Below the pieces are notes generated by a model. The model was not told where the DNA came from and searched no databases. It worked only from the letters and a program-made list of their open reading frames with translations. From positions 828 to 64,827 of the IMG/VR virus record IMGVR_UViG_3300035698_027145: a stretch of DNA of 64,000 nt; one strand, written 5' to 3'. The stretch comes from a virus. Taxonomy: Duplodnaviria; Caudoviricetes. Of this stretch, positions 1 to 64,000 are shown in pieces. Made by a program: the position numbers and the translations under genes. Each line of letters opens with the position of its first letter. Position 1 is the first letter of the stretch.

Positions 1-96
1 TCGATGGCTCCTAGAGCAGCTTTTGAAGAAGTTGATAGTCTTGATAAAACTGATCGTGGAGAAGGTGGTTTTGGTAGTACAGGACAGGGAGTGTAA
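1..96 (+). CDS. dut: dUTPase, C-terminal fragment (cut by window edge)
   Basis: Frame 1 reads SMAPRAAFEEVDSLDKTDRGEGGFGSTGQGV*; RGxGGFGSTG is motif V of trimeric dUTPases. Confidence 0.92.
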   Translation, partial: SMAPRAAFEEVDSLDKTDRGEGGFGSTGQGV

Positions 97-176
97 GGGG
101 TTTTGGATTTTAATAGAGGAATTTAGATTATTTCTCCTAATTATATAAGTATTAGATATAAAATTAGGAGATAAAT

Positions 177-860
177 ATATATTCAGAAGTTAAAATAGAT
201 ATTAAAAAAACAAAATGTTCGTATGGACATGATCCTTCGTCTTTATCTTATGGATCTCAAAAAAAAATAGTTGTTGAATGTTTAAATTGCCATAGAGTTA
301 TGACGAGGGAATATAGATATCGAGATAGCAAACATTCATGTCCTGTTCTAAAAGGTAATGAAAAGAGATGTTTTAAATGTGAAGAATTTAAAGATTTAAG
401 CTTATTTAATAAAAACCCAAAAGGGACTGGAGGAGTTGCTAAAATGTGTAGAGAATGTTATAATTCTCATCCTTCTGTTCAAAAATGTGAGCTAGATAGA
501 AGAATAAAAATAAGAGATTCATTAGAGAAGGATGTTGGATATTATATAAAAAGAAGAGAATATTCTATAAAATATAACTCTAAGAGAAAAGGGGTTCCGT
601 ATAATTTAGATTTTGATTTCTTATTAAATTTATGGGAAAAGCAAAAAGGAGAATGCTATTATACAGGTATTAAAATGGATAGGAAGACAAAGATACATAA
701 ATACCAGGCATGGGACGCTCCCTCTCTAGATAGAAAAGACCCAGGCAAGGGGTATATCAGGGAAAATGTAGTTTGGTGCATATCTTCTGTTAATTCGTTT
801 AAACAAACTTTGACAGAAGAAGAATTTAAAGAGAAGATTAAAAAAATTCAATGGTGGTAG
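177..860 (+). CDS. HNH-family homing endonuclease with N-terminal Zn fingers (start probably ATA at 177; ORF track uses 300)
   Basis: CxxC pairs, QKGECYYTG...PSLDRKDP.KGY..ENVVWC...VNSFK endonuclease motif; frame is open from 168 and AGGAG (166-170) lies 6 nt before the in-frame ATA. Confidence 0.8.
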   Translation: MYSEVKIDIKKTKCSYGHDPSSLSYGSQKKIVVECLNCHRVMTREYRYRDSKHSCPVLKGNEKRCFKCEEFKDLSLFNKNPKGTGGVAKMCRECYNSHPSVQKCELDRRIKIRDSLEKDVGYYIKRREYSIKYNSKRKGVPYNLDFDFLLNLWEKQKGECYYTGIKMDRKTKIHKYQAWDAPSLDRKDPGKGYIRENVVWCISSVNSFKQTLTEEEFKEKIKKIQWW

Positions 861-902
861 TAGTTAAAATATAATTTTACGTTTATTCGTAATCTCTCCC
901 CT

Positions 903-936
903 AAGCCCGTAGTATTAATTTACTATGGGCTTTTTT
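903..936 (+). terminator. Intrinsic terminator
   Basis: AAGCCCGTAGTA / TACTATGGGCTT stem followed by a T run. Confidence 0.8.
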
Positions 937-1003
937 AAAGGACTTTCCGATATAAAAGTAGAATATGTAATAGTAAAGGTTTTTATAAGAGAACTTAAAA
1001 CAG

Positions 1004-2761
1004 ATGGCTAATAGAATTAAAATAGGTGTTGTAAGTGATCCTCACATTAGAGGGGTCGATGGTTATGGTTCTAGGGTAGTATATCACACGAAACCAGGTT
1101 TTAGGGTTTTTCCATTTCCTGACGAATCGGTTAGAAAAGCTGTAGAACAATTTAATACTGATGAGGTTCATCTAATGGTTATAAATGGAGACATAGTTCA
1201 AGATAATGATATTGAGGTGAGAAAATTGGCTTTTGCAGAATTAAGAGATATAATACAAGGACAAGGAAATCCCTCTTATGATTCTTTAAATGCTGATTTT
1301 TTATATACGATAGGGCATCATGATGTTGGAAGTGCTAGCTGGCAACTAGAAGATTGGGAATTGGTTTTTGACGAAGAAGATGGCTTGCAGTCTCTTATCC
1401 CTACGGGAGATAATGCTCCTCAAAATTGGTGGTGGAAAATAAAAACTACAGAAACAGAGGATTTAAATCCTCACCCATTAGCGTATACAGTTGATCATAC
1501 TTCAGGATTTAGATTGATTTTTTTAGCTGCGAGTTTTTCGGCATGTTATCTTACCGATACAGGAGAGTACTGGGATGATAATAATCCATCTCAAACAATA
1601 ATAGGGACTCAATTAGAATGGATAGAACAAGTTGCTTTTAATACTACTCTACCAACAATAGTTTTTACCCATTCTCCAATTGTTAGTTATGGTAGCCCAG
1701 GGAAGAATAGTGGAGGATCGGTAAATAATCCTGGAGAGGTCGATGAAACCGCAAGAATACAGATAATGGATATATTTGACAGACAAGAAATTTCTCCAGT
1801 AGTTTTTCAAGGGCACCTTCATGTCGATGATAGTAAATTTATGTGGAATGGAGTTACGTACATAAGTTTAAGAGGGGACCTTTGGGGAGCAAATAGTACC
1901 GACCGAGATAGATATTCTCATATAGTGGCAGATATAACTTACCCTGCTTATGTTCTTGATGATGATTCTTGGGTAACTGACCCGTCTAATAATCCTCTAC
2001 ACAACCCATCAGCAGGAAAAGCTTTTACACATGTTAACGTACAAGGCTATGGCTATGACACAGACTATGATTCAGGAATATTATTAAATCGATGGATATT
2101 GAACGAAGCTGACGGAGAAACAGATATTATAGATGAAGCAGGCAGAAGCGATGGTGTCTCTACTATTCCAGTTGCTTCTGTTATAGCTCCTATCGGTAGT
2201 GGTCTTTATTTTGATGGGACACAAATGATTAAAGGCACTGATCTATTGGCTTTAAATTTTCCTATATCTATGTCAATATGGTTTAAGGCAGGGTCGTCTG
2301 TCTCCACTTCACATTTGGTGGGGTATACTGATGGAGTCTATTCTAATTATTTCGCGTTAGAGTTAAAGGTGGGAGGATATCCCAGGATGGTAACTAGAGA
2401 GTTAGGTTTGAAAAATTCACCAGAGAGCGTTAATACTTTTAATGATGAAAAATGGCATAACGTGGTAGGAGTATGGGCATCTAATACTGAAAGAAATTTA
2501 TATGTAGATGGAAAATTTGAAGCGACCCATAGTTCTGACTGGCCTATTCCCTCATCTTTTGATCATTGGTCTATAGGGAGAAAAGACGCGGCTACAGATA
2601 GGCCATTTACTGGGTCATTAAACGATGCAAGAATATATTCAGGGATATTAACAGATAGAGAGATAAAGAGAATGTATAATCAAGGTTTTAAAAGTTGGCA
2701 AGATCATGTTTCTCCAATTCCTATATATAGGGTCGGAACGAATGGAGGAATAGATGGCTAA
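1004..2761 (+). CDS. Calcineurin-like metallophosphoesterase fused to LamG/ConA-like domain
   Basis: SDPH, NGDIV, GHHD, THSP, GHLH metal motifs; C-terminal WHNVVGVW...LYVDG...FTGSLNDARIY LamG signature. Confidence 0.85.
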   Translation: MANRIKIGVVSDPHIRGVDGYGSRVVYHTKPGFRVFPFPDESVRKAVEQFNTDEVHLMVINGDIVQDNDIEVRKLAFAELRDIIQGQGNPSYDSLNADFLYTIGHHDVGSASWQLEDWELVFDEEDGLQSLIPTGDNAPQNWWWKIKTTETEDLNPHPLAYTVDHTSGFRLIFLAASFSACYLTDTGEYWDDNNPSQTIIGTQLEWIEQVAFNTTLPTIVFTHSPIVSYGSPGKNSGGSVNNPGEVDETARIQIMDIFDRQEISPVVFQGHLHVDDSKFMWNGVTYISLRGDLWGANSTDRDRYSHIVADITYPAYVLDDDSWVTDPSNNPLHNPSAGKAFTHVNVQGYGYDTDYDSGILLNRWILNEADGETDIIDEAGRSDGVSTIPVASVIAPIGSGLYFDGTQMIKGTDLLALNFPISMSIWFKAGSSVSTSHLVGYTDGVYSNYFALELKVGGYPRMVTRELGLKNSPESVNTFNDEKWHNVVGVWASNTERNLYVDGKFEATHSSDWPIPSSFDHWSIGRKDAATDRPFTGSLNDARIYSGILTDREIKRMYNQGFKSWQDHVSPIPIYRVGTNGGIDG

Positions 2762-4544
2762 AATAAGAATAGGAGAATTTAGCGATTGTCATTTTAATGT
2801 TGACGATTTTACAAACAGTAGAAGGCAGATTTATTACGATTCACCAGGTTGGAGACTTTTTTCTCCTGGACTTGCAGAAATATCTGTAGCCTTGGCGGTA
2901 ACTACTTTTAATGAATATGCTGTTAATATCGCTGTGTGTAATGGGGATATTATAGACTCTATAGGTAATGCGTATATTGGATTAGAACCATCTCTCCAGA
3001 CAGATGCAATGAGGGTCGCTCTTCAAAGGTACGTTGAGACAATACAGAATCCAAATAATCCATTGAATTGCGATATTTTTTATACAATGGGTCACCACGA
3101 TATTAATAGTAATTTTGGTACAAAGTTGGAAAATTATAATATTTTCTTTGAAGAAATGGAGCCTATAATCCCGATAGGACCTAATGCCCCTCAGAATCCT
3201 TGCTGGCCTTCAAGTGAAGGAGGCAATGACGCAGGAGAAGGCGCCTCTGTCAGTTATACTATTGATCACTCTACAGGTTTTAGGTTGGTATTTATTCATA
3301 CAGCTTATTCTTCTGGAACCTTAAATACTGTTTCGAGCTGGTATGATTCTGAGAATCCTTCTCAAATCGATTCAGGAATATTACTAGATTGGATATTAAC
3401 AGTTGGGCTCGACACAGACCTTCCAGTTATAATATTCTCACATACTCCTATTGTTAGTGAAACCATGAGCCAATGGAGCCTAACAGGGAATATCGGTGGT
3501 CAACTTGCCCGTGCCGAGCTTTCAGCTTTTATGGAGGCTATGCCTATTTGCCCAATTATATTTCAAGGACACCTCCATAATGATGACAGTAAGATAGTTA
3601 TTAATGGAGTTCAATATTTAAATATACGAGGAGACCTACATGGTCATGATGAATTTAATGATGACGATAGGTATTCTCATATAGTAGCAGATATAACTTA
3701 TCCTGCTTATGTTTTATATGACGAATCATGGATAGATGACCCTTCTCTTGTTATTTCTAATCCATCAGCGGGAAAAGCCTTTATTCATACTTCTTTAAAA
3801 GGTTTTGGTTATGCAAGAGACTATGATTCGGGAATACTTTTAAATCATTGGAAATTAGATGAGGCAGATGGAGAGACAGTTATTATAGACGAAACAGGAA
3901 GAAGTAATGGAACGGCTCTTAATCCTGTTGTATCGGTTCCAGCCTTAAACGACTCAGGTATTTATTTTGATGGAACTCAATATATAGTTGGAGACGATAT
4001 CCTTATTCAGGACTACCCCTTCACAATGTCTATATGGTTTAAAGTTAGTCATGATCCAGGCACTCATATGCATATGGTGGGATATAATTATACAGGGACT
4101 AGTTATTATTTTATTGGGCTAGAAATGAGTACTCTCGGATGGGTGAGAATGGTAACAGCTAATTCTCCTGAATCAGGGTCAACTCCAAATAGTGGGGTTT
4201 TATATAATGATGGAAAATGGCATATGGCAACTGGAGTTTGGAAGTCTGAAACTGAAAGATATTTATATGTTGATGGAGTTTTAAAAGAAACTGAAATTGG
4301 GGTAACTAAGACTTTAGCTACAAATTTAGACAATTGGACTATTGGTAAAAAAACAACCGATGGGTCAACTTATCACAGACCATTTACAGGTACTTTAAAC
4401 GATGCAAGAATATATTCAGGGATCTTAACAGATAGAGAAATAAAAAGAATGTATATGGCGGGAAAAAGAAAGTGGGGAAACAATGTAGGAGGAGGAAGTC
4501 CTCTTATACCACATAAAACAGGAATGTCAGGAGGCATAAGTTAA
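2754..4544 (+). CDS. Metallophosphoesterase-LamG protein, tandem paralog
   Basis: SDCH, NGDIID, GHHD, GHLH; LamG tail; shares blocks such as DRYSHIVADITYPAYVL with the upstream gene. Confidence 0.85.
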   Translation: MAKIRIGEFSDCHFNVDDFTNSRRQIYYDSPGWRLFSPGLAEISVALAVTTFNEYAVNIAVCNGDIIDSIGNAYIGLEPSLQTDAMRVALQRYVETIQNPNNPLNCDIFYTMGHHDINSNFGTKLENYNIFFEEMEPIIPIGPNAPQNPCWPSSEGGNDAGEGASVSYTIDHSTGFRLVFIHTAYSSGTLNTVSSWYDSENPSQIDSGILLDWILTVGLDTDLPVIIFSHTPIVSETMSQWSLTGNIGGQLARAELSAFMEAMPICPIIFQGHLHNDDSKIVINGVQYLNIRGDLHGHDEFNDDDRYSHIVADITYPAYVLYDESWIDDPSLVISNPSAGKAFIHTSLKGFGYARDYDSGILLNHWKLDEADGETVIIDETGRSNGTALNPVVSVPALNDSGIYFDGTQYIVGDDILIQDYPFTMSIWFKVSHDPGTHMHMVGYNYTGTSYYFIGLEMSTLGWVRMVTANSPESGSTPNSGVLYNDGKWHMATGVWKSETERYLYVDGVLKETEIGVTKTLATNLDNWTIGKKTTDGSTYHRPFTGTLNDARIYSGILTDREIKRMYMAGKRKWGNNVGGGSPLIPHKTGMSGGIS

Positions 4545-4546
4545 TT

Positions 4547-5149
4547 ATGAAATTACAATTAGCAAAGGATAGTGCAAGTATAACAGTAAATATTTTTATA
4601 CAAGACGCGTTAGCAAGCGATGGTAGCGGGTATACAGGTTTACAGGTTCTATTAGCACCTGTAGATGTAATAGCTTATTATGTTAAGCCCCAAAGTGCCC
4701 CTGTTCCAATTGCTTTAGTCCCAAATACAAACATAGGTCCGTGGCTATCAGGGGGGTTTGTGGAAGTAGATGCTGTTAATATGGCAGGGGTATATAGGAT
4801 AGACATACCTGACGCTGCCTTTTCCACAGCCGCAGGTAAAGATAGTTCGGTTGTTATTATGCTATATGGAAATACAGGGATAACTATAGTTCCTACTTTA
4901 TTAGAAATACAATTAGAAAGTGTAACCACAAAACTTGCCTCGGATGGACTTGACGATGTAAGTGTAGTAGAGCCTTCGGGTAGGGCGGTAACGTTTAGAG
5001 ACATGATGGTTGCTACATGGATGAGATGGTATAATAAGGTAGATAAAACTTCTTCTCAGATTAGAGTTTATGATAAAGATGGAAGTGCTGTCACGACTCA
5101 GACTCATACTCAATCAAGCGCAACAACAGCAGTAAATAAAGCTAATTAA
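4547..5149 (+). CDS. Putative virion structural protein
   Basis: Beta-rich Ala/Val/Thr/Ser composition, GGFVEVDAVNMAGVYRIDIPDAAF segment; structural-gene context. Confidence 0.5.
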   Translation: MKLQLAKDSASITVNIFIQDALASDGSGYTGLQVLLAPVDVIAYYVKPQSAPVPIALVPNTNIGPWLSGGFVEVDAVNMAGVYRIDIPDAAFSTAAGKDSSVVIMLYGNTGITIVPTLLEIQLESVTTKLASDGLDDVSVVEPSGRAVTFRDMMVATWMRWYNKVDKTSSQIRVYDKDGSAVTTQTHTQSSATTAVNKAN

Positions 5150-5166
5150 TATAGAAAGACATAAGT

Positions 5167-7110
5167 TTGGCAATAACAAAAGATAATTTTGTGGTGGTAT
5201 ACGTTTGGGGCAATTTAGATAGTGAAGATTTAGCTAACTATTATATAAATGCTCATGGCATGACTACGCTCAATAACGATCCATCAGCGAATAGCGGAAT
5301 TACATCTAATAATATATATTGGCAAGTAGATGGACAAAAAATAGGCATACAAACTAGACTTACATCAGAAAATTTAACAGAACAAGAATTTTTAGAAAAC
5401 ATAGAAGAACCTTTATTAGAAGCTTTAAATACGCAAGAGTTGATTAATAGAAATGTATGGGGAATCGTTTTAGGATATAAGATTCCTGGTGGATACTATA
5501 GCGGAGAAAACCCAAGTGGAATAGAGAGCGATAGGGTGTATTCTGCAACTTCTAGGATATCAAGAATAAAACATACTTTTTCAGAAAAGACGCGAAATCC
5601 AGTATTTGGTAGACAAGTTTTTAAAAGATTTAATTCGGTTGATGCTGAGAATCTTTTAATAGTATCTAGAATAGATGGGCCAAATATTCAATTCGCTAAA
5701 AGTATAATTGATAAAGCAACTGTTCTAAATAAGCAAATATCTGCTAATGGTATTTTTTATCTTGATCCTTATTCTGATAGAGCGACTACGGGTGCTGCTG
5801 ATTACACTGAGTTATTGCAAACATTTGAAACAGATATGCTTCCTACTCTTAATCTAAAACAGTGGATTACAACATTTCAAGATCCATACATAGATTCTAC
5901 TATTCCTTTTGTAGAAGGAGATTCTTTTGTTTGGTCGTGGTTCTCTGATAGAGCTACAACAAATTTCTTCCAGAATAGCAATGCTTTAAGAATATTCTTT
6001 TATAATGCAGATTACGATGGAGGGTTTGAAGTAACAGAAGAAACAGGCAAGAGATGGCCTTATCTGGCTTTAGATGCTGGCTATGTTGCTACAGCAGGCG
6101 CTACGTCTGATCCTACTATTGCAGGATTTTTAGATCCTAATTCTTTTTATTATTCTTTATTGAGAGGAGCATCTATAGGAGAGGCATTTTATTTTAGTTG
6201 TCCTCATTTAGATTGGACAGTAACTTTATTTGGAGATCCTTTAACAATTTGTTCTTTTCCAGGGGTAGAAATAGAGCCAGAAGAAGTTATAAATGAGCAT
6301 GTGGTATGGGATATAATGTCAAAAGATCTAGCAAGATCGGCAGCTAATTTGTATAAGCAAGAATTAGAACTAAGAGATGCCGCTTATGAGATAGTAGATT
6401 TAACTAGTGATGGAAGTGAGGAAGGGTTAGATATTACAGACATATTGCTTTTAGCTCCTCCTTTTGAAGATCTTTTAGGATCATCTACTGGTGATGCTTC
6501 TATTATTTTATTATATCCAGCAAATGATTTATATATTATTAATCAAGCTTGGAGAGGAGAGTTGAAACCTCTTGTAAATAAATTATTTGATTTTCCTACT
6601 TTTAGATATACAGCAGGAGATCAGGCTATTCAATCTCCTCTTCTTAATGCTTATTTAGAAGAGCAAGGGTTTAGGATTAGTAGGCTATTATCTAATATAA
6701 CTTCTGAAGCAAAGCCTATCGAGGAAGATAATTTATATCCTGAGGGATGGTGGGATCTTGAGTTTACTCTTCAGGATGATAATCCAAATGAATTTACAAA
6801 TTATCATTTCTTCTTAGATGTTTATAGTGATGAAGAATTGACTAATCTCTTAATACACAAAGATAGCTTAGGAGTAAATAGTTGGTCATATGAGAAGGAT
6901 AAAGAAACGTTTGTTAATTTAACGTTTAGCGGAGTTTCGTCTAGTTATATAGATAGAAAGGTTAGATATGAAAGTAGATTTGATTCTCTTATAGGAATAG
7001 ACGAATATCTAACTAGAGGCGAAACATACTACTTCGTGGTTAGGCAATATAATTTAGAAACTCTTCAGGTTTACGATGAAAGAGTTTTTGCAAATATAAT
7101 TTACACATAG
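5167..7110 (+). CDS. TIGR03790-like protein with C-terminal extension
   Basis: VVVY...SEDLANYY, LIVSRIDG, GATSDP...GASIGEAFY...LDW...LFGDPL match my recollection of the TIGR03790 family; TTG start. Confidence 0.6.
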   Translation: MAITKDNFVVVYVWGNLDSEDLANYYINAHGMTTLNNDPSANSGITSNNIYWQVDGQKIGIQTRLTSENLTEQEFLENIEEPLLEALNTQELINRNVWGIVLGYKIPGGYYSGENPSGIESDRVYSATSRISRIKHTFSEKTRNPVFGRQVFKRFNSVDAENLLIVSRIDGPNIQFAKSIIDKATVLNKQISANGIFYLDPYSDRATTGAADYTELLQTFETDMLPTLNLKQWITTFQDPYIDSTIPFVEGDSFVWSWFSDRATTNFFQNSNALRIFFYNADYDGGFEVTEETGKRWPYLALDAGYVATAGATSDPTIAGFLDPNSFYYSLLRGASIGEAFYFSCPHLDWTVTLFGDPLTICSFPGVEIEPEEVINEHVVWDIMSKDLARSAANLYKQELELRDAAYEIVDLTSDGSEEGLDITDILLLAPPFEDLLGSSTGDASIILLYPANDLYIINQAWRGELKPLVNKLFDFPTFRYTAGDQAIQSPLLNAYLEEQGFRISRLLSNITSEAKPIEEDNLYPEGWWDLEFTLQDDNPNEFTNYHFFLDVYSDEELTNLLIHKDSLGVNSWSYEKDKETFVNLTFSGVSSSYIDRKVRYESRFDSLIGIDEYLTRGETYYFVVRQYNLETLQVYDERVFANIIYT

Positions 7111-7119
7111 AAAGATATA

Positions 7120-7497
7120 ATGAGATTAGAAGATATATATAAAACATTAACAGATCTTATAGATAGCGTTTTGGTCAGGGGAGATGATATTGTTTCTTTT
7201 GTGGACAAAATGGAAGTTGATCTTAATAACTCAGAAATAGATTCTGAAGATATTAATAAATTAAGATTAGAAAACCAAATCTTAGAGACATCTAATGTTT
7301 TAACTAAAAGACATAATTCGTATACGACACAGATGTTAAAATTTGCAGGTGTGTTACAAAGATATGTTGATCAAAATTATGAATCAGTTAATGATTTTCT
7401 TAGAAATAATGATATTAAAGTAAAAGTCGCATTTGCTTCTTTGTCTGAAGAGGTAGGTTTTCCTATTGATCCAGGCAATATAGAAGATGTGTCGTAG
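7120..7497 (+). CDS. Hypothetical protein
   Basis: 125 aa helical ORF tightly packed between structural genes. Confidence 0.7.
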   Translation: MRLEDIYKTLTDLIDSVLVRGDDIVSFVDKMEVDLNNSEIDSEDINKLRLENQILETSNVLTKRHNSYTTQMLKFAGVLQRYVDQNYESVNDFLRNNDIKVKVAFASLSEEVGFPIDPGNIEDVS

Positions 7498-7508
7498 GGA
7501 GAAAAGAA

Positions 7509-9437
7509 ATGGCAAAACAAAAACAACAACAATCAATAGGAGATTTGATTAGTGAGATACAATCAGATTTAGCAGAGAGCACAAAAAGAGAAATTCCAGA
7601 CATTGTTACATTTGTAGAATCGGCAGAATGGTTAGGATTAAAAGAAAGAACAAATAATCCTATTAAATTATTCCCAATGCAAAAAATAATGTTGAAAACA
7701 TTTTATAGAGGAACTATTGGAAATGAAGATTTAAATCTAACAGATTTAGAATTGCAAATGCTCGAAGATATTGGGTTGGACAATGATGATAGAGGTAATG
7801 TAATTGACAAGTATCACAATGGTGAGTTATTTAGAGAGTTAGTTTTAGTATGGGGTAGACGATCAGGAAAAGACTTTATCGTTTCTATTATAGCTTTATA
7901 TGAGGCTATGAAACTATTAGAGTGTGAGGGAGGAGATCCTTATGCCATGTATGGTCTTTCTTCTGCAACACCTATTAATATTCTTACAGTGGCTAACTCT
8001 AAGGCTCAGTCTAATATCGCTTTTTCTGAGATTAGAGAAAAATTATTATATAGCCCTTATTTTAAAGACAAATATACTAAGGAAGGTATTTCTGCTGGAT
8101 CTGTTTATCTTCAGACTCCTCAGGATAAAAAAGATAATAAAGAATTTAAAGCCAAAGGACTGCCTCAGAAAAAAGGATCTATTGGAATTATAGTTGGTCA
8201 CAGTAACTCTGACTCACTGCTTGGTATGGGTTGTATTGTTCTTATTCTTGATGAGGTTGCGTCTTATAAGACAACAGGTGGATCGTCATCTGGTGATCGT
8301 ATCTATGCGGCTCTTACTCCTACCGTCCAAACATATGTAAGACAAGTTTATGCAAAAGATGAAAATGGAGAATTTGTATTAAACGAGCATGGTCAGAAAG
8401 TTACTCAGAGAAGAATATATGATGGAAAAATAATTAGTATATCATCTCCAAGAGCTAAAGAAGGAAAGTTCTACGAACTATTTGAGAAATCTCCTACTGT
8501 TCCTACTCGTTTGTCAATGAGAGTTCCGACTTGGAATATTAACCCTAAGCATACAAGAGATTCTTTGAGGTCTGATAATAATACGATGTCAGAAACTGAA
8601 TTTAATATGGAGTTCGGTGCTGACTTTAGCGGAACAGGTCTTGAAAGTATGTTCACAGAAGAACAGATCAAGCCATGTTTCTATGGTCATAATTTGCAGA
8701 ATGTAGCGATGGGATCTCCTGGCAAAGTTTATTTTGCACATTTAGATCCTGCTACATCTAGTCATAATTATGCTTTAGTTATTCTTCATAAAGAATATTT
8801 TTTAAATCACACGACAAGGAAAGCTGATTTTAGAATAGTAGTCGATCATATAAAAATTTGGCAACCTATTAATGGAGCTATTAATCCTAATGAGGTTATG
8901 GCATATGTAATTGGGTTAAGAAGAAGGTTCCATCTTGGACTAATTACATATGATGCTTTTACTTCTCAGGAAAGTATTTTAAAAATGAGAAAAGCTGGAA
9001 TACCTAATAAAGAAACAAAATTCTTACCAACTTTTAAATTTACTATTTATAAGGAACTGGAAAATCTTATAAATACAGGAAGGCTTTTCATACCTTATGA
9101 TGCTTTGTTGTATCAAGAAATGATAGAGCTTCAAAGGAAGTTTACACCGACTGGGTTTAAAGTTCTCCCTAAGAGTGATGGAGATGGTTGTAAGAGTGAT
9201 GATATTGTCGATTGTTTAGCAGGGGCTTGTTATCAGGCTGTTGAAAAGCAAATGAGTAAGTTACCACATGCCAAATTAGCAAATTTAGGCAATCCTAGTG
9301 GAAATAATACGGTGTGGAGAAACATGCAGGGTGGAGTATATGGAGTAGGATCTGGGGGTCAGGTAGCAAAGTCATTAGAAAATAGATCACGAGCTTATGC
9401 TAATCTTAATAATTTTGGCAGAAGAGGTGGAAGATAA
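7509..9437 (+). CDS. terL: Terminase large subunit
   Basis: Walker A WGRRSGKD, Walker B LILDEVA, ISSP coupling motif, nuclease HLDPA and DDIVDCLA. Confidence 0.95.
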   Translation: MAKQKQQQSIGDLISEIQSDLAESTKREIPDIVTFVESAEWLGLKERTNNPIKLFPMQKIMLKTFYRGTIGNEDLNLTDLELQMLEDIGLDNDDRGNVIDKYHNGELFRELVLVWGRRSGKDFIVSIIALYEAMKLLECEGGDPYAMYGLSSATPINILTVANSKAQSNIAFSEIREKLLYSPYFKDKYTKEGISAGSVYLQTPQDKKDNKEFKAKGLPQKKGSIGIIVGHSNSDSLLGMGCIVLILDEVASYKTTGGSSSGDRIYAALTPTVQTYVRQVYAKDENGEFVLNEHGQKVTQRRIYDGKIISISSPRAKEGKFYELFEKSPTVPTRLSMRVPTWNINPKHTRDSLRSDNNTMSETEFNMEFGADFSGTGLESMFTEEQIKPCFYGHNLQNVAMGSPGKVYFAHLDPATSSHNYALVILHKEYFLNHTTRKADFRIVVDHIKIWQPINGAINPNEVMAYVIGLRRRFHLGLITYDAFTSQESILKMRKAGIPNKETKFLPTFKFTIYKELENLINTGRLFIPYDALLYQEMIELQRKFTPTGFKVLPKSDGDGCKSDDIVDCLAGACYQAVEKQMSKLPHAKLANLGNPSGNNTVWRNMQGGVYGVGSGGQVAKSLENRSRAYANLNNFGRRGGR

Positions 9438-9504
9438 AAAAAGGATTTATAGTAGCAATTTGTAATATAGAAATAACTTTAAATATAACTTGAGGATTAA
9501 AATA

Positions 9505-10320
9505 ATGAAAAAAACATTTAATTTAAAAAAGATGGCAGCATCAGGTGATTATGTTATCGGAGATAAAAGTCTAGAGGAAAACAGAGAGAAGATGGGCTTA
9601 TCTAACGATCAGCAAGGAGTTGTAGGAAAAAATATTAATCTTAGCTTGCCAGTCAAGAATAAAGATAATACTGTTCCTTTTAATGCTCAGTTAGATAAAG
9701 AACGAAAGAATGCTACAGCAGAGCCTTCTATAACAGAAGATCATATGGACAAAAAAGAAGTAGATTTTAAGTCTAAAGATAAGAAGCAAGTTATGGATAT
9801 CAATGTAGAATCTCAGAAACTTGATGATGCTAAGACTGAAGCATATAAAAAAGCAGCAGGCGAAAAAGATACAGCATTCTGGGATAAGTATGTAGGAGTT
9901 CAATTAGAAGGCGAAGGACAGCCTACTAAGGTTAAAGATAATATTCCTGCTTCTTCAAGTCAATTGCAAAACAATCCTGAAAGATTTAAAGGTGAAAAAG
10001 TTGATAAAATGGTAATGGCATCGATTAAGGATGCTGATGCTATGTTATTCCATATTTATGCAAGTGCATCTAAAGCAAACAGAGAACTTACTGCTAATGA
10101 GAATCAGCAGATCACGGATATTAGTGCTGGAAAAATGAGAATTTTATCACAGATGGTAGAGCCTTTTAAAAGATGTTTAGAGCATGGTGGTAAGAGTCAA
10201 GATACTACTGCTAAACAGCAGGGTGGAAGAGTGGTTATCTTTGATAATGGAGAACCTATTGACGAGTTTAAAAGTTGTGAAGAGGCTATGCAGAATTATC
10301 CAGAAAGCGATATTGAATAA
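9505..10320 (+). CDS. Putative internal head protein (FNLKK leader)
   Basis: GAGGA SD before ATG 9505; begins MKKTFNLKKMAAS; follows a promoter-family copy. Confidence 0.65.
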   Translation: MKKTFNLKKMAASGDYVIGDKSLEENREKMGLSNDQQGVVGKNINLSLPVKNKDNTVPFNAQLDKERKNATAEPSITEDHMDKKEVDFKSKDKKQVMDINVESQKLDDAKTEAYKKAAGEKDTAFWDKYVGVQLEGEGQPTKVKDNIPASSSQLQNNPERFKGEKVDKMVMASIKDADAMLFHIYASASKANRELTANENQQITDISAGKMRILSQMVEPFKRCLEHGGKSQDTTAKQQGGRVVIFDNGEPIDEFKSCEEAMQNYPESDIE

Positions 10321-10778
10321 TGCCTAACTGGTTTAAAAAAACAGCACGAATGAGGGGTGGAGTAACTCCGATCATGGATGAGTATACTAGGGGAATTCGC
10401 CCTGATACAGAGGAACATAAAGAAGATAATGATACCTTAACTAGGCCTGCTGGAGAATTTGGAGGTAACGAAAGACCAGGTTATCCAAAAGGAATAAGTA
10501 AGAATCGTAATAATTCCGATGATCCTACATGGGCTAAATTGCATGGCACAATTCCTGGAGAAGCAGTTTTAATGGATGACGGTGGTGATTCTGATGAAGG
10601 ATTAGGAGATCGTTTCGTGTCTCGAGGAGAGGGAATAGAAGACAACGACACGTTGCCTATAGGGACTCAAGAGGAATCGGTAAGGTTGGATAAGGGAACT
10701 GTTGGTCCACATAATATGCAACAAAATATTTTCAATAGAATAAAGAAAAAAACTAAATTAAGAGGTTTAAAACTATAA
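10320..10778 (+). CDS. Putative head-associated protein (MPNWFKKTA leader)
   Basis: TAATG coupling; acidic disordered body; leader resembles the MNWYK family. Confidence 0.65.
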   Translation: MPNWFKKTARMRGGVTPIMDEYTRGIRPDTEEHKEDNDTLTRPAGEFGGNERPGYPKGISKNRNNSDDPTWAKLHGTIPGEAVLMDDGGDSDEGLGDRFVSRGEGIEDNDTLPIGTQEESVRLDKGTVGPHNMQQNIFNRIKKKTKLRGLKL

Positions 10779-10801
10779 ATTTTATACCTTTATAGAATAT
10801 T

Positions 10802-10835
10802 GAGCCATTAATATTAAATTATTAGTGGCTTTTTT
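10802..10835 (+). terminator. Intrinsic terminator
   Basis: AGCCATTAATA / TATTAGTGGCT stem followed by a T run. Confidence 0.75.
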
Positions 10836-10898
10836 ATTATAAAAATGAAAAAAATCCGATAGGTATATAGATTAATATATTGTCTATACAAGGAGAAA

Positions 10899-11864
10899 TT
10901 GATGATTTTTAAAGTGTCTGAAGATTTTAAAGGTAGCTGTGTACTACCTACATTAGATAGGGCTATTTGGGCAGGAGTTATTCTGTCTATTAGTGGTAAT
11001 GAGCTGAATGCAGGTGACGTTCAGGATGCTATAAGTAAAGGTATTTTAGTGTCTGTTGATAAGAAATATAAGCAAGCAGAACAAAAAGATCATGATGTGG
11101 TGATTGTTAATAACACTAATAGATTGCTAACTCTTAGTGGTAAAACATTGAAGCCTAATGGATCTTTACCTATTAGTAAGGATGAGGCAGATGATTCGGT
11201 GATCAAAGCAGCAGCTGCTAATGGATTTATTACTATTGTTTCCGATGAAGGCGATGAGAAGTATATAAAAAGAAAAACGACAAAGAAAAAGTCCAAGAAG
11301 AAAACGACAAAGAAAGTCGCAAAGAAGAAGATTGCCAAGAAGAAAAAAGCAAAAAAAAAAGTAATTGAACTAAATGATGACTATGTAGTTCCTGAAACAG
11401 GAGCAGATAGAGAAGTAGTAGCAAAAGCTTGGAATTTTAAAACTGGAAAAATGGAAGTAGCAAAAGTTGTTCCAAAACCAGGAGATCCTATTGTAGTTGA
11501 TGCGGATGAGGTTCCAGAATTAGAATTTGTAGACGGAGAAAAGACTATCACCTCTAAAAAGAAGAAAACGTCTAGAAAAAAATCAACAAAGAACAAGGCG
11601 TCTAGAAAAAAAGCAACAAAAAAAAAGGTATTGAAGGCTAAAAAGAGGAAAGTAAAAGCATTAGAGCCTGTTGGAGAAAAGAAGCTTCCAAAAACAGCTA
11701 TGGATGCTGCTATAGAGTTAGATAGTAGAGGCAAGCCACTTGGAGAAGGTGGTTCAGATCATTTAAAACATTTGATCGACCTTGCGGATTCTTCAGAAGA
11801 TGTTGGTTTTGCTGACGATGAACAAGCTCTAAAGAGATATAATGATAGAACAGATATAGGTTAA
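10899..11864 (+). CDS. Hypothetical protein with two Lys-rich histone H1-like tracts
   Basis: AGGAG SD; KKTTKKKSKKK... and KKKKTSRKKSTKNK... tracts. Confidence 0.7.
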   Translation: MMIFKVSEDFKGSCVLPTLDRAIWAGVILSISGNELNAGDVQDAISKGILVSVDKKYKQAEQKDHDVVIVNNTNRLLTLSGKTLKPNGSLPISKDEADDSVIKAAAANGFITIVSDEGDEKYIKRKTTKKKSKKKTTKKVAKKKIAKKKKAKKKVIELNDDYVVPETGADREVVAKAWNFKTGKMEVAKVVPKPGDPIVVDADEVPELEFVDGEKTITSKKKKTSRKKSTKNKASRKKATKKKVLKAKKRKVKALEPVGEKKLPKTAMDAAIELDSRGKPLGEGGSDHLKHLIDLADSSEDVGFADDEQALKRYNDRTDIG

Positions 11865-11869
11865 TATTT

Positions 11870-12646
11870 ATGGATACATGGACATTATTGGCAAAAGAGT
11901 TAGGTTATTATGGCATCGATCTTATAGATAATAAGAAATGTCAAATATCTAATGATAATGGAGATGTTAAAGTGCAGGGAGTTATAAAGACTGTCCGCAT
12001 GATGAATACTTACGCTAAGGAACAGAAGAAGTTATTATCATCTTTATGGGGAGAAGTAGTAGAAGTTCTTAAGGAGCAGTCCATTGCTCCAGAGATTATA
12101 GATGATGACATGACAAAACTGTTTGTATTTTCATTGAAAGATATGATTAAGTATCTTTTGTGTTTTGATAGCATAGAGAAATCTAAATACTATATAACTG
12201 TTTCTCAAGCATTATCCAGAGATACTAAATCTTTTAGTAAGAGGCAAATTTATTCTATTCCAGATTATAAAATTTCTATTGATTGGATTAGCAGAAATAT
12301 AAGTAAGTTATTATATATATCTAATCTATTATCTTTAGCTTCTATGGGCAAAAAGAGAGTTTCTCAGTTGGATATTAGAACAGCAAAAGGTATTGCTGGT
12401 CCTTGGTCTCGTTTAACTCTGCCTATGGAAGAAAGAGTTTTTCCTTTTGGGTTTGGTTTGAGAGCAAGAGAAAAAGGAAAGCAAAAACAAAAACGTTATA
12501 CTGATGGATTGAAAAACTACAATAATGATGGTCGAGTTGGTGAAGGATTTTACTGGAGGGAATTAAGGAATGAACCTTATAGTTGGGCAGATAAAGATAC
12601 AGAGTCGCCTTATCCAACTAGAAAAATGTTAAGTGGTAGACCGTAA
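11870..12646 (+). CDS. Hypothetical protein
   Basis: 258 aa ORF in operon; no recognised domain. Confidence 0.7.
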   Translation: MDTWTLLAKELGYYGIDLIDNKKCQISNDNGDVKVQGVIKTVRMMNTYAKEQKKLLSSLWGEVVEVLKEQSIAPEIIDDDMTKLFVFSLKDMIKYLLCFDSIEKSKYYITVSQALSRDTKSFSKRQIYSIPDYKISIDWISRNISKLLYISNLLSLASMGKKRVSQLDIRTAKGIAGPWSRLTLPMEERVFPFGFGLRAREKGKQKQKRYTDGLKNYNNDGRVGEGFYWRELRNEPYSWADKDTESPYPTRKMLSGRP

Positions 12647-12715
12647 TATCTAAGAAAAAAGCTCTTTAGACATAAGAATATGATAAGTTTTGTTAGATAA
12701 TTAAAGGATTTATAA

Positions 12716-13003
12716 ATGAAAATCTTAAAAACAGCAAATTATGAAAAGTTAGCTCATCGTGTATCTTTTAAGCATATATGCGATGATTGTAACGAGTTCA
12801 CCTATTTGACAAAAAGAGATATGATGAGCAAATCTGTTCCAAGATGTAACTTTTGTGGATCAACGTGGTTAGAGCCCGTTACGGAACATGCTAAAGGCAA
12901 AATGCAGCAAGGTCACGATGCTTACAAAGAAAACGTAGAGTTAACTCAGGATAAGACAAATTTTCAAAATAAGAGTATGGATAGAGAACTCTCTCATCTT
13001 TAA
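12716..13003 (+). CDS. Zn-ribbon protein with MKILKTANY leader
   Basis: CDDC...CNFCGS; AAGGA SD; leader shared with the 24965-27256 array. Confidence 0.75.
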   Translation: MKILKTANYEKLAHRVSFKHICDDCNEFTYLTKRDMMSKSVPRCNFCGSTWLEPVTEHAKGKMQQGHDAYKENVELTQDKTNFQNKSMDRELSHL

Positions 13004-13015
13004 GGAAATAATATA

Positions 13016-13441
13016 ATGAAAAAGTACGGACAATCATCAATTTGGGATAGTTTAATAAGTATAATGCCAGAGTTCGCAGATAAGATTCGTAAGAGTCCTG
13101 CTTATGTAGATCCTATAGCTGCTAAGTCTTTATATAATATATGGAGATCAGGAGAAGAGAAGAAAGCAGAGAAAGTCTTTAAAAAGCCTGTGACATTAGG
13201 AACTGACGAGATGAGTAGGATGTCAGAAGCAGGTCTTATTAAGGCTATTGGAGATAATATAGAAATCACAGAAAAAGGATCTAAAGTCATTAATGTTATG
13301 ATACTTGGTGATGAGAGGTCTATATTTGAAGATGATGGCACTAATGTAGAATATAACGTAGCTCTTAATAATACCAATGGTATAAAAACCGCTAAAAGCA
13401 TGAAAGTAGCATCTAGTTGGTGGGATAGGTTTAAAGAATAA
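13016..13441 (+). CDS. Hypothetical protein, possible winged helix
   Basis: MSEAGLIK...IEITEKG resembles a wHTH wing; ends IKTAKSMKVASSWW. Confidence 0.65.
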   Translation: MKKYGQSSIWDSLISIMPEFADKIRKSPAYVDPIAAKSLYNIWRSGEEKKAEKVFKKPVTLGTDEMSRMSEAGLIKAIGDNIEITEKGSKVINVMILGDERSIFEDDGTNVEYNVALNNTNGIKTAKSMKVASSWWDRFKE

Positions 13442-13452
13442 AGGAAAGATGC

Positions 13453-13878
13453 ATGTCGGAAATAACGGTCCTATTTAGGGTCAAGGATGAGCCAAGCAAA
13501 GAAAAGGTTAATGAGGAACTTAACTGGTATGACACCGTAAAGGGAGAAATGTTAGTTTTTCATGGTGGGAGATTGTCATTCAAATATAAAGAAGATGATT
13601 ATCTAGTAAAGCTAGGAGCAGAAGAAAGGCAGCGAAGAGGCATTAAAAGCACTTATAGGATGTTGCCACAAGTTGAAGAATTAGTAGTAAATAATCATTT
13701 TAATATCATTAAGACTACAAATAGGAAAGAAATAGAGAGTTGGTTTTATGATTACAATATCGATCATAACTCAGATATTGAAGATGTTACTAGTGATGGT
13801 ATAATTTTTGAAGTGCCTGAGAATGAAAGAGAAGAGTTTTGTGATCAATTAGAGGATAGTGGATTTAGATATGAGTAG
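13453..13878 (+). CDS. Hypothetical protein
   Basis: 141 aa, AAGGA SD. Confidence 0.65.
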   Translation: MSEITVLFRVKDEPSKEKVNEELNWYDTVKGEMLVFHGGRLSFKYKEDDYLVKLGAEERQRRGIKSTYRMLPQVEELVVNNHFNIIKTTNRKEIESWFYDYNIDHNSDIEDVTSDGIIFEVPENEREEFCDQLEDSGFRYE

Positions 13879-13972
13879 GGGTGAGAAAAATATTATATTA
13901 GTTATAATATTAGTTACATTCTTATTTGCATTATGTAATGACTGTTGGGCTGGATATATTCCACAACAGTAA
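13871..13972 (+). CDS. Small hydrophobic peptide (33 aa)
   Basis: MSRGEKNIILVIILVTFLFALCNDCWAGYIPQQ*; fills the intergenic gap; below the ORF-track cutoff. Confidence 0.4.
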   Translation: MSRGEKNIILVIILVTFLFALCNDCWAGYIPQQ

Positions 13973-13993
13973 ATAGGGTGGATTGGAAAATAA

Positions 13994-14359
13994 ATGATTA
14001 AACATTATTTAAATGTCGATATAGCTGATACTCCTAGCATGCATCAGAGAGGTTTGATGTATAGGAAAAAACTAGGGGAAGATGATGGTATGTTGTTTAA
14101 ATTTAGAAGTCCTCAGAATTTGAAGTTCTGGGGATTAAACACATATATACCTCTGGCTATTGCTTTTGTATCGCCAGAAAAAGAAATTGTTAAAATCTCA
14201 TATATTAGTCCTTGTTCGACCAAAATGGTCGATAGTGATATAGATTGTAATATGGCAATTGAAGCTAATTATGATTTTTTTAGTAAAAATGATATTAATA
14301 TTGGTAGCAAGATTGAAGTAATTAATGACGATTATTCGACTCTTGTAAAATTTTTGTAA
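13994..14359 (+). CDS. DUF192-family protein
   Basis: DIADT...RGLMYR..L...GMLFKF...FW..NTYIPL.IAF signature. Confidence 0.9.
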   Translation: MIKHYLNVDIADTPSMHQRGLMYRKKLGEDDGMLFKFRSPQNLKFWGLNTYIPLAIAFVSPEKEIVKISYISPCSTKMVDSDIDCNMAIEANYDFFSKNDINIGSKIEVINDDYSTLVKFL

Positions 14360-14372
14360 TAGGAGATAAAGT

Positions 14373-14735
14373 ATGAAGTTTTTGTTGAGCGAAATTTATG
14401 GAATGACTAGGAATTTAACTAAATTGACAGATAAAGAATTGCCTATTAAGATTTCTTATCGTCTTTTAAAACTCTTAAAAGGTTGTTCTGAAGAACTCGA
14501 GACTCTTGAAAAAGCTAGAGTTAAATTAGTTGAGAATTATGCCGAAGAGCCAAAAGAAGGTGGAGAAATGCAAGTCTCTGATGAGAACAAGGTAAAGTTT
14601 CAAGAAGAATTTACTGTACTTCTAAACGAAGAGGTAGAGATTGATTTTGTTCCTATTCCAATAGGTGATTTAGGAGACATTAGTTTATCAACTAATGACT
14701 TAGTACCTTTGCAAAAAATAATCAGTGAAAAATAA
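14373..14735 (+). CDS. Conserved phage helical protein (DUF1617-like)
   Basis: KELPIKISYRL...EFTVLLNEEVEIDF pattern seen in phage proteins. Confidence 0.6.
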   Translation: MKFLLSEIYGMTRNLTKLTDKELPIKISYRLLKLLKGCSEELETLEKARVKLVENYAEEPKEGGEMQVSDENKVKFQEEFTVLLNEEVEIDFVPIPIGDLGDISLSTNDLVPLQKIISEK

Positions 14736-14772
14736 ATCAAGGATTTTCTTTATTTTTCTTTAATTTAATATA

Positions 14773-17121
14773 ATGAAAAGAATTGATACTAAAAAATATG
14801 CTGTAAATTTTAGAGAAGTTAATGATTGGTTTGATGATGATACTATTGAACAGATAGATCAATATCAGTCCGATCAAGAAGATATAGAAGTGGTTGATTA
14901 TGATGCCATGCAGGAGGGGAGAATTCCTACTGTAGAAATGGGAGATGAAGAAGCTGACGCTGTTCTTATAGATAATGAACTATGGGAACCAGAGAGTCAG
15001 GAGCCTACCGAAGAACCACTGGAAGAAGATATAGAAGAGCCAGTTGAAGATCCACTATTAGAAGTTACAGAAGACCCAGAAGATTTTTCTTCTACCCACG
15101 AAGCTATGCAGTGGGCTATAGATAATCATAGAGTTGTTAAGATTTTCTATACTACCAAAGGGCGTGGAAGTAGAGATGATTCTGTATATTTGAAAAGAGA
15201 GAAAAACCTAACTAAGCAACCTGGTGGTGGGGTTAGTATCTACAGAACAGTAGAGCCTCATTATATGTATACTGCTGGAAATGGTAATCTTATAATGGTT
15301 ACATTTGATAGGTCAGTATCAAGAGGTTTTGTCGGAATGAAATCGGGAAGACCTGACAAGTATATTAGAGGTTATATTATTGATAATATTAGTGATTATA
15401 ATTTTGTAAAAAATAGGAGATCTGATAAGCCACAGCATTTTAAGCCAAAATTTAAAATTAGCCCAAGGCATATTAAAGGGATAGATACTATGGAAAATAT
15501 AAATGAAAATTTGGGAGAAGTTGCAGCAGCTATATCTAATAAAGGTATGGTTAAGTCAGCAGCTATTGTTAGAGATTCCATTAAAGTAATGGAAAATCTT
15601 AAGCAGGCTCAGTACGTGGGAGTACAAGGGTATTGGTTAAGAAATAGGAGATGTTGGGATAACTGCTATAGGCAGAAAAGAACAACACAGCCAAAAACTC
15701 CTGCTCAAGTAGTATGGACAGAATGCTGGGATGAATATAGAGAGTCTATAAATAATAATAGTAGCGGTTGGGAAAAATACGCAAAAAGAGATAAAACTAT
15801 TAAGATAAGCTCTAAAGAAGATAGTAATCAGAAAAAGATTTTCGCAGATAAAGTAATGAAAAAAGTTAAGGAAGGCTTAAGCACTCCTGAAGCTATCTAT
15901 GCCTCTATTGAGGAAGGATTAAGAAAGCACCAAGATAAGGTGTTGGGAAGTTCTTCTAAGTTAGTAGAATTGGCAGAGACTCTATATGATAGCGGTATGG
16001 AAGATCTTGGAGCAAAGATAGCAGCAGCATCTACTGCAATGTTAAAGGAAGCAGATTTTTTTCAATCAACCCCAGTCTCTAAAGAAGCACAGTTCGAAGG
16101 CGAATCTAATAGTAACTGGGGTGCTATCGGCAGAGGTGTTGGCAAGTTAAAAGATATGTGGAAGGGCAAAGGCGGTAAGTCAGATGTAGTTAAAAAGTTA
16201 CAAAGTGTTATTGATCGAGCAAATAAAATGCTTATGTATATTAATGCCGCTCAGGGAGGGCAATCTAATATGCAGGCATCAAGCCAATCTATTGTCATTG
16301 AAGCAGGAAAAGAAATGAAGGTAGCAGCTCCTCCAGTTCCCCCTGCTAAACGTGGTCCTCGTCAGCGTCCAGGAGGCAAAGGGTTTATGTCTATGGAAGA
16401 GCAGGAAGGTGAAGGAAGAGATTGGAATACAGGCTTAGATACAGAAACATCCGCTCAAAATGAAAATATGATGTATGACGAAACATCCGCTCGTAATCAA
16501 GACATGCTTCAAAATGATGAGGCTATGGCGTATCAGCAAAACAAAAATATCCAACAACCTAATCCTAAGCAACAAAAGATGGTTGCAATGGTGGAAAAAG
16601 AATTTGGTAGTTTTATGAAAGATACTGGTCAGTTGGTTAAGGATCTATCTGGAGTAGCTACAAGTGGAAACGAAGAAGTTAAAGGATTTGCATCTCAAGC
16701 AGTGCCTCTATTGCAGGGCTTTATTAATAGTGGCCAGCAAGCATATCAATCAAATAGTTATGGTGAGAGACAAAATCTTTTAAGGGGATCTTTAGAGGGC
16801 TTGGTCTCTGGCTTACAAAGTGTCTTGTCTGGACAGACTGCTCAAGGTTTAGATTTAGGAGCAGCACAGCAAGGAACAGCCCAGCAGGGAGTAGGTCAGC
16901 AGGGAGTAGGTCAGCAGGGAATAGGTCAGCAAGAAGCTTCTGATATGCCTGGGTTAGATCAAGCTAATACTCTTGATTTTAACAGTCTTAGTCAGATGAA
17001 TATGCAGCAGTTGAAACCTTATAAAGAACAGGTAGATAGAAGATGGGCACAATTAGAACAGGAGCAGATGCAGCAAAATAAAGCAGGAGCATATAATCAT
17101 AGATTAAAAATTATGAAATAA
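14773..17121 (+). CDS. Large head-associated protein with N-terminal WYL-like domain and Q/G-rich tail
   Basis: WAIDNHRVVKIFYT...RTVEPH...TFDRS...RGYIIDNI fits WYL; many K-x-A sites; QQGVG repeats; no SD, leaderless-type start. Confidence 0.65.
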   Translation: MKRIDTKKYAVNFREVNDWFDDDTIEQIDQYQSDQEDIEVVDYDAMQEGRIPTVEMGDEEADAVLIDNELWEPESQEPTEEPLEEDIEEPVEDPLLEVTEDPEDFSSTHEAMQWAIDNHRVVKIFYTTKGRGSRDDSVYLKREKNLTKQPGGGVSIYRTVEPHYMYTAGNGNLIMVTFDRSVSRGFVGMKSGRPDKYIRGYIIDNISDYNFVKNRRSDKPQHFKPKFKISPRHIKGIDTMENINENLGEVAAAISNKGMVKSAAIVRDSIKVMENLKQAQYVGVQGYWLRNRRCWDNCYRQKRTTQPKTPAQVVWTECWDEYRESINNNSSGWEKYAKRDKTIKISSKEDSNQKKIFADKVMKKVKEGLSTPEAIYASIEEGLRKHQDKVLGSSSKLVELAETLYDSGMEDLGAKIAAASTAMLKEADFFQSTPVSKEAQFEGESNSNWGAIGRGVGKLKDMWKGKGGKSDVVKKLQSVIDRANKMLMYINAAQGGQSNMQASSQSIVIEAGKEMKVAAPPVPPAKRGPRQRPGGKGFMSMEEQEGEGRDWNTGLDTETSAQNENMMYDETSARNQDMLQNDEAMAYQQNKNIQQPNPKQQKMVAMVEKEFGSFMKDTGQLVKDLSGVATSGNEEVKGFASQAVPLLQGFINSGQQAYQSNSYGERQNLLRGSLEGLVSGLQSVLSGQTAQGLDLGAAQQGTAQQGVGQQGVGQQGIGQQEASDMPGLDQANTLDFNSLSQMNMQQLKPYKEQVDRRWAQLEQEQMQQNKAGAYNHRLKIMK
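16867..16932 (+). repeat. 15-bp in-frame tandem repeat (QQGVG)
   Basis: CAGCAGGGAGTAGGT x2 plus degenerate copies. Confidence 0.85.
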
Positions 17122-17201
17122 AAAAAGGTTTTTTTAGAAAATATTCAAAATAATATAAAATATAGCATAGATTTTAAATAAATAGTAAGGAGAATAAAAC
17201 T

Positions 17202-18014
17202 ATGAAGCTTATTACTAATCGAATTAGTACAGGAAAGCCAAAAAACTTTGAGGATTTTGTTAATGATTTTAAAAACAAAAACCGAGTAAAAACGGCTTCC
17301 GTAAAAACAGCGGAACAAGAAGAAGCAGATTCAAGCGGACAGCTAGATGTTGAGCCTCTACATCAAGAAGGTGAATCAACAACTATGCCTAAAGCAGGAC
17401 CAAGTGCTAAGAAGGATGATGGCGAAAAGTCAGCAGCATCTACTACAGATCCTGAGGCTGAAGCTAAAGATTCTGGACAGCCTAAGGCAGAAGGTTCAGA
17501 AAAATTCACTAATGATCCTAAAGTTCCTTCAAAAGAGGAAAAAGCTGGATCAGCAGATGCTTCTGTTAAAATAGCTGGCGAAACATGCGAAGGTTGCAAT
17601 TGTCCAAAGGATGCATGCGAATGCAAAGATTGCACATCTAAAAAAGATGAAGATGATGAAGAAGTAAAAGAAGCTGGCGTTAAAGGTAATTGTGGAGACT
17701 GTGGCAAACCTAATTTCCTATGCAAATGCAAAGGTGATAGTGCTGACAGCGACGACAAGGATGACAAAGATGATGACGACAAAGAAGCTAAGACCGATGA
17801 TAAAGAAGAAAAAGAAGCTAAGGTAGACGAAGATGATAAAGAAGAAAAAGAAGCTAAAGCAGATGAAGACGATAAAGAAGAAAAAGAAGCTTCTAAAAAA
17901 GTTGAATTTGTAAAGATTGCTAATCTTGATGCAAAGAATAAAAGTTTCTTGACAGAATATTGGAGAGGGTTGTTTGGTGACGATTACGTAAACGCTCTTG
18001 TTTCTGATAAGTAA
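17202..18014 (+). CDS. Acidic low-complexity head/core protein with Cys-rich motifs
   Basis: AAGGAG SD; DDKEEKEA x3, CEGCNC..AC.C, CGDCGKPNFLCKC; VKTAS/VKIAG/KEAS motifs. Confidence 0.7.
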   Translation: MKLITNRISTGKPKNFEDFVNDFKNKNRVKTASVKTAEQEEADSSGQLDVEPLHQEGESTTMPKAGPSAKKDDGEKSAASTTDPEAEAKDSGQPKAEGSEKFTNDPKVPSKEEKAGSADASVKIAGETCEGCNCPKDACECKDCTSKKDEDDEEVKEAGVKGNCGDCGKPNFLCKCKGDSADSDDKDDKDDDDKEAKTDDKEEKEAKVDEDDKEEKEAKADEDDKEEKEASKKVEFVKIANLDAKNKSFLTEYWRGLFGDDYVNALVSDK

Positions 18015-18044
18015 AAGATAACTTTTAATAATGGAGCTAGTGAT

Positions 18045-18773
18045 ATGGATATTGTCCCAGCAGGTAAGACTCGAGTGATGGTTGCACAGAATTTTTCAAA
18101 TCCTTTATCTGAAGGGTTTGGAGGACAAAGTGCTGCCGATGAGAATATGCCAAGCCCTGAAATGTCTCCTGAACAAGGAGCGTTAGAAACAGGTGGAGCT
18201 ATGGAAGAAGACATTAATGAAGAGGCTAGTCCTACTATTAATGATGATGTTAGCATCGAGCCAGGAGAAGATCAGGAAGTCGCTCCTAAAGAAAATGGTA
18301 AAAAGACGCTTACTACTTATGTCTATGAAAAACTTCAGAATTATGGATATCCTGGACGAAGACTGCAAGATTTTAAAGCAGAGTTCGTTAAGGAATCCAT
18401 ATCCCCTGAGGGCGTTAAAGATATTCAAGTAGTGATTCCTGATAAAAAGTATCCTGATGCAAAAGGATATACTGATACTATAGAGAACGAAGAGCTAAAA
18501 CAAATATCGCACGAAGTTAACCAGATGTTTGGATTAAATTTTAACGGTGCGGAACGATCAGATGGGAAGTGGACTATTAAGTTTACTTCTGCTGATTTAT
18601 CAGATCCTGAAGAAGCGGTATCAAATGATAATCTTGATTCGGTTTATGGTAAGCCAGAAAAAAGCCAGTCGGATCAGCAAAACGCGATGAGATCAGCGGC
18701 AGGAACAGGTCAAATGACCAAGTATCAGAAAGATGAACTAGTTAACAAATTAAATAAGATTGGAGATAAATAA
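18045..18773 (+). CDS. Hypothetical head-module protein
   Basis: 242 aa; acidic N half, globular C half. Confidence 0.7.
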   Translation: MDIVPAGKTRVMVAQNFSNPLSEGFGGQSAADENMPSPEMSPEQGALETGGAMEEDINEEASPTINDDVSIEPGEDQEVAPKENGKKTLTTYVYEKLQNYGYPGRRLQDFKAEFVKESISPEGVKDIQVVIPDKKYPDAKGYTDTIENEELKQISHEVNQMFGLNFNGAERSDGKWTIKFTSADLSDPEEAVSNDNLDSVYGKPEKSQSDQQNAMRSAAGTGQMTKYQKDELVNKLNKIGDK

Positions 18774-19444
18774 TGATCCAAAGAATGTCAGATCAACATA
18801 AAATTAACTTTTTGGACAATAAAGAATCTTCTGAAAAAGTTGCAGGGCAAAAAGATGCTCCTAAGAAGACTATGAATCAATTATCTGAAGAACAGAAGGC
18901 TAAAAAGTTATCTAATAAATTTGATTCAAATGCACAGCAAGTTATGACAAGCAAACATATATCATCAGCTAGAACTGGAGATATTACAGATATGGGCGGA
19001 CCTAGCACATTTACTAAGTGTGATAGTGCTAACACTATTTGGGATGCTAACAAGAATGCTAAAGCAAGTGGAACAATGGATAATAAATCTAAGACTATCC
19101 AAGAAAAAGCAAATATAGCTTCTAATAAAAGAGATGCAGAGAATAAGAGAGTAAGCGATTTGGCAGAAACTCTAAAGTCTACATTGTTAAGCAAAGCTTC
19201 AACAGTTACTCCTACTGGCACTTTGAGTGGAACAAACTACAAAGAGTCAGAAAAAAATATGAGCATATTTGACAATAAAGATTTTATGAGAGTTAAAGAT
19301 CAAACTGATGGAGAAAAAGTTTCATCAGATATAAAAGATAAAAAGAGTCAGAAAGATGAGTCTTGGAGAAATGGTGGAAAAGTTGTTTCTTCTAAAGGTA
19401 TTACAAAGAAATTGTTCGATGGATTTTTTACTGGTTCGGAGTAA
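18773..19444 (+). CDS. Hypothetical head-module protein
   Basis: TAATG-coupled, K/S/N-rich, 223 aa. Confidence 0.7.
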   Translation: MIQRMSDQHKINFLDNKESSEKVAGQKDAPKKTMNQLSEEQKAKKLSNKFDSNAQQVMTSKHISSARTGDITDMGGPSTFTKCDSANTIWDANKNAKASGTMDNKSKTIQEKANIASNKRDAENKRVSDLAETLKSTLLSKASTVTPTGTLSGTNYKESEKNMSIFDNKDFMRVKDQTDGEKVSSDIKDKKSQKDESWRNGGKVVSSKGITKKLFDGFFTGSE

Positions 19445-19447
19445 TTA

Positions 19448-20629
19448 ATGGGAAAGCCTTTTAATTTGAAAAAATCATATAATGCAGATCCATTTCAGCA
19501 AATGATGACTGACGTTCCAATGGGATATAATCCTGTGGCATCTCATTATTTGTGGAATAGTGTTTATGCAAATGATCCTGCCATGGATTCTATGGCTGAT
19601 ATGTTTAGAGACATGTCTCCTGAAGATATCCAAATGGAATATGAAAGAATGTCCAATCCAGAAGTAGTAGAAGAGCTTCCCCAAGATGCTGTGCAAATCG
19701 ATGACGCTAAGCAGCAGATGAGTAGCGTTATAGGAGTTAATGCAAGTGTGAAAAAGCCTTTTAATTTGAAAAAAGCTCAAGGAGGATTTGCTCCAGATAT
19801 GATGGAATTGCAAAATGATATGGAGCAGGATTTAGAGCCTAATAGAAAGTTTCAAACGCATTCAGATTTAAATAATATGTTGTTACAATTATCTACTTCT
19901 AAGAATGCTTTTCAAATTGCATGGAATGAGATTATGGCAGAAAATCCTAAAGAATCAGATTCTGCACAATCAGCTTTGAAAAGTTATTTTCAAGGTTTGG
20001 AAACAAAGGGAGACGAGCAGCGTTTAGATGAAGCAGATATTATTTATAAATTAATTTACGGGAATGAGGAAAGTATGACTATTAAAGCCCCATACGAACA
20101 TATAGGTTCAGTTAATGAGATAATTAAGAAGTTAGCTCAAAAAACTGCTAATAAAGATAAGAAAAAAGCTTTTAATCTCACAAAGACAGCACAGCACAAA
20201 ACTATGGATAATGCTATCTTATGGGGTCCAGGGCAAACAAGAATAGATCCTTTCTTGCATCAGCCAGTTTCGGATTGGCATATAGTTGAAAGAAATAAGG
20301 GATTTGGTCTTGTTGTTGATGATGTGTGGAATATTGATTATGAAACTATCTGGCGTGAAAATGTTATGGATAAATATTCACGTCCTTATAAAAACAAAGA
20401 AGGAGATTGGGTTGGTGGATATATTCAAAAGAGATTTGAAGTTGATAAGAATATCCCAGAGACTAATAATATGCAACTAAAGCCAGGTCAGCTAAGAAGA
20501 CCAGTTCTTCCTGAGTACGGCAGCACAGAATCAAGAATGCAAGCGGCTAGATCAGCAGGCGACATTGCAGGTGCTAACGATACTTCAAAACCATTCAATT
20601 GGAAAGAAGCAAGTAAAAAAAAAAGATAG
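19448..20629 (+). CDS. Head-module protein with four FN[L/W]xK motifs; ends at an A10 slippery run
   Basis: KPFNLKKS, KPFNLKKAQ, KAFNLTKTAQ, KPFNWKEAS. Confidence 0.75.
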   Translation: MGKPFNLKKSYNADPFQQMMTDVPMGYNPVASHYLWNSVYANDPAMDSMADMFRDMSPEDIQMEYERMSNPEVVEELPQDAVQIDDAKQQMSSVIGVNASVKKPFNLKKAQGGFAPDMMELQNDMEQDLEPNRKFQTHSDLNNMLLQLSTSKNAFQIAWNEIMAENPKESDSAQSALKSYFQGLETKGDEQRLDEADIIYKLIYGNEESMTIKAPYEHIGSVNEIIKKLAQKTANKDKKKAFNLTKTAQHKTMDNAILWGPGQTRIDPFLHQPVSDWHIVERNKGFGLVVDDVWNIDYETIWRENVMDKYSRPYKNKEGDWVGGYIQKRFEVDKNIPETNNMQLKPGQLRRPVLPEYGSTESRMQAARSAGDIAGANDTSKPFNWKEASKKKR

Positions 20630-20661
20630 CTCAACTTAAGCCTTTAGAAGGGCTAAAACCA

Positions 20662-21093
20662 ATGAAATTTCCTGGAGACTCAGATCCGACTCAGGAAATT
20701 TCTCAATGTCCGTACTGTGAAACTTGTGTCTCTGAAGATGCTATGGTTTGTTCTAATCCTAATTGTGAGTCACAAGGCATACCTATAACTCCTGTCAAAA
20801 AAGGAGAACTTCATGAAAATAAAGTGCATGCTCCAGGTGTTCGCCCAAAAGGATATGGTCCAAAAACGCCTGAATGGGTAACTAAGGGTCGTCCTATAGC
20901 AGCTTCTAAATTAGCGGAGAGAAAAAAAAAGAAAGATCATGACATTGCAGAAGATAGTGATGAAACGATTAAGGACGAGTTCTCAGTAGATGTGAATATG
21001 TGTGTAGACCCATTTGAGAAAAAGAAGAGAAATGCCGATGTAAGGAAAGAAGAAATTATGAGATCTTGTCGTGATCTAGCGATAGATGGATAA
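20662..21093 (+). CDS. Zn-finger protein; may be the -1 frameshift extension of the upstream gene
   Basis: CPYC...CSNPNC; frame is open back through the A10 run at 20615-20624. Confidence 0.65.
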   Translation: MKFPGDSDPTQEISQCPYCETCVSEDAMVCSNPNCESQGIPITPVKKGELHENKVHAPGVRPKGYGPKTPEWVTKGRPIAASKLAERKKKKDHDIAEDSDETIKDEFSVDVNMCVDPFEKKKRNADVRKEEIMRSCRDLAIDG

Positions 21094-21108
21094 TTTAAAG
21101 GATAAAAA

Positions 21109-24100
21109 ATGGCTAAATTTATTATGGCAGACAATACTCCTCAAAATAAGAGGAGAATGATAGCAGCATCGGGAGGCTATTCAGCACCAGATGATTCTAA
21201 AAAAATTCATAAGAGTGGGTTAGCTCACTCTATGACAGTAAGCGTTCCTATAACTAAGAATTCACAATTTGCAGGGTCAGCGGCAGGTGTAGCTATGCCT
21301 CAGCCTATGTTTTTTAGCCCACTTCATACTCCACAGAACTGGCAGATAGCAAGTAGGCGTAGAGAGATCATGCAATGGTCTAGGTTCTACTACATGAATG
21401 AACCTAAAGTAGCAGCAGGTGTGGATTTCTATTCTAACTTCTCTATGAATGGATTTAAACTCGAATGTAAATCTAAAAAGGTTTTGAAATTTTATGAAAG
21501 ATTAGTAGAAAAATTAGATCTTTCAGAAAAATTAAATGCTGTCAGTCACGAATATTTTCTTATTGGTGATGTTTTTCCATTCGCAGAAATAGAATGTCCA
21601 ACTTGCGGAGGCGCAGGAAGAACACAAGACGGTGAGATATGTAATCACCCTGATGGAACGTTCAAAAGTATAAAGCTAATGAATCCTGACTATCTTGAAG
21701 TTAGAGATGCTCCTATTGCGTCATGCCCTGAATACTATTTGGTTCCTGATGAGGAATTAAAAATGGTTGTTCAGAGACAAGAACCTAAAAGTATATATGA
21801 TAAATTGCCACCTAGTCTTATTGCGGCAGTTCAATCAGGAAATCCTATTAGATTATCAGATAGAAGCATTAGTCATTTAAAACATAACGCTAGCGATTAT
21901 GGAACATACGGAACATCTATGCTTCAGAGATTGTTTACAGTCTTGGCATACAAAACAAAGATTATGACAGCTAACTGGATTGTAGCAGAGAGATTAATCC
22001 TTCCTGTTAGAGTTGTAAAGGTTGGTGATAAAGATAGACCAGCGACTGATACTGATTTGACAGATGTTCAAAATCAATTATCAGCAGTTGCTAACGATCC
22101 TAACCTTACCATTGTTACTCACCATGCTTTTGAATATGAATGGTTTGGAGCATCGGGCAAGATTCATAATATTACACAAGAAGTAGAACAGATAGGTAAA
22201 GAGATCTTAGATGGTCTTATGCTTAACCAAGCTATTCTAAATGGAGAGATGGCTGGCTATTGCCTAAGTGAAGATACTCTTACTCTTACTGATTCTGGTT
22301 TTAAACATTATTGGGATATTCATGAAACAAAAGATAAAATTGCTTGTTATAATTCTGACACTAAAAAAATAGAATATCATCTTCCTTATGAGAAAGTAGT
22401 GTATGATTATGAAGGAGAGATGGTCCATTTTAATACTGATAAGATAGATATTTTAGTAACTCCTAATCATAGGATGTGGAGTGCTAAGAGAGGTTCTGAT
22501 AAGTTTGAGATAATAAGAGCAGAAGATGTTCGTTCAAGAGCCAAGTTTATAGGAGCAATAGATGGATATGAGGGAGAATATATCCCGTATGTTGAAATTG
22601 GAGAAAAACAATATAATGTTTATGATTTTTGTAAATTAGTTGGATATTATGTTTCTGAAGGATGGGTCTCAAAAGAAAATAGGAAGAATAGAACTAAGAA
22701 ATATACTACCGTTTCGATTGGTCAGAGTGTTAATGGAAAAGCTAGAGAAGATATAGATGGTTTATTTGACGATATGTTTGATACTCATTACGATAATGAT
22801 AATGAGATACATGTTTATAAGCCTGAACTAGCAGATTATTTAAGGACTAATTTTGGGTCTGGGGCTATTAATAAAAAACTTTCTTCTTTTGTTAAAAATC
22901 TATCGACTGAATGTTTGGAGATAATTTTAGATGCTATGGTAAATGGAGATGGTTGTATCCATAACCATATAGGAGAGAATAGAAAAGTTAGTGGAACATC
23001 ATATTATACCTCAAGCGAACAACTCGCTAATGATTTTGCAGAAATAGCGTTCAAGTGTGGCTATATAACTAAAATAAGAAAAGTATCAAAGAAGAATAAT
23101 AGTAAAAAATATTTCAATAAAACAGGGCATCAGTATAAAACTAATCATCAACAATATGTTGTTTACATTTCAAAGGGATTTAAGGGGAGAACCCCTACTC
23201 TTCATTCTAAATCTGAAAAATATGCAGGAAAAGAAATAACAAGAGTTCCTTATAATGGCAAGATTTATTGCTTTTCTGTTCCTTATGAAAAGTTCGTAAC
23301 TATGAGAAATGGAGTAGTCACTATCCAGGGCAACACCAGTGCACAGGTTGGTATCGAAGTTCTTATTAGAAGGTTGGATAACTGGAGAAATAAGTTAAAA
23401 TCTTGGGTAGAAAAGAATATATTTGAACCTGTTGCAATGATGCAGGGATTTATAGATGAAGAAGAGTCTCAGTATATTAATGAGACAGTTTATTTATATC
23501 CAAAGCTTACATGGAATGATTTGCAGCTTAGAGATAAGACTAATAGAATACAAACATTAATGCAGATGTATGATAAAGGAATGGTATCTGCACAAACTGT
23601 TCTTGAAGAGATGGATCTTGATTATGATTCAGAAGTTGAGAAGATTAGAGAAGAGCAGTTAATGGCTCAAGCTAATGGTCAAGTAGCTGGCATGGATGGT
23701 GGTGGAGATGCTATGGGTGGCGCTCCAATGGGAGGTGGCCCAATGGGTGGAGATATGGGAGGTATGCCAGGCATGGAGGGTGCTCCAGGCGCTGAGATGG
23801 GCGGTATGCCAGGCGGAGATATGGGAGGAGGTATGGGAGGTGCTCCAATGGGAGGCGCTCCAGGAGGTATGGGGGCAGCAGCTTCAGGAGAAATGCCTAT
23901 TATAGGTAAGAGAGGTTCTAAGAATAAACAACAAGAAGAGGAAGAGCAAGCACCACCTCCTCAGATGATTAAGCTGACAAAGTTAGAACAGAAAATGTTT
24001 AGAACTCTTTCTGCAATGGATACTCCTCAGGATTTATTTGCACAATATCAAGTTAAAGTGCCAGGAGAAGCAAGACCTTATGCAATAGATTTTGCTTATC

Positions 24101-24474
24101 CTAAGATCGGAGTAGGTATAGAAGTTGACGGTGCGATTTGGCATGAAAGAGAAGATTTTAAACAAAGAGATTTACAAAGAGATCAAAAATTAGCAAATGT
24201 TGGGTGGAGAGTGCTAAGATTTAATGAAGATTCGGTTAATGAAAATATTGATGCCGTTAGAGATACAATTATTAAACATATAGCAGATGCAAGCAAAAGT
24301 AAAAAAGCAGCAGAAAGTAAGGAGCTGATTAAAACAGCTTCAACAGATGAAGCATGGATGAACCCCTTGTATGAATATTGTCTTTCCAAAGGAAAGATAG
24401 GATGCAGTAGAGAATCTCTTCCATACGGACAAATTCTTTATATAGGGAATATTAATAATGGAGAAACTACATAA
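21109..24474 (+). CDS. Portal protein with intein and C-terminal DUF559/Vsr-like nuclease domain
   Basis: EPKVAAGVDFYSNF, HEYFLIGDVF, ISHLKH...YGTYGTSML portal-like blocks between terminase and protease; G/M/P linker; IDFAYP...IEVDG..WH...RD..L...GWRVLRF. Confidence 0.88.
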   Translation: MAKFIMADNTPQNKRRMIAASGGYSAPDDSKKIHKSGLAHSMTVSVPITKNSQFAGSAAGVAMPQPMFFSPLHTPQNWQIASRRREIMQWSRFYYMNEPKVAAGVDFYSNFSMNGFKLECKSKKVLKFYERLVEKLDLSEKLNAVSHEYFLIGDVFPFAEIECPTCGGAGRTQDGEICNHPDGTFKSIKLMNPDYLEVRDAPIASCPEYYLVPDEELKMVVQRQEPKSIYDKLPPSLIAAVQSGNPIRLSDRSISHLKHNASDYGTYGTSMLQRLFTVLAYKTKIMTANWIVAERLILPVRVVKVGDKDRPATDTDLTDVQNQLSAVANDPNLTIVTHHAFEYEWFGASGKIHNITQEVEQIGKEILDGLMLNQAILNGEMAGYCLSEDTLTLTDSGFKHYWDIHETKDKIACYNSDTKKIEYHLPYEKVVYDYEGEMVHFNTDKIDILVTPNHRMWSAKRGSDKFEIIRAEDVRSRAKFIGAIDGYEGEYIPYVEIGEKQYNVYDFCKLVGYYVSEGWVSKENRKNRTKKYTTVSIGQSVNGKAREDIDGLFDDMFDTHYDNDNEIHVYKPELADYLRTNFGSGAINKKLSSFVKNLSTECLEIILDAMVNGDGCIHNHIGENRKVSGTSYYTSSEQLANDFAEIAFKCGYITKIRKVSKKNNSKKYFNKTGHQYKTNHQQYVVYISKGFKGRTPTLHSKSEKYAGKEITRVPYNGKIYCFSVPYEKFVTMRNGVVTIQGNTSAQVGIEVLIRRLDNWRNKLKSWVEKNIFEPVAMMQGFIDEEESQYINETVYLYPKLTWNDLQLRDKTNRIQTLMQMYDKGMVSAQTVLEEMDLDYDSEVEKIREEQLMAQANGQVAGMDGGGDAMGGAPMGGGPMGGDMGGMPGMEGAPGAEMGGMPGGDMGGGMGGAPMGGAPGGMGAAASGEMPIIGKRGSKNKQQEEEEQAPPPQMIKLTKLEQKMFRTLSAMDTPQDLFAQYQVKVPGEARPYAIDFAYPKIGVGIEVDGAIWHEREDFKQRDLQRDQKLANVGWRVLRFNEDSVNENIDAVRDTIIKHIADASKSKKAAESKELIKTASTDEAWMNPLYEYCLSKGKIGCSRESLPYGQILYIGNINNGETT
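22261..23334 (+). mobile_element. Intein (358 aa) with LAGLIDADG endonuclease in portal
   Basis: Starts Y|CLSEDT, block B VTPNHRM, LVGYYVSEG and LDAMVNGDG, ends IQGN|T. Confidence 0.93.
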
Positions 24475-24919
24475 GTTTTCTGGCAGACAGAGGATAAAAG
24501 ACAGAGGGATAGAATGGAAAGAGTTTTATCATGAAAGATCTCAAAGATTAAAAAAGAGATTTGATAAACAGATAGGTCCATTAGCTTATATAAGATGGGA
24601 AGGTCATGACTATACGACTGACTCAGATTATTTTATTATTATGGGTCCATCTTTAACCAAAGAGGGTAAGAAGAAATTCTTTGCAGGCATTAAAAAATTG
24701 CCTGACGATCCTAAAGCTAAGATTTATGCTCCTGCTGGTGAGTACTTCACTAGTTCAGTGGCAGCACTTAGCCATGCCTCAGACAAATGGGCTATACCAT
24801 TTCCTAAGGGTGCGCCCAACTACACAGTAGATCAACATTTAGCTCCAATAGAGATTCCCCGTCACGTTAAGGGTAGTAGTAATAAAATTATTATCCAAGC
24901 AAAAAAACCTTTACTTTAA
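24458..24919 (+). CDS. Hypothetical protein
   Basis: 153 aa basic ORF overlapping the portal stop. Confidence 0.7.
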   Translation: MEKLHKFSGRQRIKDRGIEWKEFYHERSQRLKKRFDKQIGPLAYIRWEGHDYTTDSDYFIIMGPSLTKEGKKKFFAGIKKLPDDPKAKIYAPAGEYFTSSVAALSHASDKWAIPFPKGAPNYTVDQHLAPIEIPRHVKGSSNKIIIQAKKPLL

Positions 24920-24964
24920 AATATAGAGGATTTTTTTTATTAATTTAGAAATGAAAGAATAACT

Positions 24965-25159
24965 ATGAAGATTATAAAAACAAAAAATTATAAAGAGTCA
25001 CAGATGGGTATGGGTGATGGGGAGCAGACTAACGATTCTAAAGTTAGAGAGCTTATTGCCCAAGGGATGGATGTAGGAATGGCTGTTAGAGCTGTTTATC
25101 CTGATTTACAGCCTATTCAAGTCGAAGAGTTAAAAAGTTATTATTCACAAGGAGTATAG
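24965..25159 (+). CDS. Small protein with MKIIKTKNY leader
   Basis: MKIIKTKNYKESQ; promoter-family copy at 24927. Confidence 0.7.
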   Translation: MKIIKTKNYKESQMGMGDGEQTNDSKVRELIAQGMDVGMAVRAVYPDLQPIQVEELKSYYSQGV

Positions 25160-25164
25160 ATATA

Positions 25165-25332
25165 ATGCTTAAATGCGGTCAAAAAGATAATGAAAAATAT
25201 ACGTTTGGTGTAAGAAAAGATCAAATCGAAGAACCTAAGAAGAAAGAAGATAGTAAGATTTGTTGCAGTTCATGCGGAACTTGTCTTACTAAGAGATCAA
25301 GTTTCTGTCCTTCTTGTGGGGAAAAAATATAA
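25165..25332 (+). CDS. Small Zn-ribbon protein (55 aa)
   Basis: AAGGAG SD; MLKCGQK...CSSCGTCL....FCPSCGEKI*; not in ORF track. Confidence 0.7.
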   Translation: MLKCGQKDNEKYTFGVRKDQIEEPKKKEDSKICCSSCGTCLTKRSSFCPSCGEKI

Positions 25333-25785
25333 ATGAAAATTATAAAGACTAAAAGATATGCAAACACTTTCGAAGGATATGATCCATATAAAGTTGATTT
25401 TGGAAAAGAAAGAGAGAAAGCAAAAGGCATGGAAACAGAGTCTTTATTTGGAGCTTTGAAAGATGCTATTGAAGCATCTCAGACTAGTGTTAATGAAGGA
25501 AAGTATTATGATCAGGCATCTGTCTATAGAAGAGAACTAGAGAACAGAGGGATATCTATTATACAGCAAAACGAAAAGATACAAAAAATGCCAAGTCTGC
25601 ATACTGATCCTAATGATTATCTGAAATGTAATATTTGTGGTCAAACAAAACATTGGGAAGAGTTTAGTCAAAATAATGAAATGTGTAATGAATGTATTGA
25701 GAGCGAAGGTGACGAGCAAAGAGCAGGTAAGGCATTTATGGATTCAGGAGAATATCAGAATTATCCAGAACTTGGAGATAGATAA
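25333..25785 (+). CDS. Protein with MKIIKTKRYA leader and Zn finger
   Basis: Leader plus CNICG...CNEC. Confidence 0.75.
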   Translation: MKIIKTKRYANTFEGYDPYKVDFGKEREKAKGMETESLFGALKDAIEASQTSVNEGKYYDQASVYRRELENRGISIIQQNEKIQKMPSLHTDPNDYLKCNICGQTKHWEEFSQNNEMCNECIESEGDEQRAGKAFMDSGEYQNYPELGDR

Positions 25786-26093
25786 TGAAAATTATAAGAA
25801 CAGCAAATTATGAGAAGATGGCTTCCCAAGATTATATTTATCTTGTTCAAGATCCGTCAGATGGTTCTGTTAACGTGTATAACTATAAGGAAAATAATGA
25901 TAGCGGGTCAGTCCGCTTTGGTCTTATGGATAATATGTTTATAGATTCTGTAAATTCTATAGAAGAGGCAAAAATAAAATATCCAAATGCAGAAGTAGGA
26001 ACTCATAAATTGAAAGCTGATCCTATGTCTTCATTTGCTCCTAGTGATTTTGATCCAGGCTATGCAGGCGAACGTTGGGACGATGATTATTAA
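25785..26093 (+). CDS. Protein with MKIIRTANY leader
   Basis: MKIIRTANYEKMASQ; ends FDPGYAGERWDDDY. Confidence 0.75.
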   Translation: MKIIRTANYEKMASQDYIYLVQDPSDGSVNVYNYKENNDSGSVRFGLMDNMFIDSVNSIEEAKIKYPNAEVGTHKLKADPMSSFAPSDFDPGYAGERWDDDY

Positions 26094-26118
26094 TAGATAT
26101 ATCTAATAAGGAATTATT

Positions 26119-26520
26119 ATGAAAATTATAAGAACAGCAAATTATGATGAGAACTGGTCTCAAAGAGCAAAAATGGATTTAGCTAATGACCTGTTAGACT
26201 GGCATGGTGGTCAGAGTTCAGGACTATATAGTGTTGGGTCTAGTTGGCTTTCAGGGAATATGGAAGTTCCTGAGGAGAATATACAATTAGCTCTGTCAGA
26301 GTTAGAAGATCTTATTAATAGAAAAGTCAATTATCCTGAAACTATGGGAGATAGAGAAATTAGTCAGTTGAAAGAAATAAAACAAAAACTGGCTCAATTA
26401 ACTACTAATGAGATAGCACATACAGATAGTGATATGAAATATGATGAGGGAACTTATCGTGCAGATTATGGATTCCCAGATACTCCTATGGGGTTGGAAG
26501 ATGATAATCCTATATATTAA
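26119..26520 (+). CDS. Protein with MKIIRTANY leader
   Basis: Leader; body has DWHGGQSSGLYSVGSS. Confidence 0.75.
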   Translation: MKIIRTANYDENWSQRAKMDLANDLLDWHGGQSSGLYSVGSSWLSGNMEVPEENIQLALSELEDLINRKVNYPETMGDREISQLKEIKQKLAQLTTNEIAHTDSDMKYDEGTYRADYGFPDTPMGLEDDNPIY

Positions 26521-26532
26521 TAAGGAAATATA

Positions 26533-26958
26533 ATGAAAATTCTTAAAACAGCAAATTATAAAAAAAGAATAAAAACAGCGGCTGTGAATATGCCTGCTCC
26601 TTGGAATGAGGATCTTGGAACTAATGATAAAGTACCAGCAAGCTGGGAAATATGCGATCAATGCCGTGGAACGGGAGGAAGCAGCGCTCATCTAGGGGAA
26701 ATTAGTGATGAGGCTAGGGCAGAGATGATGATGGAAGATGATCAGCAGGGAGGAACAGAGTGGAGTTCTTATATGGGTGGAGCAATGGATAGACCATGTG
26801 AATCTTGTGATTCAACAGGAAAAGTTCTTGAAATGAATTGGGATTGGATTGAACAAAATGCTACACCTGAACAAATACAAGTTCTAGAAGACCAGAACGA
26901 ATATCAGCAAGAAGAAGCATGGGAACAAAAGATGAGAGAACAGGGTAGAGAATTTTAA
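26533..26958 (+). CDS. Protein with MKILKTANY leader and DnaJ-like CxxCxGxG Zn motif
   Basis: MKILKTANYKKRIKTAA; CDQCRGTG...CESCDSTG. Confidence 0.75.
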   Translation: MKILKTANYKKRIKTAAVNMPAPWNEDLGTNDKVPASWEICDQCRGTGGSSAHLGEISDEARAEMMMEDDQQGGTEWSSYMGGAMDRPCESCDSTGKVLEMNWDWIEQNATPEQIQVLEDQNEYQQEEAWEQKMREQGREF

Positions 26959-26970
26959 TAAGGAATTATT

Positions 26971-27256
26971 ATGAAAATTATAAGAACAGCAAATTATAAA
27001 AAAAGAATGAAGAAGGCAGAACAAGGTTGTAGAGAGTGCAGCGGAAATGATATTATTTGAAAACAATAAAAGTTCTAATAATATGTCTGATATAGAGATA
27101 GAAAATAGAGCCAAAAGGTGGCTTAATTTTCTCTACGAAGGCACTGAATTGGAAGAATCTTCTCAAAAAATAGTTATTGGAAAAATTATAGAAAAAATAA
27201 AACAGTTGAAAGAAATAGAATTTAGAAATGAGTCTGCTAATAAGGAAATAATATAA
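26971..27256 (+). pseudogene. Frameshifted MKIIRTANY-leader gene
   Basis: Leader frame stops at 27060 (29 aa); the other frame continues QNKVVESAAEMILF... to 27256; adding CA near 27017 restores KKAQNKVV. Confidence 0.55.
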
Positions 27257-30200
27257 TGGCAATGTATAAAAGAGCAACATTTTCACATAAGTGTAAAGTA
27301 ACTGCTTTGAATAAACCAAAAGGAGAAGGTTGGGATATCTATGATCTTCCTAATCAAATTAAAACTGCCTCTACTACTGTAGAAGGAGAAGATTTGAATG
27401 GTTTTGATCTTAAACAAGCAACTACTGATCACCCAGATCATCTTTACATTAAAGTTTTTGCGATTAAAAAAGATGAACCTAATGATAATGGAGACGCTTT
27501 CTGCGAAGCAGAACTTAAAACAGCAGCTCCTTCATTCGTTGGTGTTCCACTCTTTACTAATCACCAAAATGATGATGTAGAAAAAGCAAGAGGAGAATGC
27601 GTTCACTCTTGGTACGATCAAGAAGAAGGTGGTATCTATATTATAGGAAGAGTTGATAAGATTGCTTATCCTCGTCTTGCAAGAGGTATAGAAGAAGGAT
27701 ATATAACAGGCTGTTTTCCCCCAGATGCTCCAGTTCTCATGTCCGATGGAACAGAAAAAAGTATTTGTGACATTGAAGACGGTGATGAGGTTATCTCTGG
27801 AAAGGGAAATATTAAGAAAGTTTTAGGAATAAGGCAAAGAGGATATAACTATCCTATTGTTTCTATTCAATTAGAAGGAAATAAACAGCCATTAGTTTGC
27901 ACTTCTCATCATAATCTTATGGTTTATAGATTACCAGAGCTGTGTGCATGTGGGTGTGAAGAAGAATTAGTTCTCAAAAAAGATAAGAGAATAACGTCAA
28001 AAACTTTTAATAGAAAATTTAGAACAGGTCATAACTTAAGGGGAGAGTCTGAAGAATTTAACCATGAGTATATTCAAAAGATAAAAGCTTGCGAACTAGA
28101 AGATGGTGATTTTTTAGTTGAGCCAAAATTTGTTGATGAGAGTTGCGATGATTATGTTACAGAAAATGAGGCTTTTTTAATTGGTTTGTTTTTGGCTGAA
28201 GGAAGTTTTGAAAAAAGAAAAGGAATTAGACATTCTGCCATATTTAATTTTGCTCATACAGAAAGAGATACTTTAGCATTTCAATGTGAAGAAAAATTAA
28301 AAAAAGCATTTGCTACTCATAGAAATGGCCCTACAACTAATTATTATCCTGGAGCATCTCAAACAAGAGTTAATTTATATGGGAAAGATATCGCTGATTG
28401 GTTTTATGATAGATGTGGAGAATATAGCGATGGGAAGATTTTAAATGAAAAATTAATGAAGTTAGGTAAAGAAAAAACTTCTTCGTTATTGGCAGGTTTT
28501 ATTGAGGGAGATGGGTATAAAGTTAAAGAAAAATATTATGGATTTGGAATAGTTTCTTCTAATTTAACAAGCCAGCTTAGATTATTGTTTGAAAAAATAG
28601 GGGTAAGAACGAATTATAAGGTGATTACAGAAGATAATGGGAGATGGGGATATAAGCCTGTTCATGAGGTTACTTTTGGCAAGACCACTGTTCCCGATTT
28701 ATTTTGGGATAGATTAATATACAAAAAAGCAGAAAAGGCAAAGGCGAAAGCAGCGTCATGGCACAGTTTGGAAGATTATACTCTTAGAAGAGTGAAGGAA
28801 ATTAAAGAAATAAATTATGATGGAATAGTTTATGACATAGAGGTTGAGGATGATCACACTTATTGCGTGAATCATATAGCAGTGTCTAACACATCAATGG
28901 GATGCTCTGTAGAAAATTCTATTTGCTCTGTATGTCATAACAATGCACATACAGCAGATGATTATTGTTCTCACGTAGCAAATAGAAAGAACAGAAAGTA
29001 TACAGGAGATCTCAAGTGTTCTTATCATAATAGTCCAACAGATAAACAGGATAAATGTCCTGTTTGTCATAGCACATCAGATGATGCTAAAACTCTTAAA
29101 CACTCAGAGCAGGCAATCTTTGAACACAACTATGGTCTTAAGTTTATTGAGAATAGTTTTGTAGTTAATCCTGCATGTCATGATTGTGGAGTTAGATGTA
29201 TCCTACATGCCCCTACAGTAGAGAGCAAAGTAGCATCTTTCCAGAATACAGTTTCTAACCTCGTTAAAGAGGCTCACCTTAAAGAGGGAGACTCAGCACT
29301 TGAAGGGTTTATTACTAGACTTGGTGGAATGAATGAACTTCAGTCTATTAAGAATAGCATGGACGAACTTGAGAAGGTGACTAAGAGCATGTTGAAACAG
29401 AAGGAAAACATCTCAATGGAATACGTTAGCCAAATTGTTAAGGCTATGTCGGATATTCAGGAGTTCTATGATGAGTTGATAGAGATGGGATATGGGGCTT
29501 TGCCTTCTCCTCCTGTGATGGGAGCAGATGATAGTCCTCCATTAGTAGCAGAACAACCTCAAGCAGCTATGCCACCAGAGCAGATGGCAGCTCAACAAGC
29601 ACCTCCTCAGCCAGGTGGAAGTCAAACTTCTGATCTGGGAGGATTAGGAAATATCACTTTGCCTAAAAATTCTTCAAGAAAAATAGAGGAATTTTCTAAA
29701 ATAAGTGGAAATCTAATAAATAAAGTAACCTCTCTGGAAGAGAGTCTACGTGAATTGAATAAAAATATTAATTCCAAATTAAATATAGGAGCAGAAATGG
29801 CTACTGACAAGAAAAATACAAAAGTGGCGGCTAGCACTGATAATCTTGAACTGATTACCGAAAAACAGCTTATGAAGGAAGAAGAGTCTCTTCATCCAAG
29901 AACAGGCGAAGTTTATGAAGGTATCACAGAGAGTAAAGAGCAGATTGGTGGATCAGAGCGAAGCAACGATACCACATCAAGTAGCCCACAAATTCGTGGT
30001 GGAACTTATGAAACTACTACAGAAGATCAACTAAAGACTAAAAGTGCTTTAGGTGAATCTGTTATTCACTTTAATGAATATCCAGATGTCATTACTGAGA
30101 AACAGTGGGACGATTTTAGTAGAGATGTTGCTGGTGAACTTCCAGATGACTATACTGAATCTATTACTCAGGCTCAGATTAGAGAACTTCTTAGCAATCA

Positions 30201-33200
30201 TAAGTATATAGGTAATGTTGAGACTATCACTGAGGATCAGTTGAGAAGTATAGATATGACTGATGGCTTGAAGAGATGGGCTAACAAAAGTTATTCTGTA
30301 TCACTAGTTAAAACTGCTTCTCTTGTTATAGCAGATATGATTTCTACATATCGCAAATCTCCATTAGAGATTAAAAAAATAGCTTCTATTATCTCTGATG
30401 ATCAGGCTATGAAGTCTAAAGTATCTTTCTTGTCTGTTCTTAATTCTCTTCCTCATAAAAAGGATAGTAGACAGACAGTTGCTTCTAATGCTTCGTATTT
30501 TGCAAAAACAGCTTCACAAAATGGTTTGTCAACTGTTGATGCTTTAATTTTGACAGCAGCTTCACATGGCCAGTTCGGAATGAGAGCAGAAGATGTTCTT
30601 GATACTATTGCTCATGTCATCAATAGCGAAACTCAGATGGTAAAGGTCAATTCAATAGTAGCAAGTAAAATGAATAAAGTATCAGATGATAATGTTGTTA
30701 CTAAGTCATCTGCATTTGATTCTGCTATTAAAGAACTTGATAAACCTAAAGATGGTAAATATCAACTAAGAGCAACGATGGAAGATATTGGCGCTCCTAT
30801 TACTGATAAGGTTGCATTCGTTGCTGGCGTAAAGAAATTTGCTCAGGAAATGATAGATGATGAATCAGTAGCAGCAGCAGTTATCAAAATTGAAGTTGGA
30901 GATAGTGGAGAGTTAATTATAGATATCCAAGATGGTGCTGAGGAAGAAATCGTTCCTGATGACATCGGTGATGTTATTGAAGGCCCAGTTGAAGATATAG
31001 ATGCTGATATTAATGGCGATGAGGTTGGATGTCCATTCGAAGAAGATGGTTTGGAAGAAGATGGTTTGGAAGAAGAGACTAAAGATGCTAGAATGCCAGG
31101 TGCAGAACAAGGTGGAATGCAACAAGGCAATGTAATGGCAGCAGCTAAAAAAGAAATTAAAAAGACTGCTCAGATGATGGGTGGTGAAATGGGTGGTCAA
31201 GCTGGTGCGGCTCAGGCTCCTGGTGCTGGTGCAGGAATGCCAGGAACTCCAGGTATCGGCGCTCCTCCAATGGAGAACTTTACAGATGAGGCAGGAATGG
31301 GTGAGGAAGAAGGCGGACTCGAAGATAATCTTGAGCCACTCCCTCCAGGATCTATTTGCCCAGTTTGTGGTAGTGATGATGTTAATGTTCTTGATGGCAA
31401 GGGTCAATGTGGCAATTGTGGTTCAGAGATGACTTATAAGGTAGAAGTTAACGTTACTAAGTGGCAAGGTGTTACTCCTGACGAAGACGGTGGAGATGAA
31501 GATATCGAAGAAGGTTTTGAAGGAGAAGGTTTTGAAATGCCAGGTGGAGAAGAAGAACTTGGAGCAGCTCCAGGTGGTATGGAAATGGAAATGGGCGAAA
31601 TGCCAGCAGCCGCTTCCGTTACTAATAATAGAGAAGTTAAATTTGCAACGACTATAAAAATTAAGCCTGAAGCAGTTAAAAAGGTAGCAGCAGCAAAACT
31701 TAAAGTTGGTTCATATAGTCCTGCAACAGGTTCATCTAATACTGTAGACCTTGGAGATGGCAATCACATCTGCTTGGATACAGGAACAAAGTATAAAGTT
31801 GCCTTCATGACATCTAAAGACGGCAAGCAAGTATATGGTCAGTGGGAATGGGTTCCAAGAACTGCATCAGCAATCTGCCCATCTTGTGACAGAGCAAAAG
31901 CAAAATTCGTTAAAGCTCTTTCAAGTGTTAACTTGACATCAGCGAGCTTTGATAAGATGGAACTTAAAGATCAAGTTGAAACAATTATTAAGCTTAAACA
32001 ATCTGGTTCTTTGCAGACTATCAAAACAGCAAGCAAAGAAGGATCAGTTATTGCAGATTATAAATTGGCATACGGTGGATACGGCAAGAGCTTCCCAATC
32101 GAATCTTGTATTGAAAAACTTGCAAGACGTTTTGGTGAAAATGCTTTGTGCTTGAGTGGTCCAGATGAGGGCAAGCCTCTTGCAGCATCAGTATGCAATA
32201 GACTTAAGAAGGCAGACGTTTATACAACAAAGATCGCTACTAGATTAGCTGACAACTGGAGTGATTGTGATGGAGACGAAGAGTGTATTACCCATCAGAT
32301 CCGTTCAGGATATAGCTTAAGACAAGCAGCAGAAGTTTGCTCTACTCTTAAGGTAGCTATAGCAGAAGGTGAAGATTTCTTAGCAGATGGATTAGCAGGA
32401 GAAGAAGAGTTTGATGGCACTCCTGATAATGATCCAGATGTTCCTGTAGTAGAAGAAGTTGATCCATTCGAAGGAGATATGGGTGATGACATCGGTGGTG
32501 GAACAGTTACTCTTGAACTTCCTATGGAAGTTGTAGAGCAGTTAGATGCTCAGCTTGATGTTGCTTTGGGTGAGAATCCAGCAGAAGAAGATCACCACGA
32601 TGATTTAGATATGAATGGTGAAGCTGATATAACTGAAGATCCATTAGGTGATGATCTTGGTGGAGATCTTGGTGAAGCTCCTGTCGAAGAAGCTATCGGC
32701 CCAGGCGACCTAGACGAGACAAAAGACATGGCAATGCCAGCAACTGCAAACCCAATGGGTGGAGAAATGAAACCTGCTGAAGACCCAGGAATGGGTGGAG
32801 AAGTTGGTGCAGATGGATCGACTCCAGACCAAGGAATGGGTGGAGAAATGAAAGATGTAACACCAGGCGTTTCAGAATTTTCACAAAATGTTCAGAATAA
32901 TAAAGGAAATTTGGGACAACCTCAGAATAGTATTACAGTTAATGGGCAACCTGTAGGTGGGAACCCAATGACAGCGGAAACTGTAATGGAAAATAATGTT
33001 GGAAAGGTTGGCAAAACACAAATGGATCTTTCAGGTGTAATAGCGGCTATAAATAAAACTGCTGGGGAAAAAGAAATTTCTCAGTCTAAAGCTCAGGACT
33101 CAAGCGATATCGGAACCTATACAGCAGGTGAAGGTGGAAGCCAAATGGGTCATGAGTCTGATACAATTAGAACTCCTCAGAAGCCTTCAGTTCCAAGAGA

Positions 33201-34065
33201 TAAAGCTCTTATGGGCAATGAAGATGCTGACTTGAATCCACAAGATAAACCTCAACCAGTTATTCCTTCTGAAAATGCAACAATGGGGCATGAAGATGAA
33301 GCAGGTCTAAGCGGTGGAGATAATAGTTACACTGGTGGTGATAAGGGTCAAGGAAAAACAGAACTTGCTTCTATAGATGAAGATCTTTTCCATATGAAGG
33401 GATTTGGAAATTCAAAGGCTGGTATCTCAAGCCTTGCAGATAGAATTGCTAAGAAACTTGCTCCAAAAGAGCCAGTAGCAGACGATCCTGATATTAAGCC
33501 TTTCTCAGATGGTGGAACTATCGGTAAAGAAGAGAAGTTCGATGCAGCAGAAATTAATGAGTCAGATGTTAAAAGTGACTCAGGAATGATGGGACACGAA
33601 AGCGAAACATTGGGAACAAAACCTGATTCTCCAAAGGATCATCCTGAAGTGTTTACAGGCAATGCTCAACAGGGTCAGGAAGAATTAGATAGTGAAAAAA
33701 CAACAAAAGATAAAGGTACAGTAATCGCGAATAGCGATTCGGAGTCCGAGGCTATTAGGGTAGCATCAAGAATGCTTCAAGCAAGTCATATTGAAGCAGG
33801 AGATATGCCATCTAAGATTAGCGAACTAAAAGCTTATAAGGCAGCACAGATTAGAGATATCGAAAAAGCTATCTTTGCTCAAAAAGGACTTAACACTGTT
33901 TCAGATGGTATGTCTCAAACCATACAAATAAATGAGGCTAGCAGCGTAAGAAATGCTAAAGATGATCTCAGCACAAAACTATCGTCATTATTCACTCTTG
34001 AGAGACAGAATGTTGATGCTGATAGTAATGAAATGACTCAGCTTAGAAAAACTTACAATAAGTAA
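27256..34065 (+). CDS. Prohead (maturation) protease with intein, fused to a very long scaffold/core region
   Basis: NDNGDAF, FTNHQN (His), exteins rejoin as ITG-TSMGC (catalytic Ser motif of HK97/herpes-fold proteases), ENSFVVNPA; acidic tail; two genes upstream of MCP. Confidence 0.88.
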   Translation: MAMYKRATFSHKCKVTALNKPKGEGWDIYDLPNQIKTASTTVEGEDLNGFDLKQATTDHPDHLYIKVFAIKKDEPNDNGDAFCEAELKTAAPSFVGVPLFTNHQNDDVEKARGECVHSWYDQEEGGIYIIGRVDKIAYPRLARGIEEGYITGCFPPDAPVLMSDGTEKSICDIEDGDEVISGKGNIKKVLGIRQRGYNYPIVSIQLEGNKQPLVCTSHHNLMVYRLPELCACGCEEELVLKKDKRITSKTFNRKFRTGHNLRGESEEFNHEYIQKIKACELEDGDFLVEPKFVDESCDDYVTENEAFLIGLFLAEGSFEKRKGIRHSAIFNFAHTERDTLAFQCEEKLKKAFATHRNGPTTNYYPGASQTRVNLYGKDIADWFYDRCGEYSDGKILNEKLMKLGKEKTSSLLAGFIEGDGYKVKEKYYGFGIVSSNLTSQLRLLFEKIGVRTNYKVITEDNGRWGYKPVHEVTFGKTTVPDLFWDRLIYKKAEKAKAKAASWHSLEDYTLRRVKEIKEINYDGIVYDIEVEDDHTYCVNHIAVSNTSMGCSVENSICSVCHNNAHTADDYCSHVANRKNRKYTGDLKCSYHNSPTDKQDKCPVCHSTSDDAKTLKHSEQAIFEHNYGLKFIENSFVVNPACHDCGVRCILHAPTVESKVASFQNTVSNLVKEAHLKEGDSALEGFITRLGGMNELQSIKNSMDELEKVTKSMLKQKENISMEYVSQIVKAMSDIQEFYDELIEMGYGALPSPPVMGADDSPPLVAEQPQAAMPPEQMAAQQAPPQPGGSQTSDLGGLGNITLPKNSSRKIEEFSKISGNLINKVTSLEESLRELNKNINSKLNIGAEMATDKKNTKVAASTDNLELITEKQLMKEEESLHPRTGEVYEGITESKEQIGGSERSNDTTSSSPQIRGGTYETTTEDQLKTKSALGESVIHFNEYPDVITEKQWDDFSRDVAGELPDDYTESITQAQIRELLSNHKYIGNVETITEDQLRSIDMTDGLKRWANKSYSVSLVKTASLVIADMISTYRKSPLEIKKIASIISDDQAMKSKVSFLSVLNSLPHKKDSRQTVASNASYFAKTASQNGLSTVDALILTAASHGQFGMRAEDVLDTIAHVINSETQMVKVNSIVASKMNKVSDDNVVTKSSAFDSAIKELDKPKDGKYQLRATMEDIGAPITDKVAFVAGVKKFAQEMIDDESVAAAVIKIEVGDSGELIIDIQDGAEEEIVPDDIGDVIEGPVEDIDADINGDEVGCPFEEDGLEEDGLEEETKDARMPGAEQGGMQQGNVMAAAKKEIKKTAQMMGGEMGGQAGAAQAPGAGAGMPGTPGIGAPPMENFTDEAGMGEEEGGLEDNLEPLPPGSICPVCGSDDVNVLDGKGQCGNCGSEMTYKVEVNVTKWQGVTPDEDGGDEDIEEGFEGEGFEMPGGEEELGAAPGGMEMEMGEMPAAASVTNNREVKFATTIKIKPEAVKKVAAAKLKVGSYSPATGSSNTVDLGDGNHICLDTGTKYKVAFMTSKDGKQVYGQWEWVPRTASAICPSCDRAKAKFVKALSSVNLTSASFDKMELKDQVETIIKLKQSGSLQTIKTASKEGSVIADYKLAYGGYGKSFPIESCIEKLARRFGENALCLSGPDEGKPLAASVCNRLKKADVYTTKIATRLADNWSDCDGDEECITHQIRSGYSLRQAAEVCSTLKVAIAEGEDFLADGLAGEEEFDGTPDNDPDVPVVEEVDPFEGDMGDDIGGGTVTLELPMEVVEQLDAQLDVALGENPAEEDHHDDLDMNGEADITEDPLGDDLGGDLGEAPVEEAIGPGDLDETKDMAMPATANPMGGEMKPAEDPGMGGEVGADGSTPDQGMGGEMKDVTPGVSEFSQNVQNNKGNLGQPQNSITVNGQPVGGNPMTAETVMENNVGKVGKTQMDLSGVIAAINKTAGEKEISQSKAQDSSDIGTYTAGEGGSQMGHESDTIRTPQKPSVPRDKALMGNEDADLNPQDKPQPVIPSENATMGHEDEAGLSGGDNSYTGGDKGQGKTELASIDEDLFHMKGFGNSKAGISSLADRIAKKLAPKEPVADDPDIKPFSDGGTIGKEEKFDAAEINESDVKSDSGMMGHESETLGTKPDSPKDHPEVFTGNAQQGQEELDSEKTTKDKGTVIANSDSESEAIRVASRMLQASHIEAGDMPSKISELKAYKAAQIRDIEKAIFAQKGLNTVSDGMSQTIQINEASSVRNAKDDLSTKLSSLFTLERQNVDADSNEMTQLRKTYNK
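27712..28890 (+). mobile_element. Intein (393 aa) with LAGLIDADG endonuclease next to the protease active site
   Basis: G|CFPPDAPVL, CTSHH, LIGLFLAEG and LAGFIEGDG, VYDIEV..DHTY, ends VSN|T. Confidence 0.95.
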
Positions 34066-34096
34066 AGAAGGTAATTTAATTTAAAGGAGAGACAAA

Positions 34097-34651
34097 ATGG
34101 CTCTTATAGTAGAATATCATGTAGTGGCAGATATGTATGCAGTAGGTGCAACAGCTTTCTCAGCTGGTATGATCGTGGAACTTGATGCAAATGCTTCTGT
34201 TATTCCTCAGGCTGGTACAGGTGCTACCGCTGTTGATAACCTCGGTATCGCAGGTGACTCAGCTCTTAATGCAGAAGGTCAAACAACTGCTTATTCTGCA
34301 CAGGTAACAATCGGTGCAAATGGTGCAGGAACACGTTGGACAGAAAATAGAGTCTCTGACTTCTATGACGAAACAACAGCTTCACAAAAAGTCACTGTTT
34401 ATAACGGTGGTGGAAAATTCTGGATTAGTTCAGATCTTCTTGATGCAACTTCAGCAACACCAGCAGCAGGTAACTTGTTTGGCGCTGGCCCAACTGATGG
34501 AGCATGGTTGGTTCAGGCAGCAGCAGCAAATCAGATCGTTGGTCTCGCAGTTGGAGCAGTTCAGGGATATGATAGTGGAGTTCCTGGAACAGACACAACA
34601 AATGGTAGTATGACATTAGGTGATTACTTCCCAATCGTTCTAAAGATATAA
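34097..34651 (+). CDS. Capsid decoration/cement protein
   Basis: Ala/Gly/Thr-rich, 184 aa, between scaffold and MCP; strong AAGGAG SD. Confidence 0.7.
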   Translation: MALIVEYHVVADMYAVGATAFSAGMIVELDANASVIPQAGTGATAVDNLGIAGDSALNAEGQTTAYSAQVTIGANGAGTRWTENRVSDFYDETTASQKVTVYNGGGKFWISSDLLDATSATPAAGNLFGAGPTDGAWLVQAAAANQIVGLAVGAVQGYDSGVPGTDTTNGSMTLGDYFPIVLKI

Positions 34652-34755
34652 TTAGAACAAAAAGTAGCAAAGTAGTAAAAGAAATAGTGTTAATGTTAAT
34701 TTATATTTTAGGATTCTAAGTAATACCTAAAAATAAAAATATAAGGAGAATTAAA

Positions 34756-35628
34756 ATGGCTTTTGATAAAAATGGTTTAACTGACCAAGAAAAAGAAATG
34801 GTTATCGCTCAGGCTCTAGAGACTGACGAAGGTAGAACAGCCCTTGCACAGGCAATGGTAGAACCTATTAGAAGGGCACTTGAGTATCAAGCTGTCGGTA
34901 GAAAACTTCTAATGGTTGACGAACTTCCACAGGGCGCTCTAGCTCGTTACGAACGTGACGTTGCAGCGATCGCTTGGGTTGTATCTCGTAGAGGTGCTGT
35001 GCCTGACCAGATTCAAGAAGGAGAAGAAGTGTTGGTTCCTACATTCGAAATTGCAGCGAACCCAACAGTTAGACTTAGTGAGATCAAAGCTCGTAGGTTC
35101 TACATCGTAGACAGAGCACAGATCAAGGCTAAAGAAGCAATCCAGAAGGAAGAAGATAGTAACATATTTAACGCATTGCTTACTGCTGTTCCAGCAGCTC
35201 AGCAAATAACAAACTATGGAACTCTTACGATTCCTGCGTTGAATGAAGCGTTTAAGCAGATCGAACAGCATGACCTTGTAGCAGCTAAGATCGTTACACA
35301 TGCTTTCCAGTATGCTTCAATCAGAACATTCGGTAAGGATTTCTACGATGAGGCAACTCAGAGAGAAATTATCACAACTGGTCTTTACGGCCATCTGTGG
35401 ACTGCTGATATTCACGTTTCAAGCAGAATGGATAGTGCAACTGTTCTTGTAGTTGCTAGTCCTGAAACCGTTGGAGCATTCCCAATCAGACAGGACATTA
35501 CAGTTCTGCCTGCTGACGATCCAAAGAAATTACGCCTTGGCTGGGTCATATACGAGGAAGTTGGAATCGTTGTTATAAATGATTATGCAATTGCAAAAAT
35601 CACTATGACAGACGCGACTGTATCTTAA
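34756..35628 (+). CDS. Major capsid protein (HK97 fold)
   Basis: GRTALAQAMVEPIRRAL.YQAVGRKLLMVDELPQG, VPTFEIAANP, LGWVIYEEVG; biased codons; strong SD; terminator follows. Confidence 0.92.
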   Translation: MAFDKNGLTDQEKEMVIAQALETDEGRTALAQAMVEPIRRALEYQAVGRKLLMVDELPQGALARYERDVAAIAWVVSRRGAVPDQIQEGEEVLVPTFEIAANPTVRLSEIKARRFYIVDRAQIKAKEAIQKEEDSNIFNALLTAVPAAQQITNYGTLTIPALNEAFKQIEQHDLVAAKIVTHAFQYASIRTFGKDFYDEATQREIITTGLYGHLWTADIHVSSRMDSATVLVVASPETVGAFPIRQDITVLPADDPKKLRLGWVIYEEVGIVVINDYAIAKITMTDATVS

Positions 35629-35649
35629 TCGTAGTTGTTAGAAAAAACA

Positions 35650-35679
35650 AGGGTAGAACTTCGGTTCTGCCCTTTTTTT
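35650..35679 (+). terminator. Intrinsic terminator (UUCG loop)
   Basis: AGGGTAGAAC-TTCG-GTTCTGCCCT then T run. Confidence 0.92.
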
Positions 35680-35773
35680 ATGTCCAAAAATAACTATTGA
35701 AAAGTGAAAGTAAATAAAGGATTATGGTAAGATATGAATAACTATATAATAGTTATTAAATTTTGGAGATAAA

Positions 35774-36538
35774 ATGATAAAGAAAGAATATATAGATGGT
35801 TTTCTTCTTGGCGATGGATCAGTAGTTATAGATCGCAGGATGAAGAGTAAAAAGGCAAGATTATCATGTGGGCTAGAGCATGAAGAATTTTGTAGATATT
35901 TGATAGGATTCTTTAATGACACTTTTATTAAGAAGTATAAAGATCATCATATGAAGCAAGGCTATCAGTGGGTGGGTAGAACAAATTATTCTAAAGAAGC
36001 ATATAAACAACGTCTTCGTTGGTATCCAGAAACAGATGGCAAAACAGTTAAGCAGGTTCCTAAAGACGTTGTTATATCTCCTACCTCAGTTATGATGTGG
36101 TATCTTGGAGATGGCTCTGTAGTCCATCCTGAGGATGATTCTAGGATTATGCTTAGATTATCAACAGATGGATTTGCAAGAGAAGGTGTAGAGCTTCTTG
36201 TTAAGAAATTAAATGATATTGGCATTGTGTGCCATAGAAATAATGAGAATAGAGTTCAGATCAAAGCTCGTGGCATTCCCTACTTTTTCCAATACATCGG
36301 CCGTACCTCCCCAGTCAAATGTTACGATTATAAATTTGATCTTCCTATTTGGAGATTTGAGAGTAAGAGGATGAGTGAAGTAGCAGGCATCTTAGATGTT
36401 AGTTACAACAGACTATCACATCTTGTGAAGATTGGTAAGATCGAGACATATCGATTAAGCAAGAAGGGTCGTCCTAGGTTTTTGCCGAAACATATAAAGA
36501 GAGCAGAAGAGTTAATAAAAGCAGGAGAATTATATTAA
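35774..36538 (+). CDS. Free-standing LAGLIDADG homing endonuclease with C-terminal HTH
   Basis: IDGFLLGDGS and MMWYLGDGS, LSTDGF; MSEVAGILDVS HTH. Confidence 0.88.
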   Translation: MIKKEYIDGFLLGDGSVVIDRRMKSKKARLSCGLEHEEFCRYLIGFFNDTFIKKYKDHHMKQGYQWVGRTNYSKEAYKQRLRWYPETDGKTVKQVPKDVVISPTSVMMWYLGDGSVVHPEDDSRIMLRLSTDGFAREGVELLVKKLNDIGIVCHRNNENRVQIKARGIPYFFQYIGRTSPVKCYDYKFDLPIWRFESKRMSEVAGILDVSYNRLSHLVKIGKIETYRLSKKGRPRFLPKHIKRAEELIKAGELY

Positions 36539-36555
36539 TCTTATAATGTATAGTT

Positions 36556-37224
36556 ATGAATTGGTATAAGAAATCACAACGATATAAAAAGAGAGAATGG
36601 TCTAAGGATGAGATTCAAACTATTAAAGAATTAATAGAAGAAGGGCATTCATTCGAAGAAATAGGAAGTCTTTTTGGTATGAGCAATTATACTATATTGA
36701 GATTAAATAAAGAGCATGGACTAGTAGACCTTGAAGCAAGAAAAATAGAAAAAGACAAACGGATAATTGGTTTTTATTTGTTGCCTCCAGATGGAGAAGG
36801 GTTAAGCACAAAACAAATCACAAAACAATACGGTATACCTATAACAAGTATTAAGAGGGCATTAAAAAGATTTGGCTTATCTGATCAGTATAGAGATAGG
36901 GAGTGGTATGATTCTCCAGAAAATAAAAAGAGATTATCAGAAATTGAAACAGAGAAGGCTTCTGATCCCGCTTATAGAGAAAGGATGTCTGATATGCAGA
37001 AGCAAAGATATATAGATGATCCTGATTTGCATAGACAGAGATCTGAGCAGGGTAAAAAAGTTCATCAAGATAATCCTCAATTAGCTATTGATAGTAAAGA
37101 AAGAATGGAAGAGAGATGGAGTCAATATCCAGGAGGTTTTGAGGAGTGGGTAAGCACATTTCCTCCTGAAAGACAACAACCGATAAGGGATGCTGTGAAT
37201 GCAAAATATAGGACTCGGGCTTAA
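36556..37224 (+). CDS. HTH protein with MNWYK leader
   Basis: REWSKDEI..IKEL..EG.SF.EIG.LFG HTH; YLLPPDGEGLS; NUMOD3-like helices. Confidence 0.75.
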   Translation: MNWYKKSQRYKKREWSKDEIQTIKELIEEGHSFEEIGSLFGMSNYTILRLNKEHGLVDLEARKIEKDKRIIGFYLLPPDGEGLSTKQITKQYGIPITSIKRALKRFGLSDQYRDREWYDSPENKKRLSEIETEKASDPAYRERMSDMQKQRYIDDPDLHRQRSEQGKKVHQDNPQLAIDSKERMEERWSQYPGGFEEWVSTFPPERQQPIRDAVNAKYRTRA

Positions 37225-37226
37225 TT

Positions 37227-37823
37227 ATGAATTGGTATAATAGACAATTAAAGATATCTGGTGGTCCAAGAAGAGAATGGTCTGCTGAAGAGTTGGAAGA
37301 AATAAAAAAATTAATACAAAAAGGAAAATCGTATAGATATGTAGGGGAGATGTTTAAAGTTAGCCCTAGGTCGATAGAAGGGTTAAATAAGAAATATCAA
37401 TGGTTAAATAAAAAGGAAGAATTAATAAAAAAATATAGGCGGATAGCGAGTCTTTACCTATTGCCGCCAGAGGGCAAAGGGATATCAGGATATCAATTGA
37501 GAAAAGAATATGGACTAAGTAATAGCGATATCGTTTCAGCTTTAAAGTTTTTAAATAAATCAGAATTTTATAGACTTCCTAATGACAAGTATGTAATGGA
37601 GCAGCGTTCAATATCTGCAAAAGAATGGTGGGAAGATCATGGTAGACTAGAGGGATATCTCACTTCTATTTCAAAAGAAGAGGCAATATCTTTTTTGAAT
37701 AATCTGGTATCAAATATCAATAAAACCAACAATAGAAAAGCTTTTAACACATATAACAAATACATGCAGATCATCAACAATCACACCTATCCTGATGAAG
37801 TTCAGCAGGGAGTAACTGTTTAA
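37227..37823 (+). CDS. HTH protein with MNWYN leader, paralog
   Basis: Same HTH, YLLPPEGKGIS; C-terminal KYMQIINNHTYPDEVQQ shared with the next gene. Confidence 0.75.
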   Translation: MNWYNRQLKISGGPRREWSAEELEEIKKLIQKGKSYRYVGEMFKVSPRSIEGLNKKYQWLNKKEELIKKYRRIASLYLLPPEGKGISGYQLRKEYGLSNSDIVSALKFLNKSEFYRLPNDKYVMEQRSISAKEWWEDHGRLEGYLTSISKEEAISFLNNLVSNINKTNNRKAFNTYNKYMQIINNHTYPDEVQQGVTV

Positions 37824-37824
37824 T

Positions 37825-39300
37825 ATGAATTGGTATAAGAGACAATTAAAGATAGCAATGCCTAGAAGTTCTGCAAAAAGAGGATGGACAACAGAAGAAT
37901 TAGAGAAAGTGAAGAAATTAGTAGAAGAAGGAATGAGTTTTGAAAGGATAGCAAAGCTGTTTGGAGCATCTGAGAACTCTATACGCCAATTGAATGCAAA
38001 GTATAAATGGGTAGATTTAGAGCTAAGAAGGAAAGAAAAAGAGTTAAAGTGGAAAGAAGAAGATGAGAAGATAGTTAATCTTTATCTATTACCTCCTCGA
38101 GGCGAGGGAGTGTCTGCCAGAGAGATAAGAAGGAGACATGGATTTGGTCTTAAAAGAGTGCAAAAGGCATTAGAAAGATTAGGGCTATCAGAATATTACA
38201 GAAATATATCAGATACTAATAAACGAACATATGACGAAGAAACAATCAAAAAAATAGATTATTTATATAAACAACCTCCAGAGGGATTGGGTTTGCCAAT
38301 GCATGAAGTGGCTAATCGTATTGGGTCGGCTAAAGAATCTTTAAAGAGATTTTTTAATGAAACTGGAAGGAACATAAGGACAGTAGAAGATCAGTTAAAA
38401 TTATTTAATCCTCAAAAATCTAGTAAGTGGGAAGAAGTTGAAGCCAATAAAGAAGAAATTCAAAATATGTTAAATGAAGGATATTCTAAAAAGCAAATAG
38501 CAGAGTTGTTTGAAGTTGGTCCTCAATTAATGATAAAAATGTTGAATAGATTAAATGTTTTTAGAGATTTTAATAAGGTCAAACAAAAAGCTCAAGAGAT
38601 GATGGATCAAGGGATGCTCCTAACTGAGATTTCAAGGAAGTTAAAAATTGATCCTAGAAAAATTAAAAAAATGTTTGATCTCGAGACTAAATCTAGGAAT
38701 TATAGCCCTGGTGTTCCTATATCTCCAGAAGAAGGAGATGAAATAATAAGATTACATATTAAAGAAGAATTAAGACCTACTGAAATATCTAAAAAATTAA
38801 ATAGACCTATAGCTAGTATTGTTGATTTTTTAACACGCAAAGGCGTTTATAAGAGATTAAGGGGAGATTGGGTTAGATTCGATCCTACAGAAGAACAGAT
38901 TAAACAGATAGATGATTGGTATGCTTTGCCTCCGAAGGGAGAAGGTAGATCTCTTATATGGATAGGTTATAAGTTCGGATTATCTGGCAGTCAAATGGGG
39001 TATTGGTTTCATAAAACAGGCAGACCTGTTAGAAGTTTCGAAGAGCAGGTTGCTACCGATGCGACTAAAGAAGATATAAGTTTAGCTAAAATTATAGACT
39101 GGGAAGAAAAAGGGGGATTAAAAGGTTTATTAACAGATTTTTATCCTACAAGACAGCAATCTATAAATTATTTAAACAGTTATGTTCATAGGTTATTACA
39201 GCAGGGAGCTAGTAGAAACAGAGCTTTTGGAACAAGAACTAAGTATATGCAAATCATCAACGATCACACATATCCTGATGAAGTTCAACAACCTGTTTAG
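37825..39300 (+). CDS. Multi-HTH protein with MNWYK leader
   Basis: About seven HTH-like units; Y..PP.G.G repeats x3. Confidence 0.75.
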   Translation: MNWYKRQLKIAMPRSSAKRGWTTEELEKVKKLVEEGMSFERIAKLFGASENSIRQLNAKYKWVDLELRRKEKELKWKEEDEKIVNLYLLPPRGEGVSAREIRRRHGFGLKRVQKALERLGLSEYYRNISDTNKRTYDEETIKKIDYLYKQPPEGLGLPMHEVANRIGSAKESLKRFFNETGRNIRTVEDQLKLFNPQKSSKWEEVEANKEEIQNMLNEGYSKKQIAELFEVGPQLMIKMLNRLNVFRDFNKVKQKAQEMMDQGMLLTEISRKLKIDPRKIKKMFDLETKSRNYSPGVPISPEEGDEIIRLHIKEELRPTEISKKLNRPIASIVDFLTRKGVYKRLRGDWVRFDPTEEQIKQIDDWYALPPKGEGRSLIWIGYKFGLSGSQMGYWFHKTGRPVRSFEEQVATDATKEDISLAKIIDWEEKGGLKGLLTDFYPTRQQSINYLNSYVHRLLQQGASRNRAFGTRTKYMQIINDHTYPDEVQQPV

Positions 39301-39308
39301 TATTTTAC

Positions 39309-39336
39309 AGGGTTGGCTTCGGTCTACCCTTTTTTT
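39309..39336 (+). terminator. Intrinsic terminator (UUCG loop)
   Basis: AGGGTTGGC-TTCG-GTCTACCCT then T run. Confidence 0.85.
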
Positions 39337-39417
39337 ATGTCCAAAAATAATGTTGAAAAGTGATTAGCGTTGATATATAGGTATGATGTGAAGAATTAAG
39401 TCAGGAGAGTTGCACTA

Positions 39418-47904: not shown

Positions 47905-48636
47905 ATGGAAATAGCTATAACACATTTAGGGAATATATCCCAATTGATTCCTGCCACAAGTGTGATCAGAGGTATTAAGAAGCAACAGGTAAATACTAAT
48001 ATCACTTGGGTAGTTGAAAAAAAAGAATTTTGTTATTTTAACGATTATAATAAAGATGTTAAAAGGACTATAACTATTGATCAGTTTGCTAAGGAAGAGA
48101 AGGAATATGATCTATTGATTAATCTCTATCCTTATTTTCCAGAGGATCTAAAGGTCTCTTCTGTTATTAGGAATGCTACTGGTTTTTATTTTCACCCTTA
48201 TTTTGATAAATTTGAAAAAGTTTTTTCTGGGGATAGTAGAGATTTTCCTGAGATGAATCTTTTCCAGTTGTATTTTATCTTAAGTGGGATGATATGGAAG
48301 GGCGAGGGATATGACATAAGGTATTATCCTAAGACTAAGACGAAATCTAATAAGGTAGGAGTCTCTGTAGCAAGTGCAAATGTAAGAAATTACGTTTTGG
48401 ACAACTTAGAGATAGACAGTAAAAAAATATGGTATATTCCATATAAGAAAAATATATTTAAACGAATGAATGAGATAAATAAGTGTAAAAAGATCATTAC
48501 TGATGACCTTATTACGTTTCATTTGTCAATGTCAATGAGAAAATACGTGTATTATCTAGACACATTTACATTATCTACGAAATTAGAGTTATTTAATCGT
48601 GGAGAGATATGTAAAGTGCCTATGAATATTATTTAG
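47905..48636 (+). CDS. GT9 (heptosyltransferase)-like protein, divergent
   Basis: HLGNISQLIPATSVIRGIK...ITWVV, YDLLINL, IITDDLITFHLS. Confidence 0.65.
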   Translation: MEIAITHLGNISQLIPATSVIRGIKKQQVNTNITWVVEKKEFCYFNDYNKDVKRTITIDQFAKEEKEYDLLINLYPYFPEDLKVSSVIRNATGFYFHPYFDKFEKVFSGDSRDFPEMNLFQLYFILSGMIWKGEGYDIRYYPKTKTKSNKVGVSVASANVRNYVLDNLEIDSKKIWYIPYKKNIFKRMNEINKCKKIITDDLITFHLSMSMRKYVYYLDTFTLSTKLELFNRGEICKVPMNII

Positions 48637-48648
48637 TAAGGAAGCTAT

Positions 48649-49455
48649 ATGAATGTCAAGCCATCATTAAATCAAATCATAATCGATCAGAAAAAAAGAA
48701 AGATCGTAGATGAAGTCCCATCAACAGTTATTTATTCTCCATCTGTTTATGGGATAGACAATAGATGTACAGGAAAAGGTGTCAAAATTGCTATTTTAGA
48801 CTCTGGATGTACTAGTCATAAAGATATAAAATTTGAAGGTGATAAAATAAATTTTTGTGAAGACAATATAACTATTATTGATAAAAATGGTCATTCAACA
48901 ATGGTATCTGGTATTCTAAAAGCTAATAATAAGAAGGCTATAATTGGCATAGCTCCTCATGTTCAGCTATTATTTGGAAAAGTAGTTAATAGCAAGGGAG
49001 AGTGTGGCTTCAACTCCTTGGTCGCAGGAGTGCTGTGGGCTATAGTAAAAGAGGTTGACATCATAGTTATAGCCATGGGAACACAATACGACTACAGGGT
49101 ACTGTGCGATGCTATAAGGAAAGCAAGAGATCATGGTATCTGTATCTTTGCCGCTAGTGGGGATAGTGATGAATTAGACTATCCATCAAGATATAAAGAA
49201 GTGTTTTCAACAGGGTTTTTAACAAGGTCTAAGAAGAAAAACAACTTTATCAGAGAAAATGTTGATTTTTATTTACCTAACAAAGGTCTGTATACTACGT
49301 ATCTAGACAATAAATATGCAAAAGTGTCGGGATCTAGTATCTCAACATCTTTTTTTGCAGGATTAGGGGCAGTTTTGGTCGAACAGTATAAGAAGGAGAA
49401 AAAAAAGAATATTCCTAAATTAGTTTATTCTGAATTAAGTAAAATCAATAAATAG
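48649..49455 (+). CDS. Subtilisin-like S8 serine protease
   Basis: GKGVKIAILDSG (Asp), NGHSTMVSGIL (His), VSGSSIST (Ser). Confidence 0.88.
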   Translation: MNVKPSLNQIIIDQKKRKIVDEVPSTVIYSPSVYGIDNRCTGKGVKIAILDSGCTSHKDIKFEGDKINFCEDNITIIDKNGHSTMVSGILKANNKKAIIGIAPHVQLLFGKVVNSKGECGFNSLVAGVLWAIVKEVDIIVIAMGTQYDYRVLCDAIRKARDHGICIFAASGDSDELDYPSRYKEVFSTGFLTRSKKKNNFIRENVDFYLPNKGLYTTYLDNKYAKVSGSSISTSFFAGLGAVLVEQYKKEKKKNIPKLVYSELSKINK

Positions 49456-49465
49456 GAGCTATATC

Positions 49466-49966
49466 GTGACTGACCAAAACAAAGATTATATTCCTCAGAT
49501 CTGCAAGATAAAACATGATGCTCTTGATAAGAATATAGAGGGAATAAAAGAAGATATTGAGGAAATTAAAAATAATGAAAATCATCAGCATGAAGAAATA
49601 AAAAGCATGATAACAGATTTGACTATGGAAGTAAGAAGTAGTCATACTAATTTGAAAAATAAAATTGTCTTATCAGATCAAAAGATGGGTGACAAGATAG
49701 ATTCTCTTAATGAGTTTGACGAAAGTTTAAAAGGTAATGGAAAGCCTGGTATATGGGAATCTGTCAGGAGTATTCAAAGAAGTATCAAATGGATATTTGT
49801 ATTCATTATTGTCATATTAATCTTAACTCTTGGTGGCAATTATAGAGGCGTTTCTATTAGTGGTATTAAAGAAAAGTTCTTTAGTGCAGATAAACAGCCA
49901 ACTAAGCAAGTAGAACCTGTGCCTGTACCGAATATTGGGAAAGCTCGTATCATTCCTAAAAAATAA
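49466..49966 (+). CDS. Coiled-coil protein with one TM helix (holin/hemolysin-like)
   Basis: CKIKHDAL coiled coil, KGNGKPG, WIFVFIIVILILTLGG. Confidence 0.55.
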   Translation: MTDQNKDYIPQICKIKHDALDKNIEGIKEDIEEIKNNENHQHEEIKSMITDLTMEVRSSHTNLKNKIVLSDQKMGDKIDSLNEFDESLKGNGKPGIWESVRSIQRSIKWIFVFIIVILILTLGGNYRGVSISGIKEKFFSADKQPTKQVEPVPVPNIGKARIIPKK

Positions 49967-50028
49967 AGGATTTCTATAATAAAAATTTAATATATAAGCA
50001 TATAAATGTATTAAAAAAGAGAGTAAAC

Positions 50029-51081
50029 ATGAGCGAAATAAGATCTGTATCTAGTTTTAGAGGAACCTTTAGGCAAGGTAGCGTAGCGGATCTATTATTG
50101 AAAATCACTGATTTTGATGGCACTCCTGTAAATCCTAGTTCAATAGGATGCTCAATAAGAGGTCCAGTTGAAAACCCAAGCGACGATGGAGATCTGATCA
50201 TAGACTCAAGCTCTCCATTTAAAATAGAAGATGGTTATTATGTCTATTCGTGGGAAGTGGCTTCTGACCAGGCATTAGGAAGCTATAATGTGACATGGGT
50301 ATATGTAGTTGATGGTGAAGAAAAAACCGAATTACAAACAGTCACAATAGTAGAGAATCAATCCAATGCAGTTCCATCTTCATTTTACACCGAAAGATTG
50401 ATAGCAATGAGAGAAGCTTTAGAATATCATCTCATATGCGCTCAGAATATTCCTGTTTATTTTGAACAGTCTAAATATTCGAGAGATAATACTAAATTTG
50501 AATTTTCATTTCCAGACTGGAATCAGTCAGCAGGTGTTAAGATATATAGAAATGCAAAAGTAGTTAATTCAGGAGCAGAGGTAGATTATTTTAAAGGCAC
50601 AGTTACATTTGACACACAATTGCTTCCACAAGAAACTGTAAATGCTGATTATAACTTTAGATGGTTCACAGAGGAGCAGCTTACTAGATTTTTAGTTAAT
50701 GCTCTGCAAGCAGTGAATACTTATCCTCCTCACTCAGGATATAACCTTGATACTCTTCCTGATAGATATTTTACTACTGTTTTGTATGGAGCTATTAAAG
50801 ATGCTCTTAGAACTTTGATGGGATGCCTTATGTTCCAACAGCCTGCACAGGTATTTGGTGGAACAGAAGAAGCTGCAAAAGCTTTCTCTAATTTCGAAAC
50901 TCTAAAACAAAACTATGAAAAAGATTGGGATAAACTAGTAGAACAGAAAAAATTCGGACCATATCCAAAAACAAGAATGGTGGTAACTCCAGAATTTACT
51001 TTGCCTGGTGGTCGCTCACGTTGGTTCAGGTATCTCTTCAAAGTGATTTGTGTCGGTTTTGGGCTTGCATTGTTCCTTTAA
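50029..51081 (+). CDS. Virion structural protein, probable neck/head-tail adaptor with Ig-like domains
   Basis: GYYVYSW...GSYNVTW Ig-like; VDYFKGTVTF; FLVNALQAVNTYPP adaptor-like helix. Confidence 0.6.
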   Translation: MSEIRSVSSFRGTFRQGSVADLLLKITDFDGTPVNPSSIGCSIRGPVENPSDDGDLIIDSSSPFKIEDGYYVYSWEVASDQALGSYNVTWVYVVDGEEKTELQTVTIVENQSNAVPSSFYTERLIAMREALEYHLICAQNIPVYFEQSKYSRDNTKFEFSFPDWNQSAGVKIYRNAKVVNSGAEVDYFKGTVTFDTQLLPQETVNADYNFRWFTEEQLTRFLVNALQAVNTYPPHSGYNLDTLPDRYFTTVLYGAIKDALRTLMGCLMFQQPAQVFGGTEEAAKAFSNFETLKQNYEKDWDKLVEQKKFGPYPKTRMVVTPEFTLPGGRSRWFRYLFKVICVGFGLALFL

Positions 51082-51100
51082 GAGGGTTTTTATAAATTTT

Positions 51101-51138
51101 AAAGATGTCTCAGACTTGTTTTGAGGCATCTTTTTTTA
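51101..51138 (+). terminator. Intrinsic terminator
   Basis: AAAGATGTCTCAGA / TTTGAGGCATCTTT stem then T run. Confidence 0.85.
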
Positions 51139-51256
51139 TACCCAAAAACAAGCACTTACATTAGATTCTCCAGAATACACTTTTTTTAAAGGATTTTAAC
51201 TAATATATTGGAAAGTGAATGTATAATCGCTATATTAGTTAGAATAGGAGAGCATT

Positions 51257-52369
51257 ATGCCAGTAAAAGGTCAGACATTATCAAAAGAAGCAATTGAGAA
51301 GATGAAAGCATCGAAGCTATCGAGGCTTTTGTCCAAATATAATTGGGAATTAGCAGAACCATATCTTGACAGAGAGATTAAGAATGGAGCAGCTAAGAGG
51401 ACGACTCAATATATCACTCTTAGAGAGTTTAAAGCTAATATTATATCTGGACTATCTATTAACGATATGGGGTCTACAGGAATTTCTAGGAAGGTTTTGC
51501 AATTTTTTAGTAATTTTTGCCAAGGGAATATAAAGCTGATAAAAGAGCAGTTAGAATATAGTTATAAGCAGGGTATGTCATTAGATGAAATATCAAAAGA
51601 GTTTTCTGTGACTAGAGAGGATCTCACCTGCTTACGTCAGTTGTATGATATTAAGCGTAGGGGAGCAACCTACATGAATAGGAAGAAGACAGAGCACAAG
51701 CTAACTCAGAGGCAGAGAGACATCTTGTATGGATCTATGATGGGCGATGCAAAAAGAAATCATACCCAGTGGAATTCTATAGCTTGTTTTAAGCATTCAG
51801 ATAAACAGGAGAATTATTTAAAATGGAAATTTGAAGAGTTTCGAAGCGTGTCCAAGAAGGAGACTTTAAAATTTTCGGTATCCACAGACACGAGAGAAGA
51901 ATATAAAAATCATCACGGAAGTTGGAGCTTCTATACTAAAGCTAATAGCGATATAGAAGAGTGTATAGACAAATTTTATGGTGGAGGGAAAAAAGAAATT
52001 ACCAGAGATATCTTAGATCATTTATCAGAGCTTTCTTTAGCAGTATGGTATATGGATGACGGGACTACATCTTTTTCTCATAATAGGATGTTAAGCACAG
52101 GCCATAATCTCACTCCTGAGGTTAAGTTTTGCACAGATTCTTTCTCAGAACAATCTTGTGATAACATTGTTGAGTGGTTTAAAGAGAGGTGGGATATCGA
52201 CTCTCACAAGAGAGAGAGGGGAGTTAGTAAAAAGGGAGAAAAGCAATATAGAATTGTTCTCAAGTCCACTTCTGTTGATCATTTTGTTTCTCTTATACTC
52301 CCCCATATAATACCTTCTATGCTCTATAAGGTGGATTATGAAGCATATAAAGAAAAGATTGGAAAGTGA
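51257..52369 (+). CDS. Free-standing LAGLIDADG homing endonuclease with N-terminal HTH
   Basis: LYGSMMGDA, HSDKQENYLKWK, LAVWYMDDG, FCTDSFS, PSMLYK. Confidence 0.9.
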   Translation: MPVKGQTLSKEAIEKMKASKLSRLLSKYNWELAEPYLDREIKNGAAKRTTQYITLREFKANIISGLSINDMGSTGISRKVLQFFSNFCQGNIKLIKEQLEYSYKQGMSLDEISKEFSVTREDLTCLRQLYDIKRRGATYMNRKKTEHKLTQRQRDILYGSMMGDAKRNHTQWNSIACFKHSDKQENYLKWKFEEFRSVSKKETLKFSVSTDTREEYKNHHGSWSFYTKANSDIEECIDKFYGGGKKEITRDILDHLSELSLAVWYMDDGTTSFSHNRMLSTGHNLTPEVKFCTDSFSEQSCDNIVEWFKERWDIDSHKRERGVSKKGEKQYRIVLKSTSVDHFVSLILPHIIPSMLYKVDYEAYKEKIGK

Positions 52370-52437
52370 AAGCACTCTCTATATAATAGACCATATTCGA
52401 TAATATAGATATGAACCAATAATAGGAGCAAAGTAAA

Positions 52438-52812
52438 ATGACTAGATCTATTGAAACTAAGTATAAATGTGTTGATAGTAGTTTTGTCAATTATATAACT
52501 ACTCATTATATTGGATTTGAACGGCAGAATTCAGAGCTGTATGATTTCTTTAAAAATATTTTCAATGATATAGAGAATAAAGACGAGGGTGAAGTAAATA
52601 TAGTTAAAGAGATTAGAGTTTCTTCGTTTGTTAGAGAAATTCTTTTTACAATAGGAACGAGTTTTTTTTGGGCAGATGGTGTGAGTTGGGCAGATGGTGT
52701 GAGTAGTGATAGTTTATGGACGGCAGATGTAGTAACTAATGATGATATTGGAGATTGTATTATTTTTAAATATGACGAGCTTCGTTGTTGGTGTGACGAT
52801 TGTGAGAAATAA
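52438..52812 (+). CDS. Second stand-alone paralog of the MCP axial domain
   Basis: IFNDIENKD...KEIRV...FTIGTSFF...SLWTADV aligns with MCP AFKQIEQHD...AKIVT...RTFGKDFY...HLWTADI. Confidence 0.62.
   Translation: MTRSIETKYKCVDSSFVNYITTHYIGFERQNSELYDFFKNIFNDIENKDEGEVNIVKEIRVSSFVREILFTIGTSFFWADGVSWADGVSSDSLWTADVVTNDDIGDCIIFKYDELRCWCDDCEK
52669..52704 (+). repeat. 18-bp perfect tandem duplication (WADGVS x2)
   Basis: TGGGCAGATGGTGTGAGT twice. Confidence 0.95.
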
Positions 52813-52827
52813 CTTAGGATATATACA

Positions 52828-52986
52828 ATGACCCTATCGACTAAACTATCGAGTCCATCCCGTTTTTATCTTTTTGAGAAGGATAAATACAACAAGAAGT
52901 TTGATGTCTTTTTGGACAAAAAAGACCATTCTCATTTATGGAGATATCAGATAAAAGAAAAATTAGGAGCAAAGCAATGCGAATAG
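52828..52986 (+). CDS. Small hypothetical protein (52 aa)
   Basis: AGGA SD; MTLSTKLSSPSRFYLFEK...; not in ORF track. Confidence 0.5.
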   Translation: MTLSTKLSSPSRFYLFEKDKYNKKFDVFLDKKDHSHLWRYQIKEKLGAKQCE

Positions 52987-53156
52987 AAGACATAGATTTT
53001 AAGATGCATGAGATTTACAGTCAATCTATGGACTGGGAGACAGGTATAATGACTATCACCGATCATATAAGAGGGACAGTCAAGAAATCTCAGGCTATGC
53101 CTCCTAAAAGTCAAATGTATTATGCTTTGAAAAAAATGAGAGAAGATAGGAGCTAA
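52977..53156 (+). CDS. Small hypothetical protein
   Basis: Start reassigned to the ATG after AGGAGCAAAGCA. Confidence 0.6.
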   Translation: MRIEDIDFKMHEIYSQSMDWETGIMTITDHIRGTVKKSQAMPPKSQMYYALKKMREDRS

Positions 53157-53159
53157 GTA

Positions 53160-53393
53160 ATGTATATTTGGATAAGTAGGGATAAGGTCAGATTTATCTC
53201 CGATTCTGTTTATTTTTGGTCAGAGAAGCCATATTATGAATGGGAGCAAAGTTGGGTAAATAATAAAGATGGTCAGATGAGTATCGGATATATTGGCAGA
53301 ATGCGTATAGAAGAATTTGAAAAATGTAACGGCTATATTCCCGAAAAAGGATCTTGTGTAGAATATGAATTAACTAATTTAGGAGCAAAGTAA
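53160..53393 (+). CDS. Small hypothetical protein
   Basis: AGGAG SD; coupled to the next gene. Confidence 0.65.
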   Translation: MYIWISRDKVRFISDSVYFWSEKPYYEWEQSWVNNKDGQMSIGYIGRMRIEEFEKCNGYIPEKGSCVEYELTNLGAK

Positions 53394-53671
53394 TGGGAAT
53401 ATCTAAGTTTGAATTAAAAAATGTGGAACGCTGTCATTGCATCGTAGAATATTTTTTAGCAGAAAAATATGATAGAGATATATCTGTAAAAGATAATTTA
53501 CAAAGTTTTATAAGCTATTGGTATAGTTGTTCTATGCTTGATGGGATGATAGATAATGATAAGGTTGAAGATATTGTTAGTAATTATATGGGAGAAGATG
53601 ATATTATCAAAACACTAAAAAAGATGAAAAGAAAAATCGAGCTTGAGGGTGGCATAAAGATAATAGAATAA
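53393..53671 (+). CDS. Small hypothetical protein
   Basis: AGGAGCAAAGTAATG start. Confidence 0.65.
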   Translation: MGISKFELKNVERCHCIVEYFLAEKYDRDISVKDNLQSFISYWYSCSMLDGMIDNDKVEDIVSNYMGEDDIIKTLKKMKRKIELEGGIKIIE

Positions 53672-53684
53672 AAGGAGCAAAGTA

Positions 53685-53963
53685 ATGGATAATATATTTT
53701 TAGAAGCTATTGATTTTGAAGAGTCTAACAATGTTGCTAGTGGAGACGGATATTTTGATTTGCATACATACAAAGATGATAATCAATTTATCAGTTGTTG
53801 GAAAGCGGGATTGTGGCAGAGAGTAAAGTTTTTATTTTCGGGCAAAGTTTATTTATATTTAGAGCACAAGAATCAATCTGAAGAGATGAAGGAGATGTTC
53901 GATGGTAAGAATTATCATCAGCCTACTAGTGTAGCAATAGGTAGTCCATTTGGAGATAGGTAA
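53685..53963 (+). CDS. Small conserved phage protein
   Basis: ISCWK..LWQRVKFLFSGKVYL...HQP motif; AGGAGCAAAGTAATG start. Confidence 0.7.
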   Translation: MDNIFLEAIDFEESNNVASGDGYFDLHTYKDDNQFISCWKAGLWQRVKFLFSGKVYLYLEHKNQSEEMKEMFDGKNYHQPTSVAIGSPFGDR

Positions 53964-54251
53964 TGAATCGTTTCTGCAAAAAGTGTAAAGAATAGTGAAG
54001 ATCCAGACAATTTGCCTATTATTGAGATAGATAATCTTATCGAGAATAAAGATCACTATCTACAGATGCATGAGATATATTTGTTAAAAGCCAAATATTA
54101 TAAGAAGCTTCACTTTAAGGCTGAGCAGGCAGAAGTTATTAAGAGGTTAGGAGCAAAGCAATGTCTGCTGTATGCATTATTTGTGAAAAAGATGTTAATG
54201 TATTTTTACGAAGCAAATATAATGGAGAGATTCGTTGTGTCTCTTGTATGA
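53963..54251 (+). pseudogene. Small gene with probable +1 frameshift
   Basis: MNRFCKKCKE* stops after 10 codons; removing one A near 53987 joins it to KNSEDPDNLPIIEID... Confidence 0.45.
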
Positions 54252-54373
54252 CTAATAAGGATCGTATTGAGAAAGATCGTATTGAGGATATTCAGATAGG
54301 GTATCAATTAAGTGAGTGGTTAGAAGAGAAATTTGAACCAATAAAAGATCGTTTTGAGATATTAGATTTATGA
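54161..54373 (+). CDS. Zn-finger protein with C-terminal RFEILDL tag
   Basis: CIIC...CVSC; ends IKDRFEILDL. Confidence 0.7.
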   Translation: MSAVCIICEKDVNVFLRSKYNGEIRCVSCMTNKDRIEKDRIEDIQIGYQLSEWLEEKFEPIKDRFEILDL

Positions 54374-54699
54374 GATATAAGATAGGTGACAGAGTAAAGG
54401 TGAAGACAAGGGATAAGATGGTTAGTGAGTATGGTTTACAGGATATGTCTCATTTAGATAGTCATTCAGGTTTGATAAATTTTCCTGATAGTTCTGTTTA
54501 TGGGCCTGGTCATGAGCATGAAATAAACAAATCTTTTCCTGACAGAATTTTATTAATAGATAATATAGGCTATGACATTGAAACGGGTCAGGGGCATTAC
54601 TGTATGAGGGGCATGTATTATTGTTGGTCAGATTATATGATAGAGGGGATATATTTGGAAGAGTCTATAGGAAGTCGTTTCGACATATTAGATTTATGA
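54370..54699 (+). CDS. SH3/KOW-like protein with RFDILDL tag
   Basis: YKIGDRVKVK...WSDYMIE; ends IGSRFDILDL. Confidence 0.72.
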   Translation: MRYKIGDRVKVKTRDKMVSEYGLQDMSHLDSHSGLINFPDSSVYGPGHEHEINKSFPDRILLIDNIGYDIETGQGHYCMRGMYYCWSDYMIEGIYLEESIGSRFDILDL

Positions 54700-55016
54700 A
54701 ATACAAAGTTGGAGATGAGGTAAAAATAAAGACTTGGGAGGCCATGAAGGAAGAATTCATCATGACTACAAGTGAGAATATATCTATACATAAATATTCC
54801 AAGTATGTTAATCAGATGGAGTATATTATAAGAGAGTTAGATACAGATAGAGTAGTAACTATATCAGAAGTGATAGAAGATTTAGTTCCTCCGAGAATAT
54901 CTCATTACAAGATAGAAGAATCAGACACCAGTTGGGTATGGACAGATGAGATGATAGAATGTGTTGCAGCTCCATTAGACTCGATAAATAGCCGTTTTGA
55001 GATATTAGATTTATAG
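54696..55016 (+). CDS. SH3/KOW-like paralog with RFEILDL tag
   Basis: ATGA-coupled start MKYKVGDEVKIK...WTDEMIE; ends INSRFEILDL. Confidence 0.72.
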   Translation: MKYKVGDEVKIKTWEAMKEEFIMTTSENISIHKYSKYVNQMEYIIRELDTDRVVTISEVIEDLVPPRISHYKIEESDTSWVWTDEMIECVAAPLDSINSRFEILDL

Positions 55017-55029
55017 GAGAAGTAGTAAG

Positions 55030-55305
55030 GTGAGAAATTTAAAGCCAATAGAGAAATATTTTAAAAGATTAAAGCAAGTGGTTGAGGGTGATGATCCATT
55101 AGCTGTAGCTATTTTAAATTATCAGACTATAAAAGATAGTGTAGATTTTTGCGAGTATAAAAAGACAAATGATCGTGAAAAGATGGTAGAGAAAATGGAT
55201 GAGACTATTTCTACTATGGTCGATATATTGATTGTTAAGGATTGGGAAAGAGAAAAAATAGAAGAATTTTTAAATTATATGAACGATTTTGTAAGAGAAA
55301 TATAG
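55030..55305 (+). CDS. Hypothetical protein
   Basis: GTG start after AGGAG. Confidence 0.6.
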   Translation: MRNLKPIEKYFKRLKQVVEGDDPLAVAILNYQTIKDSVDFCEYKKTNDREKMVEKMDETISTMVDILIVKDWEREKIEEFLNYMNDFVREI

Positions 55306-55644
55306 ATGAAAGATATGTTAGGCATAAAATTGAAGGAAGGTCAGCATGTTTTTTATTTTAATCGTCAGGGCTGTAGCACATCTCATGAAGAAGCAAAGAT
55401 TGTTAAGGTTAGGACTAATAGTATAAGGATTGAGTTTTTAGATAATATTTTAGGAGGTCAGAAAAATAAGGGTCAGTTTACTACTGTATATAACACTAAA
55501 GGAAAGATCTTTGTATTTTCTAAAAATGTAGCAGATGAAAGAATAGCGTTTATAAAAAGGATAGATGATCTTTTAGAAGAAAAATTTTATTTGGAAAAAG
55601 AAGTAGAAAAAATACATTATAGAAGTGATATTTTAGATTTATAG
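55306..55644 (+). CDS. SH3-like protein with RSDILDL tag
   Basis: KDMLGIKLKEGQHV; ends IHYRSDILDL. Confidence 0.7.
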   Translation: MKDMLGIKLKEGQHVFYFNRQGCSTSHEEAKIVKVRTNSIRIEFLDNILGGQKNKGQFTTVYNTKGKIFVFSKNVADERIAFIKRIDDLLEEKFYLEKEVEKIHYRSDILDL

Positions 55645-55653
55645 GAGAATAGT

Positions 55654-55974
55654 ATGGGGTCATATGAACGTTGTGAGATATGTAAGGAATGGGATTTTAC
55701 TGGTGGGGTTTTAAAACATAAGTGCAAGCCTTTATGGATGTGTGGTATAGGTGATGAAGAAGATGATTATCACTATAAGGTGTATGCTCATTCTGCTGAA
55801 TCTGCTGCTGAGAAGTGTGCATCGGATCAAGAATCTAATTGGGATTATTCTTTTATTGAAAGTGGTGGAGTAGATATTAGTGTGTTTAATCCTAAGACAG
55901 AAGAGGTTACGAAGTTTTACGTTGGTGCGGAGCATAACATTCATTATAGTGCAAGCGAGAGAAAAGATGAGTAG
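55654..55974 (+). CDS. Small Cys/His protein
   Basis: CEIC...HKC; AGGAG SD. Confidence 0.68.
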   Translation: MGSYERCEICKEWDFTGGVLKHKCKPLWMCGIGDEEDDYHYKVYAHSAESAAEKCASDQESNWDYSFIESGGVDISVFNPKTEEVTKFYVGAEHNIHYSASERKDE

Positions 55975-56890
55975 GTCTCTTTTTTGCATATGGGGAATGA
56001 AAAGGTCAGGTAATCATGCTATCATAAGTTGGTTAAGAAATCACTATCCTAATAGTGTTTTTTATAATGACGAGAAGGTAGGGACTCCTGTTTCTACTGA
56101 TAATATTTTTAATAGTCATTCCTTAGCAGATCCCTCTAAAACAGATCAAGTCTTTATTAGTTATGAGGATTGTTATAGGGATGGTAGGGTTTTTGTCAGT
56201 TGGAGGGATTATGAAGAAAAAGACATACGCAAAGATCGTGGAATAAGAAATCCAGAACATTATATTACAGATGTTTCTGGTTTGGGAGAGTTTGATAAAA
56301 AATACAATATTATTATTCTTAGAGATGCTTTTAATTTATTTGCTAGTAGAATGAAGACTCATAGGCTTATCGATATTTCGTGGAGCTTAAATTATGACGA
56401 ACGATTTATAAATATGTGGAAAGATTATGCTATGGAGTTCTTAGGGGAAACAAATTTTATTCCTGATAAGTTGTGTATAAATTATAATAGATGGTGTTCA
56501 TCATCTTCTTATAGAAGAGAAGTAGAGAAAGTCTTGGGAGTATCGTTTTGCGATGATAGCATAGATATAGTTCCTACAAAAGGTCGAGGAAGCTCTTTTG
56601 ATGGTGGAAGCTTTGATGGGCAAGGTAGTAAGATGAAGGTGTTCGAGAGATGGAAGAAAATGATGGGTGATAAAGGATATGTATCTATTTTCAAAGATAA
56701 AGATATGATTAGATTGTCTAATGAAATTTTTGGAGATACAATATACGAGGAGTTTAAAAACCATAAAATCACGTTAGGTCAAAAGATAGACTTAGCTGGA
56801 GCAGATCAGAAAACGAAGTTAGCTAAAGAATGGAGAGAGATGTATAAAGACAGAATAGGCACGATGGGGGATTATGGAAGTATTAAATAG
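55967..56890 (+). CDS. Sulfotransferase-fold protein
   Basis: [14 protein letters not shown]-loop, [12 protein letters not shown]; start reassigned to ATG 55967. Confidence 0.75.
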
Positions 56891-57845
56891 TAAATATAAA
56901 AAAACATCTTTGGTGACAGGAGGTGCTGGATTTCTTGGTTCTCACTTATGTTCTGCTCTCCTATTAAAGAATCGAAACGTTATTTGTCTTGATAATTTTT
57001 CTTCAGGTAAAAAAGAAAACATAAAAGAACTTTTATCTTCTGACAGTTTTGAATTAATAAGACATGACATATGTGATGATATCAGCTTAGAAGTTGATGA
57101 GATATATAATTTAGCTTGTCCAGCTTCTCCTCCTTACTATCAGATTGACCCTGTTAGGACAGTTAAGGCCAACGTGCATGGAGCTATAAACGTTTTAGAA
57201 CTAGCCAAAAAAACCAAGGCTATAGTTTTGCAAGCCTCTACCAGCGAAATCTACGGAAGCCCTCTTGTTCATCCTCAAACAGAAGACTATTGGGGGAACG
57301 TTAATCCTATTGGCACAAGGTCTTGTTATGATGAAGGCAAACGATGTGCTGAGACTTTATTTTTCGACTATCATAGACAGTATAATGTAGACATAAGAGT
57401 TGCTAGAATTTTTAATACTTATGGTCCTAATATGTTCTTTGAAGATGGTAGGGTTGTAAGCAACTTTATCGTTCAGTCTTTGTTAGGGAAAGATATTACT
57501 GTTTATGGAGGAGGAAATCAGACTAGAAGTTTTTGTTATGTAAGTGATCTTATCTATGGTCTTATTAGTCTTATGGATGCCAATATTGCTGATCCTTGTC
57601 CTATTAATATTGGGAACCCTATAGAAATAACTATTTTAGAGCTAGCTGAAAAGATAAAAGAGATAACTGGCTCTAGCTCAAAAATTATTCATAAAGGTTT
57701 GCCTAAAGACGATCCTGAAAGAAGAAGCCCTAATATAGAAAAGGCAAATAGCCTTTTGGATTGGAAGCCACAAATTGGATTAGATGAAGGCTTGGCTAAA
57801 ACAGTAAAATATTTTAAACAATTAATAGATTATTATTATGAATAA
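56874..57845 (+). CDS. uxs: UDP-glucuronate decarboxylase (UDP-xylose synthase)
   Basis: [62 protein letters not shown]. Confidence 0.93.
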
Positions 57846-58818
57846 ATCTTATACCGTATACCCTATTTATAAAAATGGAAACAAAAACGATAACTCAAAT
57901 TCAGATTTTAGTTGTGTCGGAAGGAGATGGGTTAGGGATGTATCTAATTATTTGAAAAGCAATGGATATGAGCTTTTTAGAAAAAATAGATCAGAGTTTA
58001 ATATAGAAGGTAGAAATCTTACAGATTTTCGTAGTAGATTTAACGACTTGCGTAGTAGGTATAATATTTTTCAAAACAACGATACGAAACAATTTTTTAT
58101 TATTGATCCTTGTGACTTATACGATGATTTAGAGGAAGATATTGTTTCTCATTCTCTTTGTGTAGGCGTTTTAAAGTGCCAGTATCGCAAAGGGTCTTAT
58201 AAAAAATATGAAGAAAAAGTATCTCCTTTCACATATAGAGCGCCAAGATTTGATAAGTGTGTCAAACCTATTGAAATCATTTCTGATAAAGATAGGTATA
58301 TAAATCAGATGTATTTTAAAGGAGATCATCAGCATGGTCGAGGAGTCATTTTAAAATATATGGACAAGATGGGTATTATTAATAAAGATCATGGAATTAA
58401 CAAAGATCGTGGAATTAAAAATAAAAATAAAAGATTGCCTTTTGAAAAGTATATAGAAGAAATGAAGAAAAGAAAAATAGCTTTATCATTGCCAGGAAGG
58501 GGTAATTTTTGCCATAGAGAGTTGGAGGCTTTTAAGATAGGAGTTCCTGTTCTTATGCCAGTTTTAAGGAACCAATATTACAATAATCTTGTTCCTAATA
58601 AGCATTATATATCGGTAGACACAACGGCAGAGGCAAAAGAATTACCTGTTATGATAAGGGATAGATATGAAGAAGTAATAGATGAAGACGATTTTTTAAA
58701 TTATATTTCTAAGAATGCTTTAGAATGGTTTAAGGACAATGTAGAATACCCTTCCAATATAAGGTTAATGGAAAAGATTTTATTAGATAGATTTGATTAC
58801 AATCTGATAGAGGAGTAG
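57838..58818 (+). CDS. Exostosin(GT47)/GT90-like glycosyltransferase 1
   Basis: [35 protein letters not shown]; I..NA.EWF tail. Confidence 0.68.
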
Positions 58819-58823
58819 GTTTT

Positions 58824-59816
58824 ATGAAAAGATCTTACACGATATATAGAGACATAAAAGTCAGAAGCCATCGTTTTATTGATGATATTAGTAATTATCT
58901 GTGGGGAAAGGGATATGAGATCTTTATCAAAGATATATCTGAGTTCAAACCAAAAATCATCTATCACACTAGTAAATATATTATTATTCAAGCTGATGAT
59001 ACGAAACAATTTTTTGTAATTGATCAATGCGACACTTATAAATATTTAGAAGAAAATGTCGTTTCTCATTCTCTTTGCGCAGGCGTTTTGAAGTGCCAGT
59101 ATCGTAAAGGATCTTATGGAAAGTATGAAGAAAAAGTATCTTCTTTTACATATAAGGTGGGAGGGAATATAAGTTATATTAAATCCTATATAGGCTTATT
59201 ATCGGGAAAAGAATGTCGTTATATAAATCAGATGTATTTTAAGGGATCTGATTTATATAGAGGTCATGTTTTGCAAGAATTGGCAGAAATGGGAGTTGTC
59301 AATAAAGATTATGGATTTCCTAATGATAGCAAATATCCTTTAAGGCTTCATAAAAGAGAATATTTAGAAGAAATGATAAAAAGAAAAATAGTTTTATCAT
59401 TACCTGGAGCAGGCAATTTTTGTCATAGAGAGCTAGAAGGCTTCAAGATAGGGGTTCCTGTCTTAATGCCAGTTTTGGGGAATCAGTATTATAATAAACT
59501 AATCCCTAACAAACATTATATTTCTGTAGATACTGATTTATGCTATAGAGATATTAACATCGGATTTCTTACAGAGTTAGAGGTAAAAGAATTATCTGTT
59601 ATGATAAAGGATAGATATGAAGAAGTAATAGATGATGATGAGTTTTTGGAGTATATCGCTAAGAATGCTTTAAAATGGTTCAAGGATAATGTGGAGTATC
59701 CGTCAAATATGATATTAATGGAAAAGATTTTGTTAGATAGATTTAATTACAAGTTGGACGAAGTAAGGTCTTTAACATTAAAACAAAAAATAAAATTGAC
59801 TAAAGATAAAAGATGA
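58824..59816 (+). CDS. Exostosin-like glycosyltransferase 2
   Basis: Close paralog: [17 protein letters not shown]. Confidence 0.68.
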   Translation: MKRSYTIYRDIKVRSHRFIDDISNYLWGKGYEIFIKDISEFKPKIIYHTSKYIIIQADDTKQFFVIDQCDTYKYLEENVVSHSLCAGVLKCQYRKGSYGKYEEKVSSFTYKVGGNISYIKSYIGLLSGKECRYINQMYFKGSDLYRGHVLQELAEMGVVNKDYGFPNDSKYPLRLHKREYLEEMIKRKIVLSLPGAGNFCHRELEGFKIGVPVLMPVLGNQYYNKLIPNKHYISVDTDLCYRDINIGFLTELEVKELSVMIKDRYEEVIDDDEFLEYIAKNALKWFKDNVEYPSNMILMEKILLDRFNYKLDEVRSLTLKQKIKLTKDKR

Positions 59817-60871
59817 AGAGATCTTATACCATATGCTTTAAAACAAGCGGAAGAGAACTAGAGCCATGGATATACGAAAAGCCAAAGGGAGGTGACAATT
59901 ATTGCGCGGGGAATTATTTTATTAATGACATAAGTAATTATTTGAAGAATAGAGGATATGAGATCTTTCAAAAAGAGATGTCAGAATTTAAACTAGAAAA
60001 TATTGATCATCATAGTAAAAACACTATTTTTCAAAACGATGATACAAAACAATTTTTTATCATTGATACATGGGATGAGGCTGATTATTTAGAAGAAAGT
60101 ATTGTTTCTCACCCTCTTTGTGTTGGAGTTCTTAAGTGTCAGTATCGTAAAGGTTCTTATGGAGATTATGAGGAAAAGATATCTCCTTTTACATATGGAG
60201 TAAAAAGAAAAAAGCCATATCTTACGGCAATAACAACTATGAATGGCATAAGTCAATGTGTGAGTCAGATGTATTTTAAAGGTAGAGAATGGGAAAAGAG
60301 AGGGAGTATTATAAAAAATTTGGTAGATTTTGGTATCGTTAATAAAAATTTTATAAGTGAATCTGAAGATCATAAAGTTCATTCAGGATTGCCTTATATG
60401 GAATATTTAGAAGAAATGAAGAAAAGAAAAATAGCTCTATCATTGCCTGGCTGCGGCAATTTTTGCCATAGAGAGCTAGAAGCTTTTGGAATAGGAACCC
60501 CAGTATTAATGCCAGTTCTAGCAAACCAATATTACAACAATCTCATTCCTAATAAACATTATATATCTGTAGAGGCTGGTTTATTTAGGGAATATAATAA
60601 TTTTAGACATCTTACGGAGTCAGAGGTTAAAGAATTATCTGTTATGATAAGAGATAGGTATGAAGAAGTAATAAATGATGACGAGTTTTTGGAGTATATC
60701 GCTAAGAATGCTTTAAAATGGTTCAAGGATAATGTGGAGTATCCGTCAAATATGATATTAATGGAAAAGATTTTGTTAGATAAAGTTGATTATAAGCTAT
60801 GTGATAGATCTTTGACGTTGAATCAAAAAATAAAATTAGCTAAGAGATCGAGTCGTAATAAGACGATATGA
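59813..60871 (+). CDS. Exostosin-like glycosyltransferase 3
   Basis: Close paralog: [17 protein letters not shown]; 3' DNA nearly identical to paralog 2. Confidence 0.68.
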   Translation: MKRSYTICFKTSGRELEPWIYEKPKGGDNYCAGNYFINDISNYLKNRGYEIFQKEMSEFKLENIDHHSKNTIFQNDDTKQFFIIDTWDEADYLEESIVSHPLCVGVLKCQYRKGSYGDYEEKISPFTYGVKRKKPYLTAITTMNGISQCVSQMYFKGREWEKRGSIIKNLVDFGIVNKNFISESEDHKVHSGLPYMEYLEEMKKRKIALSLPGCGNFCHRELEAFGIGTPVLMPVLANQYYNNLIPNKHYISVEAGLFREYNNFRHLTESEVKELSVMIRDRYEEVINDDEFLEYIAKNALKWFKDNVEYPSNMILMEKILLDKVDYKLCDRSLTLNQKIKLAKRSSRNKTI

Positions 60872-60896
60872 TTAATGATGATTAGGAGTTGTTGTA

Positions 60897-61644
60897 GTGG
60901 AAAGATGGATAGATAAAAAAACGGTTGATTTTAATATATGGATATTAGCCAATCGAAAAACAGGATCTAGCTATCTTGTTTCATTATTGAATTATTATGG
61001 CTTTCTGCCACTCTTTGGGCAGCATATGGGGTCTCCTCATTGGAATAGTAAAGTAGAAAGATTCCCTATTAATAGTAAGGTTTTTCCAGAGCACATGTCT
61101 CTTCGAAACGCAGGAATTTTAGAATTATTAGAAGCAAGGCCTAATACCAAGTTTATTCATCTTTTTAGAATAGATTGGTTGGATCAGTTTGCTTCTTGGT
61201 GTATGAGAACAAAGACAGGCATGGATAAATGTGGAGAAGGTGATATGGCAGAAGAATATGATGATATAATTAATAACCTATCATTTGATCAAGACGAAGA
61301 ATTTTTAAAAAGAAAGTTTTCCATTTTTTATAAAGCGTTATCATTATTGGCCAGAACAAATTAAGAAGCATAATCTTAAGGTTTTAGATGTAGCTTATGA
61401 AGACTTATTATCTGATCCTGAGAAAGAGTTTGAAAGAATTTTGCATTTTATTGGTCCTATTAATGATTCTGCTGATGATTTTATTAATAGAGTTAAGTTT
61501 ACACAAGCATTTTCTTATTCTAATAAGACTCATAGAGTTTTGCATAAAAAATATGAAAGCATATATAGAGATGTGAGAAGATTAATAGAGAATTTAGAGT
61601 GCGTTAAGGAATATAAAAGATTAAATACAGATATGATTGGTTAA
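60897..61644 (+). pseudogene. Stf0-like sulfotransferase split by a +1 frameshift
   Basis: ANRKTGSSYL, IHLFR.DWLDQFASW; removing one T from T6 (61324-61329) restores HYWPEQIKKHNL.VL.V.YEDLLSDP as in the next gene. Confidence 0.75.
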
Positions 61645-63862
61645 AATGTTAAAATCAAAAGATGAATCAAATAGCCCTAACGTATGGATATTATCTAATC
61701 CTAGAACTGGTAGTGGTTTTTTGTGTCATATGTTGAATCAATGCGGACACTTGCCAAAATTTGGAGAAAAGCTTAATAGGTCTAATAAAATAGATAATAC
61801 ATCTATCGTGGAGCGTTATCCTGTTAATAATAAGATTCATTCTCATCAGGCTCAGGATCGCAGAACCGATCTATTTGAATTGATGAAGGTAAGACCTGAT
61901 ACTAAATTTATTCATATTGTTAGAAAGGATTTGATATCTCAGTTTACTTCTTTTTATATAATGATGAAAATAGGCAAGCATAGAGGGCAGCCAGGGACAA
62001 AAGAAAGGGAAAGTTATGACAATTCAATTAATCATTTATCTTTCGATGATAATGAAGAATCTTTTAACAAGTTTTTTAATGATTTTATAAAACAATCTCA
62101 TTATTGGCCAGAACAAATTAAGAAATATAAACTTGCATCTTTAGAAGTAGTTTACGAAGATCTACTATCTAATCCTGAGAGAGAGTTAAAAAGAGTTCTA
62201 TGTTTTTTTGATAAGTTTGTAGACCCAGACAGGGTTAAAAAAATAGCTAATTTATTAAGTAATCCAGATCGAATCTTACACAGAAAATATAGTGATGTAT
62301 ATATAAAGTTAAGAAAATCAATAGAAAATAAGCAGTGCGTAAAATCATGTATATCTAAATTAAGAGATGATGAGAATTCCGAGAGTTGCTTTCCTAATAT
62401 ATATGTGTTATCTACAAAAAGATCGGGTGCTAATTCTTTTTGTAAGTTATTGAACAAACGGGGTGTTAGACCGCGATTTGTCGGGGGGTTTTCGGATGAT
62501 CTTAATACGATAGATTATCCTCTTAATAAGAAACTCTTACCAGATCAAGTATTTCTACGACATATGAGCGTTTCAGAATTATTGGAAGTAAGGCCTAATA
62601 CTAAGTTTATCCATATTGTTAGGAAAGATTGGTTGGCTCAGTTCTCTTCTGTATGCATAACCGAGAAGGTGGGAATGGGTAGATACAATAGCTTAGAAAC
62701 GAAAAAAATATATGATGATAAAATTAACAACATATCTCTTAGTCAGGATAATGAGTTTTTTGAAGCTCAGTTTGTGTCTTTTGTAGAGAGTCGCGAGTTT
62801 TGGCCAGAACAAATTAAGAAACATAATCTTACAGTTTTGGAGGTAGTCTATGAAGACTTATTATCTGATCCTTATAGAGAGATGGAGAGAGTTTTATGTT
62901 TTCTTGGTTTTGCTGTTAATCTTACTACTAGATTAAAGTTAAAGCAAGTGTTTTTTCCCTCTAACGGAGATAATAATGTAATATTAAATAAAGAATATAG
63001 TAGCATATATAGAGAGATGAAGAAATTAGCAGAGAATTCGGAGTGCGTAAAATCGTATAAAGACAATGGTGAATTATTAATAGGTGATCAGATCGAGTGG
63101 TTCCATCAAACAAATAGAGTGGGTTTGGGAGATTTTATAATGGCTACTCCATCACTGAAGCTGTTAAGCGAGAAACTCAATAGGAAAATAAATGTTTATT
63201 TTAATCATAGAGGACTGCCAGACTTATATGCCAACTGTGATTTTATAAATATTCTAAAAGACAAGCCTTCTTATAAACCCTTTGTTACATTTATTCGTCC
63301 AATTAGATTATCTAAGATATCTAACACCGTATCTTTGTGCATAAGATTATTAGGCGAAAAGCCTGATATTATTCCTAACACATACGTTGATACTAATATA
63401 ACTAAAAAGTTAGATAGAGAAGATGGTAAAAAATATGTAGCTGTTATGCATGGCTACGGATGGATAGCAGATCCATGGAGAAAGGATTTAGGTGTAGAAG
63501 TTAGACAATATATATTAGATAGCATAAGGTCTAAGGGAAATGTTCCAGTTATTTTAGGAAGCAGTCTAGATATAGAAAGATTCTGGCATGAGAATGATTT
63601 GTCAGGTTGTATCGACTATTTTGATGATTCTCTAGTTGATACCGCTAGCATACTGTCTCAGTGTGATTATTTTATTTCTAACGATACGGGTTTTTATCAT
63701 CTTGCAGGAGCATTGAAAAAAGAAGGTTTAGTTTTGTGGAAATGGTCTAGATTTTGTGAGCATAAGGCTACTTTTAAAGGGATAGAGTATTGTAAAAATT
63801 TTGAAGCTGATATAGATATTTATAAAAAGAGTATTAGAGAATATATAGACAGAAAAGGATAA
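61637..63862 (+). CDS. Fusion of two Stf0-like sulfotransferase domains and a GT9 glycosyltransferase
   Basis: SNPRTGSGFL and STKRSGANSF loops, YEDLLS x2; GLGDFIMATP...FISNDTGFYHLAGAL. Confidence 0.82.
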   Translation: MVKMLKSKDESNSPNVWILSNPRTGSGFLCHMLNQCGHLPKFGEKLNRSNKIDNTSIVERYPVNNKIHSHQAQDRRTDLFELMKVRPDTKFIHIVRKDLISQFTSFYIMMKIGKHRGQPGTKERESYDNSINHLSFDDNEESFNKFFNDFIKQSHYWPEQIKKYKLASLEVVYEDLLSNPERELKRVLCFFDKFVDPDRVKKIANLLSNPDRILHRKYSDVYIKLRKSIENKQCVKSCISKLRDDENSESCFPNIYVLSTKRSGANSFCKLLNKRGVRPRFVGGFSDDLNTIDYPLNKKLLPDQVFLRHMSVSELLEVRPNTKFIHIVRKDWLAQFSSVCITEKVGMGRYNSLETKKIYDDKINNISLSQDNEFFEAQFVSFVESREFWPEQIKKHNLTVLEVVYEDLLSDPYREMERVLCFLGFAVNLTTRLKLKQVFFPSNGDNNVILNKEYSSIYREMKKLAENSECVKSYKDNGELLIGDQIEWFHQTNRVGLGDFIMATPSLKLLSEKLNRKINVYFNHRGLPDLYANCDFINILKDKPSYKPFVTFIRPIRLSKISNTVSLCIRLLGEKPDIIPNTYVDTNITKKLDREDGKKYVAVMHGYGWIADPWRKDLGVEVRQYILDSIRSKGNVPVILGSSLDIERFWHENDLSGCIDYFDDSLVDTASILSQCDYFISNDTGFYHLAGALKKEGLVLWKWSRFCEHKATFKGIEYCKNFEADIDIYKKSIREYIDRKG

Positions 63863-63864
63863 TC

Positions 63865-64000
63865 ATGGGAGATCCTATTAAGTGGTTTCATCAAACAAAT
63901 AAAGTAGGTCTTGGCAATTTTATAATAGCAACTCCAGCTTTACAGTTGTTAAGCGAGAAGAATAATGAGAAAATAAATGTTTATTTTGATCATAAAGGCA
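63865..64000 (+). CDS. GT9 glycosyltransferase paralog (cut by window edge)
   Basis: MGDPIKWFHQTNKVGLGNFIIATPALQLLSEK matches the upstream GT9 domain. Confidence 0.8.
   Translation, partial: MGDPIKWFHQTNKVGLGNFIIATPALQLLSEKNNEKINVYFDHKG

Follow-up and report, generated by a model that had tools for sequence, protein, structure and literature searches.

The portal-protease interval

The window, by which we mean the whole stretch of 64,000 nucleotides that was analysed, is the head module of a giant, uncultured, phage-G-like megaphage. Between the genes for the portal protein and for a putative head maturation protease lies an array of small genes, most of which begin with the same nine-residue peptide (Table 1). 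No match to positions 24400-27300 was found by blastn among 50,697 phage records. The sole strong terminator-like site of the portal-to-capsid region is located past the capsid gene (35649-35674), and the small genes may be co-transcribed with the head-assembly genes. Promoter-like sites are uninformative, since 52 were found where 47.8 are expected.

The portal gene carries a LAGLIDADG intein (Pfam LAGLIDADG_3) and a C-terminal DUF559 nuclease-like domain (Pfam), followed by the string ELIKTAS, with KTAS at residue 1075. The basic 153-aa gene at 24458 is conserved, and tblastn matches to it occur in the related loci that cover its position, including all 25 that are anchored on the protease. 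It has no MKII leader in the window, and its relatives begin with MIK[LSTI]A[AG]K or M..KFNLK..K.A.

Table 1. Features of the head module, with positions in the window
Feature	Coordinates	Strand	Remarks
Distant leader gene, 95 aa	12716..13003	+	MKILKTANYEKLAH..., CxxC...CxxC body
Portal protein	21109..24474	+	PHROG 16240, E 1e-40
Conserved basic 153-aa gene, boundary of the variable gap	24458..24919	+	pI 9.8
Leader gene 1, 64 aa	24965..25159	+	MKIIKTKNYKESQ...; body pI 4.3
Zinc-ribbon gene without leader, 55 aa	25165..25332	+	Pfam Zn_ribbon_3, E 5e-5, below cut-off
Leader gene 2, 150 aa	25333..25785	+	MKIIKTKRYANTF...
Leader gene 3, 102 aa	25785..26093	+	MKIIRTANYEKMASQ...
42-nt identical stretch, copy 1	26104..26145	+	Stop codons, ribosome-binding site, first 9 codons
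Leader gene 4, 133 aa	26119..26520	+	MKIIRTANYDENW...; tail end TPMGLEDDNPIY
Leader gene 5, 141 aa	26533..26958	+	MKILKTANYKKRIKTAA...; two CxxCxGxG motifs, net charge -14
42-nt identical stretch, copy 2	26956..26997	+	Bases on either side differ from copy 1
Leader stub, 29 aa then stop	26971..27060	+	MKIIRTANYKKRMKKAEQGCRECSGNDII
69-aa ORF without leader, different frame, putative coding	27047..27256	+	
Protease-intein-scaffold polyprotein (scaffold role predicted), 2269 aa	27256..34065	+	PHROG 18299 head maturation protease, E 2.5e-5; Intein_splicing
Major capsid protein	34756..35628	+	55% identical to phage G gp27; PHROG 2522, E 5e-66
Three paralogous HTH proteins starting MNWY[KN], second leader type	36556..39300	+	
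Two more MNWYKRS... genes, bodies unrelated	41368..42195	+	

Leader genes of the window

When every ATG of either strand is scanned, exactly seven ORFs turn out to start with MKI[IL][KR]T[AK][NR]Y, all on the plus strand. Six lie between the portal and protease genes and the seventh is at 12716, which confirms the array described in an earlier note on this DNA, with the corrections that the gene at 26971 is only a 29-aa stub and that the ORFs at 25165-25332 and 27047-27256 carry no leader. The string [ILV][KR]TA[SN] occurs nine times where 0.15 is expected, a count reached by none of 500 shuffles of the 71 plus-strand ORFs. Two of the leaders (24965 and 25333) have K rather than A at position 7, so the first K-x-A is not universal.

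The bodies behind the leader are wholly different, as the same note had stated. All-against-all BLASTP alignments are limited to residues 1 to ~16, save for two weak pairs whose alignments include the leader: 12716 with 26119 (26% over a length of 95) and 24965 with 25333 (37% over 64). Five of the six full-length leader genes code for acidic bodies (pI 4.1-4.7, net charge -4 to -19); that of 12716 has a pI of 7.2. The claim that most leaders are followed by a second site, K-x-[A/S], holds in strict form for 12716, 25785, 26533 and 26971, in a relaxed form for 25333 (RYA) and 24965 (KES), and fails for 26119.

The individual genes differ in how widely they are shared. In one relative (L002), the site of 12716 is taken by a different leader gene of 52 aa, and a homologue of the 12716 body is located elsewhere in another (lp44 of G002). 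The stub at 26971 matches the start of that 52-aa leader protein at 15 of 24 residues, is missing the second CxxC and, judged by this likeness, is probably a truncated copy. Neither leader gene 1 nor the 69-aa ORF at 27047 has a homologue among the fetched related loci. The zinc-ribbon gene is kept in close relatives, with tblastn matches in 17 loci. Leader gene 2 has the most conserved body, with 73 homologues, and its matches in the ESM Atlas are unnamed viral clusters only, with scores of 0.85 or less. Leader gene 3 has two homologues (P0234 and P0235), both of which lack the leader and share with it the C-terminal string PSDFD..Y.GERWDDDY. The AF2 model of leader gene 4 (pLDDT 67) is a four-helix bundle with a disordered tail, and Foldseek against the PDB returns a generic helical bundle (best E 0.18) with no informative fold match. 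Leader gene 5 has a weak DnaJ_CXXCXGXG match below the cut-off (E 0.003) and a homologue in locus L015 with 51% identity.

Searches of the array genes against Pfam and PHROG gave nothing above the cut-offs, and the hints below them are Zn_ribbon_3, Stc1, DnaJ_CXXCXGXG and phrog_6230, the last at the C terminus of 25785. In these two collections, in the ESM Atlas for 25333 and by Foldseek for 26119, the leader bodies have no match to a known anti-defence or other family.

The leader in related phages

The comparison proposed in the earlier note, which expected a constant leader with changing bodies, bears this expectation out. In 25 related loci the gap between portal and protease holds 0 to 5 leader genes: nine loci have 1-5 leader ORFs, four have gap genes without a leader, and in 12 the gap is 39 nt or less. 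At a minimum length of 40 aa, 53 distinct leader proteins are found in the window and the fetched loci, three of them probably spurious. Their bodies fall into 32 single-linkage families, or 29 without those three.

Among 27 aligned N-termini from the window and its relatives, M1 and K2 never vary, Y9 is kept in at least 90%, and sequences diverge everywhere past residue 11. Position 9 is outside the pattern by which a set of 50 leaders was selected, and it is Tyr in 38 of them. Because Y9 is specific to leaders and absent from internal K-x-A sites, the leader appears to be more than a cleavage site. Glu is found at position 10 in five of the 50, and the leader has no conserved Glu. The second site recurs in the same set: K.A is present in residues 9-24 of 22/50 leader proteins, compared with 3/50, 4/48 and 3/44 in later 16-residue stretches.

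Body alignments, body families and the alignment of N-termini all support the view of the leader as a portable module, carried by unrelated bodies, and homologous bodies strengthen it. Of 29 aligned rows of the 25333 family, 23 have the MK-type leader, four begin with MNWYK, one has none, and in one the leader is internal, after another module. A further protein (P0228) has an extra module inserted between its KKIAQ and QKMAS sites. The leader is thus exchanged in this family and absent from both homologues of 25785. Among 2121 distinct ORFs, the commonest N-terminal pentamers after orthologous decoration-protein starts are MKIIK (18) and MNWYK (17).

The leader system appears to be small in most relatives, since the strict pattern has 0, 3, 1, 0 and 0 matches in five large related genomes. 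The idea that the strict leader heads dozens of genes per genome was rejected on these counts. Searches of the literature for the strings MNWYK, MKIIKT, MKIIKTA and NWYKK found nothing relevant, and no description of such a leader was found in work on the protease, propeptides or proteomics of phage G.

Shared leader DNA

As reported earlier, the DNA is identical before 26119 and 26971; the identity covers 42 nt and extends into both leaders. The first 15 nt (TAATAAGGAATTATT) comprise the stop codons and ribosome-binding site, and a similar string (family D6) precedes 26533 and the protease gene (27237-27254). This upstream half is simply a common ribosome-binding site. The claim that synonymous codon differences point to selection on the protein finds little support within the window, where three leaders do not differ at any of the 27 nt and the others show few such differences (AAA/AAG, ATT/ATC, ACA/ACT). 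It is clear across relatives: the 50 leaders use ATT, ATA and ATC for Ile, ACA, ACT, ACC and ACG for Thr, GCA, GCG and GCC for Ala, and TAT and TAC for Tyr. The 42-nt identity and a stub that is little but leader would fit recombination at the leader, which may serve as a recombination point for cassettes.

The K-x-A motif, the protease and the scaffold

The K-x-A core of the leader is not private to the leader genes and recurs in other proteins of the head module. ORFs starting at 9505-27256 hold 22 K.A[SQ] strings where 5.6 are expected, a count reached by none of 300 shuffles, and the remainder of the window holds three where 3.9 are expected. This enrichment, about 4-fold, is confined to head-module proteins, and the control motifs A.K[SQ], E.A[SQ] and K.G[SQ] are not enriched. 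The major capsid protein has no K.A[SQ] site.

The 2269-aa polyprotein is presumed to be both the reader of the tag and its own main substrate. It is a single ORF with the protease at its N terminus and 14 K.A[SQAGN] sites, and its homologues are 1800-2400 aa long. At 11 of the 14 sites, at least 13 of 17 unique homologues retain K/R as well as A, and at four sites all 17 do; the middle residue varies freely, and the one site within the intein is not conserved. The polyprotein may be a scaffold that is cut at its conserved K-x-A-S sites. All 13 protease homologues compared have K36 and A38, and 12 of them have S39; His103, His117 and Ser154 are invariant. The K36-A38 site is located in modelled disorder (residues 1-43, pLDDT below 50), just N-terminal to the catalytic domain (residues 44-262). 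As an aside, K-x-A stretches that are candidates for cutting by the protease include MKIIKTANYEKMASQ and NQIKTASTT.

The protease family is large, with 3025 cluster representatives at E <= 0.001. Its fold is tentatively assigned. The model is poor (pLDDT 58), and the top Foldseek rows are herpesvirus proteases, with weak E values of 0.01-0.1. In VIA, it scores Z 7.1 with the VZV protease and Z 6.0 with T4 gp21, in a comparison where chance best scores are typically 7-8. A profile of the family has no match at E <= 1 among PDB sequences, gp21 included.

Phage G, the one cultivated relative, carries K.A[SAGN] in its protease (gp19), its portal (gp14) and neighbouring head proteins, with K-x-A also in gp7, gp13 and others, and its capsid protein is the one compared in Table 1. 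Several small ORFs of its head region have basic-hydrophobic N-termini, such as that of gp13 (MKRLISKTAARY). Virion proteomics of phage G detected gp19, the portal and the capsid protein (PMC12484599). Text passages and supplements of that report list no detection of the small head-region ORFs gp5, gp9, gp10, gp13, gp17 or gp20.

Comparison with known systems

The closest precedent is phage T4, in which a 10-residue capsid-targeting sequence (CTS) brings proteins to the prohead and carries the site for gp21, the prohead protease; gp21 has such a site near its own N terminus, and the genes for the internal proteins (IPs) vary between relatives (PMC9026906, PMC3012670). Packaging in the prohead, removal of the leader and injection of the product belong to the T4 system, and here would follow by analogy. 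In T4 (IPI, IPII, IPIII and Alt) as in the window, a short N-terminal peptide, of 10 aa in T4 and ~9-11 here, heads otherwise unrelated proteins whose genes adjoin head genes and vary between relatives. In both, the peptide holds a motif that also marks the scaffold and the N terminus of the protease, although here its role as a cleavage site is predicted from sequence. The likeness of the leader to a T4-type tag, which the earlier note had drawn, therefore stands as regards its core, which is the motif found in the protease, the scaffold polyprotein and the portal tail, and falls short in other respects. The T4 site is L/I-x-E, cut after Glu, whereas the motif here is K-x-A-[S/Q/N]. T4 IPs are basic (PMC9026906) and bind DNA, but most bodies here are acidic like expelled scaffolds. 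The lineage also differs: its capsid protein is small, HK97-fold and of the phage G type, and its protease is fused to a scaffold of ~2000 aa. Its leaders, of which there are at least two (MKIIK... and MNWYK...), are interchangeable.

Herpesvirus assemblin (UL26) offers a second parallel. It is an N-terminal serine protease fused in frame to its scaffold, as predicted here, with release and maturational sites in UL26, and such proteases, with T4 gp21, are the best, if weak, fold matches of our model. We know of no family of small tagged cargo proteins in herpesviruses. The sites of pseudorabies virus, YLQA-T and VQA-S, have Ala followed by Thr or Ser (PMC4498786). Repeated short motifs with Ala and then Ser or Thr are common to both systems, but the putative site here also requires Lys at P3 relative to the presumed cut. 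In phiKZ-like giant phages, the propeptides of ejection and inner-body proteins are longer and differ from one another, with cleavage after Glu. In a giant phage of this kind such as SPN3US, a gp21-type protease acts at a short motif on many head-internal proteins (PMC7411985, PMC10052503).

Alternative explanations

The small proteins could be transient accessories of the prohead core or scaffold, which the leader recruits and the protease degrades or releases, so that they exit as DNA enters and act as assembly helpers rather than cargo or effectors. Their bodies share an acidic character with the scaffold polyprotein (pI 4.7) and the decoration protein, their genes sit between portal and protease-scaffold, and the scaffold of the herpesvirus model is first cleaved and then expelled (PMC4498786). 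It would be unexpected, however, for essential assembly factors to number 0 to 5 among close relatives or to be absent from 12 of 25 loci, and 29 unrelated body families are hard to square with one structural job. We regard this explanation as rather unlikely. That the genes descend from one old paralogous family, with an N terminus constrained generically by folding or oligomerisation and without an address function, gains something from their tandem order, from the identity of leader DNA, which suggests duplication, and from the two weak body similarities, both of which take in the leader. Yet the bodies differ in size and fold (zinc ribbons, a helical bundle, DnaJ-type CxxCxGxG), the leader is swapped for MNWYK on one body and missing from homologues of another, and its core recurs inside non-homologous head proteins, all of which makes common descent an improbable account.

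Conservation of the leader might instead serve DNA or RNA, as a shared translation-initiation region, as A/T-rich first codons for high late expression, or as short homology for shuffling, with no role for the peptide. The 42-nt identity does include stop codons and a ribosome-binding site, a string like the latter stands before three array genes and the protease gene, and the three leaders without any nucleotide difference would fit as well. Against this, the same residues are kept across the 50 leaders with several codons each, Y9 is retained although the selecting pattern did not include it, and the peptide motif also occurs deep inside long ORFs. We consider this quite improbable. The tag might also be cut by a host protease of the Prp type and not by that of the phage. 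The host enzyme Prp trims ribosomal protein L27 and the capsid and scaffold proteins of Staphylococcus phage 80alpha (PMC9405229), which also share a short leader on head proteins, cut before Ala. Some N-termini of this clade (MGKPFNLKK at 19448 in the window, MPKFNLSKFAQK in relatives, and the FNLKK/FNLSKFAQ variant in general) resemble the 80alpha scaffold site KLKFNLQFF'ADQS and the L27 motif MLxx(D/N)LQ(F/L)F'A(S/H)KK (PMC9405229). Only these separate FNLKK-type N-termini do so, and MKIIKTANY, with neither NLQ nor FF, does not fit the motif. Moreover, Prp is a host cysteine protease whose leader in 80alpha is on two structural proteins, as opposed to a variable set of candidate cargo. The Prp family (PF04327) is found in none of five phage records (the window and four relatives that are at least 98% complete), with positive controls, and more than ten conserved internal scaffold sites and an invariant site in the protease fit a maturation protease of the phage. 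Cutting by a host Prp-type enzyme is thus very improbable.

Proposed function of the leader

Our preferred reading, towards which we lean with some reserve, is that MKIIKTA-Y might act as a tag like the T4 CTS, by which a protein is loaded into the prohead and then trimmed, and which is read by the phage's own protease of assemblin/gp21 fold. The peptide would be a portable head address and trimming signal. The core of the peptide consists of two hydrophobic residues and then K-x-A, and would be a short linear motif recognised by the maturation protease, a serine protease of the assemblin/T4-gp21 fold fused to the scaffold. During prohead formation, each small protein could be recruited by its tag to the protease-scaffold core, where cleavage by the protease at K-x-A, with the cut most probably behind the Ala, would release the body within the head. 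We infer that bodies packaged in this manner might later have a role in the infected cell. The interval that runs from the portal-side gene to the protease gene would be a hot spot in which tagged cassettes are gained, lost, duplicated and truncated.

A broader and distinctly speculative proposal is that megaphages of the phage G lineage use a combinatorial address code. Interchangeable K-x-A leaders (MKIIKTA-Y, MNWYK and KFNLKK), with portable acidic C-terminal tags (TPMGLEDDNP, YPELG and DFDP.Y.GERWDDDY) as a possible second label, would then load a fast-changing set of proteins that is delivered with the DNA and includes the DNA-binding HTH proteins behind the capsid gene. The ribosome-binding site and leader DNA would be the recombination joint of the cassettes.

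If the loading-and-trimming tag works as we propose, giant phages of a large and widespread group would have their own version of the capsid loading known from T4, with a different code (K-x-A) and with a herpesvirus-like protease-scaffold fusion as its reader. There would also be a sequence rule by which virion-internal, and possibly injected, proteins could be predicted among the many unknown genes of megaphages, and foreign proteins could be loaded into very large capsids by means of a short, portable tag.

The head module

The window is nearly the whole of a 64.8-kb viral contig with a G+C content of 34.6%, and its + strand carries a head-assembly module. The major capsid protein shares 55% identity with gp27 of the cultivated 498-kb megaphage, Bacillus phage G. 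Of the 114 relatives recovered by IMG/VR searches anchored on this protein, 80 were retained, several on contigs of 460-548 kb. One source assigns protein P0022, from a 547,943-bp contig (loci L008 and L085), to an Asgard archaeon metagenome-assembled genome, which is probably a binning artefact given the full phage-G-like head gene set on that contig.

Head-module features and their K-x-A-type motifs
Feature	Position	Strand	Match or domains	K-x-A-type motifs
Large terminase	7509-9437	+	PHROG 2, E 8e-24	
271-aa protein	9505-10320			
393-aa protein	19448-20629			KPFNLKKS, KPFNLKKAQ, FNLTKTAQ, PFNWKEAS (both ends and interior)
Portal	21109-24474	+	PHROG 16240, E 1e-40; LAGLIDADG intein inside, DUF559 nuclease-like extension	ELIKTAS (tail)
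Conserved 153-aa gene	24458-24919			
Putative protease-scaffold ORF (polyprotein, 2269 aa)	27256-34065	+	N-terminus similar to head maturation protease PHROG 18299, E 2.5e-5; second intein	NQIKTAS (protease residue 36); ten occurrences in polyprotein
Decoration-like protein	between protease ORF and major capsid protein in the gene list	+		
Major capsid protein	34756-35628	+	PHROG 2522, E 5e-66	
Homing endonuclease gene	35774-36538		LAGLIDADG, free-standing	

The portal ORF (1121 aa) runs from its intein through a Gly/Met/Pro-rich linker and a DUF559/REase_MTES_1575 domain (residues 979-1058) to the tail motif, an order that would hang the nuclease-like domain on the portal's inner end. The polyprotein intein (about residues 153-545, with a LAGLIDADG domain) splits the protease exactly at its G(T/S)SMG serine motif, which is conserved. 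The intein is missing from relatives of 1835-1939 aa, and L088, L090, L091 and L108 have insertions at the same place. The head module contains three LAGLIDADG elements, the third being the free-standing gene directly 3' of the capsid gene's terminator.

The leader gene array

A scan of all ATGs on both strands recovered the seven ORFs, and no others, that the earlier note had described as beginning with the leader MKI[IL][KR]T[AK][NR]Y. One starts at 12716, and the others (24965, 25333, 25785, 26119, 26533 and 26971) lie in a 2.3-kb gap between the conserved 153-aa gene that follows the portal and the protease gene. The 26971 ORF encodes 29 aa, matches the first 24 residues of a 52-aa leader protein in a relative with 15 identities, and looks like a truncated copy because it ends before the second CxxC of that protein. 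Two ORFs of the gap have no leader, namely 25165 (a 55-aa zinc ribbon kept in close relatives) and 27047 (69 aa, doubtful). The DNA repeat noted earlier is an exact 42-nt identity (26104-26145 and 26956-26997) that stops at both sides. Stop codons and a ribosome-binding site make up its first 15 nucleotides, and 26533 and the protease gene also have a similar string 5' of them. From the portal through the capsid genes there is a single strong terminator-like site, 3' of the capsid gene.

The bodies behind the leaders are indeed unrelated: BLASTP of all against all aligns residues 1 to 9-16 only, apart from two weakly similar pairs in which the alignment takes in the leader. The leader peptide is basic, and the bodies are acidic in five of the six full-length proteins (pI 4.1-4.7, net charge -4 to -19). 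In the AF2 model of the 26119 protein, the first ten residues have a mean pLDDT of 48. No body was found to match a known family or fold, and thus an effector role is a guess. A full-text literature search for leader strings returned nothing relevant and no description of these leaders, and the phage G multi-omics paper, in the text searched, does not mention them.

Variation of the locus among relatives

The locus had been expected to vary, and it does. Among 25 fetched loci anchored on the protease N-terminus, which include several near-identical pairs, the conserved basic gene (153 aa in the window) lies 3' of the portal in every case. The gap carries one to five leader ORFs in nine loci and other genes without a leader in four, and in the remaining 12 at most 39 nt separate the basic gene from the protease gene. 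One of the nine, L094, has five (MKLIKSASY, MKLIKNASG, MKIIKSARY, MKLIKSAGY and MKTIKSAGY). The window, with six, is at the high end of the loci compared. Leader gene arrays also occur 3' of the capsid gene in other relatives (four genes each in L028 and L016). A strict leader DNA pattern has 0, 3, 1, 0 and 0 matches in five large related genomes, indicating that the leader set is small in most genomes.

With a loose pattern, the window and all loci give 53 distinct leader proteins of at least 40 aa, three of which were judged spurious. Single-linkage clustering of their bodies (from residue 21 onwards) at E <= 0.001 gives 32 families, 29 of which remain once the spurious three are removed. 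Position 9 was outside the search pattern, yet among the 50 leaders it holds Tyr in 38 and an aromatic residue in 43. A second K-x-A lies in residues 9-24 of 22/50 proteins versus 3/50, 4/48 and 3/44 in later stretches; the leader is thus often bipartite, as had been suspected.

The 12716 leader gene (95 aa) stands alone at a second site, 12647-13015. Between the same conserved neighbours, L002 (2306-3159) has a 232-aa HNH-like gene and a different 52-aa leader gene, so one cassette has replaced another at a constant position.

Exchange of leaders and tails

Leaders are exchanged on the same body. The 25333 body has 73 homologues, and 28 of these were aligned with the window protein. An MK-type leader (MKIIK[TS]KKYANTF and variants) is present in 23 rows, four start with MNWYKQADF, MNWYKKSQY or MNWYKKADF instead, one has no leader, and one carries it internally, behind a different leader-bearing module. 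Of the nine homologues of the 26119 body, only one is without the leader; one has an extra module of about 85 residues between its KKIAQ and QKMAS sites, and one has MRILKTEKFAMS at an internal position. Both true homologues of 25785 are leaderless.

MNWYK is the second most common N-terminal pentamer (17) after MKIIK (18) in an unbiased count over 2121 distinct ORFs of the loci, once the starts of orthologous decoration proteins are set aside. Five MNWY[KN] genes lie 3' of the capsid gene in the window (36556, 37227, 37825, 41368 and 41923), and the 10320 gene starts similarly (MPNWFKKTAR); most continue with K-x-[AS]. These five or six genes (36556-39300, 41368-42195 and 10320-10778) include three paralogous HTH DNA-binding proteins, the others having unrelated bodies. 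In relatives, about 30 diverse proteins share this start, which substitutes for the MKIIK leader on the 25333 family.

The C-terminal tail TPMGLEDDNP is shared by 26119 and some proteins of the 25333 family, and YPELG and DYDPYAG..W / DFDPGYAGERWDDDY likewise shift between unrelated bodies. These tails (the last also as DYDPYAGTGW) are short, acidic, and gained or lost within body families (26119-26520, 25333-25785, 25785-26093, P0018, P0056, P0072, P0229, P0061 and P0063). They behave as a second portable label would. Elsewhere, four adjacent small genes (54161-55644; 70-112 aa) have the C-terminal heptapeptide R[FS][ED]ILDL in common, and at least two of them have a similar N-terminal region.

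The K-x-A motif in head proteins

KTA occurs 18 times in 71 + strand ORFs versus 4.4 expected (0/500 shuffles reach 18), always in ORFs that start between 10320 and 27256. K.A[SQ] occurs 22 times versus 5.6 expected in ORFs starting at 9505-27256 (0/300 shuffles) and three times versus 3.9 elsewhere in the window (11,932 residues). No enrichment is seen for the scrambled controls A.K[SQ], E.A[SQ] and K.G[SQ].

All 13 aligned protease domains have K36 and A38, and 12 have S39. All three fall within AlphaFold-disordered residues 1-43, directly before a conserved core in which His103, His117 and Ser154 never vary. In 19 aligned polyproteins (17 unique), K/R and A are both kept in at least 13/17 at 11 of the 14 window K.A[SQAGN] sites, and in 17/17 at sites 36, 1084, 1303 and 1590, whereas the site inside the intein is kept in 1/17. 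The middle residue varies (T, L, A, I, F, Q, Y, N, V, K, E). A fixed K and A around a free residue at many low-complexity positions is the hallmark of a linear motif that is recognised, not of a fold. In phage G, the protease gp19 has VKIAG, VKTAA, EKVAS and LKIAS, and the motif is likewise present in gp14 (portal), gp4, gp7, gp11 and gp13. Several small ORFs of its head region begin with related basic-hydrophobic peptides, such as MKRLISKTAARY of gp13.

The 393-aa protein has four K[PA]FN[LW][KT]K copies, the extreme N- and C-termini included, and the 271-aa protein begins MKKTFNLKKMAAS. In distant relatives, the homologues have MPKFNLSKFAQK at the N-terminus and GPFNLKKK at the C-terminus.

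The protease family has 3025 cluster representatives at E <= 0.001, mostly of 1500-2700 aa. A PDB sequence search with the protease profile gave no match. With a poor AF2 model (pLDDT 58), the first nine Foldseek rows and most later ones are herpesvirus proteases (E 0.01-0.1, TM 0.2-0.3). The top entries of an independent all-against-all structural search were the varicella-zoster virus (VZV) protease (Z 7.1 over 107 residues, rmsd 3.5) and T4 gp21 (Z 6.0 over 128 residues, rmsd 4.5), both scores being in the tool's common-by-chance range. The protease probably has a fold of the herpesvirus protease and gp21 type. Its fusion to a long presumed scaffold also resembles the herpesvirus UL26 gene layout. 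Because of this layout, and because the release and maturational sites of pseudorabies virus UL26 are given as YLQA-T and VQA-S (PMC4498786), a cut would probably fall after the Ala of K-x-A.

Proposed function and alternatives

The first ten residues of T4 internal proteins direct them to the scaffold core and also contain a gp21 site; gp21 has its own site near the N-terminus, and the internal protein genes vary among relatives (PMC9026906, PMC3012670). A T4-like scheme is the simplest reading here. The same motif marks the protease propeptide, presumed scaffold, portal tail and leaders. The leader genes lie in the head operon, and the leader offers a hydrophobic pair and K-x-A on a free, disordered N-terminus, which an assemblin-like protease-scaffold fusion would read. 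The leader would be bound and cut, and the body packaged and delivered. Conservation of Y9, together with the point that a free N-terminus needs no cut for separation, speaks for a role of the tag beyond that of marking a scissile bond.

Bodies that are acidic as scaffolds are, unlike the basic T4 internal proteins, could instead be transient core components that are later expelled, although we consider this somewhat unlikely. Divergent paralogy of the leader genes is unlikely, since body architectures differ and different leaders occur on one body. A purely nucleic-acid role for the leader sequence is quite improbable, because positions 3, 4, 6 and 7 each use several synonymous codons across the 50 leaders and the motif also occurs inside proteins.

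Cutting of the tag by a host Prp-type protease would fit the FNLKK and FNLSKFAQ N-termini, which resemble the phage 80alpha/L27 leader motif (PMC9405229), the likeness being in the K[PA]FN[LW][KT]K-type motif of the 19448 and 9505 proteins. However, MKIIKTANY is incompatible with that motif, and searches whose positive controls worked found no Prp gene in the phage records of the window or four near-complete relatives, making this explanation very doubtful.

In the T4-like scheme that we prefer, the leader system would work as the T4 capsid-targeting (CTS) system does, without belonging to it. The likeness is in the mode of working, as proposed here from sequences, whereas the site motif, the cargo charge (acidic here, basic in T4) and the capsid lineage differ. 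The idea of a short loading tag is itself already familiar to T4 specialists. What is new is the K-x-A code, a putative herpesvirus-like reader, interchangeable leaders, and the opportunity to test the system in a cultivable relative.
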